Below are positions 1 through 32,000 of a stretch of 32,000 bases of DNA, in pieces. The stretch is taken from positions 30,001 through 62,000 of the forward strand of contig JAWCFL010000011.1 of assembly GCA_038858525.1 (NCBI GenBank), read 5' to 3'. Every line of letters starts with the position of its first letter. Within the stretch, counting starts at the first letter, position 1. The notes beneath the pieces were generated by a model. That model searched no databases, was not told the DNA's origin, and worked only from the letters and a program-made list of their open reading frames with translations. A program made the position numbers and the translations under genes. The stretch comes from Candidatus Jordarchaeales archaeon. GTDB taxonomy: Archaea; Asgardarchaeota; Jordiarchaeia; Jordiarchaeales; Freyrarchaeaceae.

Positions 1-1380
1 GGGTTTACCGAGATGCTAGACGGCAGAGTCAAGAGCCTGCACCCTCACGTTTACAGTGCTATTCTGGCTAGAAATAAAGAGGAAGATTTGAGGCAACTCA
101 GGAAGATGGGGATAGAGCCCATAGACATCGTAATTGTTAACCTTTACCCTTTCATGGAAGTGGCAGCAAAAAATGAGGAACTAGACTTACTCGTGGAGAA
201 CATTGATATTGGAGGAGTGAGCCTGGTCAGGGCCGCCGCGAAAAACTTCGAGAGAGTTACTGTTGTTGTTGACCCGGAGGACTACAATTTGATTCTTGAA
301 GAATTGAAGAAGTATGGAGGAGTGCGAGAGGAAACTAGGAGAAGACTTGCGGTAAAGGCGTTCGCGTATACTTCAGGGTATGACGATGCCATAACGCAGG
401 CGCTCTCCAGCAGGCTCCTAGGGAAGGGAGAAATGCCGGACATACTTACTTTAAGGTTCGCTAAAGTACAGGACTTAAGGTATGGAGAAAACCCGCATCA
501 GAAAGCTGCGCTCTACAAGGAAATCGCCTCAATTGTTAGTGGAGCAGTTGTCGACGCTGTGCAACTTCAAGGCAAGGAGCTCTCGTTTAACAACATTCTT
601 GACCTAAACGCAGCACTCGAGATTATAAGGGAGTTTTCAAAACCAATGGCGGTTGTAATTAAGCACACGAACCCGTGCGGAGCAGCAACAGGTGAAACGA
701 TACGTGATGCTTACGTGAGGGCTAGGGAAAGCGACCCTGTATCGGCATACGGTAGCATAGTGGGCTTAAACGGGAAAGTAGATCTTGATACGGCAAGGGA
801 GATTACTTCAACATTCGTCGAGGCGGTCATTGCACCCGGCTATACAGAAGACGCTTTAGAGGAGCTTAAAAAGAAGGAGAGCTTAAGGGTGCTTATGCTG
901 CCCACCATTAAAAGGCGGGAGGCAGGCATCGACTTCAGAAGGGTAGTCGGCGGGTTACTTGTCCAAAGTGAAGACTTGACTGAGGAAGACTTTCCAGATT
1001 TTAAAGTTGTTAGTGCCAGAGAGCCAACGGAGAGAGAAGTCCAATCGGCATTGTTCGGATGGAGGATAGTCAAACACGTGAAGTCGAACGCAATAGTGAT
1101 CGCCAATGGGGAGTGGGTTGTAGGAGTAGGAGCAGGACAGATGAGCAGGGTGGACTCAGCGAAGATCGCGCTAGAGAAAGCGGGAGGCAGAGCAAAGGGA
1201 GGAGTGCTTGCGTCAGACGGCTTCATTCCCTTCAGGGATACTGTTGACGCCGCCGCCGAGGCAGGGGTAACATGTATTATACAGCCTGGTGGTTCCAAAA
1301 GAGACGAAGAAGTTATAGAGGCGGCAAACGAGCACGGTATGGCCATGATCCATACAGGCATAAGGCACTTCAAGCACTAG
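1..1380 (+). CDS. purH: Bifunctional AICAR transformylase/IMP cyclohydrolase, 5'-truncated by the window edge
   Basis: Frame is open from base 1 (GFTEMLDGRVKSLHP). Motifs ENIDIGG, RAAAKN, LRYGENPHQKA, KHTNPCG, KHVKSNAI, GAGQMSRVDS, ASDGF, IQPGGS and TGIRHFKH are typical of PurH. Confidence 0.97.
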   Translation, partial: GFTEMLDGRVKSLHPHVYSAILARNKEEDLRQLRKMGIEPIDIVIVNLYPFMEVAAKNEELDLLVENIDIGGVSLVRAAAKNFERVTVVVDPEDYNLILEELKKYGGVREETRRRLAVKAFAYTSGYDDAITQALSSRLLGKGEMPDILTLRFAKVQDLRYGENPHQKAALYKEIASIVSGAVVDAVQLQGKELSFNNILDLNAALEIIREFSKPMAVVIKHTNPCGAATGETIRDAYVRARESDPVSAYGSIVGLNGKVDLDTAREITSTFVEAVIAPGYTEDALEELKKKESLRVLMLPTIKRREAGIDFRRVVGGLLVQSEDLTEEDFPDFKVVSAREPTEREVQSALFGWRIVKHVKSNAIVIANGEWVVGVGAGQMSRVDSAKIALEKAGGRAKGGVLASDGFIPFRDTVDAAAEAGVTCIIQPGGSKRDEEVIEAANEHGMAMIHTGIRHFKH

Positions 1381-1400
1381 GCGTACGAGGAAGGGAGAAT

Positions 1401-2576
1401 TTGCCTGCACCACTAGAAGGGATTACCGTCCTAGATTTAACTAGGCTTCTCCCTGGTCCCTTCTGCTCAATGATTTTAGGAGACTTGGGAGCAAATGTGA
1501 TAAAAATCGAGTCAGTACGGTTAGGCGACTGGACGAGGTGGGTTCCACCTTTTATCCAGAGTGAAAGCGCTATTTTTCTTTCCGTTAACAGAAACAAGAA
1601 AAGTGTAACTTTAAACCTGAGGAGCGAAGAAGGACTTGAAATATTCTATAGGATGGTTAGGAGGAGCGATGTGATCCTTGAGGGGTTTAGGCCGGGCGTG
1701 GCTAGAAGGCTTAGAATAGATTATGATACAGTGAGGAAAATTAACCCACGAATAGTATACTGCTCTATTTCGGGCTTCGGCCAGAACGGACCTTACGCTG
1801 AGAGAAGTGGACACGACGTCAATTATGTAGGAATAGGGGGAGTACTCGATTTAACGGGAGTGAGGGATGAGCCACCTGTTATTCCCGGAGTGCCGATAGC
1901 TGACTTGGCAGGCGGCATGGCTGGAGTAATCGGCGTGCTAGCAGCCCTCTTGGCTAGAGAAAAAACAGGTGTAGGCCAGTATGTTGACGTTTCAATGCTG
2001 GACATCGTAGTTTCTTGGCTTTCAATTTACGCTGGTATGCACCTAATTGGGGGAGTTACTGTTAGTAGAGGAAGTAACATATTAGCGGGGGGTATAGGTA
2101 GTTATGGTGTTTTCGAAACGAAAGATGGAAAGTACATTACGCTAGGGATACTGGAAGAGCACTTCTGGAGAAATTTCTGTAGAGCCGTAGAAAGACCTGA
2201 CCTTGAAAAGTACCCTTACCTTTCACTCGAAAGAAGAGACGAGCTACATGAAATTATTCAGGAGATAATTGTGAATAGGACGCTCAACGAGTGGCTTAGG
2301 ATTTTTGAAGAGAACGATGTGCCATGCGGCCCGGTCAATAGCCTACGTGAAGTATTTTCTGATCCACATGTTTTACATCGCGAAATGGTAACAGAAGTGG
2401 AACACGCAAAGGTGGGAAAAATTAAACAAGTCGGGTTTCCATTAAAGTTCTCTGAGAAGTGGCGCGTAATCAGGCAGCCCCCACCCATTCTGGGGGAGCA
2501 CACTGTGGAAGTCCTGAGAGAAATAGGGTACAACGACGAAGAAATAGAAAACTTTAGGAAGAAGGGGGTAATCTGA
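1401..2576 (+). CDS. CaiB/BaiF family III CoA-transferase
   Basis: VLDLTRLLPGPF, LGDLGANVIKIE, NRNKKS, YCSISGFGQNGP, GHDVNY and PPPILGEHT. Start moved from the ORF-track 1272 (overlaps purH) to TTG 1401, after GAGGAAGGGA. Confidence 0.93.
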   Translation: MPAPLEGITVLDLTRLLPGPFCSMILGDLGANVIKIESVRLGDWTRWVPPFIQSESAIFLSVNRNKKSVTLNLRSEEGLEIFYRMVRRSDVILEGFRPGVARRLRIDYDTVRKINPRIVYCSISGFGQNGPYAERSGHDVNYVGIGGVLDLTGVRDEPPVIPGVPIADLAGGMAGVIGVLAALLAREKTGVGQYVDVSMLDIVVSWLSIYAGMHLIGGVTVSRGSNILAGGIGSYGVFETKDGKYITLGILEEHFWRNFCRAVERPDLEKYPYLSLERRDELHEIIQEIIVNRTLNEWLRIFEENDVPCGPVNSLREVFSDPHVLHREMVTEVEHAKVGKIKQVGFPLKFSEKWRVIRQPPPILGEHTVEVLREIGYNDEEIENFRKKGVI

Positions 2577-2598
2577 AAGAATTTTAAGGTGATACATT

Positions 2599-3582
2599 GT
2601 GAGCGTTAAGTCTAGAGGGGTGCTTATTCCATCGGCTGTTGCAATGGTTTTAAAGAAGCAGAAGTACCAGCTTGTTGGGAGGCACTCCGCAGTTAAGCGC
2701 TGCCATTGGTTTTACAAGGCGTTGACGGGCAGGGGACACTGTTACAAGCAGGAGTGGTATAATATTAGGTCGCATAGGTGTCTTCAAATGACGCCTTGCG
2801 CTGTGTTCTGCACCAATCGCTGTCTTCCATGCTGGCGTTTGGAGCCGGGGGATTTGGGGTTTGAATGGGATCAAATGGCGATACTGAGGGAGGACGTAGA
2901 TGAGCCGGAGGAAATTGTTGAGGAATGCATTAGGGCGCAACGAAGAATACTCACTGGTTTTAACCCTGCACACCACCAATTAGTTAGTGAGGAGAAGTGG
3001 AGGGAGGCACTTGAGCCTAAGCATGCTGCTATAAGTTTAGCAGGCGAGCCTACTCTTTACTCTGAACTGGGAGGCCTTATAGAGGCCTTCCACAGAAGGG
3101 GGATGACTACGTTTCTTGTGACAAATGGAGTGGTTCCCGAGAGGCTTGAGGAGATAGAGGAGCCGACGCAGCTTTACCTTACACTTTACGCTCCATCTGA
3201 GGATGTCTATAAGCAGGTTTGTAGGCCTCTCCTAAAAGACGCTTGGAGCAGAGTTGTTGAAAGCCTAAGCTTACTGAGAAGTTTTAGTTGCCCGACGGTA
3301 GTGAGGCTTACTTTAGTTAAAGGGTTAAACTTTATGGAGCCAGAGAAGTACGCTGAGCTCATAAAGTTGGCTGAGCCCACTTATGTAGAGTGCAAAAGCT
3401 ACGTGTCGGTTGGAATGTCCCTTAGAAGAGGTTTAAACAATAGTAACATGGTGGGTGTTGGCGAATTAAGGTTATTTGCAGAAAAGATAGGAGAGGAGTT
3501 AGGGTATAACATTATAGGGGAGTCTGTTTCGAGTAGAGTTATCTTGTTGAGTAAGCTTAGCAAACCGATAAAAGTGGCTTAA
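2599..3582 (+). CDS. taw1: 4-demethylwyosine synthase (radical SAM, Tyw1/Taw1)
   Basis: YQLVGRHSAVKRCHW, SHRCLQMTP, radical-SAM motif CTNRCLPCWR, HAAISLAGEPTLY, TTFLVTNG and PTQLY. GTG start after GGTGA. Confidence 0.95.
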   Translation: MSVKSRGVLIPSAVAMVLKKQKYQLVGRHSAVKRCHWFYKALTGRGHCYKQEWYNIRSHRCLQMTPCAVFCTNRCLPCWRLEPGDLGFEWDQMAILREDVDEPEEIVEECIRAQRRILTGFNPAHHQLVSEEKWREALEPKHAAISLAGEPTLYSELGGLIEAFHRRGMTTFLVTNGVVPERLEEIEEPTQLYLTLYAPSEDVYKQVCRPLLKDAWSRVVESLSLLRSFSCPTVVRLTLVKGLNFMEPEKYAELIKLAEPTYVECKSYVSVGMSLRRGLNNSNMVGVGELRLFAEKIGEELGYNIIGESVSSRVILLSKLSKPIKVA

Positions 3583-3672
3583 ACACGATTTTTTAAAGCG
3601 CAGGGCACAACCTTTAAACGTTTTAGGCTTTTCGGTATGCTGAAGAGAAAAGGTGCTACTAGGTGGCTCTTC

Positions 3673-4314
3673 ATGCCCATTAGAGATATTATCCTTAAAA
3701 TAATAGAGGAGCTTGAGGAGAGGGATAAGGTTAGAGAGAAGGTTTTGTCTCTTTCAAGAGAGGTTGTGAGGCTTGCAGGCTTTGCGATAAGAGCGATGCA
3801 TAGAGGCGAACTGAGGGATGCTGAGGAAAAGTTGAGGATGGCAGAGGAGCGCTTAAGTGACGCGGTAGCGACTACGGCAAAGTATGACGAGTTCGCCTAC
3901 AAGGGCTTTATGACTACGGCATTCCAAGAATACGCTGAAGCTCGCTTACTTCACGCTTTTATCATGGGCAGAGAAATTCCATCTCCCCAGGAGTTAAACG
4001 TTCCCAGTATTCCATACTTGATGGCGCTGGGCGATTTCGTTGGCGAGCTACGACGTAACGTGTTAATATGCATGAGAGATGGAAGGTTCGAAGACGCTGA
4101 AAGAGCTCTGGATTTAATGGAAGAGGTATATGTAAACATGATGCTTGTCGACTACCCAGAAGTCTCCTCTCTGGGGTTTAGGCAAAAGTGCGACGTCGCC
4201 CGTAGCCTCCTAGAAAGGACGAGAGCCGAGGTACTCCTCGTATCGCAGGAGGCTAAGTTAGCGGAGGGTATAGAGAAGCTCTTGAAGAGATGGAAGGGAG
4301 AGAATGAGGTTTAA
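3673..4314 (+). CDS. Translin/TRAX (archaeal C3PO-like) family protein
   Basis: All-helical and about 213 aa, with REKVLSLSREVVR, QEYAEA, YLMALGDFVGELRR and FRQKCDVARSLLERT. ATG 3673 preferred over 3637. Confidence 0.88.
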   Translation: MPIRDIILKIIEELEERDKVREKVLSLSREVVRLAGFAIRAMHRGELRDAEEKLRMAEERLSDAVATTAKYDEFAYKGFMTTAFQEYAEARLLHAFIMGREIPSPQELNVPSIPYLMALGDFVGELRRNVLICMRDGRFEDAERALDLMEEVYVNMMLVDYPEVSSLGFRQKCDVARSLLERTRAEVLLVSQEAKLAEGIEKLLKRWKGENEV

Positions 4315-5869
4315 CATTAAAAAACTGCTGGAAAGAGCTGAGGAAGATTATGAAGCGGCTTGGGTTGAGTCGCGTGAGCTCCTCAAACTAGAGGGGAGAT
4401 ACTTCAGACTTAAGCCTCTTGGAAGAAGCAACGAAATAATGAATTTCATAGAAGAAGTGAGAAAAACGCTAGTAGAAATGGGCTTCGAGGAAGTGGTCTT
4501 GCCGGTGATCGTTGACGAGAGCGAGGTGCGTAAGGAATATGGCCCAGAGGCTACTATAATTCTGGATAGAGTGTTCTACCTGGCGGGGTTACCTAGACCC
4601 GATGTGGGGCTAAGCAAAGAGGATGCCGAGCGTATTAAGGAGCTGGTCCCATCGTTTAACGAATTCGAGAAGCTACGGGAGATTCTCAGAAAGTATAAAA
4701 AGAGAAAGATAGAAGCAGACGATTTAGTTGAAACAATGGTTAACGAATTGTCGTTGCAAGAAGAGGACGCGACGAGAATAATAGACACCGTTTTCCATGC
4801 GTTCAAGAACCTTACCCCTGTCCCGTCGCCTCTTACTCTTAGGTCACACATGACGGCACTATGGTTTCCGGTTCTTAGCGCGATTTACAAGTATAAGTGG
4901 AAAGAGTTACCAGTTCAACTTTTCACCGTTGGACAAAAATTTAGAAGAGAGCAGAAAATTGATCCAACACACCTTTACAGCTCGTACACTGCATCGTTCG
5001 TGATAATGACCGAAGAAATAAGTTTGGAGGATGGTAAGAGTATTGTTCAAGAATTTCTTGGGAGACTAGGGTTCTCGAAGGCGGAGTTTAGACTTAAGAA
5101 GGCGACTTCGAAGTATTATGCTCCCCAAACAGAGTTCGAGGTCTTCATACAGCATCCGGAAACTAGTGAGTGGATAGAAGTTGGAGACTGCGGTTTTTAC
5201 TCTCCCGTCAGCCTTGCAAAATATGACATAGACGTTCCCGTATTTAACGCAGGTTTCGGCATTGAAAGGTTTGTCATGATAAGAACTGGAGAAACTGATG
5301 TGCGGCGGCTAACGTACCCCTACTTCTACAGACGTGACATCTACTCCGACGAAGAAATAGCTGAGGGGATATGCTACGCGGAGAAGCCAGAGACAGAGCT
5401 TGGAGAGGAAATAATGAACTCGATAATTAGCGTAGCTGAGGAGCACATGCATGCTGACGCACCCTGCAAGTTCACCGCTTGGAAAGGTAAAATTGATAGA
5501 GGAGAACTAACCGTGACTGTTTTCGAGGAGGAAAAGGGAGTTAAACTACTCGGCCCGGCGGCACTAAATGTAATATGCATTCACGAAGGGAACATTTTAG
5601 GTCTTCCGCCATCCGAGGTGAGGGGAACCGTAACTAAGTTAAGGTACCTGGATGGTGTAGCAGCACTTTTCGCCAGAAAAGTCGAAAAAGAAATTTTAGA
5701 GGAAGGAAAGCGTGAGGTTAGTATGAAAGTGAGAATGGCGAAGAAGCCTTCGGATGTTAATATATACTTGAGTGAACAGGTTAGGCGCTACATTTCCTCA
5801 AAAAACAAGAGGATAGACATTAGAGGGCCTGTATTCATAAGCTTAGCGGCTTCACTAAATGACTCATAA
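4304..5869 (+). CDS. sepS: O-phosphoseryl-tRNA(Cys) synthetase
   Basis: KEYGPEATIILDRVFYLAGLPRPDVGLS, LTLRSHMT, KFRREQKIDPTHL, SKYYAPQTEFEV, WIEVGDCGFYSPVSL, FGIERF, KLLGPAALN and RIDIRGPVF. Overlaps the translin stop by 11 nt. Confidence 0.93.
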   Translation: MRFNIKKLLERAEEDYEAAWVESRELLKLEGRYFRLKPLGRSNEIMNFIEEVRKTLVEMGFEEVVLPVIVDESEVRKEYGPEATIILDRVFYLAGLPRPDVGLSKEDAERIKELVPSFNEFEKLREILRKYKKRKIEADDLVETMVNELSLQEEDATRIIDTVFHAFKNLTPVPSPLTLRSHMTALWFPVLSAIYKYKWKELPVQLFTVGQKFRREQKIDPTHLYSSYTASFVIMTEEISLEDGKSIVQEFLGRLGFSKAEFRLKKATSKYYAPQTEFEVFIQHPETSEWIEVGDCGFYSPVSLAKYDIDVPVFNAGFGIERFVMIRTGETDVRRLTYPYFYRRDIYSDEEIAEGICYAEKPETELGEEIMNSIISVAEEHMHADAPCKFTAWKGKIDRGELTVTVFEEEKGVKLLGPAALNVICIHEGNILGLPPSEVRGTVTKLRYLDGVAALFARKVEKEILEEGKREVSMKVRMAKKPSDVNIYLSEQVRRYISSKNKRIDIRGPVFISLAASLNDS

Positions 5870-5880
5870 GGTGACCAGTT

Positions 5881-6552
5881 TTGAATGAGGAATTATGGTT
5901 TACACTGTACGAGATAGCATTAGTAGGGGGATGCGAAGGAGGAATTGATATTTCGTCAACGCGTCTTGCAGACCGGCTTGGGGTTAGCCAGCAGACCGCC
6001 GCAAGAAGGCTCCAAGACTTAGAGAAAGAGGGACTCATAGTCAGAGAGATAACGGCTAAGGGGCAAAACATCAAGATAACTAAGGAGGGAGTAAGAAGGC
6101 TTTGGGAAGTTTATGTTGGACTTAAAAGAGTTTTTGAGGAGAAGCCTCAAACAATCAAGGTGAAGGGAGAAGTCTTCAGCGGCATGGGAGAAGGAAGATA
6201 CTATGTGTCCATTGACGGATATAGGAAGCGTTTTGAAGAAAAGTTGGGATTCACGCCTTACCCGGGAACATTAAACTTAAAGTTGAAGTCGTATCACGAT
6301 GTGCAAACGAGAAGACTTCTGGAAGCTTACCCGGGGATCATCATAGAGGAGTTCGAAGAAGGAGGACGTACCTTCGGCAGAGTGAAGTGTTTCAGGGCTC
6401 TAATCGAAGGTAAGATTGAAGGAAGCCTTTTGCTCATCAACAGGACACATTACGGAGATGATGTTGTAGAAATTATCTCCCCCGTATTCCTTAGGGAGGC
6501 GCTCAACTTGAAAGATGGAGAAAACGTAACAATATACGTAATCCTTGAGTAG
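5881..6552 (+). CDS. ribK: CTP-dependent riboflavin kinase with N-terminal winged-helix domain
   Basis: N-terminal HTH (LADRLGVSQQTAARRLQDLEKEGLI), then GEVFSGMGEGRYYV, GFTPYPGTLN, RTHY and EIISPVFLREAL. Confidence 0.95.
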   Translation: MNEELWFTLYEIALVGGCEGGIDISSTRLADRLGVSQQTAARRLQDLEKEGLIVREITAKGQNIKITKEGVRRLWEVYVGLKRVFEEKPQTIKVKGEVFSGMGEGRYYVSIDGYRKRFEEKLGFTPYPGTLNLKLKSYHDVQTRRLLEAYPGIIIEEFEEGGRTFGRVKCFRALIEGKIEGSLLLINRTHYGDDVVEIISPVFLREALNLKDGENVTIYVILE

Positions 6553-6569
6553 TTGCTGGAGGAAGGGCT

Positions 6570-7052
6570 ATGAGAAAGGTGATGGTCTTCGGAACATTTG
6601 ATATACTACACGCTGGCCACTTAAAATTCCTAGAAGAAGCGAAGAAGCTTGGAGGCAAGGATGCGAAGCTTATTGCAGTAATAGCGAGAGATTCTACCGT
6701 GCAAAAAGTAAGAGGGCGCCCTCCAATATTCAGCGAAGAAGATAGAAGGAAATTGATAGAGGGACTAAAGCCGGTTGACGAAGCTATTCTAGGATATGAA
6801 GGCGGCGACATGCTTAAAATAGTTGAGGAGAAGAAGCCTGACGTTATAGTGCTCGGATATGACCAAAGAAAAGACATGGATCAATTCATTGATGAGTTAA
6901 GAAGTAGAGGGATCAATGCTGAAGTCTATCGGCTCCCGAAGTACGGAGAATTGAACAGCTCAAGTATAATAGTCAAAAAAATAGTTGAAATGGCTAATAA
7001 GTGGGGGATTAGTGGGAGAGAGTTAGAGAGGCGGGAGCGGAGCGGCCGCTAG
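6570..7052 (+). CDS. ribL: FAD synthase (cytidylyltransferase family)
   Basis: VMVFGTFDILHAGHL, IARDSTV, KPDVIVLGYDQ and SSSII; directly downstream of ribK. Confidence 0.88.
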   Translation: MRKVMVFGTFDILHAGHLKFLEEAKKLGGKDAKLIAVIARDSTVQKVRGRPPIFSEEDRRKLIEGLKPVDEAILGYEGGDMLKIVEEKKPDVIVLGYDQRKDMDQFIDELRSRGINAEVYRLPKYGELNSSSIIVKKIVEMANKWGISGRELERRERSGR

Positions 7053-7814
7053 GAGGCGAAGCGCCTCTATCTCTTTAAAGTGAAGAGACCCAGTAACGAT
7101 TAAGATGTGAGGAGGAGACCCAAAATCGTAGTATAAAAGGTTGCGAGGGTAATCTGCTTTAACGGTTGGGTTCTCGGACCCCGCTCGCGCCACGCCAACC
7201 ATTAGGGTCTTTTCCAGGAGGGGGGATTGAGAGGATAACTTATGCTCTAGTTCTAGCAATATTGCTACTCCTTCGTTGACCGTCATGAAACGTTTTTCCT
7301 CAGCTCGGACGTCAAGGAAAACCAAGGTGTGTAATCCGCGCTCTATGTTCTCTCGAACAACTAGATATGGCGTCTCGGGAAAGTAATTCTCTTCCGGGAA
7401 GGGTATTGTTACAGATCTGCCAAACTTATAGTTTTCCAATCCGCAAATGCTTGGGGCAGCTGAATAAATGGATACGCCATGAATAACACGCGTTTTCACT
7501 CCAAGCTTTTCAGCTTCCAGCCTGAGCGCGACATGCGTCGTAGCCACCATAGGGTCTCCTGGAACAAGAATCGCCACACGCTTATCTCTTGCGCGAGAAA
7601 GTATTTCTTCCACATTCTCCTCAACATCTTTTCTGGTGAGAGCGCGGACATTCTTACCGATCAAGGCTTCTAAGTTATCCTTTGTTAAGCCTCCCATAAC
7701 GCTTGTGTAAGCTTCAAAGTATACTTCATCTGCAGAACGGGCGGCATTTAGCCCCTTAAGAGTTATGTCATCGATACCCCACAAGCCTAAGCCAATGAAG
7801 ATGAGTTCCCCCAA
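7023..7814 (-). CDS. dph5: Diphthine synthase
   Basis: LIFIGLGL, EAYTS, LVPGDPMVATTH, HGVSIYSA, YKFGRSVT, GLHTLVFLD and FGSPPHILIVTGSLHFKE. Confidence 0.96.
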   Translation of the reverse strand: MGELIFIGLGLWGIDDITLKGLNAARSADEVYFEAYTSVMGGLTKDNLEALIGKNVRALTRKDVEENVEEILSRARDKRVAILVPGDPMVATTHVALRLEAEKLGVKTRVIHGVSIYSAAPSICGLENYKFGRSVTIPFPEENYFPETPYLVVRENIERGLHTLVFLDVRAEEKRFMTVNEGVAILLELEHKLSSQSPLLEKTLMVGVARAGSENPTVKADYPRNLLYYDFGSPPHILIVTGSLHFKEIEALRLLAAAPLPPL

Positions 7815-7829
7815 AAGAAAACCTCCAAC

Positions 7830-8900
7830 TTAAAGCTCGCGTTTTATTTCGTTCGGCTTGAAAATGCCTTTCTCGGTAACCATGAAGGTGACGTATTTTG
7901 AGGGAGTTAAGTCGAATGAAGGGTTCCTGGCATTAACGTTCGGGTGTATTTTAATGTGAGTGATTGTTCCTAACTCTGGATTGTATCCTTTCACGTGCGT
8001 GATTTCCTCTGATGAGCGCTCCTCAACTTTTACAGATGAACTCGAAGAGGCGAAAGTTGTAGTAGGCGCTGCGACTATGAACGGAACACCATTCTCATAC
8101 GCCGTAACCGCGAGCATGTACGTTCCTATTTTGTTTACCACGTCTCCGTTTGGAAGTATTCTGTCTGCTCCAACTAAGACAGCGTCAACCTCCCTTCTCT
8201 GGAGATAATATCCTGCAGCTGAGTCAACTATAAGGCAGTGGGGTATTCCTTCTTGGGTTAGCTCCCAACTAGTAAGCCTACCCTGTAGCCAAGGGCGAGT
8301 TTCCGTCGCGTAAACAAAGATGTTTTTTCCCTGAGCGTGGGCAAATCGAACTATGCTTAGCGCGGTTCCGTAGTCTACTGTTCCAAGCGCGCCTGGGTTG
8401 CAATGAACCATGACCTTAGCATTTTTAGGTATTAGGCTACTTCCCAGCTCGCCTATCCTTCTGCAAGCTTCAAGGTTCTCTTGGGCTATTTTTCTCGCCT
8501 CACAAAGGGCTGCTTGAGCGACTTCATCGGAGGAGTTTAAATCTTCGCACATTCCTAAGACGCGGGTAACCATGTTTTGCATGTCTACAGCTGTAGGCCT
8601 CGTGGAAAGAAGGTGGGCGGCAACCTTGCTAAGAAAAGCTTTCAGCTCCTTTGAAGGGAGATGACGATTTTGAAGAGCTGCTTGAGCTAGCCCATAACAT
8701 GCGGCTACCCCTATGGCTGGCGCTCCTCTAACCTTCATCATCCTTATGGCCTCGGCGACTTCCTCCACGTTCTTTGCCCTATAAATTGAAAACTCGAACG
8801 GGAGCTTTGTCTGATCGATCATGCAAACAACGTCCTCCTCCATCCATACGGTTTGGTACTCCCTTACCTCACTACCGATTCTGACTTTCATAGCAACCAT
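7830..8900 (-). CDS. mtnA: Methylthioribose-1-phosphate isomerase (eIF2B-like family)
   Basis: DQTKLP, VRGAPAIG, TRPTAVD, HCNPGAL, YGTALS, ETRPWLQG, VGADRI, NKIGTY and NPSFDLTP. Confidence 0.9.
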   Translation of the reverse strand: MVAMKVRIGSEVREYQTVWMEEDVVCMIDQTKLPFEFSIYRAKNVEEVAEAIRMMKVRGAPAIGVAACYGLAQAALQNRHLPSKELKAFLSKVAAHLLSTRPTAVDMQNMVTRVLGMCEDLNSSDEVAQAALCEARKIAQENLEACRRIGELGSSLIPKNAKVMVHCNPGALGTVDYGTALSIVRFAHAQGKNIFVYATETRPWLQGRLTSWELTQEGIPHCLIVDSAAGYYLQRREVDAVLVGADRILPNGDVVNKIGTYMLAVTAYENGVPFIVAAPTTTFASSSSSVKVEERSSEEITHVKGYNPELGTITHIKIHPNVNARNPSFDLTPSKYVTFMVTEKGIFKPNEIKREL

Positions 8901-8991
8901 CTCGCAGGGGGGACGTTTTAGCAGATACTAAAAAATCCACGCTCTAATTTTTAACTCTACGACCACCCCCTAAAATGAAAGGGTAGGGAAG

Positions 8992-9549
8992 TCACTTTTT
9001 ATATGCAGAAATTAAATCGATCTTTGTAATGATTCCTACTATTTCTCCCTTGTCCACAACTAGAACAGCGGGGTTCCCGCATATTATTAAGTGACGGACT
9101 ACGTCTATACTGGTAGACGGGTTCACTGTGGGAAAGCTTTCCTCCATAAGGTCTCCAACAGTTTTATCAAAAACGTCCTTCCCCTCCGAGAGACGCTTCA
9201 TTATGGTGCCCTCACTTAGGCTACCAACCAAGCGCCCTTCATCCACAACTGGTAGTTGCGATATGCCTTTTTTCTCCATGAGACTAATAGCCTTCCTAAC
9301 TGGTTCCTTAGTAGATACAGATATGACCGGGGAGAACATTATGTCCTTGGCGCAGATTTTACTCCTGTCAAACTCGCCCAGCGCGTTAATTATCTTTCTA
9401 AGCGTTGAGAGACGTGGGTCTACCGAGCCAGATTCGATCCTAGCGATTAACGACTGGCTTACGCCAGCCATCCGTGCCAGTTCCTCCTGCGTAATACCTA
9501 GGCGCTTCCTCGCTTGTTTAAGATCTTCTGGTGAAGGAAGGTAGAACAT
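8992..9549 (-). CDS. XRE-family HTH plus tandem CBS domain transcriptional regulator
   Basis: LKQARKRLGITQEELARMAGVSQSLIARIESGSVDPRLST, followed by two CBS repeats. ATG 9549 lies after GGTGA; the ORF-track extension to 9618 is probably untranslated. Confidence 0.92.
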   Translation of the reverse strand: MFYLPSPEDLKQARKRLGITQEELARMAGVSQSLIARIESGSVDPRLSTLRKIINALGEFDRSKICAKDIMFSPVISVSTKEPVRKAISLMEKKGISQLPVVDEGRLVGSLSEGTIMKRLSEGKDVFDKTVGDLMEESFPTVNPSTSIDVVRHLIICGNPAVLVVDKGEIVGIITKIDLISAYKK

Positions 9550-9728
9550 CAACATCACCTTAAAGAAGAGAAAAAAGGTCCTTCTTGAAGCATTATCACT
9601 TATAATTGAGGAAAACATTACTTTTAATTTTTCTACGGGTCTGTTTGTTTTCTAAACTAGAAGGAAATTTATAGGGGCAAGTGGGTCGTTAAATGTGGAT
9701 GACGCAAAGTTCCTAGAAGGGTTATGCT

Positions 9729-12044
9729 GTGAAGAAAAGATGCGAAATACTGTGCAGCGGAGTAGTTCAAGGAGTCGGCATGCGGCCTTTCGTGTACCGG
9801 ATAGCTGTCAAAAACAGCTTAACAGGCTACGTCCTCAACTTGGGGGATGCCGGAGTAAAAATAGTCGTTGAAGGAGAAGAGGAAGACATTAAAAGGTTTA
9901 TGATGGAGCTAAAGGAGAAAAAACCCCCACTGGCAAAGTTTGAGAAGATAAGGACGAAGTGGGGAAAGGCACGCGGAGAGTTCGATACGTTCACCATAGA
10001 GAAGAGTAGCAGTGACAGGATACTCGAAAGTTCCTACATACCTCCAGACGTGGCGATCTGCAATAACTGCATACAGGACATGTTGAACCCTAATGATAGG
10101 CATTACAAGTATGCGTTCACATGCTGCGCGGACTGCGGTCCAAGGTATACATCAATAATAGGTTTACCCTACGATAGAGAACTAACAACGATGCGAGACT
10201 TCCCTCTGTGCCCTCACTGCATGGAGGAATACATGAACCCTATGGATAGGAGATACCACGCTCAAGGAATATGCTGCCCTATCTGCGGCCCAAAACTCAC
10301 ACTCCACGCGAAAAACGGTGAGCTCATAGATTGCAACAACCCAATAGCGGAGGCAGCCAGATTAATAAATGAGGGGGCCATAGTGGCTGTGAAGGGTATA
10401 GGGGGAAGCCACCTAGCGGCGCTCACAACTGATGACGAATGCGTACTTAAACTAAGGCAGAGGAAAAGAGACAGGAAGTATAAGCCCTTCGCTGTCATGT
10501 CTCTGAGCCTCAACGAAGTAAGAAAGTATGCAGAAGTTAGTCAAAAAGAAGAGGAGGTTCTAACATCCTTCAGACGACCCATAGTGCTACTCAGGAAAAA
10601 AGAGGACTTTCCGCTTTCTAAGTGGATTAGCCCCGGACTACACAACATAGGTGTGATGCTGCCATACTCGGGACTGCACATACTCTTGCTGCAAGAGGTC
10701 ACAGACCCCGCTGTCATAATGACCAGCGGAAACGCGTCAGGAAAGCCCATAGCAGCAAGCAACGAGGAAATCATCACCCACCTTAGCGACTTAGCAGATT
10801 ACTTCTTGCTCCACAACAGAGTGATATACCAGAGGTGTGACGACTCTGTTGTCAAGATAGTAAATGGAAAAACCAAGCTGATACGCAGGTCAAGAGGCTA
10901 TGTGCCAGAACCAATAGAGACGCCGATACCGTACAGGGGAAAAGGAATACTGGCAGTCGGACCAGAACTAACAGTAACAGTAACCGTTATGAAGGGAAGT
11001 AGGTGCTATGCCAGTCAACACATAGGCGACGTCTCAGGCGACCTCGACATGATGGAGTTCCACGAAAGCGTCACGACACACCTGCTAAAACTTTTAAACG
11101 TAAATCCTGAAGCCTTGGCATGTGATCTGCACCCTCAATTCATGACGACCAAGATAGCAGAAGAATACGCTGAAAAATGGCAGGTCCCGCTGGTGAGGGT
11201 TCAGCACCATCATGCCCATGCGGCTGCACTAAAAGCGGAGCACAAATTGGATGAACCCATAGTCTGCATAGCGTGTGACGGCGTCGGCTACGGGCCAGAT
11301 GGAACTATATGGGGTGGAGAAGTGCTACTCTCAGACTATGAGTCGAGCGAGAGACTCGGGCACCTTGCCCCCCAACTTATGCCCGGAGGAGACCAAGCCA
11401 CTAAGTACCCAATAAGAATGGCGGCATCCATTCTCAGCCGTGTTTTGTCCGACAGTGAACTGAGGGATATTCTAACATCAAAATACATTGACGGGTTTAA
11501 ATACGGGGAAAAAGAGGTGGAAGTTGTCCTAAAGATGATAAGAGACGCTAAGGGGCCTCTCTCAACCAGTACAGGGCGCGTCTTAGACGCTATAGCAGCC
11601 CTGCTAGGAATATGCATGGAGAAAACATATCAAGGAGAGCCAGCGATGAGGCTTGAGGCAGCGGCGGCAAAAGGCAAACCAACCCTGAAAATAGAGCCCA
11701 AAATAAGTCGCTCAGACGGACGATACGTACTTGACACGTCCCAAATACTTTCTGAAGTGCTACAGGCGTTAGGAAAACATAGAGTAGAGGACTTAGCGGC
11801 ATCCGCCCAGCACGCTATAGCAATAGGATTAGCGGACATCGCCGTGAACGTGGCACAAGAGGAAAATGTGAGAACCGTTGGGTTTACAGGAGGCGTAGCA
11901 TACAACGAAGCCATAACAAAAACCATAAGAAAGCACGTCGAAAAAAACGGGCTAGTTTTTATACAGCACTCAGTTATACCTCCAGGCGACGCTGGAGTGA
12001 GCATAGGGCAAGCGATAGTGGCGGCGTGCAGATTATTAGGTTAG
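9729..12044 (+). CDS. hypF: Hydrogenase maturation carbamoyltransferase
   Basis: Acylphosphatase GVVQGVGMRPFVYR, Zn fingers (CNNC, CADCGPRY, CPHC, CPICGP), KGIGG, SQHIGD, CDLHP, QHHHAH, DGVGYG and PPGDAGVSIGQ. Confidence 0.97.
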   Translation: MKKRCEILCSGVVQGVGMRPFVYRIAVKNSLTGYVLNLGDAGVKIVVEGEEEDIKRFMMELKEKKPPLAKFEKIRTKWGKARGEFDTFTIEKSSSDRILESSYIPPDVAICNNCIQDMLNPNDRHYKYAFTCCADCGPRYTSIIGLPYDRELTTMRDFPLCPHCMEEYMNPMDRRYHAQGICCPICGPKLTLHAKNGELIDCNNPIAEAARLINEGAIVAVKGIGGSHLAALTTDDECVLKLRQRKRDRKYKPFAVMSLSLNEVRKYAEVSQKEEEVLTSFRRPIVLLRKKEDFPLSKWISPGLHNIGVMLPYSGLHILLLQEVTDPAVIMTSGNASGKPIAASNEEIITHLSDLADYFLLHNRVIYQRCDDSVVKIVNGKTKLIRRSRGYVPEPIETPIPYRGKGILAVGPELTVTVTVMKGSRCYASQHIGDVSGDLDMMEFHESVTTHLLKLLNVNPEALACDLHPQFMTTKIAEEYAEKWQVPLVRVQHHHAHAAALKAEHKLDEPIVCIACDGVGYGPDGTIWGGEVLLSDYESSERLGHLAPQLMPGGDQATKYPIRMAASILSRVLSDSELRDILTSKYIDGFKYGEKEVEVVLKMIRDAKGPLSTSTGRVLDAIAALLGICMEKTYQGEPAMRLEAAAAKGKPTLKIEPKISRSDGRYVLDTSQILSEVLQALGKHRVEDLAASAQHAIAIGLADIAVNVAQEENVRTVGFTGGVAYNEAITKTIRKHVEKNGLVFIQHSVIPPGDAGVSIGQAIVAACRLLG

Positions 12045-12550
12045 AAGTTGCCAGCAACCATAAACGGCTTAGCATACTCCTCAACCAACTGAATTAACTG
12101 CTCCTCTAGCTTTTTAAGATGGGGACTTGATTCCCCATAATCCAACCTCAACCTTTCGCGATAACTCGATATGAGGCTTGAAAGCTCAATGTAAGGCGCC
12201 AAGTTTGGAGTGTCCAGTAGCCCAACGTAACCTAGAAGGATTAACGTGTAAATTGACTTCACAACGTTCCTACAAGCCTGCTCGAGTACACGTCTAAAGG
12301 CGCCCTTTGTAACCCCGCGGGCAAGACGTGGCCTCCGCCCTCTCGCATTCCTAGAAGCTCTCAGGAGACCTTTGAGGGAATACTGAACTCCTCTTCCAGC
12401 GCTTTCATCTAGAAGAAAATGGATGACCAGCGTTTCAAACTGTATACGGGTGAGGTTAGACGAAGAGAGAAGGCGAGAAACAATAGAGTCGCCGAGGAGG
12501 CGACGCAGAAAATCCTCTAATTCGTTCAGTTCGACGTCTGCTCTGTCCAT
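12041..12550 (-). CDS. Uncharacterised helical protein with a possible HTH (169 aa)
   Basis: ATG lies 2 nt after the upstream stop, suggesting coupling. GVTKGAFRRVLEQA resembles an HTH recognition helix. From memory it resembles hypothetical proteins near cdc6 in TACK archaea (unverified). Confidence 0.75.
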   Translation of the reverse strand: MDRADVELNELEDFLRRLLGDSIVSRLLSSSNLTRIQFETLVIHFLLDESAGRGVQYSLKGLLRASRNARGRRPRLARGVTKGAFRRVLEQACRNVVKSIYTLILLGYVGLLDTPNLAPYIELSSLISSYRERLRLDYGESSPHLKKLEEQLIQLVEEYAKPFMVAGNF

Positions 12551-12552
12551 CT

Positions 12553-12984
12553 TCAGCCACCTTCACTTTTCAATTTGCCAAGCGTAGTGTACTGCTCCTC
12601 TAGGAGCTGGAATAATCCAAGTTCCTTCAGCTCTAACTCATCAAAAACTGTTTTCATCTTCTCCAGTATGGCAAGCCTGCAGAATACTGTTGCTCCACGC
12701 TCCCCAAACTTTTTCTTGAGCAGGGAGATGAAGCTACTAGGAAGCCTTACGTTGAAGTTTTGATCAAGCCGAGTCTTAGGGTCCTTCCTCACATAGACTA
12801 TTTTCTCCACTACCTGGACGGGTAGAGGCGACGTGACCTTCTCATCCACCAGAGATAATGAGGCCGCTGGCTGAGGATGAGCCACGGCACCTTCCTCATA
12901 GTTAAGAGGAGCAGGAGGCTGTGAGATTTGCCCATACTTTTCCTGCTCCTTGACTTTCTTCGCTATGTCAACCAGCCTCGTCAT
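12553..12984 (-). CDS. Uncharacterised protein with a C-terminal ribbon-helix-helix-like domain (143 aa)
   Basis: ATG after GGTGA. Basic N-terminal helix, Pro/Ala-rich linker, then a strand-helix-helix pattern: FNVRL / PSSFISLLKKKF / ATVFCRLAILEKM. Confidence 0.7.
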   Translation of the reverse strand: MTRLVDIAKKVKEQEKYGQISQPPAPLNYEEGAVAHPQPAASLSLVDEKVTSPLPVQVVEKIVYVRKDPKTRLDQNFNVRLPSSFISLLKKKFGERGATVFCRLAILEKMKTVFDELELKELGLFQLLEEQYTTLGKLKSEGG

Positions 12985-12996
12985 CTTATATCACCC

Positions 12997-13038
12997 GCAT
13001 CGATGCGCGACATCGATATCTGAAAGCGATATCAGACT
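12997..13038. promoter_or_regulatory. Palindrome-rich spacer, candidate operator or centromere-like site
   Basis: GCATCGATGC (12997-13006), CGACATCGATATC (13008-13020) and GATATC (13028-13033) lie in the 52-nt spacer between the ATPase and RHH genes. Confidence 0.55.
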
Positions 13039-14092
13039 ACTCTGGAACCTCCTCGATGCATGGTAAAGCATCCACAAGGGCTCCATCGATCACAGGGCTT
13101 CCTCCATCCTTGAACCTGTTAGCAGCAACGAACACTGCCTGGTTGCAAAGCATACGAAGGTCACGCCCCACACCCATAGACTTTCGTTTCAAAGCAGGAA
13201 CCGCATCCTCGGTGAAGGGGTGTATTTCAAAAGAGGACTCGTCAAACTCCTTAAGGCGGCCGCTAGCCCAATAAAGCCTCCTGCCGATAAATTCCCTGAC
13301 GCCGCGCTCATCCAATGGTTCAAGCTCGATCTCCCAACATCTATCATAGAGGTGAGGGACGCCTTCCTTGAGACCTATAGCATGAGTCTTCGTTCCAGTC
13401 AAAACGAGCATGCATATCATCTGATCCTCGTCGCCCTCCTCCGCAGCCCGCTTAATCGCATTAATCTCCCCCTCGTCAAGCTTCATTTTTTTAAGCTTAA
13501 GGAACCGCTTGAATTCATCTTCTTCTTCAACTACGAACCGCTTGGCGTCCTTCAGCGTTAAGTCGCCGACCTCCTTGATCTTAATAAAGACCTCAACGTC
13601 GTTCTCGCCGAAATCATCTATGAATATCAACGTAAGATATCCACTCAAAAGATATCGAAGCATGATATCATACTTGACCAGCACGTAAATGTCTTCAGCA
13701 TTGGCCGATCGAGAATATGGAACCCTAAGTTTCTTCGCCAAAACCTCAGCCATCTGCCTCACATACAGCTTACTCTGAGACACCATCACGGGATAGAAAC
13801 GATACTCAGGGTCACCCTGCCTAGAAAGCTCTAGAAGGTCCCCGTAAATCAGCTCGAGAAGCGTCGTTTTACCCATGCCGGGAAACTCGCTCGTTATCAG
13901 TATATGCCGCTCCCTAGCCTTAATGTAATCATCGATCTCAACTATTACATCATGAGGAGCCACGAACAGTTCAGGGTCGCTTAACCTCACACTCGAAAAC
14001 GGGTTCCACCTCCACCCGAAGAAGGAGTAGTATGCATTTCTAATCTCAGCCACCGAAGGGTAGAGACGCCCAACAGCACCCATACGCTCCAC
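13037..14092 (-). CDS. ExeA/TnsC-like (AAA_22-type) AAA+ ATPase, about 351 aa
   Basis: YYSFFGWRWNPFS leader, P-loop ITSEFPGMGKTT, Walker B IFIDD, MLVLTGT, candidate Arg finger LYDR and lid FTEDAVPALKRKSMGVGRDLRMLCNQA. GTG 14092 lies 6 nt after GGAGGT; ATG 14083 is an alternative. Confidence 0.8.
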   Translation of the reverse strand: MERMGAVGRLYPSVAEIRNAYYSFFGWRWNPFSSVRLSDPELFVAPHDVIVEIDDYIKARERHILITSEFPGMGKTTLLELIYGDLLELSRQGDPEYRFYPVMVSQSKLYVRQMAEVLAKKLRVPYSRSANAEDIYVLVKYDIMLRYLLSGYLTLIFIDDFGENDVEVFIKIKEVGDLTLKDAKRFVVEEEDEFKRFLKLKKMKLDEGEINAIKRAAEEGDEDQMICMLVLTGTKTHAIGLKEGVPHLYDRCWEIELEPLDERGVREFIGRRLYWASGRLKEFDESSFEIHPFTEDAVPALKRKSMGVGRDLRMLCNQAVFVAANRFKDGGSPVIDGALVDALPCIEEVPE

Positions 14093-14102
14093 ACAACCAC
14101 CT

Positions 14103-14150
14103 CCGACATCCGATATCGACAGCCGAAAAAGATACCAGAATCCAGATATC
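14103..14150. promoter_or_regulatory. GA(T/C)ATC cluster just upstream of the ATPase RBS
   Basis: CGACATC-CGATATCG (14104-14118) and AGATATC (14144-14150). Confidence 0.5.
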
Positions 14151-14444
14151 AAAACCAGAAAACGATACGCAAAATCTAAAGAGAAAAAACATCGTAATAC
14201 GTAGAGAACACCAACAGAATACGAGAAATACGCGGGAAGGCCAGCTGCGATTGAAAAGGAACACGAGCTCAAGAAACACTAAGAGAGCTAAACGAGAACC
14301 AAGAGCGACGTAGGTTTACAAAAAAGTATACCCACAGGGAGCCTAAAGCAGAAGAGAACATCAAACGAAAAGGATAAATACCAGAAATATGGAGGGAATA
14401 CCTCCATAAATAAGAAAGACGAAGAGCACAACAGTATTAGTTAC

Positions 14445-14464
14445 TTTGGAACATGTGTTCCAAA
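14445..14464. repeat. 20-bp palindrome, copy 1
   Basis: TTTGGAACA-TG-TGTTCCAAA. Confidence 0.85.
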
Positions 14465-14466
14465 AA

Positions 14467-14820
14467 TCACGACTTTTTGCTCTCCTTAAGCGCAGCATAA
14501 GAAGTAAGGAGGTCCACCCAAGATTTGAGAAAACCCTTGGCGAACCCCGCCCTCTCAGGAAGGTTTGAGGAGAAAACTTGCGCCAGAGAATCCAGATACT
14601 TCGCGTATCTCCTAGCGTCTTCTGCTGAGAGACCATTCATTAGTGAAACTATTAGGGAAATCTGGTTAAGTTTTTCAAGACCTGCAAGCCAACCTCGCCA
14701 GGCCAGCTCAACCCATTTATCTTTAAACCGTGATTCCTCCAAAGCTGCTTTAGCGATTTCAATGGCCTTCTTGTGATCGCCTTCAGCCAATGCTTTAACG
14801 AATTCTTCAACTTCACTCAA
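14467..14820 (-). CDS. Uncharacterised small helical protein (about 117 aa), origin-adjacent
   Basis: TTG 14820 after GGTGG (ORF track starts at GTG 14829). Amphipathic helices with WRGWLAGL and KGFLKSWVDLL. Confidence 0.75.
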   Translation of the reverse strand: MSEVEEFVKALAEGDHKKAIEIAKAALEESRFKDKWVELAWRGWLAGLEKLNQISLIVSLMNGLSAEDARRYAKYLDSLAQVFSSNLPERAGFAKGFLKSWVDLLTSYAALKESKKS

Positions 14821-14975
14821 AACAACCACCCTGCTTAATTAAATATATAAAAAGACGACTAATTAAGATTTCCAGCAAAATGACGATTTCAGCAATCGAA
14901 AATGGATGTCGTAATCAGATATCGATACTTGAATTGCATTTTTTATTTTTGTTCAGTGCATGAAGTGCGACAAGC

Positions 14976-14996
14976 ACCCCTTCGTTTCTACTGTAA
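14976..14996 (-). promoter_or_regulatory. Origin recognition box ORB-1
   Basis: Minus strand reads TTACAGTAGAAACGAAGGGGT, matching the archaeal ORB consensus TTCCAGTGGAAACnAAGGGGT. Confidence 0.88.
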
Positions 14997-15131
14997 CAGG
15001 TAAACTTATAAATCACTAAGCTAAACTTGAGCTTTTTATACAAAAAACTTATATCTTCTAAGTCCCAAGTATTTTGGGGGAGAGTTTTAATTTTAAAAGT
15101 TTAATTAATAAACTTAAGAGAGTTTTACTTT
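14997..15131. other. AT-rich candidate DNA unwinding element of oriC
   Basis: 135-bp AT-rich non-coding segment between oppositely oriented ORB-1 and ORB-2. Confidence 0.7.
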
Positions 15132-15152
15132 TTCCAGTTGAAACAGTGGGGT
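15132..15152 (+). promoter_or_regulatory. Origin recognition box ORB-2
   Basis: TTCCAGTTGAAACAGTGGGGT. Confidence 0.88.
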
Positions 15153-15173
15153 GGGTGGGTTTCCTTCTTTTAT

Positions 15174-15193
15174 TTTGGAACACATGTTCTAAA
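15174..15193. repeat. 20-bp palindrome, copy 2 (inverted relative to copy 1)
   Basis: TTTGGAACA-CA-TGTTCTAAA; 19/20 identical to the reverse complement of 14445-14464. Confidence 0.85.
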
Positions 15194-15476
15194 TGTTTTC
15201 TTCCTCTACAACTACAAAAACTCGGCACTTAACAATATCCTTGTATTTCTTGAAGAAAGCATTGAAGACTTCTGCGTGTTCATCTTGAACTAGTATTGCG
15301 CTATCTCCTGCCCTGTCGCAACCATAGAAGTCCACAAGGCCTAATTTTTGCCCCTTTAATGTTTTTCCTTCCTTGTTTTTCCATTTGTAGGCGTATCCGA
15401 AGAGTTCCTTGAAGAATTTCACCCTGCGCGGGTTACTCGAATGTTCCGCCTTTACGTCGTAGACGTATATTCTCAA
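15189..15476 (-). CDS. Small protein with a Cas2/VapD-like sequence pattern (95 aa)
   Basis: TTG 6 nt after GGAGGG. IYVYDV...RRVKFFKELFGY and SAILV resemble the Cas2/VapD ferredoxin-like fold. The fold is inferred. Confidence 0.6.
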   Translation of the reverse strand: MRIYVYDVKAEHSSNPRRVKFFKELFGYAYKWKNKEGKTLKGQKLGLVDFYGCDRAGDSAILVQDEHAEVFNAFFKKYKDIVKCRVFVVVEEENI

Positions 15477-15553
15477 AGTTTTCCCTCCATCAATACGTTG
15501 CAGCCATTCGTCTTTGAAGACTTGTATTTTCGTTGTCTTTTTGTGGTCAATAG

Positions 15554-15921
15554 CTTAACATGTTAACACAGTGTTAACATAGCCGTTTTGAGTTGTTAAC
15601 ACGTTGTTTTTGCTATGAATAATGCAAATTATCTTAGTTAAAAATTGACCCCTTTATTTCAACTGCAACATTTTTTTCGATATTTTTCTCTTTCCTTTTC
15701 GTGTTAACACGGTTTGTTAACCTTTATTTAGAAAAAACAATGGAAAATTGTTTTTTTGAAGATTTACCGCTTTTTATTTCAATTTTTCTTGTTAATACTT
15801 TTTAAAAATTCTCTTTGTCAAAAGATGGCGTATTTTTTCCTTTTTTTGTTCTTTTCGTGTTCGTCACGTTAACAAATTTACACATTATTTCTCTTTGTTT
15901 TTAACGCGTTGTTTTGTTAAC
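15554..15921. repeat. Cluster of seven GTTAAC palindromes
   Basis: GTTAAC at 15562, 15573, 15595, 15703, 15716, 15868 and 15916, including ATGTTAACAC-A-GTGTTAACAT (15560-15580). Confidence 0.85.
15648..15668 (-). promoter_or_regulatory. Origin recognition box ORB-3
   Basis: Minus strand reads TTGCAGTTGAAATAAAGGGGT. Confidence 0.85.
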
Positions 15922-16255
15922 GTATTGCGTGTTTTAGGTGAACCATTTCCCCCTTTAGAAAATAACGTTTTTTTGCTGGCTTCAAAGTTTTTATGGACTC
16001 TTCTTTTAGCTTATCGTAGAAAGCGGCATATGTTCTGTTTTTCAGAGGGATTGAGCTGCGGGTTAATGTTCAAGTGTAAAGTGTTTGGTGTTGGCTCCTG
16101 AAAGCCCCTGAGGTTGTATTTTTGTGGGTGGAATGCATTAGTCTTGCAGTTTGATTATTCTGCTTTTTATGTGTTGCTGGTTGGAGTTGTTAAGGGTGTT
16201 TTTCGGGTGTAATAGATAGACATATATATTTACGCGTGTAAGTTTAACTTACCTC

Positions 16256-16269
16256 GTTTCCAGTGGAAG
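16256..16269 (+). promoter_or_regulatory. Mini-ORB overlapping the RBS of the winged-helix gene
   Basis: GTTTCCAGTGGAAG, the ORB core without the G-string. Confidence 0.75.
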
Positions 16270-16278
16270 GTGTGCTGG

Positions 16279-16749
16279 TTGGGGGCGAAGCGCTACAAGA
16301 TCGAGATAGTTGATGCCGAGCGCAACGTGAAGGCTACTTTGACTATTGAGGGTGATGTTTCCCCCCAGCTGGCGGCATCTCTTGTGGAGGAGCTTTCCGA
16401 GAAACTGTCTGAGGGCGGAGTGGCGGAGGAGGCACCTGCTGGGTTTGAGGCTTCCGAGGTTGACGCCGAGCTCCCCGACACTGAAAGTCTCTCGATGAAG
16501 GATAAAATTGAACTTGTACTGCTAAAGTATTTCCAGTATGGGTGGTTTACTTCTGGTGATGTTCATGAGCAGTTTACTCGGGTTTTTGGTGAGACCTCTC
16601 TAAGCGTGGTTTCAACATACTTGGCGAGGCTGCGTAGTGAGGGGCTCTTGGAGCGTAAGGGAACGAAAAAGCAGTATTATTACCGGCTTAAGGAAAGTGG
16701 CCGGCTCAGGGCTTCTAGGCTTAGCGAGCTTCTTCAGCTTCTTCCGTGA
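16279..16749 (+). CDS. Winged-helix protein with a small N-terminal beta domain, upstream of cdc6
   Basis: C-terminal wHTH pattern WFTSGDVHEQF...SLSVVSTYLARLRSEGLLERKG...YYYRL, with an acidic linker. TTG 16279 lies after AAGGTG. Confidence 0.8.
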   Translation: MGAKRYKIEIVDAERNVKATLTIEGDVSPQLAASLVEELSEKLSEGGVAEEAPAGFEASEVDAELPDTESLSMKDKIELVLLKYFQYGWFTSGDVHEQFTRVFGETSLSVVSTYLARLRSEGLLERKGTKKQYYYRLKESGRLRASRLSELLQLLP

Positions 16750-16770
16750 AGTTGCTTCTCGACCGAGTGT

Positions 16771-16841
16771 GTTTCCAGTGTAATATTAATGGATATATTT
16801 GCCGGAAGTTAAGCATTATTCACCTTTGTTTCCAGTGGAAG
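16771..16841 (+). promoter_or_regulatory. Two mini-ORBs in the cdc6 upstream region
   Basis: GTTTCCAGTG (16771-16780) and GTTTCCAGTGGAAG (16828-16841). Confidence 0.75.
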
Positions 16842-16861
16842 TAGGAAAAGTGGTGGTTTGT

Positions 16862-18109
16862 TTGGGTGAACGTTCTCTTGAGGCGCTTTTTGAAAGGTTT
16901 CTCTCAACCAAGATCTTCAAGAATCGTGACGTGTTGAGTCATACTTATGTTCCTGACGAGTTACCTCACCGTGACGAGCAAATAGAGAAGGTTGGGTTAA
17001 TTCTCGCCTCAGCTCTTAAGGGCGGCACTCCTTCGAACGTTTTCATTTATGGAAAGACGGGTACAGGTAAGACTGCTGTCGTACGCTTCGTTCTTAAGCA
17101 CCTTGTTGCTAAGTGTCACGAGCTGAATGTGCCTGCTCCCTTACCCGCTTACCTTAACTGTAGAATTGTAAACACTAATTATCGTGTTCTGGCTCGGCTT
17201 TGCTCCTACTTAGGTGTCGAGGTTCCCTTTACGGGTCTGCCTACCGATGAGGTTTACAGTAGGTTTAGGGACGTGCTTGATAGCAGGGACGTGTTGATGA
17301 TAATCGTGCTCGACGAGGTTGAACGGTTAGTTGAGCGGGACGGTAGTAACGTCCTCTACGACCTAACTAGGATGAATCACACTGTTCTTAAGCGGGCGCG
17401 CGTCAGCATAATAGGCATCACGAATGACTTAACGTTCAAGGATAACCTTGATCCTAGAGTGCTGAGTAGCTTAGGGGAAGAAGAGCTAGTTTTCCCGCCT
17501 TACACTGCCGCTGAGCTCAGGGACATTCTTTGGCAGAGGGCTCAGCTTGCCTTCAGAGAGGGCGCTCTTGAAGGTCCAGGAGTCATCAATCTTTGCGCAG
17601 CTATAGCCGCTAAGGAGCACGGGGACGCCCGTCGCGCCCTAGACTTGCTTAGAGTCGCTGGCGAGATAGCTGAGCGGGAGGGCGCAGAAAAGGTTTCCGA
17701 AGAGCATGTGAGAGCCGCTCAACACGTCATCGAGCGAGATCACCTGGTTGAGGCACTGAGAACTCTCCCTATGCATTCTAAGCTTGTACTTTACACTATT
17801 TTTGAGTTGACTAAGCAGGGAAGGGGTAAAGCTAGGACCGGGGACATATACAACTACTACTTGAACGTTTGCAGGCGTCTACATGTTGAGCCGTTAACTC
17901 AGAGGCGGGTTAGTAGCCTTATAAATGAGCTTGACATGCTGGGTGTCGTTGCGGCTCATCTTAAAAGCAGAGGACGCCATGGGCTCTCGAAAGAAGTGAA
18001 ACTCAACGTTTCAGTAAATCAAGTCAAACAAGTCTTAGAGGAGGATTCATTCATAAAGAAGCTTTCATCCAGTGACTCGTCTCCTCTCTTTGAGGCTAGT
18101 CCCCAGTAA
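16862..18109 (+). CDS. cdc6: Orc1/Cdc6 replication initiator
   Basis: YVPDELPHRDEQI, YGKTGTGKT, LDEV, IGITND, LDPRVLSSL, FPPYTAAEL, HGDARRALDLLR and a C-terminal wHTH (SRGRHG). TTG 16862 after GGTGG preferred over 16799. Confidence 0.97.
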   Translation: MGERSLEALFERFLSTKIFKNRDVLSHTYVPDELPHRDEQIEKVGLILASALKGGTPSNVFIYGKTGTGKTAVVRFVLKHLVAKCHELNVPAPLPAYLNCRIVNTNYRVLARLCSYLGVEVPFTGLPTDEVYSRFRDVLDSRDVLMIIVLDEVERLVERDGSNVLYDLTRMNHTVLKRARVSIIGITNDLTFKDNLDPRVLSSLGEEELVFPPYTAAELRDILWQRAQLAFREGALEGPGVINLCAAIAAKEHGDARRALDLLRVAGEIAEREGAEKVSEEHVRAAQHVIERDHLVEALRTLPMHSKLVLYTIFELTKQGRGKARTGDIYNYYLNVCRRLHVEPLTQRRVSSLINELDMLGVVAAHLKSRGRHGLSKEVKLNVSVNQVKQVLEEDSFIKKLSSSDSSPLFEASPQ

Positions 18110-19610
18110 AGTCCAGCTGAGCCACCCAGAAGTCCTTCAAATTAACGATGTACGGTTTTCCGGGTGTTGGTGTTAAGCCCATGGCTTTCTGATAATCTGT
18201 TTGGTCCTGAAATGTCCCTGAGTTTATCACGGTCACACCGCGATAATTTTCTTGCCCATTCACGTGAAGGTGGCCACAATGAAAAATATCTGGGACCTTC
18301 TCGATAACTAAGAGGTCCATTGGTTCAGGGGACAATGGCGTTGAACCATAGACTGGCGCTAAATGTCTTCCTCTAAGAAGCTCTATCATTGCTTTTTCCG
18401 GGTAGTGTGAGTCTATTGATAGAGCTGTCATCACGTCATTCAGCGGGTCTCCATGAAAGCATAACACCTCAACGCCGTGTATTCTAAAGTATGCTGGGTC
18501 TCCAAGCATTTCGACTCCTATTTCGTAAAGTGGTTCACTGTAATCTTTAGGTATGGCTGGCTGGGGTAATGCTTGCCTAGTTGCATCGTGCCCGCCCGGT
18601 ATAGCTATAGTCTTAACGTAGTCTGGTACGTTTTCAAGATGCCTCGCTGCTATTTCGTATTGCGCGTAGAGTTCCTCGACGACGAGCTCCTTCTCTTGAT
18701 TCGGGTAGACTCCGACTCCATCCACTATGTCTCCTCCAATTACCAAGTATTTAACTTGTTTTGCCAAGCTTCTGCTTTTCTCGTCCCCTCTTTTGCCCTG
18801 AAGCCATTCTAGGAACCTTGTAAATGGTTTCTCCATGAATTTCTTGCTGCCGAAATGCGTGTCTGAAATGAAGACCGCCATTATGGGTTCATCAGCCCTC
18901 CTAGGTTTGTGATCGAATGGTATGTCGGGCCAAATGATGTTATCAGCCACAACGAACGCTCCATTACTCCTACCTTCCACGCAGACTACTTGGTCCAGCA
19001 TAAGGTGTCGCGCCTTGTCTGTTAAGTTGCTCGGGATTAGAACGCTGACCACACCGTCAAGATCCTCAAGTTCTATGACCATGGAGCCACTTCGAGCCCT
19101 CGAAATTTCCCTGACTAATCCTATTAACTTGACTTCCTCGGCTCTGCCTACTTCACATGTCCTACATATCCCTTTTATGTCCCCCCTTTTCAGAAAGAGG
19201 TTGCTGAGACGCATATATCTATCCTTGAAGTAATTAACAAAGTCGTCTAGGGACCCACTGGTTCCTATCATCTTTGTTGGATCCATCACCACTTCAAAAT
19301 CTTCATCTACTTCCCTAGCGGTTAGGGCCGGCTTAGGCTTCAAGCCTGGAGGAATTATACTTTGTGCTTCCTCGCTTTTAGGAGCTTTTACATTAGTTGC
19401 TTCTCGGGGCTCCTCTTTTTCAATTAGCTTCCTAATATCTTCCTCTGTTAGGACAAGTGTTCCCTCTGTGGCCTTAACCTTACTTATGACTAAGGAAGCT
19501 AAGCTAGGCTCAAGTGCCAATATGACGTCTAGCGCTCTGGGAGTAACTTGCAGTCCGGCTTCAAGCAACTCCTTAACTGTTCTCTTTGCAACCTGCGATG
19601 TCCCTATCAA
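18096..19610 (-). CDS. polB: DNA polymerase D small subunit DP1
   Basis: YFKDRY, OB fold (ELEDLDG, DQVVCVEG), SDTHFGSK, GDIVDGVGVYPNQ, PGGHD, RQALPQP, RHLAPVYG, HCGHLH, NSGTFQDQT and TPTPGK. Confidence 0.96.
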   Translation of the reverse strand: MIGTSQVAKRTVKELLEAGLQVTPRALDVILALEPSLASLVISKVKATEGTLVLTEEDIRKLIEKEEPREATNVKAPKSEEAQSIIPPGLKPKPALTAREVDEDFEVVMDPTKMIGTSGSLDDFVNYFKDRYMRLSNLFLKRGDIKGICRTCEVGRAEEVKLIGLVREISRARSGSMVIELEDLDGVVSVLIPSNLTDKARHLMLDQVVCVEGRSNGAFVVADNIIWPDIPFDHKPRRADEPIMAVFISDTHFGSKKFMEKPFTRFLEWLQGKRGDEKSRSLAKQVKYLVIGGDIVDGVGVYPNQEKELVVEELYAQYEIAARHLENVPDYVKTIAIPGGHDATRQALPQPAIPKDYSEPLYEIGVEMLGDPAYFRIHGVEVLCFHGDPLNDVMTALSIDSHYPEKAMIELLRGRHLAPVYGSTPLSPEPMDLLVIEKVPDIFHCGHLHVNGQENYRGVTVINSGTFQDQTDYQKAMGLTPTPGKPYIVNLKDFWVAQLDFTGD

Positions 19611-20082
19611 AGTTTCCGCCCTGCTTATCTCTTAAACCAAAACACACTATAAATTTTTGTGTGATCCGTCTCTTAACTAAAGTAGAAGTTCACCCTGAGT
19701 TTCCGCGTTTTTGTTTTTACCTTTCACTTAAAAGAATAACCATTTATTAATACTTCAAGTTGCGTCGCCTCTTACAAATGACAAGTAGCTTAAAGATTCC
19801 TCATTGTAAGCTCTTTAGCCTAAGACCTAAGACGCATTTGCTCGCTCTTTTTCGAAAAAGCAAATCACTAAACTCTCTCCCAACTTCTTCATTTGCAAAG
19901 GTTCTCCAACCAATGAGAGGGTTTTGCACATTTTCGTTCTCTTATGACTAATTTTACACATGAATATGCTTCGTTTAAATGAGACGGAATTTATTAAATT
20001 GAGTCCATAAAAAATATATAGTATTTGTAATTACGTGTTTTTGAATTGAAATCGTTAAAGATCATAGTGGGAGGTTTATTAC

Positions 20083-21063
20083 GTGTCTAAGATGGAAATT
20101 AGGAAGCTTCAGAAAACTGGAGGTAGCACCTTCCTCTTAAGCCTTCCTAAGGGTTGGATTAAGCGTATGGGTCTTAAACAAGGAGACCTTGTAGCATTAA
20201 TAGAAAGAGGGGACGGTGCCCTCCTTGTCGATCCTCGCTACTCTGAAAAGGAAAAAGTCAAAATGGCTATTATAGAAATTGACGCTAGCCCGAATTTTAC
20301 AAGAGAAATAACCGCAAACTTCCTTTATGGTTATGACGTTATACGGATCCGCTCGAAGAATGGCATCACGTCCGAGCAGAGAGATGCCATTAAGCGCTCG
20401 CTTCAACAACTTGTTGGCGTAGAAATAGTTGAGGAAAGCGCTAAGGAGATCACTCTCCAATGCTTACTTTCACCCTCAGCTCTTTCCCTAAAGAGAACGA
20501 TAAAGAGAACTTACCTCATAGCTGCTAGAATGCAGGAGGACGCTGTGACCGCTATAAAGGACAAGGACCTTAACTTGGCAGAAAGTGTTGTGGTGAGAGA
20601 CGAGGACATTGATAGGCTTTACTTTTTAATGGTCAGGCAGCTTCGCTCAGCGATAATGGAACCCTACTTAGCGGAGAAAATCGGCATCAGCCCCATAGAA
20701 TGCTTAGATTACCGTGTCGCAATCAAAAGCATAGAGTCCATGGCAGACTACTCCGTCAAGATAGCCGAGCAAGTCCACCTCATACTTGACGCTAAGATCC
20801 CGGAGAACGTTATTGAAAGCATCCTGAAAATAAATCGCATAGCTCATGAAATGCACTCTAACGCCATAGAAGCTCTCGTAAGGAAGGACGGAGTTTTAGC
20901 GTCAAAAACCATCGCGATGAAGCCTCAACGTAACCAAGCCGTAGAGGAAGCTTACAAGGCCCTTGCAAACGAATCAGTAGAAATATCTATTCCTCTCAGC
21001 ACTGTAGTTGACATGCTAGACCGTATATCTGAATGCGGCGTTGACATAGCTGACCTAGCATAA
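20083..21063 (+). CDS. phoU: Archaeal phosphate-uptake regulator (AbrB/MazE-like N-terminus plus PhoU domains)
   Basis: RKLQKTGGSTFLLSLPKGW, RDEDIDRLYFLMVRQL, IESMADYSVKIA and LDRISECGVDIADL. Confidence 0.88.
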   Translation: MSKMEIRKLQKTGGSTFLLSLPKGWIKRMGLKQGDLVALIERGDGALLVDPRYSEKEKVKMAIIEIDASPNFTREITANFLYGYDVIRIRSKNGITSEQRDAIKRSLQQLVGVEIVEESAKEITLQCLLSPSALSLKRTIKRTYLIAARMQEDAVTAIKDKDLNLAESVVVRDEDIDRLYFLMVRQLRSAIMEPYLAEKIGISPIECLDYRVAIKSIESMADYSVKIAEQVHLILDAKIPENVIESILKINRIAHEMHSNAIEALVRKDGVLASKTIAMKPQRNQAVEEAYKALANESVEISIPLSTVVDMLDRISECGVDIADLA

Positions 21064-21114
21064 GCTCAAAAAGACCATTAACTATTATGTTTTGAGCATA
21101 AGGAGGGATGTCTC

Positions 21115-21978
21115 ATGAAGTCGATAGATGAAATGGCTCGTGAAATACAGTCTCGCTTCAAAATCGTTGGTAGGCTAGAGGAGCTAAAGAAGGCACTAGC
21201 CGCTAAACTAGCGTCCCGCCACCTTCTAATAGAAGGGGAAGTGGGTGTTGGAAAGACGACACTGGCGGACGCAATAGCGAGATACTTTAACCAGCCAATG
21301 TTCCGAGTTGACGGCGATGAACGTTACACGGAGGCTAAATTAACAGGGTGGTTTGATCCTCCAGCAGTAATGAAGTACGGCTACACGAAGGACGCTTTTG
21401 TTCCGGGGCCCCTTACTCTCGCCATGCTTGAAGGCGGCATTCTATTCGTAAACGAAATAAACCGTTTAAGTGAGTCTACGCAGAATGTTTTCCTTCCTGT
21501 TATGGATGAAGGCAAATTGGGGATCCCGAAGATAGGCGAGATCACAGCGAAGGACGGATTCTTCATCATAGCCACGCAGAACCCTCTTGAGCATGTTGGT
21601 GTAACCGCTTTAGGTGAAGCATTAAGAGACCGTTTCTGCTGGATACGAATCGACTACCAGAGTGAAGAAGAAGAAAGAGAAATAGTGGCACTCAAATCCG
21701 GCTGCTCCAACCCTGATATAATACGGTTGGCAGTAAAAATAGTGAGAGCAACCCGCACACATGAGGATCTGCGGAGGGGGGCGTCAGTTAGAGGCGCTAT
21801 CGACATTGCGCGTCTCCTATCTCACTACAACGGCACCCAGGTGACTTCGAAGGACTTGTGGGTTCAAGTTGCAGTAATGGCTCTTGGCACACGTGTCGAA
21901 CTCGAGGACGGTGTCGGCAAGACGGTTGAAGAAGTCATAAGGGAAATTGTAGACGAATGCTTTGAGGATTTTCGGTAA
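21115..21978 (+). CDS. MoxR/CoxD-like AAA+ ATPase
   Basis: LLIEGEVGVGKTT, LTGWFDP, GPLTLAM, FVNEINR, IATQNP, ALRDRF and GASVRGAID. Confidence 0.92.
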   Translation: MKSIDEMAREIQSRFKIVGRLEELKKALAAKLASRHLLIEGEVGVGKTTLADAIARYFNQPMFRVDGDERYTEAKLTGWFDPPAVMKYGYTKDAFVPGPLTLAMLEGGILFVNEINRLSESTQNVFLPVMDEGKLGIPKIGEITAKDGFFIIATQNPLEHVGVTALGEALRDRFCWIRIDYQSEEEEREIVALKSGCSNPDIIRLAVKIVRATRTHEDLRRGASVRGAIDIARLLSHYNGTQVTSKDLWVQVAVMALGTRVELEDGVGKTVEEVIREIVDECFEDFR

Positions 21979-22136
21979 GAGAGGAGGCCCAGCCCTCCGA
22001 TGAGACTAAACGCATAAATCCCTTCTCGGCTTTCGACCTCCTCCTAGAGGAAATCTCCCTGGGCTCAGCACCTCCTTACGTTTACACAGACCTCGCAAGA
22101 AACCTTGACTATGCCTCCATAAAAAGAGCCGCCGAA

Positions 22137-23048
22137 ATGGCGTTAAAATGTGGAAACCTTTCAGCCATCAAGGGCCTCTCAAAAGTGAACCCTGTCGCCG
22201 TCTCTGACGTCTTCTCATGTCCTGACGCAGCTCTCCTGGTTGCTAGGCGCCTATCCCGCGGCGACGTCCAAAGCCCTGTAGAACTTTACGTTCTGTTGCG
22301 TGGCAATCTTCGCTACAAGTATAGGCAAATTTTCAGAAGACTGGCGAAGATGGCGGTTCTCAAAACGTCCCTCAGGATCAGCGGGCGCGGACTTAAAGGG
22401 CCATTAAGAAGAAGGGTGCCTTATTACCCTGGATTAATGGAGTTCGATGATGAGTCGATGATTGAATCCTTTTTGGAGAAAGGATACCTCTCATACGAGG
22501 ATGTAGTTGGACTGGAGTCCCGCTCGCAAGCTAAATCTAGCGTGCTTCTCTTCGACTCCAGTGGAAGCATGACCGAAGAGAAACTTTTCAACGCGGCTCT
22601 TTCGACAGCAGTCTTAGCTTATCATATGCGAAACGAGGATTACGCGGTTATAGGGTTTGGAACCCGTGCCTTCACCCTTAAAAAAATCGGTGAGAGAAAG
22701 GACATAGGTAAAGTGGTTGAGGAAATACTAGACATAATTTCTATAGGTTACTCAAATATAAGCGACGCACTCTCGGTTGGGCTAAAAGAGCTTTCCAAAG
22801 TAAAGCATAAAGGAAAACGCTGGGGAGTTCTAATAACGGACGGTGAGTGGAATGTGGGAGGAGACCCCACGCCGTTGGCAGCCAAGTTTCCAACCCTTCA
22901 TGTTATAGCAACTCCAAGCAAGGGTAAAATAGCGGAACATGGCTTGAAAACATGTAAAGAGCTGGCCAGCGCGGGCAGAGGGCGCTTTATGGTTGTAAAA
23001 AACTTCTCAGAAATTCCCCGCCTACTCATAAAGCTACTTCTATCATGA
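22137..23048 (+). CDS. VWA (MIDAS) domain protein, MoxR partner; reading frame is open upstream to 21966
   Basis: LLFDSSGSM, SNISDAL, LITDGEWNVG and LASAGRGRF. Confidence 0.88.
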   Translation: MALKCGNLSAIKGLSKVNPVAVSDVFSCPDAALLVARRLSRGDVQSPVELYVLLRGNLRYKYRQIFRRLAKMAVLKTSLRISGRGLKGPLRRRVPYYPGLMEFDDESMIESFLEKGYLSYEDVVGLESRSQAKSSVLLFDSSGSMTEEKLFNAALSTAVLAYHMRNEDYAVIGFGTRAFTLKKIGERKDIGKVVEEILDIISIGYSNISDALSVGLKELSKVKHKGKRWGVLITDGEWNVGGDPTPLAAKFPTLHVIATPSKGKIAEHGLKTCKELASAGRGRFMVVKNFSEIPRLLIKLLLS

Positions 23049-23066
23049 ACGCTGGCTGCCTCCCTT

Positions 23067-23960
23067 TTATTTCTCTGATGCAAACCTCCAAAACTCCTCT
23101 ACCGCTGCGGACATCTTCCTTCTTTTGTCTCTAACAAGATACAGCACACGCTCGACGTCCCACCCTTCCACCTCAATGATCTTGACCAGTCCAGCGGCCT
23201 CTGCCTTCCTGGCAGCAGTCTCAGACAAAACGGTTATCCCAAGCCCCACAGACACCGCGTTTATCACCGCTTCCGTGCTGCCAGCTTCCAGTGATATCTT
23301 CACCTTGTCAAGAGGAACTCCCAGCTGCATGAAAGCTCTTTCTGCCTCAATTCTGGTTCCCGATGTTTTTCCCCTAAACACAAATGGGTAACGTAAGCAA
23401 TCCTCCAATGTAACTTTCTTTTTCATCGCAAGCTCATGGTTAACTGGACATATGAAAACAAGTCTTTCTCTTCCGATAGGCGTTACCTCTATCTCCTTAG
23501 CACTCGCCTCCATAAGGCTTCCCACAGCTGCTAGGTCAGCCTCTCCCCTAAGTAGCTTCTTTAAGGCTCCACCAGTATCTAACACCTCGATCTCAAAACT
23601 GATCTTCGGATTCTTTTCTTTGAATCGAGCCACTAATTCAGGAAGAATGTGCTCCCCTGGAATAGTGCTCGCTACAAGTATTATTTTTTCCTCCCCCTCT
23701 CCCTCCATCTTTCTTAGCTCCTCCTTAATCTTCTCTACTAGTTCTAGAATCTCCTTAGCTCTCTTCAGCAGTGCTTCACCTTCCTTGGTTAACCTTACTG
23801 TTCTCCTACTCCTATCAAAAAGAGTTACACCAAAAAATTTCTCGAGCGCAGCTATGTGATTGCTTACTGTGGCTTGGGTCACTCCCAGCTCTCTAGCAGC
23901 CCTAAGGAACCCGCCCTTCTCCACAACCTCAACAAACGTTCTAAAGTACTCTATCCTCAT
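23067..23960 (-). CDS. LysR-family transcriptional regulator
   Basis: FLRAARELGVTQATVSNHIAALE...LFDRS...LTKEG, ASTIPGEHILP, PFVFRGKTSGTR and GSTEAVINAVSVGLGI. Confidence 0.95.
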   Translation of the reverse strand: MRIEYFRTFVEVVEKGGFLRAARELGVTQATVSNHIAALEKFFGVTLFDRSRRTVRLTKEGEALLKRAKEILELVEKIKEELRKMEGEGEEKIILVASTIPGEHILPELVARFKEKNPKISFEIEVLDTGGALKKLLRGEADLAAVGSLMEASAKEIEVTPIGRERLVFICPVNHELAMKKKVTLEDCLRYPFVFRGKTSGTRIEAERAFMQLGVPLDKVKISLEAGSTEAVINAVSVGLGITVLSETAARKAEAAGLVKIIEVEGWDVERVLYLVRDKRRKMSAAVEEFWRFASEK

Positions 23961-24129
23961 CCGTCACCCCTCTCTTTTTCCAGTATTTCCCAATGTACCA
24001 TAAAAAATTTTTGATAAATGACACATATAAGATAACGTTTTGATCAATAAAACAAATTATCTTTTAGAATTTATAAAGATAAGTCCCCCGACACTCTATT
24101 AAAAACAAACTGAGAACGAAACTATAAAA

Positions 24130-24283
24130 TGGTGCGGGGGGTGGGATTTGTTCCCGCAGCAACGGATTGAACCCACGAACGCCTACGCCCACCTGGACTG
24201 CGCGACAGGATTCTGAGTCCTGCCCCTATAGCCGCTTAAACTTTGACTTAGCCTGCAGGCGCATCTGGCTTGGGTACCCCCGC
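24130..24283 (-). tRNA. tRNA-Leu(CAG) with four putative non-canonical introns; CCA encoded
   Basis: Acceptor GCGGGGG/CCCCCGC-A-CCA, anticodon arm CAGGA-CTCAGAA-TCCTG and T arm GTGGG/CCCAC. Removing 24248-24264, 24228-24242, about 24189-24203 and 24148-24166 gives a canonical 88-nt class II tRNA. A T-run follows on the minus strand. Confidence 0.9.
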
Positions 24284-24333
24284 ATCTACCGCCAATCACC
24301 TTCATTATGGCTTCCTCAAAAATTTTTTGATTT

Positions 24334-25734
24334 TTAACTCTTAATGTTTGCAACAGTTTTCTCCGCGATGAGCTCCGCGACTCGTTCAGCTTTCCGTTTA
24401 AGCTTTTCTGTTATGTACCCTTTAATGAATGCTTCTTCGAGAGCGTTTTTGTCTATTATTTTTACGGTTCCGTTAGGGAATTGTATGACGTCAATCTCCA
24501 AGTCTATATATCTGATCCTATTGGGATATAGCTCTATGGGTGTGTTTATGTTGTAGAATGTTCCTTTAAGTTCTCCTTTTTTAGAGTAGTATTCCGTTTT
24601 GAATGTCCATTCCCCAACTTTTACTTGAGTTATGCCGTAGTCTCCGGCTTCCTTTGGTATGTTTAAGCCGTCGTAGTATCCCCCCGCCGTAAAACTTCTC
24701 TTTATGATCATCTCTTGATGGTCTCTCTTTTGAAGGAGCTTTCCATGAAGGAGTATTACTTTTCCATTGAGTTTCACGTGTTCAAAGCGTACTTCATCGT
24801 TTTTGAAGGCGTTATCAATGACCATTTTTTGGAGTAATTGGCTTGCTTCTTCGCGTAGTTCTGGATGTCTTGAAATGAGTTCCTCTGCGAAGTCTACTAT
24901 CTGTGCCACATCACTTCCTAACGCCTTATAGTAATGGTGCCCATTTATTGTCGGAGCGACTCTCTCCCTTATGTTGTCTAGCTGTCTTTTGATACTCGCT
25001 GGAAACTCAGCGATCACAGTTTCATCACCCTCCCTTACTAGTGTTGGCTCATCTAAATCCGCTGAGATGTCTAAAATCCTCCTCATTTCCTCTTCTAGCT
25101 CCTCTATTTCTTTTGCGATTAGTGAGAGGTCTGCTTTTCCCGCCGCCGTCCTAAATATTACCCCCATGCCTGCCGGCTTCATCTTATTGCCAAGATGGTA
25201 GAGGATGTCACGTACCTCTCTATTTCTGATTTTGTTACTTATGCCAATATGCCCACCGAAAGTTAAGACCACATATTTCCCTGCGATTGCTATTTCTCCG
25301 GTTGCTTGCGGTCTAGGGTCAACTTCATACACTCTCAGGAGCTGTACTTCCCCTTCTTCTCTAGCTTTTTCATTTACGGGAACTTTTAGACACCCGATAT
25401 CCGCTATTGCTTTTTCATCGTACTTTTTGATTATGCGTCCTACATAAATGGCGTTTAAGTTAGCTTCTGCTTTACGGATAATCACATCTTCCAGCCCTTC
25501 TCTAATAACACTGACTACTTTTCCCAACGGTTCCCTTTCACCAGTTATAATTACTCCCTGCCTGTTCTTCGTGTCATAAACCTCTACATTTGGAGGGTTC
25601 ATTGTTCTTTCAATTTTTAGTCTTTCAGCCAGTATAGCTGAACTTTGAGTTATTGAGAAGCCATGTTCTAGGAAAAGTTTGGAAAGTGCTGTAGCGTATA
25701 TCCCTCTGACTCTAATTTGTATCTCTTCTCCCAA
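24334..25734 (-). CDS. fau-1: FAU-1 family ribonuclease (RNase E/G-like N-terminal region plus DUF402)
   Basis: IRVRGIYATALSKLF, GIIFRTAA-like GVIFRTAA, LDNIRERVAPTINGHH, GGYYDGLNIPKEAGDY and YNINTPIELYPNRIRYIDLEIDV. Confidence 0.92.
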   Translation of the reverse strand: MGEEIQIRVRGIYATALSKLFLEHGFSITQSSAILAERLKIERTMNPPNVEVYDTKNRQGVIITGEREPLGKVVSVIREGLEDVIIRKAEANLNAIYVGRIIKKYDEKAIADIGCLKVPVNEKAREEGEVQLLRVYEVDPRPQATGEIAIAGKYVVLTFGGHIGISNKIRNREVRDILYHLGNKMKPAGMGVIFRTAAGKADLSLIAKEIEELEEEMRRILDISADLDEPTLVREGDETVIAEFPASIKRQLDNIRERVAPTINGHHYYKALGSDVAQIVDFAEELISRHPELREEASQLLQKMVIDNAFKNDEVRFEHVKLNGKVILLHGKLLQKRDHQEMIIKRSFTAGGYYDGLNIPKEAGDYGITQVKVGEWTFKTEYYSKKGELKGTFYNINTPIELYPNRIRYIDLEIDVIQFPNGTVKIIDKNALEEAFIKGYITEKLKRKAERVAELIAEKTVANIKS

Positions 25735-25830
25735 TCAGGATACACCTCTACTCTTCAATCCGCCTCTTGATAACGAGAGAAAATAAATGAAGTGTTCTGC
25801 TTGACCTCTCGTTTTCACGTAATTTTATAC

Positions 25831-26094
25831 TTACTCGTCCCTTACAGTTTCTAAGATTGATACGGCGCTCCATATTTTCGTTCTGCTGTGTAAGGGGCAG
25901 TTTGGGTCTTGTGAGACCTCTTCAAGTATTGATATGGCGTTTGAAGCTTTAACGGCAGGAGTATACTTTCCCTCTTTAAGAGCCTCTATTGCCTCACTTG
26001 CCGCTCTCCTAATATTTCTCGGAGTAGTCGTATCCTCTGATATCTGCTTTAAAATTGCTATCGCCTGATTCATTTTCTCGATAGAATCACTCAA
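25831..26094 (-). CDS. UPF0147 family protein
   Basis: ISEDTTTPRNIRRAA, ASNAISILEEVSQDPNCPLHSRTKIWSAVSILE. Confidence 0.93.
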   Translation of the reverse strand: MSDSIEKMNQAIAILKQISEDTTTPRNIRRAASEAIEALKEGKYTPAVKASNAISILEEVSQDPNCPLHSRTKIWSAVSILETVRDE

Positions 26095-26331
26095 CGTATA
26101 ACCCTCCCTGCACTTAATTGCAGGCTATGCATTCCTTCCTTTAAAACGGAACTCTTCTACGTGTTTTCTTATTCCTCACCTATCTCAATTAAAGTGTGGA
26201 CTATTTTTGTCTTACGCTACAATCTGCCTTAAACTAGTCTTCTTCCCTAAAAAGCACTTACCTTTGAAAAACGTTTATTTTTTATTAAGAGCTCCGTAGT
26301 ATCTGGGAGTATCTAACAAATTATTGTCTCG

Positions 26332-26682
26332 GTGGTTTTCTTGGAGTCTGAAGATTTGCAGAAAATGGTTGACATGTTACGACGTGGCGCGACGTTGCTT
26401 TCTAAGTCGTGTCCCGTATGTAACTCCCCCCTATTTAAGGTGGACGGGAAAATATGGTGTCCAACATGTGAAAAGCAAGTTGTTGTGATAAGAGAGGGAG
26501 AGCCGCCTCCCCCAGAGTTAAGTAGCTTGCTACTCGCCAGCTTGGCAAATGCAATCTATGAGAAGCTCAGAGGAGTAGAAGCACGCATCAGGGAAGCTAG
26601 AGACGCTGATGAGCTACAAGAGTCATTAAGACTTGCTGTTGGACTACTAGAAGTTTTAGAGCGAATAAAACGCTTAACTTAA
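26332..26682 (+). CDS. UPF0148 / autoantigen-p27 Zn-ribbon protein
   Basis: MLRRGATLLSKSCPVCNSPLFK...IWCPTC, followed by a coiled-coil. Start uncertain. Confidence 0.88.
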   Translation: MVFLESEDLQKMVDMLRRGATLLSKSCPVCNSPLFKVDGKIWCPTCEKQVVVIREGEPPPPELSSLLLASLANAIYEKLRGVEARIREARDADELQESLRLAVGLLEVLERIKRLT

Positions 26683-28938
26683 TTCTTCTTCGTTGTACTC
26701 GGCTTGGATGATCTTCCTTATTCGTTCCGCCTTCTTTTTTCCTATACCTTGAACTTCCATGAGCTCCTTCTCATTAGCAGTGAATACTTTTTCAACACTC
26801 TTAAACTTCTGAAGTAATCTTTTAGCTAAAATATGATCTACGCCTGGTAAGGCCGCTACCAAATGCTCCTGTAGCTCTTTTATTGTGCCTGGCTTTTTGA
26901 TTCCAATCCGTATTCCCTTTCTCCCCTCTTCTCTTTCTCTTCGAGCCACAGTCTTAATTACCTCAGCGGTTTCTTTAGCGTTTCTCGTCCAAAAAATTGG
27001 CGTTTTAAAGTCTAATGCTATACTTACTAACGCCCCTCTGATCGCTTCAGCCTTCACACCTCCTCTCTCATACAAGCCTTCCCCTTCTATTATCAAGAGG
27101 GGAGCTTCATAGGTCCTTGAGAGGTCGGCGATCTGCTTGAAAACACGCTGGTCTATGATTGACTGCACGAAATCGGTAGCCGTCTTACGCTCTATGCACA
27201 CTTTCTCCGAAACAACGTAGTCGCCAACATCTAGCTTCGTTAAAATAACCTCAACTCCAAGCCTAGCCAGCTCCTGAACAACAGGGCTCCCCCCCTCCCT
27301 CACATCCGCATAAACGGTTAACCTGTCTTCCTTTGGAATATATTCCTCCAAAGTGGCTTGCTGATTAACCTCCACCCTACTTTCTAATCCACCTCCTTTT
27401 CTCTCCAGCTCTCTTATGACTCCACGCATATTCTCCTCCCTCCACTTCACTGACCAATAGTATTTCTCGTCCATAGTTCCCTTAGCTATAAGGAAGACAA
27501 CCCTTCCCGGCCTACGCCTACCGGTCCGTCCCTTCCTCTGAACGAACCTTATAGCGCTGGGAGTAATGTCATAGAAGACTACTAAGTCACACTCGCTGAC
27601 ATCAATTCCCTCTTCAGCCACACTAGTGGCAACCAACACATTAAACTCTCCCCTTCTAAACCTTTCAAGAACCTCAGCTTGCTGCCTCTGTGTAAGGCCG
27701 GTAGCGTTTCCTCTGTTACCTTGCCCAACTATCCTGTCAGCGTTAATTCCATCCTCACGGAGCTTCTTCAATATGTCGTCTACTGTGCTTCTAAACTGCG
27801 TGAACACTATCACCCGCGACTCTGGTTTGCCAGAGAGTTGTTCTTTAACGACGTTGACAAGAACACCAAGCTTAGGGTGCGTCATCCCTTGAACGCTCAT
27901 TGCTGCCACTTCGCTCCTTACAGATGCTACGAGCGGATCTTCAAGAAGATTCATCAGTCCTCTCCCTCCCTTAATCCGAGCCCTTTCATTCATCCTCTCA
28001 AAGTACTTATTGAGGGCACTAATCCCCTGAGTCTCCAAAATTTCGTGAGCGTGAGCAAGCCTAATGGCGCCTGAGACCGCTGCTAAACACTCGTAATCCT
28101 TCTCGCTTTTCTCTTCTTTTCTCAAAAGTAACTCTTGAAGCTCTAGAAGCTCTCTTCTAGTCCACTTTTTCTTTGCCTGAACATACCCTGCTTCCCTCAA
28201 AATATTCATTAGTCCCTTAATGGCCTCTTCAAGCTTTGCTTTTGCGCGTAACATTTCTGGGGAAAGCGTTACGTTAACCCATTCAACCTTAACTTTTTTA
28301 ACATAAGGTGCAACGTCAGGGCTTCTTTCAGTTCGCGCCTCAACAAACTTTATGCTTAGAGCCCTACAGACATCCAGAACCTTTTCCCTTTGAGAACCGG
28401 GTGACGCGGTGAGTCCCAAGATAAGAGGCTTCTTCGCCTGCTTCAAATACTCCTCTGCTATGAAAACGTACGGGTAATCGCCTACCGCTCTATGTGCTTC
28501 ATCAAAGACCAGGAGAACCCAGTCTGAAGCATCCACTCGCCTAGCTATCAAGTCGTTTCTAACAACCTGCGGAGTTGCTATGATGACTTTTGCCATCCGC
28601 CATATGTTTTCCCTCTCCTCCGGCAACGTCTCTCCAGTGCAAGTTCTCACGGCGTCCTCAGGCAATTTTAAGATCTTTTTGAAAGTTTCTGAGTGCTGGA
28701 CAACTAAAGGCTTCGTGGGAGCTAGAACAACAACTTTCCCCCAATCGTATTTAAGTAACCTTTCCGCAGTCAAGATCGCCGCGATAACGGTCTTACCTAA
28801 ACCCGTAGGGAGCACCACAAGCGTGTTACCCTGCAAAGCCTTAGAAAATATGTTCCTTTGATACTCTCTAACTTCAACGCTTCCTTCCCTAATAAGAGGG
28901 TGCATAAACTGCTCCGAAGAATGCATGCTCTCCTTCAT
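26674..28938 (-). CDS. hef: Hef (FANCM-like) DEAH helicase fused to an ERCC4/XPF nuclease
   Basis: REYQ, PTGLGKT, FDEAHRA, GLTASPG, ATSVAEEGID, VQRKGRTGR, ERCC4 motifs (ADVRE, GDYVV, IERK) and two HhH motifs. Confidence 0.95.
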   Translation of the reverse strand: MKESMHSSEQFMHPLIREGSVEVREYQRNIFSKALQGNTLVVLPTGLGKTVIAAILTAERLLKYDWGKVVVLAPTKPLVVQHSETFKKILKLPEDAVRTCTGETLPEERENIWRMAKVIIATPQVVRNDLIARRVDASDWVLLVFDEAHRAVGDYPYVFIAEEYLKQAKKPLILGLTASPGSQREKVLDVCRALSIKFVEARTERSPDVAPYVKKVKVEWVNVTLSPEMLRAKAKLEEAIKGLMNILREAGYVQAKKKWTRRELLELQELLLRKEEKSEKDYECLAAVSGAIRLAHAHEILETQGISALNKYFERMNERARIKGGRGLMNLLEDPLVASVRSEVAAMSVQGMTHPKLGVLVNVVKEQLSGKPESRVIVFTQFRSTVDDILKKLREDGINADRIVGQGNRGNATGLTQRQQAEVLERFRRGEFNVLVATSVAEEGIDVSECDLVVFYDITPSAIRFVQRKGRTGRRRPGRVVFLIAKGTMDEKYYWSVKWREENMRGVIRELERKGGGLESRVEVNQQATLEEYIPKEDRLTVYADVREGGSPVVQELARLGVEVILTKLDVGDYVVSEKVCIERKTATDFVQSIIDQRVFKQIADLSRTYEAPLLIIEGEGLYERGGVKAEAIRGALVSIALDFKTPIFWTRNAKETAEVIKTVARREREEGRKGIRIGIKKPGTIKELQEHLVAALPGVDHILAKRLLQKFKSVEKVFTANEKELMEVQGIGKKKAERIRKIIQAEYNEEELS

Positions 28939-29071
28939 TTTCTCCTTCCCATCTGAAAACAGAACATAATTCCCAAAAACACTTCGATGCTCTCCAGATA
29001 ATATCTAATTATAAAATCATCCTTCCCATTAATTTTCATCACTCTTGACCATAATGTTTTTACAGGTGAAA

Positions 29072-29431
29072 ATGATGGAACTGGCTGTTATGGGTCAAGG
29101 CCGCGAAAATCTTTCAGGTGTCCATTGTGAATTATACGAGCTTAATGTTCCAGGCGACCTTGTAGGGAAACTGGTTATTGACGGAGCGGCGAGAATAGTG
29201 GGAATAGTGCGAAGCGTTAAGCTCGTTTTGCCCCCGGCAAAAATTGAAATAGTGGTTAAGGGGTTAGAAGTTGAGTTCTCGGTGGACGTCTCTAATGTCA
29301 GTGCTGTTGGCAGCGTTGTTCAACTGAAGAACGTTGCCAAAGAAGCTGAACCATTAGAACTAAGAGACGCTCAAAGGCTGAGGAAGGAGCTCATAGAAGA
29401 GATAAGAACAATGGCCTCAAACATATCTTAA
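29072..29431 (+). CDS. PRC-barrel-like protein with a C-terminal helix
   Basis: DLVGKLVIDGAARIVGIVRSV and SNVSAVGSVVQL fit the PRC-barrel pattern. ATG lies after GGTGA. Confidence 0.65.
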   Translation: MMELAVMGQGRENLSGVHCELYELNVPGDLVGKLVIDGAARIVGIVRSVKLVLPPAKIEIVVKGLEVEFSVDVSNVSAVGSVVQLKNVAKEAEPLELRDAQRLRKELIEEIRTMASNIS

Positions 29432-29444
29432 AAGGGGAATCTAA

Positions 29445-31352
29445 TCAAGCACCACTGTTAGCGTAAATCGCAGTACACCTAACCTCCATGCACTTAGAAC
29501 AATGGGCGCATCTATCCTCAAGTATCCATGCCATCCCCCAATTAATTAGAACAGCCTGTCTTTTACAGGCAGAAGCACACTCGCCGCAGCCCACACACCT
29601 CAACGCCTTAACCACAACATGAGCAACACGCCGCTTAATTTCATCTATCCCCTCCTCTGAACCGCTGGAAATCGTGAAGCTTCCATCCTCGAGTATCCTT
29701 GCCTCTCCCCACCTACAAGCAACAGCGACCTCACCTATACTCGTACTGACCTCACCCATTACGTTGGCAATGTTTTTGATACGTGAAAGGTCCAAAGGAG
29801 AGTTGAACCGTCCGGAAAGAATTGTTCTCCCGTCTCTCTCACCTCTTTGTCCGATGCAGTATGTAATCTTTTTTCCTCCAGCTGGTCTCTCAGCAAGCAT
29901 TACCCCCAATTGCTTAGCTAGTTCCAAATGTCCCTTCGGTAACCTTTTCCACCTCCAAAAACCATACCGAACCCATTCCTCAGGGTACCCGTATTTTTCT
30001 CTCCATTTTTCAAGAGTGCTCATCAACATTTTGTAAAAATCTTCATGTGTCTCCTTAAGCACTTCTATCTCCGAGAGCTTGCTTGCTGGACAAGGCCAAC
30101 ATCCTATCCTGCTAAGTCCTTTCTCGTAAAGTGAATTATACTCTACGCCCTCCCTAAATATATAGAGCCACACGTGAAGCGCAGTCCAGTTCTTGATAGG
30201 GTACGCTGCTATCTGCCCTGGAACCCAAGGGTTAACGTTAACCTTCGGCTCCCTAAACCTAGCTTCAGACTCATAACTTCTCTGCCCAATAAATGTCAGG
30301 CACCCCTCCGGAAAGTTCTCCTTAATAAGCTTCGTTAACGGTCCCAGCTTGCATCCCTTACAGCATATTCTGTAATCTCTCCCTGGAGGACCAAATTCCT
30401 CAACAAGCTTCCAGAAAACATCGCTGGCAACTTTTTCCTCCAATAAATCAACTCCTAGTTTTTTAATAAACCTCTCCGTGTAAGCTACAGTTTCAGGGAA
30501 CTCTACTCCGGTATCAACGAACAGAACCTTGAAGTTCTCTCCAAGCGCTTTTTGCACAAGTAAAAGAGTAACCAACGAATCCTTTCCGCCAGAAAAAGCC
30601 ACGGTCACGGGTCTACCGTAATTTTTAGCTACATTCCTAATGAAGCGTAACGCATCCTTTTCGAACATATCCAAGACTTCTTCGTTGGCCCTTACAGCAT
30701 CGCTCCATGTCCCCCTATTCGTTTCTTTCCCCCTTGGCAAAATTCCTCTTTCCCTTATCTTTACAGCCACTCCTCTTTCACGCGCCAGCATTTCTCTCCC
30801 CGACTTCTTTGCCACTCCAACAGCGAAAACTTCTCCATTAGAATCAACGACAACCACGTGATCTCCAATGTTAATTTCGTGATCACAATCTAGAACACCG
30901 GGACCGAGAAGATTGGCACTCCCCTGCAGTATGCTCTCAACCGCTCCCTTATCTGCGCAAACCCATTTACCTCCTCCTTGTTGCCATATAACACGTCCTC
31001 CAGCCAGCTTCGGTAAAAACTCCCAGCTCAGTTTAAAAACGTTAAATCTAAGAGCTCCGATAATTTCTCCGTCCATAATCACTTCGTCCATGTGGTCTAA
31101 GTAGGGCACCTTGTTTAGCACCACACAGCCATCACAACACAAGTCGACTCCAAACTGGAATTTCACAACATTACGCAGAACTTCAATTTCCCTTCTAAAG
31201 GCTGGCCTCACGTCTCCCGGCGGCGAAATATCGACATCAATTCCCCTTCCCCCGCACGATGAACATTTCTCATCTAGAAGCGGAACACCACAATCCATGC
31301 ACCAGAATAATTTAACAGCTCCCAAATAAACACCCAAATCGTCCACCCACAA
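29445..31352 (-). CDS. PAPS-reductase-family (PP-loop) protein with Zn ribbon, PUA and 4Fe-4S dicluster domains
   Basis: CMDC...CSSC, PUA (DKGAVESILQGSANLLGPGV), AFSGGKDS, CCKGCKLGP, RIGCWPCP and C-terminal CVGCGECASAC...CAHCSKC. Confidence 0.88.
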   Translation of the reverse strand: MWVDDLGVYLGAVKLFWCMDCGVPLLDEKCSSCGGRGIDVDISPPGDVRPAFRREIEVLRNVVKFQFGVDLCCDGCVVLNKVPYLDHMDEVIMDGEIIGALRFNVFKLSWEFLPKLAGGRVIWQQGGGKWVCADKGAVESILQGSANLLGPGVLDCDHEINIGDHVVVVDSNGEVFAVGVAKKSGREMLARERGVAVKIRERGILPRGKETNRGTWSDAVRANEEVLDMFEKDALRFIRNVAKNYGRPVTVAFSGGKDSLVTLLLVQKALGENFKVLFVDTGVEFPETVAYTERFIKKLGVDLLEEKVASDVFWKLVEEFGPPGRDYRICCKGCKLGPLTKLIKENFPEGCLTFIGQRSYESEARFREPKVNVNPWVPGQIAAYPIKNWTALHVWLYIFREGVEYNSLYEKGLSRIGCWPCPASKLSEIEVLKETHEDFYKMLMSTLEKWREKYGYPEEWVRYGFWRWKRLPKGHLELAKQLGVMLAERPAGGKKITYCIGQRGERDGRTILSGRFNSPLDLSRIKNIANVMGEVSTSIGEVAVACRWGEARILEDGSFTISSGSEEGIDEIKRRVAHVVVKALRCVGCGECASACKRQAVLINWGMAWILEDRCAHCSKCMEVRCTAIYANSGA

Positions 31353-31440
31353 ATTATAGAAGTCTCTTCATCAAATAAAAAGGACAAATTCGATAATAAT
31401 TTAGATTTGAACATTAAAAAAGAGAAAAGCTTCATGGGAG

Positions 31441-31854
31441 CTATTTTTCGAGCTCTTTTTCCACTATTTCGGCGTAGTTATCTGCACTTAACAAGTTTTC
31501 TTTTTCCTCTTCTATGTTTGAGGCTTCTATCACAACCATCCAGCCCTCGCCGTACGGATCGCTGTTAATAAGTTCAGGGGAATCCTCTAAAGCCTCGTTA
31601 ACCTCCACGATCGTTCCACTCACCGGCGCATAAAGTTCAGACACCGCCTTAACTGATTCGATAGTCCCAAACTCGTCTCCCTGACTTACTTCGTCACCGA
31701 CCTCGGGTAGCTCAACGTAGACTATCTCCTTCAACTGCTTCTGAGCAAAATCAGTGATTCCTACGCGAACCCTTCCATTCTCTATTTTAGCCCATTGGTG
31801 CGTCTCATTGTACAACAGGTCGTCAGGTATCTGTACATCATCAACTTTAACCAT
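31441..31854 (-). CDS. gcvH: Glycine cleavage system H protein
   Basis: LYNETHQW, VGITDFAQ, lipoyl motif IESVKAVSELYAPVSG and INSDPYGEGW. GGGAGG RBS. Confidence 0.97.
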   Translation of the reverse strand: MVKVDDVQIPDDLLYNETHQWAKIENGRVRVGITDFAQKQLKEIVYVELPEVGDEVSQGDEFGTIESVKAVSELYAPVSGTIVEVNEALEDSPELINSDPYGEGWMVVIEASNIEEEKENLLSADNYAEIVEKELEK

Positions 31855-32000
31855 TTTTTTCCTCCTTATACTAATTTCAGGTTTAGCTTCTCGAGTCGTT
31901 TACCTCATAAAGCTTTCGTTTCTCTACAAGTTAACTCTCCTATGTGATCCCTGACTTTACCTGAACCATGTTCACAACACCTTAGAAAAAAAGCCTCCTC

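Follow-up and report, generated by a model that had tools for sequence, protein, structure and literature searches.

What does an AAA+ ATPase gene, followed directly by a gene for a small tailed protein, do beside the replication origin of an Asgard archaeon? Asgard archaea are the closest prokaryotic relatives of eukaryotes, and we know of no description of how they organize or segregate their chromosomes. The locus is found in a stretch of 32,000 nucleotides from Candidatus Jordarchaeales archaeon (the window; positions 30,001 to 62,000 of contig JAWCFL010000011.1, assembly GCA_038858525.1). As the original prediction had it, three same-strand genes exist next to an origin:

12041..12550, minus strand: p169, a conserved archaeal orphan of 169 aa
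12553..12984, minus strand: p143, the small tailed partner gene, 143 aa
13037..14092, minus strand: AAA+ ATPase gene, 351 aa, with a GTG start at 14092
15132..16841: replication origin (ORB cores and an AT-rich stretch)
16799..18109, plus strand: orc1/cdc6 initiator (Cdc6_C 7e-30, Cdc6_lid 3e-28)
18096-19610: PolD small subunit, near orc1

The GTG at 14092 is favoured over TTG 14272 as the ATPase start because GGAGGTG is found close upstream of it and ATPase homologues in the database are 351-356 aa long. The p169 ATG follows the p143 stop after only 2 nt, and p169 and hypF are convergent with a 4-nt overlap. The origin has ORB cores (GTTTCCAGTGGAAG) at 16256, 16771, and 16828 and an inverted TTCCAGTTGAAAC pair at 15132/15648, and GC drops to 0.33 over 15001-16000. 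The ORB boxes are about 1 kb away from the ATPase and p143 genes, and orc1 is 2.7 kb from the ATPase gene. No transposase, integrase, or secretion genes are found from about 7000 to 25700 of the window. T2SS/ExeB context is absent from the window and from 79 related loci; the noted lack of mobile-element and secretion context nearby holds.

The three genes had been taken as one operon. The conserved unit is instead the pair of the ATPase and the small gene. Across Jord-, Frey-, Thor-, and other Asgard lineages, 79 loci were recovered, and in every one a small gene directly follows the ATPase gene. In the Jord and Frey lineages, 47-121 nt separate the two genes; most Thorarchaeota loci have a spacing of -29 to +3 nt, and one has -68. 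p169 is coupled to p143 only in Jordarchaeaceae. In Freyarchaeia its orientation is opposite to that of the pair, in Thorarchaeota it sits about 4 kb from them, and lineages in which the ATPase was not found also have it near orc1. Since p169 is inverted, distant, or independent of the ATPase in other lineages, we describe a pair rather than a triad: p169 is a wider, independently origin-linked orphan, an associated neighbour and not a core part of the module. Its supposed HTH found no backing in Pfam, NCBIfam, or PDB-sequence searches with p169 and its 16 homologues; the lone Atlas lead (0.77) is to a cluster with 14% Sigma70_r4. The same pairing of ATPase and small gene is seen in an Odin-like genome.

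The ATPase is present in seven Asgard families (4/4, 5/6, 4/4, 69/76, 3/3, 1/1, and 8/11 genomes). It is single-copy, its syntenic position stays the same from class to class with protein identities of 25-30%, and the pair is vertically inherited. Because the module was not found in the largest Asgard families sampled (0/68, 0/29, and 0/21 genomes), it is not a universal Asgard function. The predicted linkage to the origin is borne out by the nearby ORBs and orc1 and by origin synteny across classes. Note that hypF, a CBS-HTH gene, and the PolD small subunit share this conserved neighbourhood. Origin synteny alone proves little because hypF and the CBS-HTH gene have it too, and the linkage of the pair to the origin may be historical. 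The conserved pair is old, single-copy, and previously undescribed, and it exists beside an Asgard replication origin.

The larger gene encodes a divergent ExeA/AAA_22-type AAA+ ATPase of the initiator (ExeA/Orc/TnsC) clade, much as expected. Its top Foldseek match is ExeA (P45754, residues 2-258, E 9e-13, TM 0.62), and further matches include Orc1/Cdc6 and TnsC. The AF2 model (pLDDT 89) contains both the AAA+ base and the lid. The protein itself falls below the Pfam AAA_22 cut-off (E 0.16, 12.7 bits vs 27). A Thor-like relative scores 26.4 bits against the same cut-off of 27, and 39 of the 40 next-nearest relatives carry AAA_22 at E<=0.001. The N-terminus has a Y..FFGW..NPF signature, followed by Walker A (GMGKT, G72-T76), Walker B (D159-D160), sensor 1 (T234), a candidate Arg finger (R251), and a sensor-2 region (G307-R310-R313). 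The homologue alignment shows little or no variation at G72/G74/K75, D159-D160, T234, R251, and R310/R313, and the catalytic motifs are intact. With its 351 aa, the protein stops after the lid and has no winged helix. Pfam finds neither Cdc6_C nor the Cdc6 lid family in it, whereas the neighbouring orc1 has both; the ATPase has no DNA-reading domain of its own. ExeA/GspA, the accessory ATPase of type II secretion, is the best structural match and shares an F-G-x...P-F N-terminal signature and a G-x-P/G-R-x-x-x-L-C sensor-2 region. Unlike ExeA/GspA, the ATPase described here has no transmembrane or peptidoglycan-binding C-terminal part, ExeB partner, or associated secretion genes.

The small partner, p143, was predicted to have a basic N-terminal helix, a flexible linker, and an RHH-like C-terminus. 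The homologue alignment upholds the N-terminal motif, the linker, and a small domain: residues 1-16 are a conserved basic motif, 56-140 a conserved C-terminal domain, and about 17-55, between them, a variable linker of low complexity. This three-part architecture is common to all partner families. The RHH assignment stands for the positional counterpart in one other lineage (f27), which passes Pfam RHH_1 (21.5 bits vs a cut-off of 20.5), and is weak for p143 itself. The C-terminal domain of p143 has the pattern beta / helix / G-x-x-T / helix, with N76, N78, and R80 invariant on the strand. In the AF2 monomer (pLDDT 53), a strand at 74-82 is followed by a helix, with no break at G94-T99. RHH sequence models do not recognize p143, which has no Pfam match and is missed by a PF01402 scan of the genome. 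An hhalign comparison with 16 local RHH_1 domains gives a 47-column in-register match (score 16.1, equalled in 2 of 150 column shuffles), and the Atlas leads (0.85-0.87) are RHH and centromere-binding families. No similarity was detected between p143 and the Thor-type RHH. These leads hint that the C-terminal domain of p143 may be RHH-like.

Palindromic repeats do precede both genes of the pair, at 12999-13033 and 14104-14150, and similar sites are found elsewhere in the locus:

12985..13036: site array from the ATPase stop to the p143 start, with GATATC-N7-GATATC at 13015-13033 and the palindrome ATCGATG-N5-CATCGAT at 12999-13017
13636..13669: three GATATC within the ATPase gene, at spacings of 15 and 13 nt
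14104..14150: site array upstream of the ATPase start, with GATATC at 14145 and 14112, GGTATC between them, and GATGTC beside the Shine-Dalgarno
14905..14932: outlying site upstream of a 120-aa gene, GATATCGATAC, an inverted match to 13012-13033

A Shine-Dalgarno-like GGGTGAT exists 5 nt ahead of the p143 ATG. The xTATC units of 12985-13036 are conserved over five Jordarchaeales genomes, and the array at 14104-14150 is also kept in five genomes. At least two of the three GATATC inside the ATPase gene arise from Asp-Ile codons, and these three may or may not be sites. Eight of the window's 11 GATATC fall in 13015-14923 (8 in 1.9 kb). The genome has 277 in 2.09 Mb; its densest 2-kb stretch is this locus with 8, the next densest has 3, and the Poisson probability of 8 is about 3e-10 per 2-kb stretch. 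GATATC clustering here is far beyond chance and unique in the genome. GATATC-N7-GATATC is found genome-wide only at this locus in three genomes (2/2 in G000, 1/1 in G002, and 6/6 in G006). All six copies of the complete 3.58-Mb Freyarchaeum chromosome are spread across 11.5 kb around the origin, where 29 GATATC sites exist in 12 kb against 0.25 per kb genome-wide. In Thorarchaeota, an exact GTATTAC-type operator is found in 55 of 68 loci, and all four tandem units in the chromosome lie within 4.6 kb of the pair; some units are in coding sequence and encode conserved peptides. GTATTAC-type units accompany the Thor-type RHH, while GATATC accompanies the unrelated-looking p143 domain. The motif and the DNA-binding domain change together between lineages, and only from proximity and this co-variation do we infer that p143 reads GATATC.

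We put at even odds the reading in which the ATPase, p143, and the GATATC arrays act together as one module on origin-proximal DNA. In such a module, p143 dimers would read GATATC via the N-x-N-x-R strand, and the 13-bp phasing of the sites would let several dimers bind next to one another. Autoregulation would come from the sites close ahead of the start codons. The conserved N-terminal motif of p143, on its flexible tether, would recruit or stimulate the ATPase, which would then assemble with ATP on adjacent DNA like TnsC, MuB, or Orc. The resulting nucleoprotein domain would organize, position, or segregate the origin region; in this partition-like scheme an AAA+ motor would stand in for ParA. 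TnsC/TniB/MuB ATPases, which share the AAA+ clade and fold of the ATPase, form polymers on DNA under the guidance of a small partner or of a partner's peptide; the pair here differs from them in being single-copy, immobile, and without transposase or TniQ. A partition-like or origin-organizing role of the module is plausible.

Type Ib partition systems (e.g., ParF-ParG of TP228 and delta-omega of pSM19035) are alike at the level of architecture, with an NTPase gene followed by the gene of a small binder that has a flexible N-terminal tail and a small DNA-binding domain of dimeric type. They also have iterated short sites by the operon that double as operators and are private to one locus, as the sites here appear to be from sequence. 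Their motor, however, is a deviant-Walker-A ParA and not an AAA+ of the ExeA/Orc clade, and they are plasmid systems whereas the Asgard module is chromosomal, origin-linked, and vertically inherited. SegAB, mostly restricted to Sulfolobales, is another archaeal chromosomal two-gene cassette. Its site-specific binder interacts with the motor through an N-terminal region and binds next to its own operon (PMC8682754, PMC12139799). SegAB differs from the module in its ParA-type motor SegA, its segS motif, and the fold of SegB, and no sequence similarity was detected between SegAB and the Asgard pair. Could the pair represent a further class of chromosome partition or organizing machine, ancestral to several Asgard classes? 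An ExeA/Orc-clade AAA+ would take the place of a ParA, actin-like, or tubulin-like motor, and a tailed RHH-type adaptor would link it to a centromere-like palindrome array around the origin. We hold this wider reading only tentatively and think it rather unlikely.

A purely transcriptional explanation is possible but doubtful. p143 would be an aCcr1/CdrS-like repressor that autoregulates the operon and a small origin-proximal regulon, and the ATPase a regulatory partner or sensor and not a motor. Autorepression by itself could explain most Jordarchaeum sites, which sit no more than about 55 nt ahead of the start codons of the ATPase and p143; in 55-62 of 68 Thorarchaeota loci, the operator immediately precedes the ATPase start. 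aCcr1 and CdrS are small proteins of RHH type whose short palindromic boxes fall between TATA and start, and the Thor 9-bp unit resembles the Sulfolobales aCcr1-box A(T/G)G(A)TA(G)A(T/G)TACN. The aCcr1-box, sited between TATA and the start codon, represses cdvA (bioRxiv 10.1101/2022.07.07.499082). However, aCcr1-type regulators are stand-alone proteins of about 58 aa without a tail or coupled ATPase (same source), they have no private site cluster, and the Jord/Frey motif is GATATC. The tandem sites are limited to one chromosomal neighbourhood and are not scattered over promoters. In Freyarchaeum, GATATC sites occupy almost all gaps between genes, those between convergent 3' ends included, as well as 2.3 kb free of ORFs. 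A simple operator role would not call for sites at convergent 3' ends.

An accessory role in replication initiation is less probable still. The ATPase would be an Orc-like paralogue without a winged helix, brought by the small protein to the origin flanks, where it would aid or restrain Orc1/MCM loading or melting. Like Orc1/Cdc6, which is among its best fold matches, it has an AAA+ base and lid and is encoded at the origin, and the Freyarchaeum sites flank the origin on both sides and adjoin orc1. Its sequence, however, groups with ExeA/AAA_22 and not with Orc, and a true orc1 is encoded nearby. In Thorarchaeota, the pair is about 11-14 kb from origin-marker genes and no orc1 is found within 30 kb, and most Asgard families sampled replicate without the pair. 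Least credible, and indeed very improbable, is a domesticated mobile-element remnant, defence, or toxin-antitoxin pair of a TniB/TnsC/MuB-like ATPase and an RHH antitoxin-like partner: RHH proteins commonly serve as antitoxins, the fold matches include TnsC filaments, and PADLOC gives a weak mad8 match (E 0.006), but PADLOC and PHROGs have no significant match for the pair, no transposase, integrase, TniQ, or nuclease is found near it, and it stays single-copy at its fixed position across classes.

The module of ATPase, p143, and GATATC arrays offers a concrete handle on chromosome organization in Asgard archaea: two small proteins, a defined 6-bp site, and mapped arrays. Tests of its components, in vitro or on a heterologous replicon, would not require the organism in culture. 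Should the pair prove to be only a regulator, it would still define a regulon conserved near the origin and offer a clear example of a DNA-binding domain and its site changing together. If the ATPase assembles on DNA under its tailed adaptor, the ExeA/TnsC/Orc clade would gain a chromosome-handling role, and partition-like logic would exist on a different motor.

The ATPase, its tailed partner p143 and the neighbouring p169 are encoded one after another in the window (contig C11:30001-62000 of a 2.09-Mb assembly, labelled Jordarchaeia by its database neighbours):

12041-12550, minus strand: p169, 169 aa
12553-12984, minus strand: p143, 143 aa
13037-14092, minus strand: ATPase, 351 aa

The ATPase coordinates of the original prediction are retained, since the GTG start at 14092, preceded by GGAGGTG, fits homologue lengths of 351-356 aa better than a longer TTG ORF does. 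The p143 stop is 2 nt from the p169 start, and p169 and hypF are convergent. Upstream of the ATPase come a 120-aa gene, a 95-aa gene and an AT-rich stretch (GC 0.33) with the cores of origin boxes (three copies of GTTTCCAGTGGAAG and an inverted pair of TTCCAGTTGAAAC). Beyond it are a winged-helix-like gene, the initiator gene orc1 and the PolD small-subunit gene; the remaining neighbours are housekeeping genes. A survey of the genes in the window finds no transposase, integrase or secretion genes near the three genes, and Rfam yields one tRNA and otherwise no RNA family in the window and the Freyarchaeum locus. The AT-rich origin core at 15554-15923 has repeated TGTTAACA-type boxes. A 21-nt palindrome, TTTGGAACATGTGTTCCAAAA, has two mutually inverted copies, at 14445-14465 and 15173-15193, which are 95% complementary. 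One copy lies at the stop of the 120-aa gene and the other at that of the 95-aa gene, both genes being on the minus strand, and the two copies flank the left part of the origin region. At 21115-23048 lies the usual MoxR-VWA arrangement, with the gene for a MoxR-like AAA_5 ATPase first and a VWA-domain gene after it.

Neither the ATPase nor p143 nor p169 has a significant match in Pfam, NCBIfam, PADLOC or PHROGs; the best library matches of the ATPase are NB-ARC (E 0.003) and AAA_22 (E 0.16). PDB sequence searches with family profiles give no match for the ATPase, the Thorarchaeota partner or p169. The original assignment of the ATPase as ExeA/TnsC-like AAA+ is correct. In an alignment of the ATPase and its relatives from four lineages (A2), the invariant or nearly invariant positions are Walker A G72, G74 and K75, the acidic Walker B pair 159-160, sensor 1 G233-T234, R251, and a sensor-2 region G-x-x-R-x-x-R-x-L. 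The N-terminus in A2 carries an F-G-x...P-F signature, which we take to be a mark of ExeA-like proteins. The AF2 model is confident (pLDDT 89). Its best PDB matches are archaeal Orc/Cdc6, Drosophila ORC/Cdc6 and TnsC filaments, and among Swiss-Prot models ExeA/GspA ranks first (E 9e-13, TM 0.62), with Orc1-type proteins next. The chain stops after the lid and has no winged helix. In Jordarchaeia and Freyarchaeia (Jord/Frey), A2 and AF2 place a three-helix insertion of ~35 residues behind Walker B. When 1.8 billion representatives are searched with a profile, 2781 relatives are found at E<=0.001, with only 7 clusters below 1e-30; AAA_22 is found in 39/40 of the next-nearest relatives. The ATPase is a divergent member of the ExeA/TnsC-like AAA+ proteins that lies below the AAA_22 cut-off.

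Contigs from one genome per species yield 79 loci: those of Jordarchaeia, Freyarchaeota and ~70 Thorarchaeota species, plus a few more. Without exception, the ATPase gene is immediately followed by a small gene. The gap between the two is mostly -29 to +3 nt in Thorarchaeota, which suggests translational coupling, and 47-121 nt in Jord/Frey. The pair is also found in three further Asgard families (f20, f26 and f27) and in an Odin-like 1.4-Mb genome. Sampling of 301 Asgard genomes shows the ATPase family to be single-copy. It occurs in seven families (4/4, 5/6, 4/4, 69/76, 3/3, 1/1 and 8/11 genomes) and was not found in the largest ones (0/68, 0/29 and 0/21 genomes), and the module is missing from most of the families sampled.

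It is this pair, and not the three-gene operon first proposed, that is the conserved unit. Every family that bears the ATPase also has p169, never more than a few kb away and as a rule next to hypF. In Jordarchaeaceae it has the same orientation as the pair and is coupled to it, in Freyarchaeia it is inverted, and in Thorarchaeota it lies ~4 kb from the pair. Families in which no ATPase was found have it too (13/19, 3/3 and 1/1 genomes), again near orc1. Because its orientation and distance vary and it is present in families where the search found no ATPase, p169 is a separate origin-linked orphan outside the module core. The HTH proposed for it finds no match in any library (Pfam, NCBIfam, PDB sequence). 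As a conserved archaeal orphan (e.g., at loci L130 and L134), p169 remains a few kb at most from hypF or orc1 and persists in Atabeyarchaeia-like and other genomes in which the pair was not found. By eye, its invariant LT..Q.ET and G..RGAF.R.L.QA..N resemble sigma-70 region 4.

All versions of the partner have a conserved N-terminal motif, a variable low-complexity linker and a small conserved C-terminal domain. The motif is short and highly conserved; its Jordarchaeum form is MTRLVDIAKKVKEQE and its Thorarchaeota form MSLLGKYRKE, with K6 invariant and Y7 and R8 nearly invariant in the latter. The prediction that the C-terminal domain is a ribbon-helix-helix (RHH) holds for the counterpart of p143 in one other lineage. 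This f27 partner, 33% identical to the Thorarchaeota partner, passes the Pfam RHH_1 cut-off (21.5 bits vs 20.5). The Thorarchaeota domain aligns end to end by hhalign with 16 RHH_1 domains from the genomes studied here (score 23.1, matched by 0/150 shuffles). The case is weaker for p143 itself, which is recognised by no RHH sequence model and shows no similarity to the Thorarchaeota partner by hhalign, either over its full length or over the domain only. Against the same 16 domains it gives an in-register 47-column hhalign match (score 16.1, equalled by 2/150 shuffles), and its pattern NFNVRLP / helix / GERGAT / helix is compatible with RHH. Its AF2 monomer is poor (pLDDT 53), with a strand at 74-82 and then helices. 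In a language-model Atlas, the domain lies nearest to the CB_ParB_C, MetJ, RHH_5, McdB, RHH_1 and RHH_3 clusters (0.85-0.87), which is a lead only. p143 is probably an RHH protein; if so, its invariant N76, N78 and R80 would point toward DNA. A complex prediction for the ATPase with p143 scores 0.20 (mark 0.32), with no verdict from the predictor.

Palindromic repeats had been noted before both the ATPase and p143, and they are confirmed. Eight of the 11 GATATC sites in the window lie within 13015-14923:

ATPase-p143 gap: two sites, 13-bp spacing
upstream of the ATPase: two sites
13636-13669, within the ATPase gene: three sites, at least two from Asp-Ile codons (EDIY, YDIM)
upstream of the 120-aa gene: one site

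The intragenic sites are also conserved in a congener; the Freyarchaeia ATPase gene retains the Asp-Ile dipeptides and has zero GATATC. Among 277 GATATC in the genome, this locus is the densest 2-kb stretch (8 sites; runner-up 3). The phased pair GATATC-N7-GATATC is found only here genome-wide (2/2 in this genome, 1/1 in a congener). In an alignment of five Jordarchaeales genomes, xTATC units with 6-7, 13 and 20-bp spacings are conserved in both intergenic regions. In the complete 3.58-Mb Freyarchaeum chromosome, 6/6 phased pairs are confined to 11.5 kb around the origin and the gene pair, and 29 GATATC are found in 12 kb at this locus vs 888 in total (0.25 per kb). They occupy nearly every intergenic gap at the locus:

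convergent 3' ends of the PolD small-subunit gene and orc1
gap upstream of orc1
origin
L015:7747-10029, a 2.3-kb ORF-free stretch: ten sites
ATPase-p143 gap: five sites

This stretch, which separates the ATPase from the 95-aa origin gene, has no ORF >=70 aa, no Rfam match and no match to the Jordarchaeum 120-aa gene.

Thorarchaeota have a different unit. An operator, GTATTAC-N11-GTGATAC, stands directly before the ATPase start in 55/68 loci, and at least two GTATTAC-type 7-mers precede the start in 62/68. Taking all such 7-mers as an array was rejected, as several are coding and encode conserved peptides (GRNIGIISNTGG and the HypF CxxC motif). Because of these coincidences, the evidence rests on the promoter operator and on genome-wide tandem units instead of raw 7-mer counts. 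In a complete Thorarchaeota chromosome, all four tandem RTAWTAC-N2-RTAWTAC lie within 4.6 kb around the pair. A conserved TTCAAAAAGGTTGTGTC box is also found upstream of the operator, ~100-150 nt upstream of the ATPase, in many Thorarchaeota loci (L029-L098). In f20, f26 and f27, units related to the Thorarchaeota unit lie upstream. Since lineages with the Thorarchaeota-type partner use another unit than GATATC, the site motif changes together with the partner's predicted DNA-binding domain. This joint change is the best available argument that the partner would read the sites.

An NTPase, then a tailed adaptor, then iterated sites that are private to the locus and at the same time overlap promoters fit a partition-like layout. 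SegAB and type Ib partition systems have a different motor, whereas here it is an AAA+ ATPase. Orc, TnsC and MuB, AAA+ members of the same clade, assemble on DNA. A motor from that clade would work with the partner as a tailed, predicted site-specific adaptor, and such a partition-like mechanism is the most likely reading, at about even chances. A purely transcriptional, aCcr1-like module is possible although on the unlikely side. A replication-initiation accessory is doubtful. A domesticated mobile-element, defence or toxin-antitoxin pair is very improbable: the pair is single-copy and has no significant PADLOC or PHROGs match, and no transposase or integrase is nearby. Two facts caution against over-reading: the ancient synteny at the origin extends to hypF, the CBS-HTH gene and the PolD small subunit, and most of the Asgard families sampled lack the module.

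No description of the pair was found in the literature searched. New here are the GATATC variant of Jord/Frey, the phased pairs of this variant, which are unique in the genome, the parallel switch of motif and domain, and the demotion of p169 from the module core. With the partition-like mechanism, the module would organise, position or segregate origin-proximal DNA.

Follow-up and report, generated by a model that had tools for sequence, protein, structure and literature searches.

Plasmid partition cassettes of types Ib and II (ParF-ParG, delta-omega, ParM-ParR/parC) employ a small dimeric RHH protein, which binds the centromere and acts on the NTPase through a flexible N-terminal tail, and iterated short repeats serve in them as both centromere and operator. 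Asgard archaea are the closest prokaryotic relatives of eukaryotes; to our knowledge, the handling and segregation of their chromosomes is not understood, and there is no genetic system in the lineages studied here. The ParG papers are cited in PMC13722703. An RHH motif is also present in SegB of the SegAB system, and beside segAB the full segS triple repeat forms a unique site (PMC12139799).

The stretch of DNA analysed here (the window) comprises 32,000 nt of contig JAWCFL010000011.1, positions 30,001-62,000 of the forward strand (GCA_038858525.1, Candidatus Jordarchaeales archaeon, Freyrarchaeaceae). It carries arrays of the word GATATC around an operon that encodes an AAA+ ATPase and a small adaptor-like protein (Table 1). 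As in SegAB/segS of Sulfolobales (PMC12139799, PMC8682754), an archaeal chromosomal NTPase is combined with a downstream small adaptor, whose RHH motif is here predicted, and the operon is immediately preceded by short repeats in the vicinity of the origin, the full triple repeat of SegAB being present once per chromosome. However, the motor is an Orc/Cdc6-like AAA+ protein, whereas that of SegAB is a ParA Walker ATPase, and the repeats differ from segS [AGNGTNN]x3 in their 6-bp palindrome, their 13-14-bp steps and the much larger number of units, which include intragenic ones. Sequence similarity to SegB was not detected. With the plasmid cassettes the locus shares the adaptor gene directly downstream of the motor gene; it differs from them in the motor class, in its chromosomal and fixed position beside oriC, in the 13-14-bp period and in a third conserved protein, P3. 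The traits of partition systems found here are the small adaptor downstream of the motor and, beside the operon, a cluster of cis-acting repeats that is rare or unique in the replicon.

Other known systems resemble the locus in part. The archaeal Orc1/Cdc6 proteins with their ORB boxes have in common with it the AAA+ initiator-clade fold, the adjacency to the origin and the repeated DNA boxes, but the ATPase described here is without a winged helix and the boxes are unlike ORB. TnsC, TniB and MuB belong to the same fold class (7ufi, 7m99, 7rzy), and the logic in which a separate sequence-specific protein directs the assembly of a DNA-polymerising AAA+ protein may also be shared; nevertheless, neither a transposase nor element ends are present, and the gene is single-copy and syntenic across the order and beyond. 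The ATPase was therefore rejected as a Tn7/Mu-type transposition protein or part of a mobile element, its synteny being conserved across families with no transposase in the operon. Single-copy synteny likewise ruled out a defence system; NCBIfam and PADLOC searches with six local ORFs gave weak, uninformative matches only. Unlike the small RHH cell-cycle regulators aCcr1/CdrS (PMC9976878), which are ~58 aa long, bind at many promoters to one or two boxes each and have no partner ATPase, the present locus shows one genomic cluster, long arrays and an adaptor-like architecture.

Table 1. Genes and GATATC arrays of the locus (positions within the window).
Feature	Coordinates	Strand	Description or evidence
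P3, 169-aa conserved single-copy Asgard protein, possible HTH	12041..12550	-	no known family
P0002, 143-aa adaptor-like protein	12553..12984	-	alignment of 20 homologs, sub-threshold Pfam Arc
Spacer array	13008..13033	.	GACATC 13009, GATATC 13015, GATATC 13028
AAA+ ATPase, initiator clade (Orc/Cdc6/TnsC-like)	13037..14092	-	AF2, Foldseek, Pfam AAA_22, PDB profile
Five-unit intragenic array	13610..13669	.	GAAATC 13610, AATATC 13623, GATATC 13636, 13651, 13664; steps 13, 13, 15, 13 bp
Pre-ATPase array	14104..14169	.	GACATC 14105, GATATC 14112, GATACC 14131, GATATC 14145, GATACG 14164
P0004, lineage-specific small gene, 118-120 aa, helical	14467..14829	-	no family
Two-unit array	14905..14923	.	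GATGTC 14905 + GATATC 14918, 13-bp step

An exact word count gave 11 GATATC in the window, 8 of them within 13015-14923. The initial annotation had listed eight copies here (13015, 13028, 13636, 13651, 13664, 14112, 14145 and 14918) and three more elsewhere (23293, 25396 and 26039), and all of these positions were exact. The local enrichment it assumed is extreme when measured genome-wide. The genome contains 277 GATATC in 2,092,542 bp (0.13 per kb) with an observed/expected ratio of 0.95, therefore the word is not over-represented overall; the richest 2-kb window of the whole genome is nonetheless the operon locus, with 8 copies vs 3 in the runner-up, and uniform placement of the 277 sites gave a maximum of at least 8 per 2 kb in 0 of 5000 trials. 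The genome count and the placement trials rule out chance or a compositional artefact as the origin of the cluster. One-mismatch variants of GATATC are also about twice as dense at the locus (7.2 vs 3.3 per kb). All six site pairs of the 32-kb window (up to 1 mismatch, 13 or 14 bp apart) fall within 13015-14918, and three of the four paired sites GATATC-N6-9-GATATC of this genome are found at the operon locus. No paper on such an arrangement was found.

The GATATC sites are iterons with a 6-bp palindromic core and a 13-14-bp step. The arrays flank the three-gene operon, and in the source genus copies are present inside it too. Most sites in the source genome are placed <100 bp upstream of start codons, overlapping ribosome-binding or TATA-like sequences, and at the ATPase and RHH genes they directly adjoin the start codon and the ribosome-binding site. 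The pre-ATPase array stands directly upstream of the ATPase start and abuts the ribosome-binding site GGAGGTGG; the spacer array occupies the 52 bp that separate the ATPase gene from the P0002 gene downstream of it, immediately upstream of the RHH ribosome-binding site. The distance from the two-unit array to the 118/120-aa gene downstream is 85-100 bp, and that to the TATA-like box of this gene ~60 bp; exact sites occupy the equivalent place in four further genomes (G001-G004). A compound of CGACATC and GATATC had been described as recurring upstream of three consecutive genes. CGACATC is indeed found at 13008 and 14104, and GATGTCG, its complement, at 14905, with one other CGACATC in the window (31232); the compound is, however, not an element of its own but an exact site and a one-mismatch sister (GACATC/GATGTC) 6-7 or 13 bp away. 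The AT-rich origin core of the source genus is without any array. An Rfam search of 11500-17000 returned no RNA family and a tRNA scan no tRNA. One metatranscriptome yielded three short contigs (13061-13262, 14402-14870 and 15086-15194), too little to define transcripts or their starts.

Three GATATC within 35 bp had been reported inside the ATPase ORF; the copies are present, but the array really consists of five units when the variants are included. This array contains the ATPase gene's longest stretch of perfect nucleotide conservation (31 nt, the next being 11), and 12 of the 13 degenerate codons in the array are identical in four genomes, vs 31% gene-wide. The identical peptide DIMLRYLL is encoded in G004 without any GATATC. 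Judged by this codon conservation, the intragenic copies are under synonymous constraint in the source genus, which points to selection at the DNA level.

The arrays are kept across the order, as the proposal of functional sites had anticipated: ten orthologous loci, with ATPase identities of 61-94%, carry 4-16 GATATC per 4 kb. Across these loci the spacing peaks at 13/14, 26-28, 39-41 and 54 bp, and one-mismatch variants keep the phase of the arrays in which they stand. The signature is restricted to lineages that possess this RHH type, being detected in families f1 and f2 only, with 4-19 pairs per locus vs 0-1 in 15 loci of other lineages. In the complete genome G006 (3.58 Mb), 9 of 10 paired sites GATATC-N6-9-GATATC fall within 1,636,680-1,648,120, that is ~11.5 kb around orc1 and the operon, and in G009 all three are on the operon contig. 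The pattern GATATC-N7-GATRTY showed the same concentration at the locus, control patterns giving 0-1 per strand. G006 has 31 GATATC across ~15 kb, 28 of them intergenic; its arrays are interleaved with the origin region and flank orc1, and three sites at 13-bp steps lie between the convergent PolD-small and orc1 genes. The cluster had been regarded as confined to the ATPase-RHH module, which is true of the source genus only, whereas in the sister family the arrays extend over ~11 kb including the origin and the flanks of orc1. In genus g3 the ATPase-RHH spacer array has grown to 5-9 units with TTAATAA-like boxes between them, one site is placed between the ribosome-binding site and the TTG start of the RHH gene, and upstream of the P3 start there are three sites in 13-bp steps. 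On comparison of these loci, the operon with its arrays is a conserved origin-adjacent feature of Freyarchaeia/Jordarchaeia.

The ATPase probably starts at GTG 14092 (351 aa, as in its homologs), ATG 14083 being the alternative. Its Walker A (GMGKTT) and Walker B (IFIDD) motifs are intact, and the arginine R248 of YDRC is invariant in the family alignment; we take this residue to be the arginine finger and the GVGRDLR stretch to be sensor 2. The AF2 model (pLDDT 90) matched 1w5t, 1fnn, 7jgr, 2qby and 7ufi best in Foldseek, the closest folds being archaeal Orc/Cdc6 and eukaryotic ORC/Cdc6, and a PDB profile search with the ATPase matched Cdc6 and TnsC. Pfam AAA_22 was found in all 23 family members. 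The motor thus belongs to the AAA+ proteins of the Orc/Cdc6/TnsC clade and not to the ParA/Walker, actin-like or tubulin-like classes. The protein (348-351 aa) stops after the lid domain, and Pfam Cdc6_C was not found in it, though this domain was detected in the neighbouring true Orc1; therefore, no means is known by which an ATPase of this form could recognise a DNA sequence. In the alignment, an Orc1-like winged helix is present at the C-terminus of some distant relatives, and the Freya ATPase has a lineage-specific insertion of ~45 aa.

The N-terminal peptide of P0002, MTRLVDIAKKVKEQE, is conserved; a low-complexity linker, which varies, leads from it to the Arc-like core NFNVRLP-SSFISLLKKKFGERGATVFCRLAILEKM, and the protein closes with a helix at its C-terminus. 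In the 20-homolog alignment the putative RHH beta-strand NFNVR[LM]P is invariant across f1 and f2, and so is the core motif. Pfam Arc (PF03869) matched 10 of the 20 family members below threshold (best E 0.014-0.025, 15-16 bits vs a cut-off of 20.4), the aligned part running from position 2 to 45 of the 50-position profile, on the NFNVRMP...ILEKM core, and the protein-atlas leads were RHH families. The AF2 monomer is poor (pLDDT 53; a strand at 74-82 followed by a helix, with two helices merged) and unfit for a fold search. PDB profile searches with the family and with its 51-aa core retrieved no RHH protein, and tblastn of the core vs phage genomes found nothing.

P3 travels with the module and the origin neighbourhood. 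One segment resembles a sigma-70 region-4-type HTH as an atlas lead only; the family profile vs PDB sequences gave nothing relevant and Pfam nothing. P0004 occurs in family f1 only, and genus g3, which retains the arrays, lacks a homolog of it; therefore P0004 is not the array reader. The operon lies 0.1-2 kb from a classical oriC, and in the window the distance from ORB-like boxes to the beginning of the module is ~0.2 kb. A canonical Orc1 and the ORB-like boxes exist separately, 1-3 kb away, which excludes the GATATC arrays as ORB boxes; the origin winged-helix protein has its own box family, TGTTAACA.

The gene order shared with other lineages is PolD-small, orc1, origin, a slot for an NTPase and its adaptor, P3, (HypF) and CBS-HTH. 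The slot is occupied by ParA-ParB in Atabeyarchaeia and by ParA with a 101-aa RHH-like protein in another archaeon. ParB_N was found in none of the 33 genomes of f1, f2, f3 and f12, and in 3 of 3 of f13. In family f7 the ATPase, 30% identical, is overlapped by an RHH-like gene with a different strand, IVSFSI, and the locus-enriched word is the non-palindromic GTATTAC (17 of 206 genome-wide copies in 13 kb at the locus of G015, 12 of 96 in 8.6 kb in G025). The f7 module is situated 35-74 kb from orc1 genes, with origin-associated small genes within 6-10 kb of it. Comparison of the Freya RHH family with the f7-type adaptors by hhalign gave no detectable similarity, so that their homology is unproven, and the sole relevant match of the f7-type profile among PDB sequences was the antitoxin Rv0298, below threshold (E 0.3). 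A small adaptor gene also follows the ATPase in f3, f12, f20, f26 and f27. Markov-corrected k-mer ranking and a palindrome census gave no clear motif for these five, therefore the covariation of motif and adaptor strand is limited to two lineage groups.

The most likely reader of the arrays is the operon's own Arc-like RHH protein. At each palindrome the beta-ribbon of an RHH dimer (N76, N78, R80) would enter the major groove, and dimers would bind neighbouring units cooperatively. Where they meet ribosome-binding sites and promoters, whether of the ATPase gene, the RHH gene or their neighbours, the arrays may act as autoregulatory operators, a function proposed because most arrays adjoin such sequences. 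They may also serve as a centromere-like platform, as some arrays occur inside a gene or separate convergent genes and the genome has no second such cluster. The adaptor would then use its conserved N-terminal peptide to recruit or stimulate the Orc/Cdc6-like ATPase on origin-proximal DNA, a contact that we infer. The chances that the arrays are both RHH-bound operators and centromere-like sites recruiting the AAA+ ATPase appear about even. The initial reading of the sites as operator or centromere-like elements for a small RHH protein thus remains the best supported, by placement, palindrome and lineage match, with the binding and the fold still predicted, the latter from the sub-threshold Arc match and the poor model. 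The physiological role is probably the segregation or organisation of the origin region; we know of no partition system with an AAA+ motor, therefore segregation is suggested by position and analogy only.

The arrays could instead be autoregulatory operators only, the RHH protein repressing the operon and a few neighbours and the ATPase having an unrelated job. The position of most sites over ribosome-binding or TATA-like sequences agrees with this, and small archaeal RHH repressors acting on short palindromes near promoters are established, e.g. aCcr1 (PMC9976878). Partition operons are themselves autoregulated, so that such placement cannot separate an operator-only function from a centromere. 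The constrained five-unit intragenic array, the G006 arrays between convergent genes and in numbers far beyond the need of a simple operator, the uniqueness of the cluster in the genome and the location in the ParAB slot make this explanation unlikely. It is still less probable that a different protein reads the sites, be it P3, the ATPase itself or a nearby-encoded origin protein. P3 is conserved with the module, has the HTH-like segment and is preceded by sites in g3, and the RHH fold of P0002 is only predicted; however, P3 of Atabeyarchaeia keeps the same putative recognition segment, GAFRRVL.QAC/S.N, and arrays are absent there (0-1 pairs). A 6-bp palindrome also suits one RHH dimer better than an HTH, and both the origin winged-helix protein and Orc1 have boxes of their own.

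The same layout of RHH protein, iterons and AAA+ ATPase might, instead of serving segregation, control replication initiation at the adjacent oriC, with the pair as a split Orc-like accessory initiator, loader or origin-sequestering factor. The Orc/Cdc6 folds closest to the ATPase, its winged-helix relatives, the G006 arrays around the origin and orc1 and the short distance to the ORB-like boxes are consistent with such a role. We nevertheless regard it as improbable, since the canonical Orc1 and classical ORB boxes would suffice, the AT-rich core of the source genus is free of arrays, and partition is indicated by the ParA-ParB or ParA-RHH-like pairs that fill this slot elsewhere. A methylation-dependent switch beside the origin, analogous to Dam/SeqA at the GATC sites of E. 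coli oriC and read in the hemimethylated state, would agree, by analogy only, with the palindromic core, the cluster at the origin and the close pairs, but has a very low probability: the word is neither avoided nor favoured genome-wide, in-phase one-mismatch variants suit a tolerant protein reader better than a methylase, and the f7 word is not a palindrome.

If the AAA+ and RHH proteins act on the arrays as preferred above, an ORC-type ATPase would for the first time be the basis of a system for DNA positioning or origin handling, and the initiator and partition toolkits would be linked in the lineage ancestral to eukaryotic ORC; in the minimal reading the locus still defines a new family of RHH operators and marks Freyarchaeial origins. 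Only tentatively, and with more doubt than confidence, can a new class of partition machine be suggested for at least seven sampled families (f1, f2, f3, f7, f20, f26 and f27) and probably f12 (by gene order and N-terminal motif alone), in which an Orc/Cdc6-like AAA+ protein would stand for ParA, an RHH adaptor for ParB and arrays of lineage-specific words (GATATC, GTATTAC) for the centromere, P3 being the third component in common with ParAB lineages. The locus provides a testable handle, with a defined DNA element (6-bp core, 13-14-bp step) and three small soluble proteins, and a natural comparison set is given by ParAB in the same slot in Atabeyarchaeia and by the different motif in another family. 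The ParA-linked protein P0076 matches the f7 adaptor weakly (BLASTP E 5e-4).

The initial annotation had described eight GATATC palindromes around an ATPase gene, and a sequence count located all eight as described, within 13015-14923, among 11 in the whole window. In the 2.09-Mb source assembly the hexamer occurs 277 times (0.13 per kb), with an observed/expected ratio of 0.95, and it is thus neither avoided nor favoured. The suspected local enrichment was confirmed: no other 2-kb window of the genome is as dense as this one, which has 8 copies against 3 in the second best, and in 5000 trials with 277 uniformly placed sites a density of 8 per 2 kb was never reached. The density of one-mismatch variants is twice the genome level within the cluster, which also holds all six pairs of near-sites at a 13- or 14-bp step in the 32-kb window. 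CGACATC and its complement had been placed correctly, as verified by sequence search; the compound motif that they were said to form with GATATC is present, but it represents an exact site paired with a one-mismatch copy at a distance of 6-7 or 13 bp. Three copies do lie within 35 bp inside the ATPase gene, but they are only the core of a five-unit array (13610-13669). The sole other close GATATC pair in the source genome (G000:C8:14700-14717) has a spacing of 12 bp, and a pair resembling it occurs at a similar contig coordinate in a comparison genome (G002:C1:14926-14943).

The names of homologs point to Freyarchaeota/Jordarchaeales (Asgard archaea). The ATPase start is likely GTG 14092, with ATG 14083 as the alternative, because the homologs have 351 aa and begin with MER; a T-rich spacer of 380 bp separates the gene from P0004. 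HypF borders the operon region on one flank. The other has an AT-rich region, in which ORB-like boxes occur, together with the genes for a small winged-helix protein, Orc1/Cdc6 and the small subunit of PolD. The flank with orc1/cdc6 and ORB-like boxes is a classical archaeal origin. The ORB-like boxes flank an AT-rich core (15554-15922), inside which a distinct box family, TGTTAACA(C), is found; these elements together make up a classical oriC upstream of orc1.

Features of the operon and the adjacent origin flank
Feature	Position	Strand
P3, 169-aa protein	12041-12550	minus
143-aa RHH-like protein	12553-12984	minus
ATPase	13037-14092	minus
P0004, lineage-specific, 118-120 aa	14467-14829	minus
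ORB-like boxes (TTCCAGTNGAAAC...GGGG), direct and inverted	15130-15152, 15648-15668, 16256-16283, 16771-16783	

The arrays recur in orthologous loci, as the proposed comparison required: the three core genes were present in all 10 loci, which come from the genus, family and order of the source organism and have ATPases of 61-94% identity, each locus having 4-16 GATATC per 4 kb. Synteny is conserved from HypF through the PolD small subunit gene. The spacing of the sites peaks at 13/14, 26-28, 39-41 and 54 bp, and arrays precede the ATPase gene, occupy the spacer between the ATPase and RHH genes, and also occur close to P3. Genus g3 has an expanded spacer array of 5-9 units, with one GATATC falling between the TTG start and the ribosome-binding site. 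The complete genome G006 (3.58 Mb) has 10 exact paired GATATC, 9 of them in an 11.5-kb region that surrounds orc1 and the operon, and a looser pair pattern places 14 of 16 strand hits in this region. Its 20-kb locus has 28 of 31 GATATC in intergenic positions; of these, three lie between convergent genes and eleven in a long non-coding stretch beside orc1 (L016 6784-10028), which is probably the origin of this genome. No part of the ATPase gene is more conserved at the DNA level within the window's genus than the intragenic array; it contains the longest perfect nucleotide run (31 nt, the next longest being 11), and 12 of its 13 degenerate codons are identical, compared with 31% gene-wide. The peptide is the same in the sister genus, where its coding sequence has no GATATC. 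The intragenic sites are therefore selected as DNA.

The relatives of the ATPase are scarce (26 matches at E <= 0.001 among 1.8 billion representatives searched). Its predicted structure is confident (pLDDT 90), its best structural matches being to archaeal Orc/Cdc6, followed by eukaryotic ORC/Cdc6 and after these by TnsC, and Pfam AAA_22 matches 23 of 23 aligned family members. Walker A and Walker B are present, and R248 of the YDRC motif is invariant in the family alignment; R248 and the GVGRDLR stretch are taken by us as arginine finger and sensor 2. The chain stops after the lid domain, without the winged helix that some distant relatives carry. In the 143-aa protein the N-terminal peptide is conserved, the linker varies, and the core is nearly invariant (TRLD.NFNVR[LM]PS...LK..FGERGATVFCR.AILE in the homolog alignment), with an FN.R.P strand that presumably recalls the Arc/Mnt signature. 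Pfam Arc matches this core below threshold, spanning nearly the whole model, protein-atlas neighbours are RHH families (leads only), and the predicted monomer structure is of poor quality. From these sequence features, it is probably an RHH protein.

Several proteins may be considered as readers of the sites. P0004 is absent from loci where arrays persist, and the origin proteins have boxes of their own, the TGTTAACA boxes for the winged-helix protein and the ORB-like boxes for Orc1. P3, a single-copy Asgard gene detected in 77 of 201 genomes, is another possible reader; its putative recognition segment (GAFRRVL.QAC/S.N) is common to Atabeyarchaeia, whose loci show no arrays despite sharing it. 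The ATPase might also read the sites via a lineage-specific insertion. The signature of pairs at a 13-14-bp step is confined to f1 and f2, the two families that have this RHH type, and one RHH dimer is well suited to a 6-bp palindrome. Taken together, the absence of P0004, the separate origin boxes, the array-free Atabeyarchaeia, the restricted signature and the fit of the palindrome favour the 143-aa RHH protein as the likely reader. Each palindrome would be bound by one RHH dimer, adjacent units cooperatively, and the bound protein would block promoters or ribosome-binding sites of its own operon, resulting in autoregulation. On the arrays it could form a nucleoprotein platform found only at the origin region, its N-terminal peptide contacting the AAA+ ATPase, a protein that would assemble on DNA as ORC, TnsC or MuB do. 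Alternatively, the sites might be operators only, serve the control of initiation, be bound by another reader, or be related to methylation. The closest systems in the literature searched are SegAB/segS, HpaAB, ParG and aCcr1, and this search returned no description of an AAA+/RHH origin-side module or of GATATC iterons in Asgard archaea.

A partition-like role of the ATPase-adaptor pair is argued from position, mainly because the pair and ParB_N show a near-complementary pattern in one syntenic slot, across lineages that are few and related. ParB_N was found in 0 of 33 genomes of f1, f2, f3 and f12; it is sporadic in f7 (4/43) and regular in f13 and f5. Family f7 has an ATPase of 30% identity followed by a small RHH-like adaptor gene, the pair also occurs in f3, f20, f26 and f27, and f12 probably has it in diverged form; tblastn with Freya and f7 queries detected neither gene in f12. 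P3 is always near the pair and origin genes usually are. The adaptors of these families combine a basic peptide at the N-terminus with a charged linker and, at the C-terminus, a beta-alpha-alpha core. The f7 adaptor has a different strand (IVSFSI), and the f7 ATPase-adaptor-P3-HypF locus shows a roughly 20- to 40-fold enrichment of another, non-palindromic word, GTATTAC, with 12-17 copies in 9-13 kb versus 0.03-0.07 per kb genome-wide (loci L019, G015:C28:14838-27818; L020, G025:C40:123381-131999; L021; L034-L037). Many of these copies are intragenic, and most are scattered, not packed into tight arrays. In Atabeyarchaeia, ParA-ParB fills the slot between origin/orc1 and P3 (L022 7063-8638, L029 8176-9745), and in an unplaced archaeon (L023 5259-6318) it holds ParA and an RHH-like protein of 101 aa with a weak match to the f7 adaptor. 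These occupants of the slot suggest that the motor-adaptor pair was exchanged in the course of Asgard evolution.

Some further features of these loci were observed. In f12 (L027 10667-13121, L028, L038), a larger ATPase (~435 aa) that shares the N-terminal WGF...F motif lies between P3 and CBS-HTH, along with an adaptor-like protein of 126-130 aa (N-terminus MSATDLVRERMKKEK) and a 190-aa protein. In the window, an ~18-bp palindrome, TTGGAACA(C/T)(A/G)TGTTCCAA, occurs at 14440-14460 and 15175-15192, at the 3' ends of the 118/120-aa gene and a 95-aa gene; it is kept in comparison genomes G001-G004 as ggaacacatgttcc immediately past the stop codon, and may be a terminator or the site of another protein. 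The element GGTATACTTTTTTGTAAAC, preceded by ATTTATCCTTTTCG, lies at ~14300-14380 on the minus strand; in the upstream regions of loci L001-L010 it is conserved at ~240-290 nt before the ATPase start in f1, and its g3 counterpart, TATGTATACACTTTTGTAAACATTTT, lies ~400 nt upstream. A small RNA is one possible reading of it, a distal promoter with a long leader another, and its region gave no Rfam match. In a ~93%-identical relative from sediment metagenome run X17, 14173-14299 and 14877-14976 are swapped for unrelated sequence of similar length, and the GATATC site at 14918 falls in the latter segment.

Follow-up and report, generated by a model that had tools for sequence, protein, structure and literature searches.

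A putative −1 frameshifting cassette linking a MoxR-type ATPase to its VWA partner in Asgard archaea

How is the VWA protein encoded next to a MoxR-type AAA+ ATPase translated, when its reading frame has no evident start? The question is posed by a Candidatus Jordarchaeales genome, in a 32,000-nucleotide stretch of contig JAWCFL010000011.1 (hereafter the window), where the 3' end of the ATPase gene reads GAG GAT TTT CGG TAA and the VWA frame lies at −1 relative to it. The VWA frame is open from 21966, right after an in-frame TGA (21963–21965), and reaches its first canonical start, ATG 22137, only after 57 codons devoid of ATG, GTG and TTG; an open stretch of this length has a chance of about 0.07, assuming uniform codons. 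A preliminary description had proposed that ribosomes slip at G-GAT-TTT in the last MoxR codons, 10 nt ahead of a GGAGG/CCTCC hairpin, to make an ATPase of 287 aa and a fusion of roughly 640 aa. The start-less frame and its quoted translation, the heptamer with its −1 frame and the hairpin were all recovered from the window sequence (Table 1), and the two products receive comparative support from about 100 related loci, with the fusion predicted at 644 aa. We therefore put at roughly 85% the probability that the MoxR and VWA genes form one recoded unit, from which a −1 ribosomal slip would yield both proteins. The case for the frameshift rests on the comparison with these related loci rather than on the window alone.

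Table 1. Coordinates of the MoxR–VWA locus within the window.
Feature	Position	Strand	Description
MoxR-type AAA+ ATPase gene	21115..21978	+	Zero-frame product of 287 aa; Pfam AAA_5 E = 2.9e-23, also AAA_3
Putative slippery heptamer G_GAU_UUU	21966..21972	+	Homologous site occupied in 81/81 distinct −1 loci
Rare Arg codon CGG, then MoxR stop TAA	21973..21978	+	Adjoins the slip site 3'
Putative stimulatory element	21981..22003	+	GA 21981–82; GGAGG/CCTCC hairpin 21983–21998, loop CCCAGC; GAUGA 21999–22003
−1-frame coding stretch without ATG/GTG/TTG	21972..22136	+	Acidic disordered linker, then three conserved helices (N-terminal helical domain of the VWA protein)
Rest of VWA/MIDAS protein (gene callers would annotate this part)	22137..23048	+	Pfam VWA (PF00092) E = 7.8e-7, VWA_2
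Predicted transframe product, MoxR(1–286) + VWA protein	21115..23048	+	644 aa; inferred; in-frame paralogs colinear

At the predicted junction, the UUU codon at 21970–21972 encodes the C-terminal Phe286 of MoxR and the −1-frame UUU occupies 21969–21971, giving the sequence ...ECFEDF joined to SVREEAQ.... Trypsin would release EIVDECFEDFSVR from the transframe product and EIVDECFEDFR as its zero-frame counterpart. The predicted fusion runs from the ATPase through a disordered acidic linker and a helical domain to the VWA/MIDAS domain.

The ATPase carries a Walker A motif (GEVGVGKT, 21235–21258) and a Walker B motif that reads NE, not DE; residues E114, R173 and R226 are invariant in the MoxR alignment. 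Its best solved relatives by sequence are the AAA domains of midasin (E = 1e-31, the best solved sequence match), NorQ and CbbQ (E = 1e-14 to 2e-9 for the latter two), while the equivalog cut-offs for GvpN and MadB were not reached. Judged by sequence, we assign it to the MoxR class of AAA+ proteins (AAA_5; CbbQ/NorQ/GvpN-like), with a VWA partner next door and no named subfamily. By the same comparisons it is not a chelatase: a search for ChlI/BchI-type identity gave AAA_5 as the best Pfam family and a marginal Mg_chelatase match (PF01078; E = 8.8e-4, 19.2 bits, below the 20.3 cut-off), and the scores for TIGR02031 (29.6 bits vs a cut-off of 499.55) and TIGR02030 (16.7 vs 466.95) were far lower than required.

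The partner contains a VWA/MIDAS domain, as seen from its Pfam match (Table 1), from a DxSxS motif (DSSGS, 22554–22568), from the metal-site residues D197, S199, S201 and D292, which are invariant in the alignment together with G200 and G293, and from fold matches that include Rea1-MIDAS (rank 1) and the NorD VWA domain with a probability of 1.00. Many other VWA domains score nearly as well as Rea1, and therefore the fold matches show no specific ancestry; by sequence, no solved structure matched the VWA protein at E ≤ 0.01. In-frame fusions, which the preliminary description had suggested looking for, were found as AAA_5–VWA paralogs, 643 and 644 aa long, which share the domain order of the predicted fusion and are colinear with it. 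Aligned with the 644-aa paralog, MoxR matches at 37% as far as ...EDF, and the VWA protein at 31%. A weak search among longer database proteins returned no in-frame ortholog at E ≤ 1e-10.

Comparison of 98 related Asgard loci showed that the VWA frame is −1 relative to MoxR in 89 of them, where it overlaps the MoxR end, +1 in nine and in frame in none. Slip-site and start-codon counts were taken over 81 distinct −1 loci, every one of which carries N_GAU_UUU, A_AAU_UUY or G_GGU_UUU near the MoxR end, at a distance of 0–2 codons from the MoxR stop in 80 loci and of five codons in one. The codon preceding Phe ends in U in all 81, against background T shares of 0.78 for GAT, 0.75 for AAT and 0.32 for GGT, the last being used before Phe in 5/5 loci; Phe286 itself is invariant in the MoxR alignment. 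The T run at the site is 4–8 long, with four in the window and many relatives, and CGG makes up 5% of the Arg codons in these MoxR genes. Thus the heptamer and the −1 overlap anticipated for orthologs are indeed kept in the same place, and the putative slip site of a programmed −1 cassette is conserved across Jord-, Sif-, Borr-, Loki-, Hermod-, Hod-, Odin-, Kari-, Wukong- and Heimdall-type Asgard genomes. The window's own heptamer is not a strict X_XXY_YYZ site; relatives carry the canonical A_AAU_UUY and G_GGU_UUU there. Upon slippage at G_GAU_UUU, UUU would re-pair perfectly and GAU to GGA would retain a G-C and a G.U pair, a geometry that fits P-site tRNA-Phe slippage better than the classic two-tRNA slip.

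The stretch between the slip site and ATG 22137 behaves as coding sequence. In the alignment of VWA proteins it is conserved as protein from about residue 20, and L26, E29 and I30 are invariant or nearly so across Asgard lineages; AlphaFold predicts residues 1–18 of the VWA frame with low confidence, followed by helices at 22–32, 37–44 and 49–61 with pLDDT of 93–98. The coding conservation on which the earlier proposal depended is hence present. In 44/81 distinct loci, there is no ATG, GTG or TTG between the upstream in-frame stop and L26/I30, that is, no start upstream of the conserved N-terminal helices. Taken together, the VWA frame has the features of a −1 ORF that shows protein-level conservation, runs across the zero-frame stop and, in the window and in these 44 loci, has no canonical initiation codon of its own. 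In 35/81 loci an in-frame start does occur past the heptamer and ahead of the conserved region; in several Heimdall-type loci a Met recurs about 23 codons downstream, and separate initiation may operate alongside the frameshift there. Two close relatives have start codons right where the −1 open frame begins, GTG in L002 and ATG and GTG in L004.

It is very improbable that the VWA gene simply starts at ATG 22137 as a protein of 303 aa, with the upstream open frame a product of chance or a relic. This is the first canonical start, and an open stretch of 57 codons is not very rare by chance, but residues 20–57 are conserved across Asgard lineages, and Met58, which this ATG encodes, sits within the confident helix 49–61 of the helical bundle and is not conserved, relatives having L, V, E, S, K or T instead. 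Two other candidates were rejected: the ATG within the conserved GATGA lies in the MoxR frame and opens only a 5-codon ORF in the window, and the hairpin GGAGG, considered as a Shine-Dalgarno sequence, has no start codon 5–10 nt downstream.

A hairpin begins exactly 10 nt past the heptamer and ends just before GAUGA in 20 distinct loci of Jord-, Sif-, Borr- and Heimdall-type lineages, whose stem sequences are very different. Its outer six pairs are formed at 112/120 positions, compared to 87 ± 3.3 when partners were permuted (2000 permutations, maximum 100) and 41–80 when they were slid, and a dip in folding energy (z = −1.4 to −1.7) is confined to the hairpin position. The window's own 5-bp stem is weak (−9.6 kcal/mol, z = +0.35), being no more stable than shuffled sequence, and Rfam gave no family above threshold at the site or anywhere in the window. 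These patterns point to a covarying, putatively stimulatory structure at a fixed 10-nt distance. Counted from the end of the codon that follows the heptamer, the spacer is 7 nt; at 10 nt it exceeds the textbook range of 5–9 nt by one and is compatible with P-site slippage. In Loki-type (class B) loci, the outer stem UCUC/GAGA is conserved in sequence, with 171/190 positions paired vs 168 permuted and no covariation signal; only the inner stem shows compensatory variation, as judged by eye.

In the model that we favour, the slip on the ribosome, its efficiency and its purpose are what we infer. Most ribosomes would read through to the MoxR TAA and release the 287-aa AAA+ ATPase, while a fraction would slip back by one base with peptidyl-tRNA-Phe on the UUU of G_GAU_UUU, re-pair with the overlapping UUU and carry on in the −1 frame to complete the 644-aa protein. 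Slippage could be helped by slow decoding of the next codon (rare CGG, then the stop), by the hairpin, which would be positioned at the mRNA entrance while UUU occupies the P site, and by partial tRNA-Asp re-pairing, where relatives have the canonical X_XXY_YYZ. By analogy with what has been proposed for ChlI/ChlD, the slip probably serves to hold free and VWA-tethered subunits of a MoxR hexamer in a set proportion; such a ring would resemble midasin, with one MIDAS domain on a ring of six AAA modules.

Separate initiation of the VWA protein, either from a non-canonical codon such as ATA 22014 or by termination-reinitiation after the MoxR stop, would produce no fusion. Most known MoxR/VWA systems are separate genes (NorQ/NorD, CbbQ/CbbO), and besides the starts near the junction in L002 and L004 and the recurring Met of Heimdall-type loci, the nine +1-frame loci share a conserved ATG 8–11 nt past the stop. 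Yet separate initiation leaves unexplained why the heptamer is invariant and constrained at synonymous sites, why the covarying hairpin keeps a distance of exactly 10 nt, and why the VWA frame is never 0 and always overlaps. Further, the equivalent of ATA 22014 reads ATA, ATA, GTA, GTG and GCA in the five closest relatives, and the window's GGAGG lies 27 nt upstream of it, too far for a Shine-Dalgarno sequence; we consider this explanation unlikely. The +1 clade itself bears on the question. It has an invariant TTT TTT CGG, though CGG accounts for 2% of Arg codons in the clade, and upstream of its ATG it shows third-position changes that are purely synonymous in the +1 frame, a sign of +1-frame coding there. 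Together these features suggest that selection maintains the fusion itself, in a clade that apparently switched from −1 to +1.

Transcriptional slippage is a known alternative at homopolymer recoding sites (reviewed in Atkins et al. 2016, as cited in PMC9227772). RNA polymerase slipping on the T run, which is always present at the site, would make a minority of transcripts one base shorter or two bases longer, placing the fusion in frame. A run of four T, as in the window and many relatives, is however far below the lengths that support such slippage, the conserved downstream structure would act on the ribosome rather than on the polymerase, and an RNA-library contig (21670–22195) spans the junction without a gap or indel, although a contig can mask minor variants and some of the library may be DNA; the probability of this route is slight. 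RNA-library contigs leave 22214–22383 uncovered, a gap that counts neither for nor against any reading. Homopolymer runs are also typical sites of error, but an assembly or sequencing indel, or a decaying pseudogene, is scarcely credible here: 89 loci, obtained in many studies with many assemblers, share the −1 relation, two other DNA studies yielded contigs with an identical junction, and both halves are under clear purifying selection. The assembly indel that the preliminary description had flagged as a risk was accordingly found in neither the independent DNA contigs nor the RNA-library contig. Compared to these explanations, the −1 ribosomal slip remains our preferred reading.

Dianthoviruses use G_GAU_UUU as a −1 site, and the motif string reportedly occurs in a paper on umbraviruses. 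The viral precedent cited for GGAUUUU was borne out for Fusarium oxysporum virus 1 (PMC11050907), where the same heptamer is followed by a downstream structure; these viral sites serve eukaryotic ribosomes and replicase genes. The closest cellular parallel, also verified, is fs-chlD (Antonov et al. 2013, PMC3711429; Kuznetsov et al. 2022, PMC9227772; see also Antonov 2020 (MBE), as cited in PMC9227772), in which a single mRNA gives AAA+-only and AAA+-linker-VWA proteins via programmed frameshifting, −1 being commoner than +1. Such loci are usually annotated as two adjacent genes, have homologs that include in-frame fusions, and occur also in genomes without the chelatase large subunit (PMC3711429, PMC9227772). 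The Asgard locus shares the AAA+–linker–VWA architecture with a predicted short and long product. It differs from fs-chlD in its ATPase, which is of the AAA_5/MoxR type (nearest NorQ, CbbQ, GvpN and midasin) rather than ChlI; in its slip site, a tRNA-Phe site (N_GAU_UUU and variants) by the stop codon instead of a poly-A run; and in taxon, chlD having been tested in Pseudomonas, Burkholderia, Delftia, Herpetosiphon, Methanocaldococcus and Methanococcus.

Among archaeal genes, −1 frameshifting of Sulfolobus solfataricus fucA1 could likewise be confirmed as a precedent: a cellular gene in two ORFs with a −1 heptamer, rare codons and a putative stem-loop (PMC8211752). The fucA1 case is strain-specific, with full-length homologs, whereas the Asgard site is conserved at the level of the phylum and two useful products are predicted. 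A 2021 review of archaeal recoding listed essentially this one tested cellular case, along with a suggested chelatase case, and regarded the use of frameshifting by further archaeal genes as an open matter (PMC8211752); in literature on Asgard or Lokiarchaeota frameshifting, we found no description of a MoxR–VWA cassette. NorQ–NorD and CbbQ–CbbO (PDB 9qh4–9qhg, 5c3c, 6l1q) also pair an AAA_5 ATPase of about 270–290 aa with an adjacently encoded VWA/MIDAS protein, but as separate polypeptides with their own start codons and no frameshift. Their clients, nitric oxide reductase and Rubisco, are known, while the Asgard pair lacks a conserved client neighbour: clustering of the ORFs that flank about 75 loci gave no family present in more than 14 of them. 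Midasin/Rea1, the AAA+ protein of eukaryotic ribosome assembly (PDB 6or5, 6qt8), similarly uses a long linker, part of it acidic, to tether AAA_5 modules to a single MIDAS domain, but as a single chain of about 4700–4900 aa with six fused AAA modules, in contrast to one AAA module per Asgard chain, tethered by putative recoding.

The flanks of the hairpin allow a more speculative reading. In 21/21 class-A loci, GA lies directly 5' and GAU-GA directly 3' of the hairpin, matching the consensus of the kink-turn (K-turn), in which a canonical stem and a 3-nt bulge are followed by tandem sheared G.A/A.G pairs and a non-canonical stem; however, the acidic linker uses GA and GAUGA as Glu and Asp-Asp/Glu codons as well. 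The outer helix of such a kink-turn is paired at 71/126 positions vs 56 ± 4.5 permuted, strongly in Heimdall-type loci only. The archaeal binder of kink-turns is L7Ae, a ribosomal and snoRNP protein. It is conceivable, if doubtful, that the stimulator is a kink-turn (GA, hairpin, GAU-GA, with an outer helix in Heimdall-type loci) to which L7Ae binds as a trans-acting roadblock, setting the ratio of free MoxR to MoxR–VWA, and that the product is a hexameric AAA_5 ring with a sub-stoichiometric tethered MIDAS domain, an analogue and possibly a relative of midasin.

Whatever the nature of its stimulator, the putative cassette, in which a covarying hairpin follows the slip site at a fixed distance, is conserved over many Asgard lineages and has few archaeal precedents. 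It offers a testable model for frameshifting on archaeal, eukaryote-like ribosomes, and would correct the annotation of hundreds of Asgard genes now called MoxR plus a truncated or start-less VWA. It would also widen the principle of one gene encoding both an AAA+ motor and a motor with adaptor from the chelatases to the MoxR/NorQ/midasin branch. If the kink-turn reading is true, the closest archaeal kin of eukaryotes would possess a functional analogue of midasin.

Within the window, the VWA gene is read in the −1 frame relative to the MoxR ORF, and ORF reading bore out the preliminary description in that this frame is open from 21966, right after an in-frame TGA, and contains no ATG, GTG or TTG over the 57 codons preceding the VWA ATG; the positions proposed for the slip heptamer and the downstream hairpin also hold. 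By itself, this anatomy supports frameshifting weakly, because an open stretch of 57 codons is not rare and the hairpin (−9.6 kcal/mol) folds no better than shuffled sequence (z = +0.35). The upstream product is an ATPase of the AAA_5/MoxR type (Pfam AAA_5, E=2.9e-23), whose best solved relatives by sequence are the midasin AAA modules (E=1e-31), NorQ (8e-15) and CbbQ; a ChlI/ChlD chelatase ATPase was ruled out (TIGR02031, 29.6 bits; cut-off 499.55). The downstream protein ends in a VWA domain whose MIDAS motif (DSSGS, 22554–22568) is intact. In this MoxR family, Walker B (residues 110–117) reads hhhhNE, not the usual DE, with Asn113 nearly invariant and Glu114 invariant, and a fused paralog has EE there.

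Features of the window and in-frame paralogs from other Asgard genomes (L101, L102)
Feature	Coordinates	Strand	Remarks
HypF carbamoyltransferase	9729–12044		neighbour of MoxR-VWA
411-aa ORF	13037–14272	−	no Pfam family at E<=1e-5
Cdc6/Orc1 gene	16799–18109
DNA polymerase D small-subunit gene	18096–19610	−	just past Cdc6/Orc1
PhoU-AbrB/MazE-domain regulator	20083–21063		just upstream of MoxR
MoxR ORF	21115–21978	+	287 aa; 3' end GAG GAT TTT CGG TAA
Slip heptamer G GAT TTT	21966–21972	+	in last MoxR codons
GGAGG/CCTCC hairpin	21983–21998	+	downstream of heptamer
VWA ORF as listed from ATG	22137–23048	+	303 aa; next large ORF after MoxR, same strand
LysR-type regulator	23067–23960	opposite	just downstream of VWA
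Hef-type helicase-ERCC4 nuclease	26674–28938		neighbour of MoxR-VWA
In-frame AAA_5+VWA paralog	L101:1823–3754	−	643–644 aa
In-frame AAA_5+VWA paralog	L102:987–2921	+	643–644 aa

We gathered 100 loci, 20 from a search of 40 relatives and 80 from a one-genome-per-species scan, all of them Asgard (Jord-, Sif-, Borr-, Wukong-, Loki/Prometh-, Hermod-, Hod-, Odin-, Kari- and Heimdall-type). Where both genes were present (98 loci), the VWA frame always overlapped the MoxR end, and was −1 in 89 loci, +1 in nine and in frame in none. Removal of duplicates left 81 distinct −1 loci, every one of which has a U-rich heptamer 0–2 codons (five in one locus) before the MoxR stop, so that the slippery site and −1 overlap sought in orthologs were both found; the heptamer is N_GAU_UUU in 65, A_AAU_UUY in 11 and G_GGU_UUU in five. 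The codon preceding Phe ends in U in 81/81, against a background elsewhere in the same genes of 78% GAT for Asp, 75% AAT for Asn and 32% GGT for Gly, counts to which no p-value is attached because the loci share kinship. The GGT cases, together with the occurrence of three different amino acids at this position, argue for nucleotide-level constraint on the slip site. Phe286 of MoxR is invariant and always lies at the very C-terminus.

Folding energies computed in 48-nt windows along the loci showed a dip (mean z = −1.4 to −1.7) confined to windows whose start lies between 6 nt upstream and 12 nt downstream of the heptamer end. Two hairpin layouts were distinguished. In class A (22 loci with 20 distinct hairpin sequences, from Jord-, Sif-, Borr- and Heimdall-type and several unnamed families), the hairpin starts exactly 10 nt past the heptamer and stops exactly ahead of a conserved GAUGA, with stems that bear no sequence relation to one another, such as GGAGG/CCTCC, GGAGAT/ATCTCC, GGGAATTC/GAATTCCC and AGGGAGCTG/CAGCTCTCT. 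Using these fixed anchors only, 112 of 120 outer positions pair, compared with 87 ± 3.3 for permuted partners (maximum 100 in 2000) and 41–80 for slid partners. In class B, the large Loki/Hermod/Hod-type clade, GAUGA lies 8 nt past the heptamer and the hairpin follows, its inner stem varying in a compensatory manner (CGGA/UCCG, CAGA/UCUG, UUCA/UGAA, GGAG/CUCC); the formal pairing count gave no signal for this class because the outer stem is invariant. Directly 5' and 3' of the class A hairpin, GA and GAUGA (GAU-GA) occur in 21/21 loci (window 21981–22003), an arrangement that fits the kink-turn consensus of a stem, a 3-nt bulge and tandem G.A pairs, while the same letters encode Glu and Asp-Asp/Glu. 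An outer helix around the hairpin pairs at 71 of 126 positions, versus 56 ± 4.5 when permuted, and is clear in Heimdall-type loci. The class A stimulator may be a kink-turn.

Initiation of the VWA protein within its own frame was weighed against these data. In 44 of 81 loci, the stretch from the upstream in-frame stop to the invariant Leu26/Ile30 of the VWA protein is free of canonical starts, so the absence of an independent upstream start holds for these loci and not for all 81. Met58 of the window protein, encoded by the listed ATG, is not conserved in the alignment of VWA proteins, in which the −1 frame is conserved from residue ~20 onwards (LLExEI...Y..LA..LDY..IK..AE.AI), as expected of a coding extension. 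An AlphaFold model built on this alignment (mean pLDDT 86.4) has residues 1–18 disordered, followed by helices 22–32, 37–44 and 49–61 at pLDDT 93–98; Met58 falls within the third, and a start at 22137 would cost part of this helical bundle. The extension upstream of 22137 is real protein.

An assembly indel, the other explanation raised previously, was not seen: contigs of two other DNA studies (21500–22269 and 21931–22500) show zero differences across the junction, and a contig from a metatranscriptomic library, in which DNA can occur, covers 21670–22195 with one substitution and no gap. That substitution, C>T at 21828 inside MoxR, is most likely strain variation. The closest records stem from hot-spring metagenomes. 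The frame relation is not an assembly artefact; contigs may hide minor RNA variants. Furthermore, a search for in-frame fusions recovered uninterrupted ORFs (643 and 644 aa) in other Asgard genomes, with AAA_5 N-terminal and VWA C-terminal. The 644-aa paralog matches MoxR over residues 16–291 (37% identity, E=1e-60), up to ...EEDFK opposite ...FEDFR of the window, and the VWA protein over residues 343–636 (31%, E=1e-35); the predicted transframe product measures 286 + 358 = 644 aa. Several Asgard genomes hold 2–5 copies of AAA_5+VWA paralogs of ~640–650 aa.

The conserved frame, heptamer and hairpin and the start-less VWA frame support the proposed MoxR-VWA fusion by programmed −1 frameshifting, to which we assign a probability of roughly 85%. 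The codon after the heptamer is a stop in 26/81 loci and, in 53/81, the final sense codon of the gene; in the window it is the rare CGG. If UUU occupies the P site, the 10-nt spacer would bring the hairpin to the mRNA entrance (about +14); an A-site UUU would leave it too far away. This geometry and the next-codon pattern fit a mechanism, already established elsewhere (review: PMC8211752), in which peptidyl-tRNA-Phe would slip while the A site fills slowly.

The nine +1 loci (L030, L032, L033, L034, L037, L043, L050, L056 and L071; seven distinct) are Heimdall-type and form one clade (SH-aLRT 100) nested in the Heimdall group of a concatenated-protein tree, the root of which depends on long paralog branches and is insecure. 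Their MoxR 3' end reads AAG UUU UUU CGG NCC, with UUU UUU CGG invariant, adjoining Gly and Lys codons varying synonymously, and CGG making up 2% of Arg codons. Past UUUUUUC, the +1 frame encodes G-P-S/N-E, and the third-position changes within it (GGG/GGA/GGT, CCT/CCA/CCC) are all synonymous; in the zero frame, residue and stop position both vary. Hence the +1 frame codes for protein ahead of the clade's conserved ATG. These patterns point to likely +1 slippage at a hungry CGG (UUU to UUC), and separate initiation may occur as well.

No conserved gene neighbour of the pair was found across the lineages compared, and none of the HypF, Hef-type, PhoU-AbrB/MazE or LysR-type genes is kept beside it in other lineages. 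Elsewhere in the window, the gene-poor stretch 15080–16850, upstream of the Cdc6/Orc1 gene, holds three GTTTCCAGTGGAAG-like repeats (16256, 16771, 16828) and TTCCAGTTGAAAC-like inverted arms (15132, 15648), and is a probable replication origin because these resemble archaeal origin recognition boxes.

The archaeal recoding cases listed in a 2021 review are limited to fucA1, some viral tail genes and a suggested chelatase case (PMC8211752), and full-text searches on frameshifting in Asgard or Lokiarchaeota turned up no account of this gene. The closest precedent is frameshifted chlD, cited previously, which follows the same logic but differs in ATPase family, slip site (poly-A in chlD) and taxa (PMC3711429, PMC9227772); the chelatase identity itself does not carry over. 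If ChlI/ChlD and NorQ/NorD are a guide, the short form would assemble into the hexameric motor, to which the long form would add a tethered MIDAS adaptor, their ratio set by frameshift efficiency. The apparent use of two different recoding solutions at one and the same Phe suggests selection for the fusion itself.

Follow-up and report, generated by a model that had tools for sequence, protein, structure and literature searches.

A tRNA-Leu(CAG) gene with four probable non-canonical BHB introns in an archaeon of the Freyrarchaeaceae

The interrupted locus and its four inserts

On the minus strand of the window analysed here (the whole stretch of 32,000 nt taken from contig 11 of a Candidatus Jordarchaeales genome, that of a hot-spring Asgard archaeon), a segment of 154 nt at 24283..24130 begins and ends like a tRNA gene but is passed over by the usual tRNA scanners. 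The question it raises is whether it encodes a working tRNA-Leu(CAG) broken up by introns, as had been proposed from the letters alone, or a relic that is never spliced. Its ends read GCGGGGG...CCCCCGC-A-CCA, which gives a 7-bp acceptor stem, a discriminator A, and an encoded CCA (24130-24132), followed by a T-run. In the unspliced window ARAGORN found no tRNA and Rfam returned nothing at gathering thresholds; the intron mode of ARAGORN likewise made no call on this gene, and a permissive Rfam search of the region (E <= 10) gave no tRNA match. The warning that standard scanners might miss the gene was thus borne out for both ARAGORN and the Rfam tRNA model. Elsewhere in the window the intron mode reported a "tRNA-Tyr(ata)" with a 320-nt intron at 18326-18735 (contig 11:48326-48735, minus strand), which had no Rfam support and looks like a false positive.

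We numbered the gene so that position p corresponds to window coordinate 24284-p and resolved it, on the minus strand throughout, into five exons (19+5+30+16+18 = 88 nt). Exon 1 (24265..24283; gene 1-19) contains the 5' strand of the acceptor stem, U8, the 5' strand of the D-stem, and the D-loop through G18, and is followed at 18/19 by intron 1 (24248..24264; gene 20-36; 17 nt). Exon 2 (24243..24247) is a micro-exon of only 5 nt, GTCAA, which supplies G19-A21 of the D-loop and is all that separates intron 1 from intron 2 (24228..24242; gene 42-56; 15 nt; 21/22). The 3' strand of the D-stem, the anticodon arm (loop CUCAGAA, anticodon CAG), and the 5' half of the variable arm make up exon 3 (24198..24227; gene 57-86), after which comes the variable-loop intron 3 (24183..24197; gene 87-101; 15 nt), whose boundaries are the least certain of the four. 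Exon 4 (24167..24182; gene 102-117) carries the 3' half of the variable arm, the 5' strand of the T-stem, and the T-loop through A58; it is followed at 58/59 by intron 4 (24148..24166; gene 118-136; 19 nt), and exon 5 (24130..24147; gene 137-154) completes the T-loop, the 3' strands of the T-stem and the acceptor stem, A73, and CCA. The 37/38 site is free of an intron, all four excisions lying elsewhere. Because all five exons are colinear within the 154 nt, a split or circularly permuted gene was ruled out.

Immediately 3' of the CCA, a T-rich stretch read from the sequence (TTTTATAGTTTCG on the gene strand; 24117..24129, minus strand) is a likely candidate for an oligo-T terminator. The next gene upstream on the same strand (24334-25734, minus) ends 50 nt before the tRNA gene, and its product of 466 aa, in which RNase E/G and DUF402 domains were recognised, is a candidate archaeal FAU-1-like RNA-processing nuclease; the adjacency of the two may be a coincidence.

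The product spliced at these boundaries has the features of a class II tRNA-Leu, namely the anticodon CAG, a 14-nt variable arm with the stem CGC/GCG, and A73, together with U8, A14, G18G19, and the T-loop UUCAAAU. ARAGORN called it as an 88-nt tRNA-Leu(cag) when all four inserts had been taken out, and gave no call if any one of them was kept, in agreement with the canonical 88-nt product and the unused 37/38 site of the original prediction. We also ran a search blind to the proposed inserts, in which BHB-like introns (a 4-bp central helix, H, and 3-nt bulges) were listed and the smallest set restoring a strict cloverleaf was sought. The minimum for this gene was four excisions, and all the solutions listed contained 20-36, 42-56, and 118-136, differing in the variable arm alone.

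The BHB motif consists of a central helix of 4 bp with 3-nt bulges on opposite strands, the cuts falling after the second base of each bulge. All four inserts had this form, with a 4/4 central helix, two 3-nt bulges, and an inner helix (h') of 2-4 bp, while the outer exon-exon helices were weak or absent (h = 0-2), which places the motifs in the relaxed HBh' type. Intron 1 has H AGCC/GGCT, bulges AG^A and AA^G, and h' TGC/GCA; intron 2 has H (A/G)GTC/GGCT, bulges AA^A and AT^A, and h' GT/GC; intron 4 has H GTTC/GAAC, bulges AA^T and AA^A, and h' CCGT/GCGG. For these three the central helices, bulges, and sites were exactly those first proposed, and the inner helices (3, 2, and 4 bp, respectively) are additions of this analysis. 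When inserts 1 to 4 were shuffled, a strict BHB at a product-equivalent boundary arose with frequencies of 0.001, 0.009, 0.014, and 0.010, which puts the joint occurrence of all four well outside what chance would produce. When the entire precursor was folded to minimum free energy (z = -1.56), the BHB of intron 1 formed and the other three competed with alternative pairings; since this fold displays the first motif alone, global folding is a poor test here.

Two other candidates were set aside. Group I and group II introns, which are hundreds of nucleotides long and possess a ribozyme core, were ruled out by the length of the inserts (15-19 nt) and the lack of any match to an Rfam intron family. 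A BLAST match on contig 49 to the stretch of intron 1, micro-exon, and intron 2 fell within coding sequence and was due to chance.

Orthologous genes and the intron in the variable arm

Orthologues were collected from three genomes of the same genus (G001, G002, and G003), one of a sister genus (G004), and three of a sister family, eight in all with the present genome (G000). All four inserts are found in G003. G001 and G002 have three of them and an intact T-loop (GGTTCAAATCCCAC), and G004 also has three inserts; it is without intron 1, its D-loop reading GAGTCTGGTCAAA, and its T-loop contains a different intron, of 13 nt, at 56/57. Intron 1 (18/19) is accordingly shared by the four genomes of the genus and missing from G004, intron 4 (58/59) is present in G000 and G003 and cleanly absent in G001 and G002, and the intron at 21/22 occurs in every one of the eight orthologues examined, sister family included. 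The intact stretches of G001, G002, and G004 are natural intron-less alleles and fix the boundaries of introns 4 and 1 without recourse to any motif. In five of five genomes the spliced product was 85 nt long (without CCA). Within the genus the products differed at 1-8 positions, and the changes in the anticodon stem of G002 were fully compensatory, while introns 2 and 3 were only 42-80% identical between genomes. Judged at the level of sequence, the combination of exons that are conserved, introns that drift, and BHBs that persist is the pattern expected of spliced introns and not of a decaying gene.

For intron 3, the best cut was at gene 87-101 (window 24197..24183), with H GCGC/GCGT, bulges AG^T and AG^G, and h' CC/GG. 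A strict motif was found at one common site in G000-G004, just after the G(U/C)AG of the variable loop, with H GCG(U/C)/GCG(C/U), the bulge pattern AG^N ... AN^G kept, and an inner helix that covaries among the five genomes (CC/GG, CGG/CCG, CCT/AGG, CCA/TGG, and CGC/GCG). Excision of 87-101 leaves the arm U-CGC-GCAG-GCG-UUC, one base away from the congeners through a U-to-C change in the variable loop. The variable-arm insert of 15 nt thus stands as predicted; the CCTG/CAGG helix and the cuts assigned to it do not and are replaced by GCGC/GCGT at 87-101, since that helix would require 14 nt to be excised and would leave the variable arm badly paired, and the 15-nt alternative has no 4/4 helix.

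Other BHB-like cuts with acceptable cloverleaves were possible at 81-94, 84-98, and 85-97, and the same four-intron tRNA could be cut in the variable arm where it was first placed, at 81-95 or, equivalently, 84-98. A 15-nt excision there yields U-CGC-GUAG-GCG-UUC, which is the spliced variable arm of three congeners and makes the entire mature tRNA identical to that of G001, and 84-98 has a relaxed BHB with H 3/4 and an outer helix of 3. However, no placement equivalent to these has a 4/4 central helix, whereas 87-101 has a strict HBh' at the site used in four other genomes, with the bulge pattern kept and the intron ends homologous, at a cost of merely one U-to-C change in the variable loop. 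We consider the earlier cut unlikely and take gene 87-101 as the probable boundaries of intron 3 on the strength of this comparison.

The Leu(CAG) gene of the sister family, examined in three genomes, has 183 nt plus CCA and needs four excisions, at D-loop position 21/22, in the variable loop, in the anticodon stem at 30/31, and in the T-loop at 59/60. Sharing with the sister family makes the 21/22 and variable-loop introns order-wide, and the distribution of the remaining ones is consistent with lineage-specific additions through repeated gains. By its occurrence in the genomes compared, the 18/19 intron is genus-specific. This species and its closest relative probably gained the 58/59 intron recently, the direction of the change being drawn by parsimony with G004 and the sister family as outgroups. 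Alleles with and without single introns, such as these, are useful for asking how introns of this kind arrive. As a separate observation, the Leu(CAG) genes of the eight genomes all end in an encoded CCA, and several other tRNA genes of the present genome have no CCA, e.g., Leu-UAA on contig 12 and Leu-UAG on contig 1.

The failure of standard tools to recognise the locus would also fit a decaying pseudogene, riddled with insertions and never spliced, with CUG read by another tRNA-Leu. Against this, the exons are near-invariant across the genus while the inserts diverge and the stem changes are compensatory, each insert keeps its BHB in each genome, with covariation, CCA-bearing orthologues have been maintained across two families, and most other tRNA genes of the genome are built alike. 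The locus is, moreover, the sole Leu(CAG) candidate found: an intact second tRNA-Leu(CAG), which the original prediction had named as the sign of a pseudogene, was looked for in the assembly (92.7% complete), and no second CAG anticodon hairpin in a tRNA-like context was present there. We judge a pseudogene very improbable. An ARAGORN "tRNA-Leu(cag)" at contig 3:53645-53750, considered as a second copy, proved to be a tRNA-Val(CAC) with one intron.

Less probable still is a tRNA with three introns only, in which the variable-arm insert is kept as part of an unusually long variable arm of 29 nt. In its favour are the tolerance of class II tRNAs for long variable arms and the boundaries of intron 3, which are the least certain of the four. 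Against it, the product retaining the insert was rejected by ARAGORN. Between fixed flanks, the length of the insert ranges within the family from 15 to 19 nt and is greater in the sister family; in five genomes the insert has a BHB whose inner helix covaries, and its removal leaves the same arm of 14 nt in each.

Order of splicing and the splicing machinery

With four introns, two of them 5 nt apart in the D-loop, the order of their removal matters. In the central helix of intron 2, the first pair is made by the base immediately 5' of GTC. In the precursor this base is an A, with which intron 1 ends; once intron 1 is gone, it is G19. Either base can pair in this genome (A-U or G-U), and in G001, G002, and G003 the helix is 3/4 in the unspliced form and becomes 4/4 once intron 1 is out, so that the interdependence of the D-loop introns suggested in the original prediction is upheld by the three congeners. 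If both introns were cut before ligation the micro-exon would be released, which makes it most likely that intron 1 is removed and ligated first. We infer that the likely order is intron 1, ligation, and then intron 2. The principle of ordered splicing is already known from Thermoproteales (PMC8450103). The micro-exon and the junction-dependent motif of intron 2 offer a simple substrate for studying ordered cutting and ligation by EndA and RtcB. A similar layout was seen in the Met-CAT gene of this genome, where the D-loop likewise holds two introns with 5 nt between them, the second acquiring its BHB only once the first is out.

Two EndA paralogues are encoded in the genome, each with N- and C-terminal EndA domains (PF01974/PF02778), the alpha paralogue in the region of contig 3:81835-82089 and the second (beta) in that of contig 43:5978-6235. 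The alpha paralogue matched best the catalytic subunit of Aeropyrum pernix EndA, 3P1Z_B (E = 1.6e-48, full-length alignment), with the catalytic Tyr/His/Lys aligned and the loop region GQPL..KP...F..PL between the N-terminal strands kept. The second paralogue, of 198 aa, has Ala in place of the catalytic His, as expected of a structural subunit, which it would appear to be. The end-to-end alignment of the alpha paralogue with 3P1Z_B likens the pair to the A. pernix enzyme (alpha2-beta2, PDB 3P1Z/3AJV); it differs from that enzyme in that the second paralogue is full length and closest to M. jannaschii EndA and the fused 5X89. We designate the two a putative alpha/beta pair of the A. pernix type, with a predicted broad specificity. 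RtcB is also encoded (601 bits), so both the endonuclease and the ligase for BHB introns are present in the genome.

In the pathway that we propose, transcription would give a precursor of about 154 nt, in which a heterotetrameric (alpha-beta)2 EndA would cut after the second base of each bulge. Intron 1 would be excised and its exons ligated first, the new junction base G19 completing the central helix of intron 2, and joining of the exons by RtcB would produce an 88-nt class II tRNA with A73 and CCA. Overall, we hold it very likely that the locus is a single functional tRNA-Leu(CAG) gene with four BHB introns, a reading in which their actual splicing is deduced from the motifs, the orthologues, and the encoded machinery. 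The original claim of four non-canonical introns is sustained by the ARAGORN call, for which all four had to be out, and by the search minimum of four.

Other tRNA genes of the genome and the published record

A survey of the other tRNA genes and of the EndA type had been proposed as a check, and it yielded, besides the alpha/beta pair of the A. pernix type, 70 introns in 27 genes. The survey paired acceptor-stem strands in non-coding DNA, passed the pairs through an ordered BHB and cloverleaf search with prefix pruning, and validated the results with ARAGORN. The 27 resolved genes have distinct anticodons, and their 70 BHB introns (mean, 2.6 per gene and 22.8 nt) come from a search that leaves some 40% of the tRNA genes to be expected undetected, Leu(UAA) on contig 12 among them. 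The most frequent sites were the D-loop (16), the T-loop (14), the anticodon loop (12), and the 3' strand of the D-stem (10). A decoy search of the reversed genome gave no ARAGORN-supported solution among 477 candidates. Plain scans of the genome recovered 8-14 loci with the Rfam tRNA model and 11 with ARAGORN, several of them wrongly.

Five genes in the survey needed four excisions. Besides Leu-CAG, these were Met-CAT (contig 11:10510-10695, plus strand), Phe-GAA (contig 1:96788-96931, minus strand), His-GTG (contig 39:14590-14738, minus strand), and Pro-GGG (contig 1:109836-110027, plus strand), each of which requires at least four BHB excisions. Four introns are thus at the high end but unexceptional in this genome.

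How these numbers stand against the literature was then considered. Up to three introns per archaeal tRNA gene were given in the description of tRNAscan-SE 2.0 (2021; PMC8450103), and the original prediction had implied that four would be new. That implication does not hold: Supplementary Data 4 of Valentin-Alvarado et al. (2024, Nature Communications; PMC11291895), a paper that reports introns in 92-95% of the tRNA genes of Atabeyarchaeia and Freyarchaeia, has four-intron rows for Arg-TCT, Ile2-CAT, and Leu-GAG of Freyarchaeia and for Trp-CCA of Atabeyarchaeia-2, and a preprint of October 2026 (bioRxiv 10.64898/2026.10.13.758758) describes up to five intervening sequences in one gene, Jordiarchaeaceae included. 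With four-intron tRNAs tabulated and five in the preprint, the claim of novelty falls, and an earlier catalogue of such genes had been foreseen as removing novelty only. Four introns are striking yet typical of the lineage, and the known maximum per tRNA gene is unchanged.

The preprint gives 2.0-2.4 intervening sequences per gene and a median intron length of 22-23 nt for these Asgard families (Freyrarchaeaceae, Jordiarchaeaceae, and Atabeyarchaeaceae), with which the 2.6 introns per gene and the mean of 22.8 nt found here agree. Jordiarchaeia and Atabeyarchaeia, as described there and in PMC11291895, are of the same lineage, and most of their tRNA genes are interrupted by several non-canonical BHB introns, which are short (about 22 nt) and in many cases lie in the D-arm or T-arm. 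In the text consulted of these two sources the present gene and genome are not shown, nor is a junction-dependent intron 2 BHB or a 5-nt micro-exon discussed. Thermoproteales (Sugahara et al. 2008, as summarised in PMC8450103) likewise have multiple non-canonical BHB introns that are cut by a broad-specificity alpha2-beta2 EndA, and they are quoted with up to three introns per gene and a mean of 0.84 (1.54 in P. calidifontis). Unlike theirs, the present gene has four introns, none of them at 37/38, and comes from another phylum.

G006, a complete genome from the sister family, agrees in its coordinates with the Freyarchaeia genome that has been published: the intervals given there for Pro-CGG (1625968-1626071) and Asn-GTT (1651332-1651462) coincide exactly with those tRNA genes in G006. 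At G006:C1:1631535-1631720 it has a four-intron tRNA-Leu(CAG) of 183 nt (+CCA), for which the published Freyarchaeia table (38 tRNAs; Supplementary Data 4 of PMC11291895) has no row. Whole genes, and not just single introns, therefore escape current annotation, and with tRNA finders at their default settings the decoding set seems to have a gap. If this is true more widely, a census built on genes found by tRNAscan-SE would under-count the intron burden. The two-part proposition that D-loop splicing is obligatorily ordered, sparing the micro-exon, and that whole four-intron genes are missing from the published Asgard catalogues seems to us evenly balanced between right and wrong. The gene is in any case a clean, well-documented illustration of how extremely tRNA genes are fragmented in some Asgard archaea, a condition that has been recognised only of late.

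Two further genes deserve mention. In the 109-nt Leu-UAA gene on the minus strand of contig 12, the D-loop insert fails even a relaxed BHB rule (H >= 3/4, 3-nt bulges), and some introns of this genome may use atypical bulge sizes. At contig 3:22477-22579 (plus strand), ARAGORN called a 75-nt intron-less tRNA-Met with an odd T-arm; removal of a 28-nt BHB intron at 58/59 from this 103-nt gene gives a better, initiator-like tRNA with the T-loop TTCAAAT.
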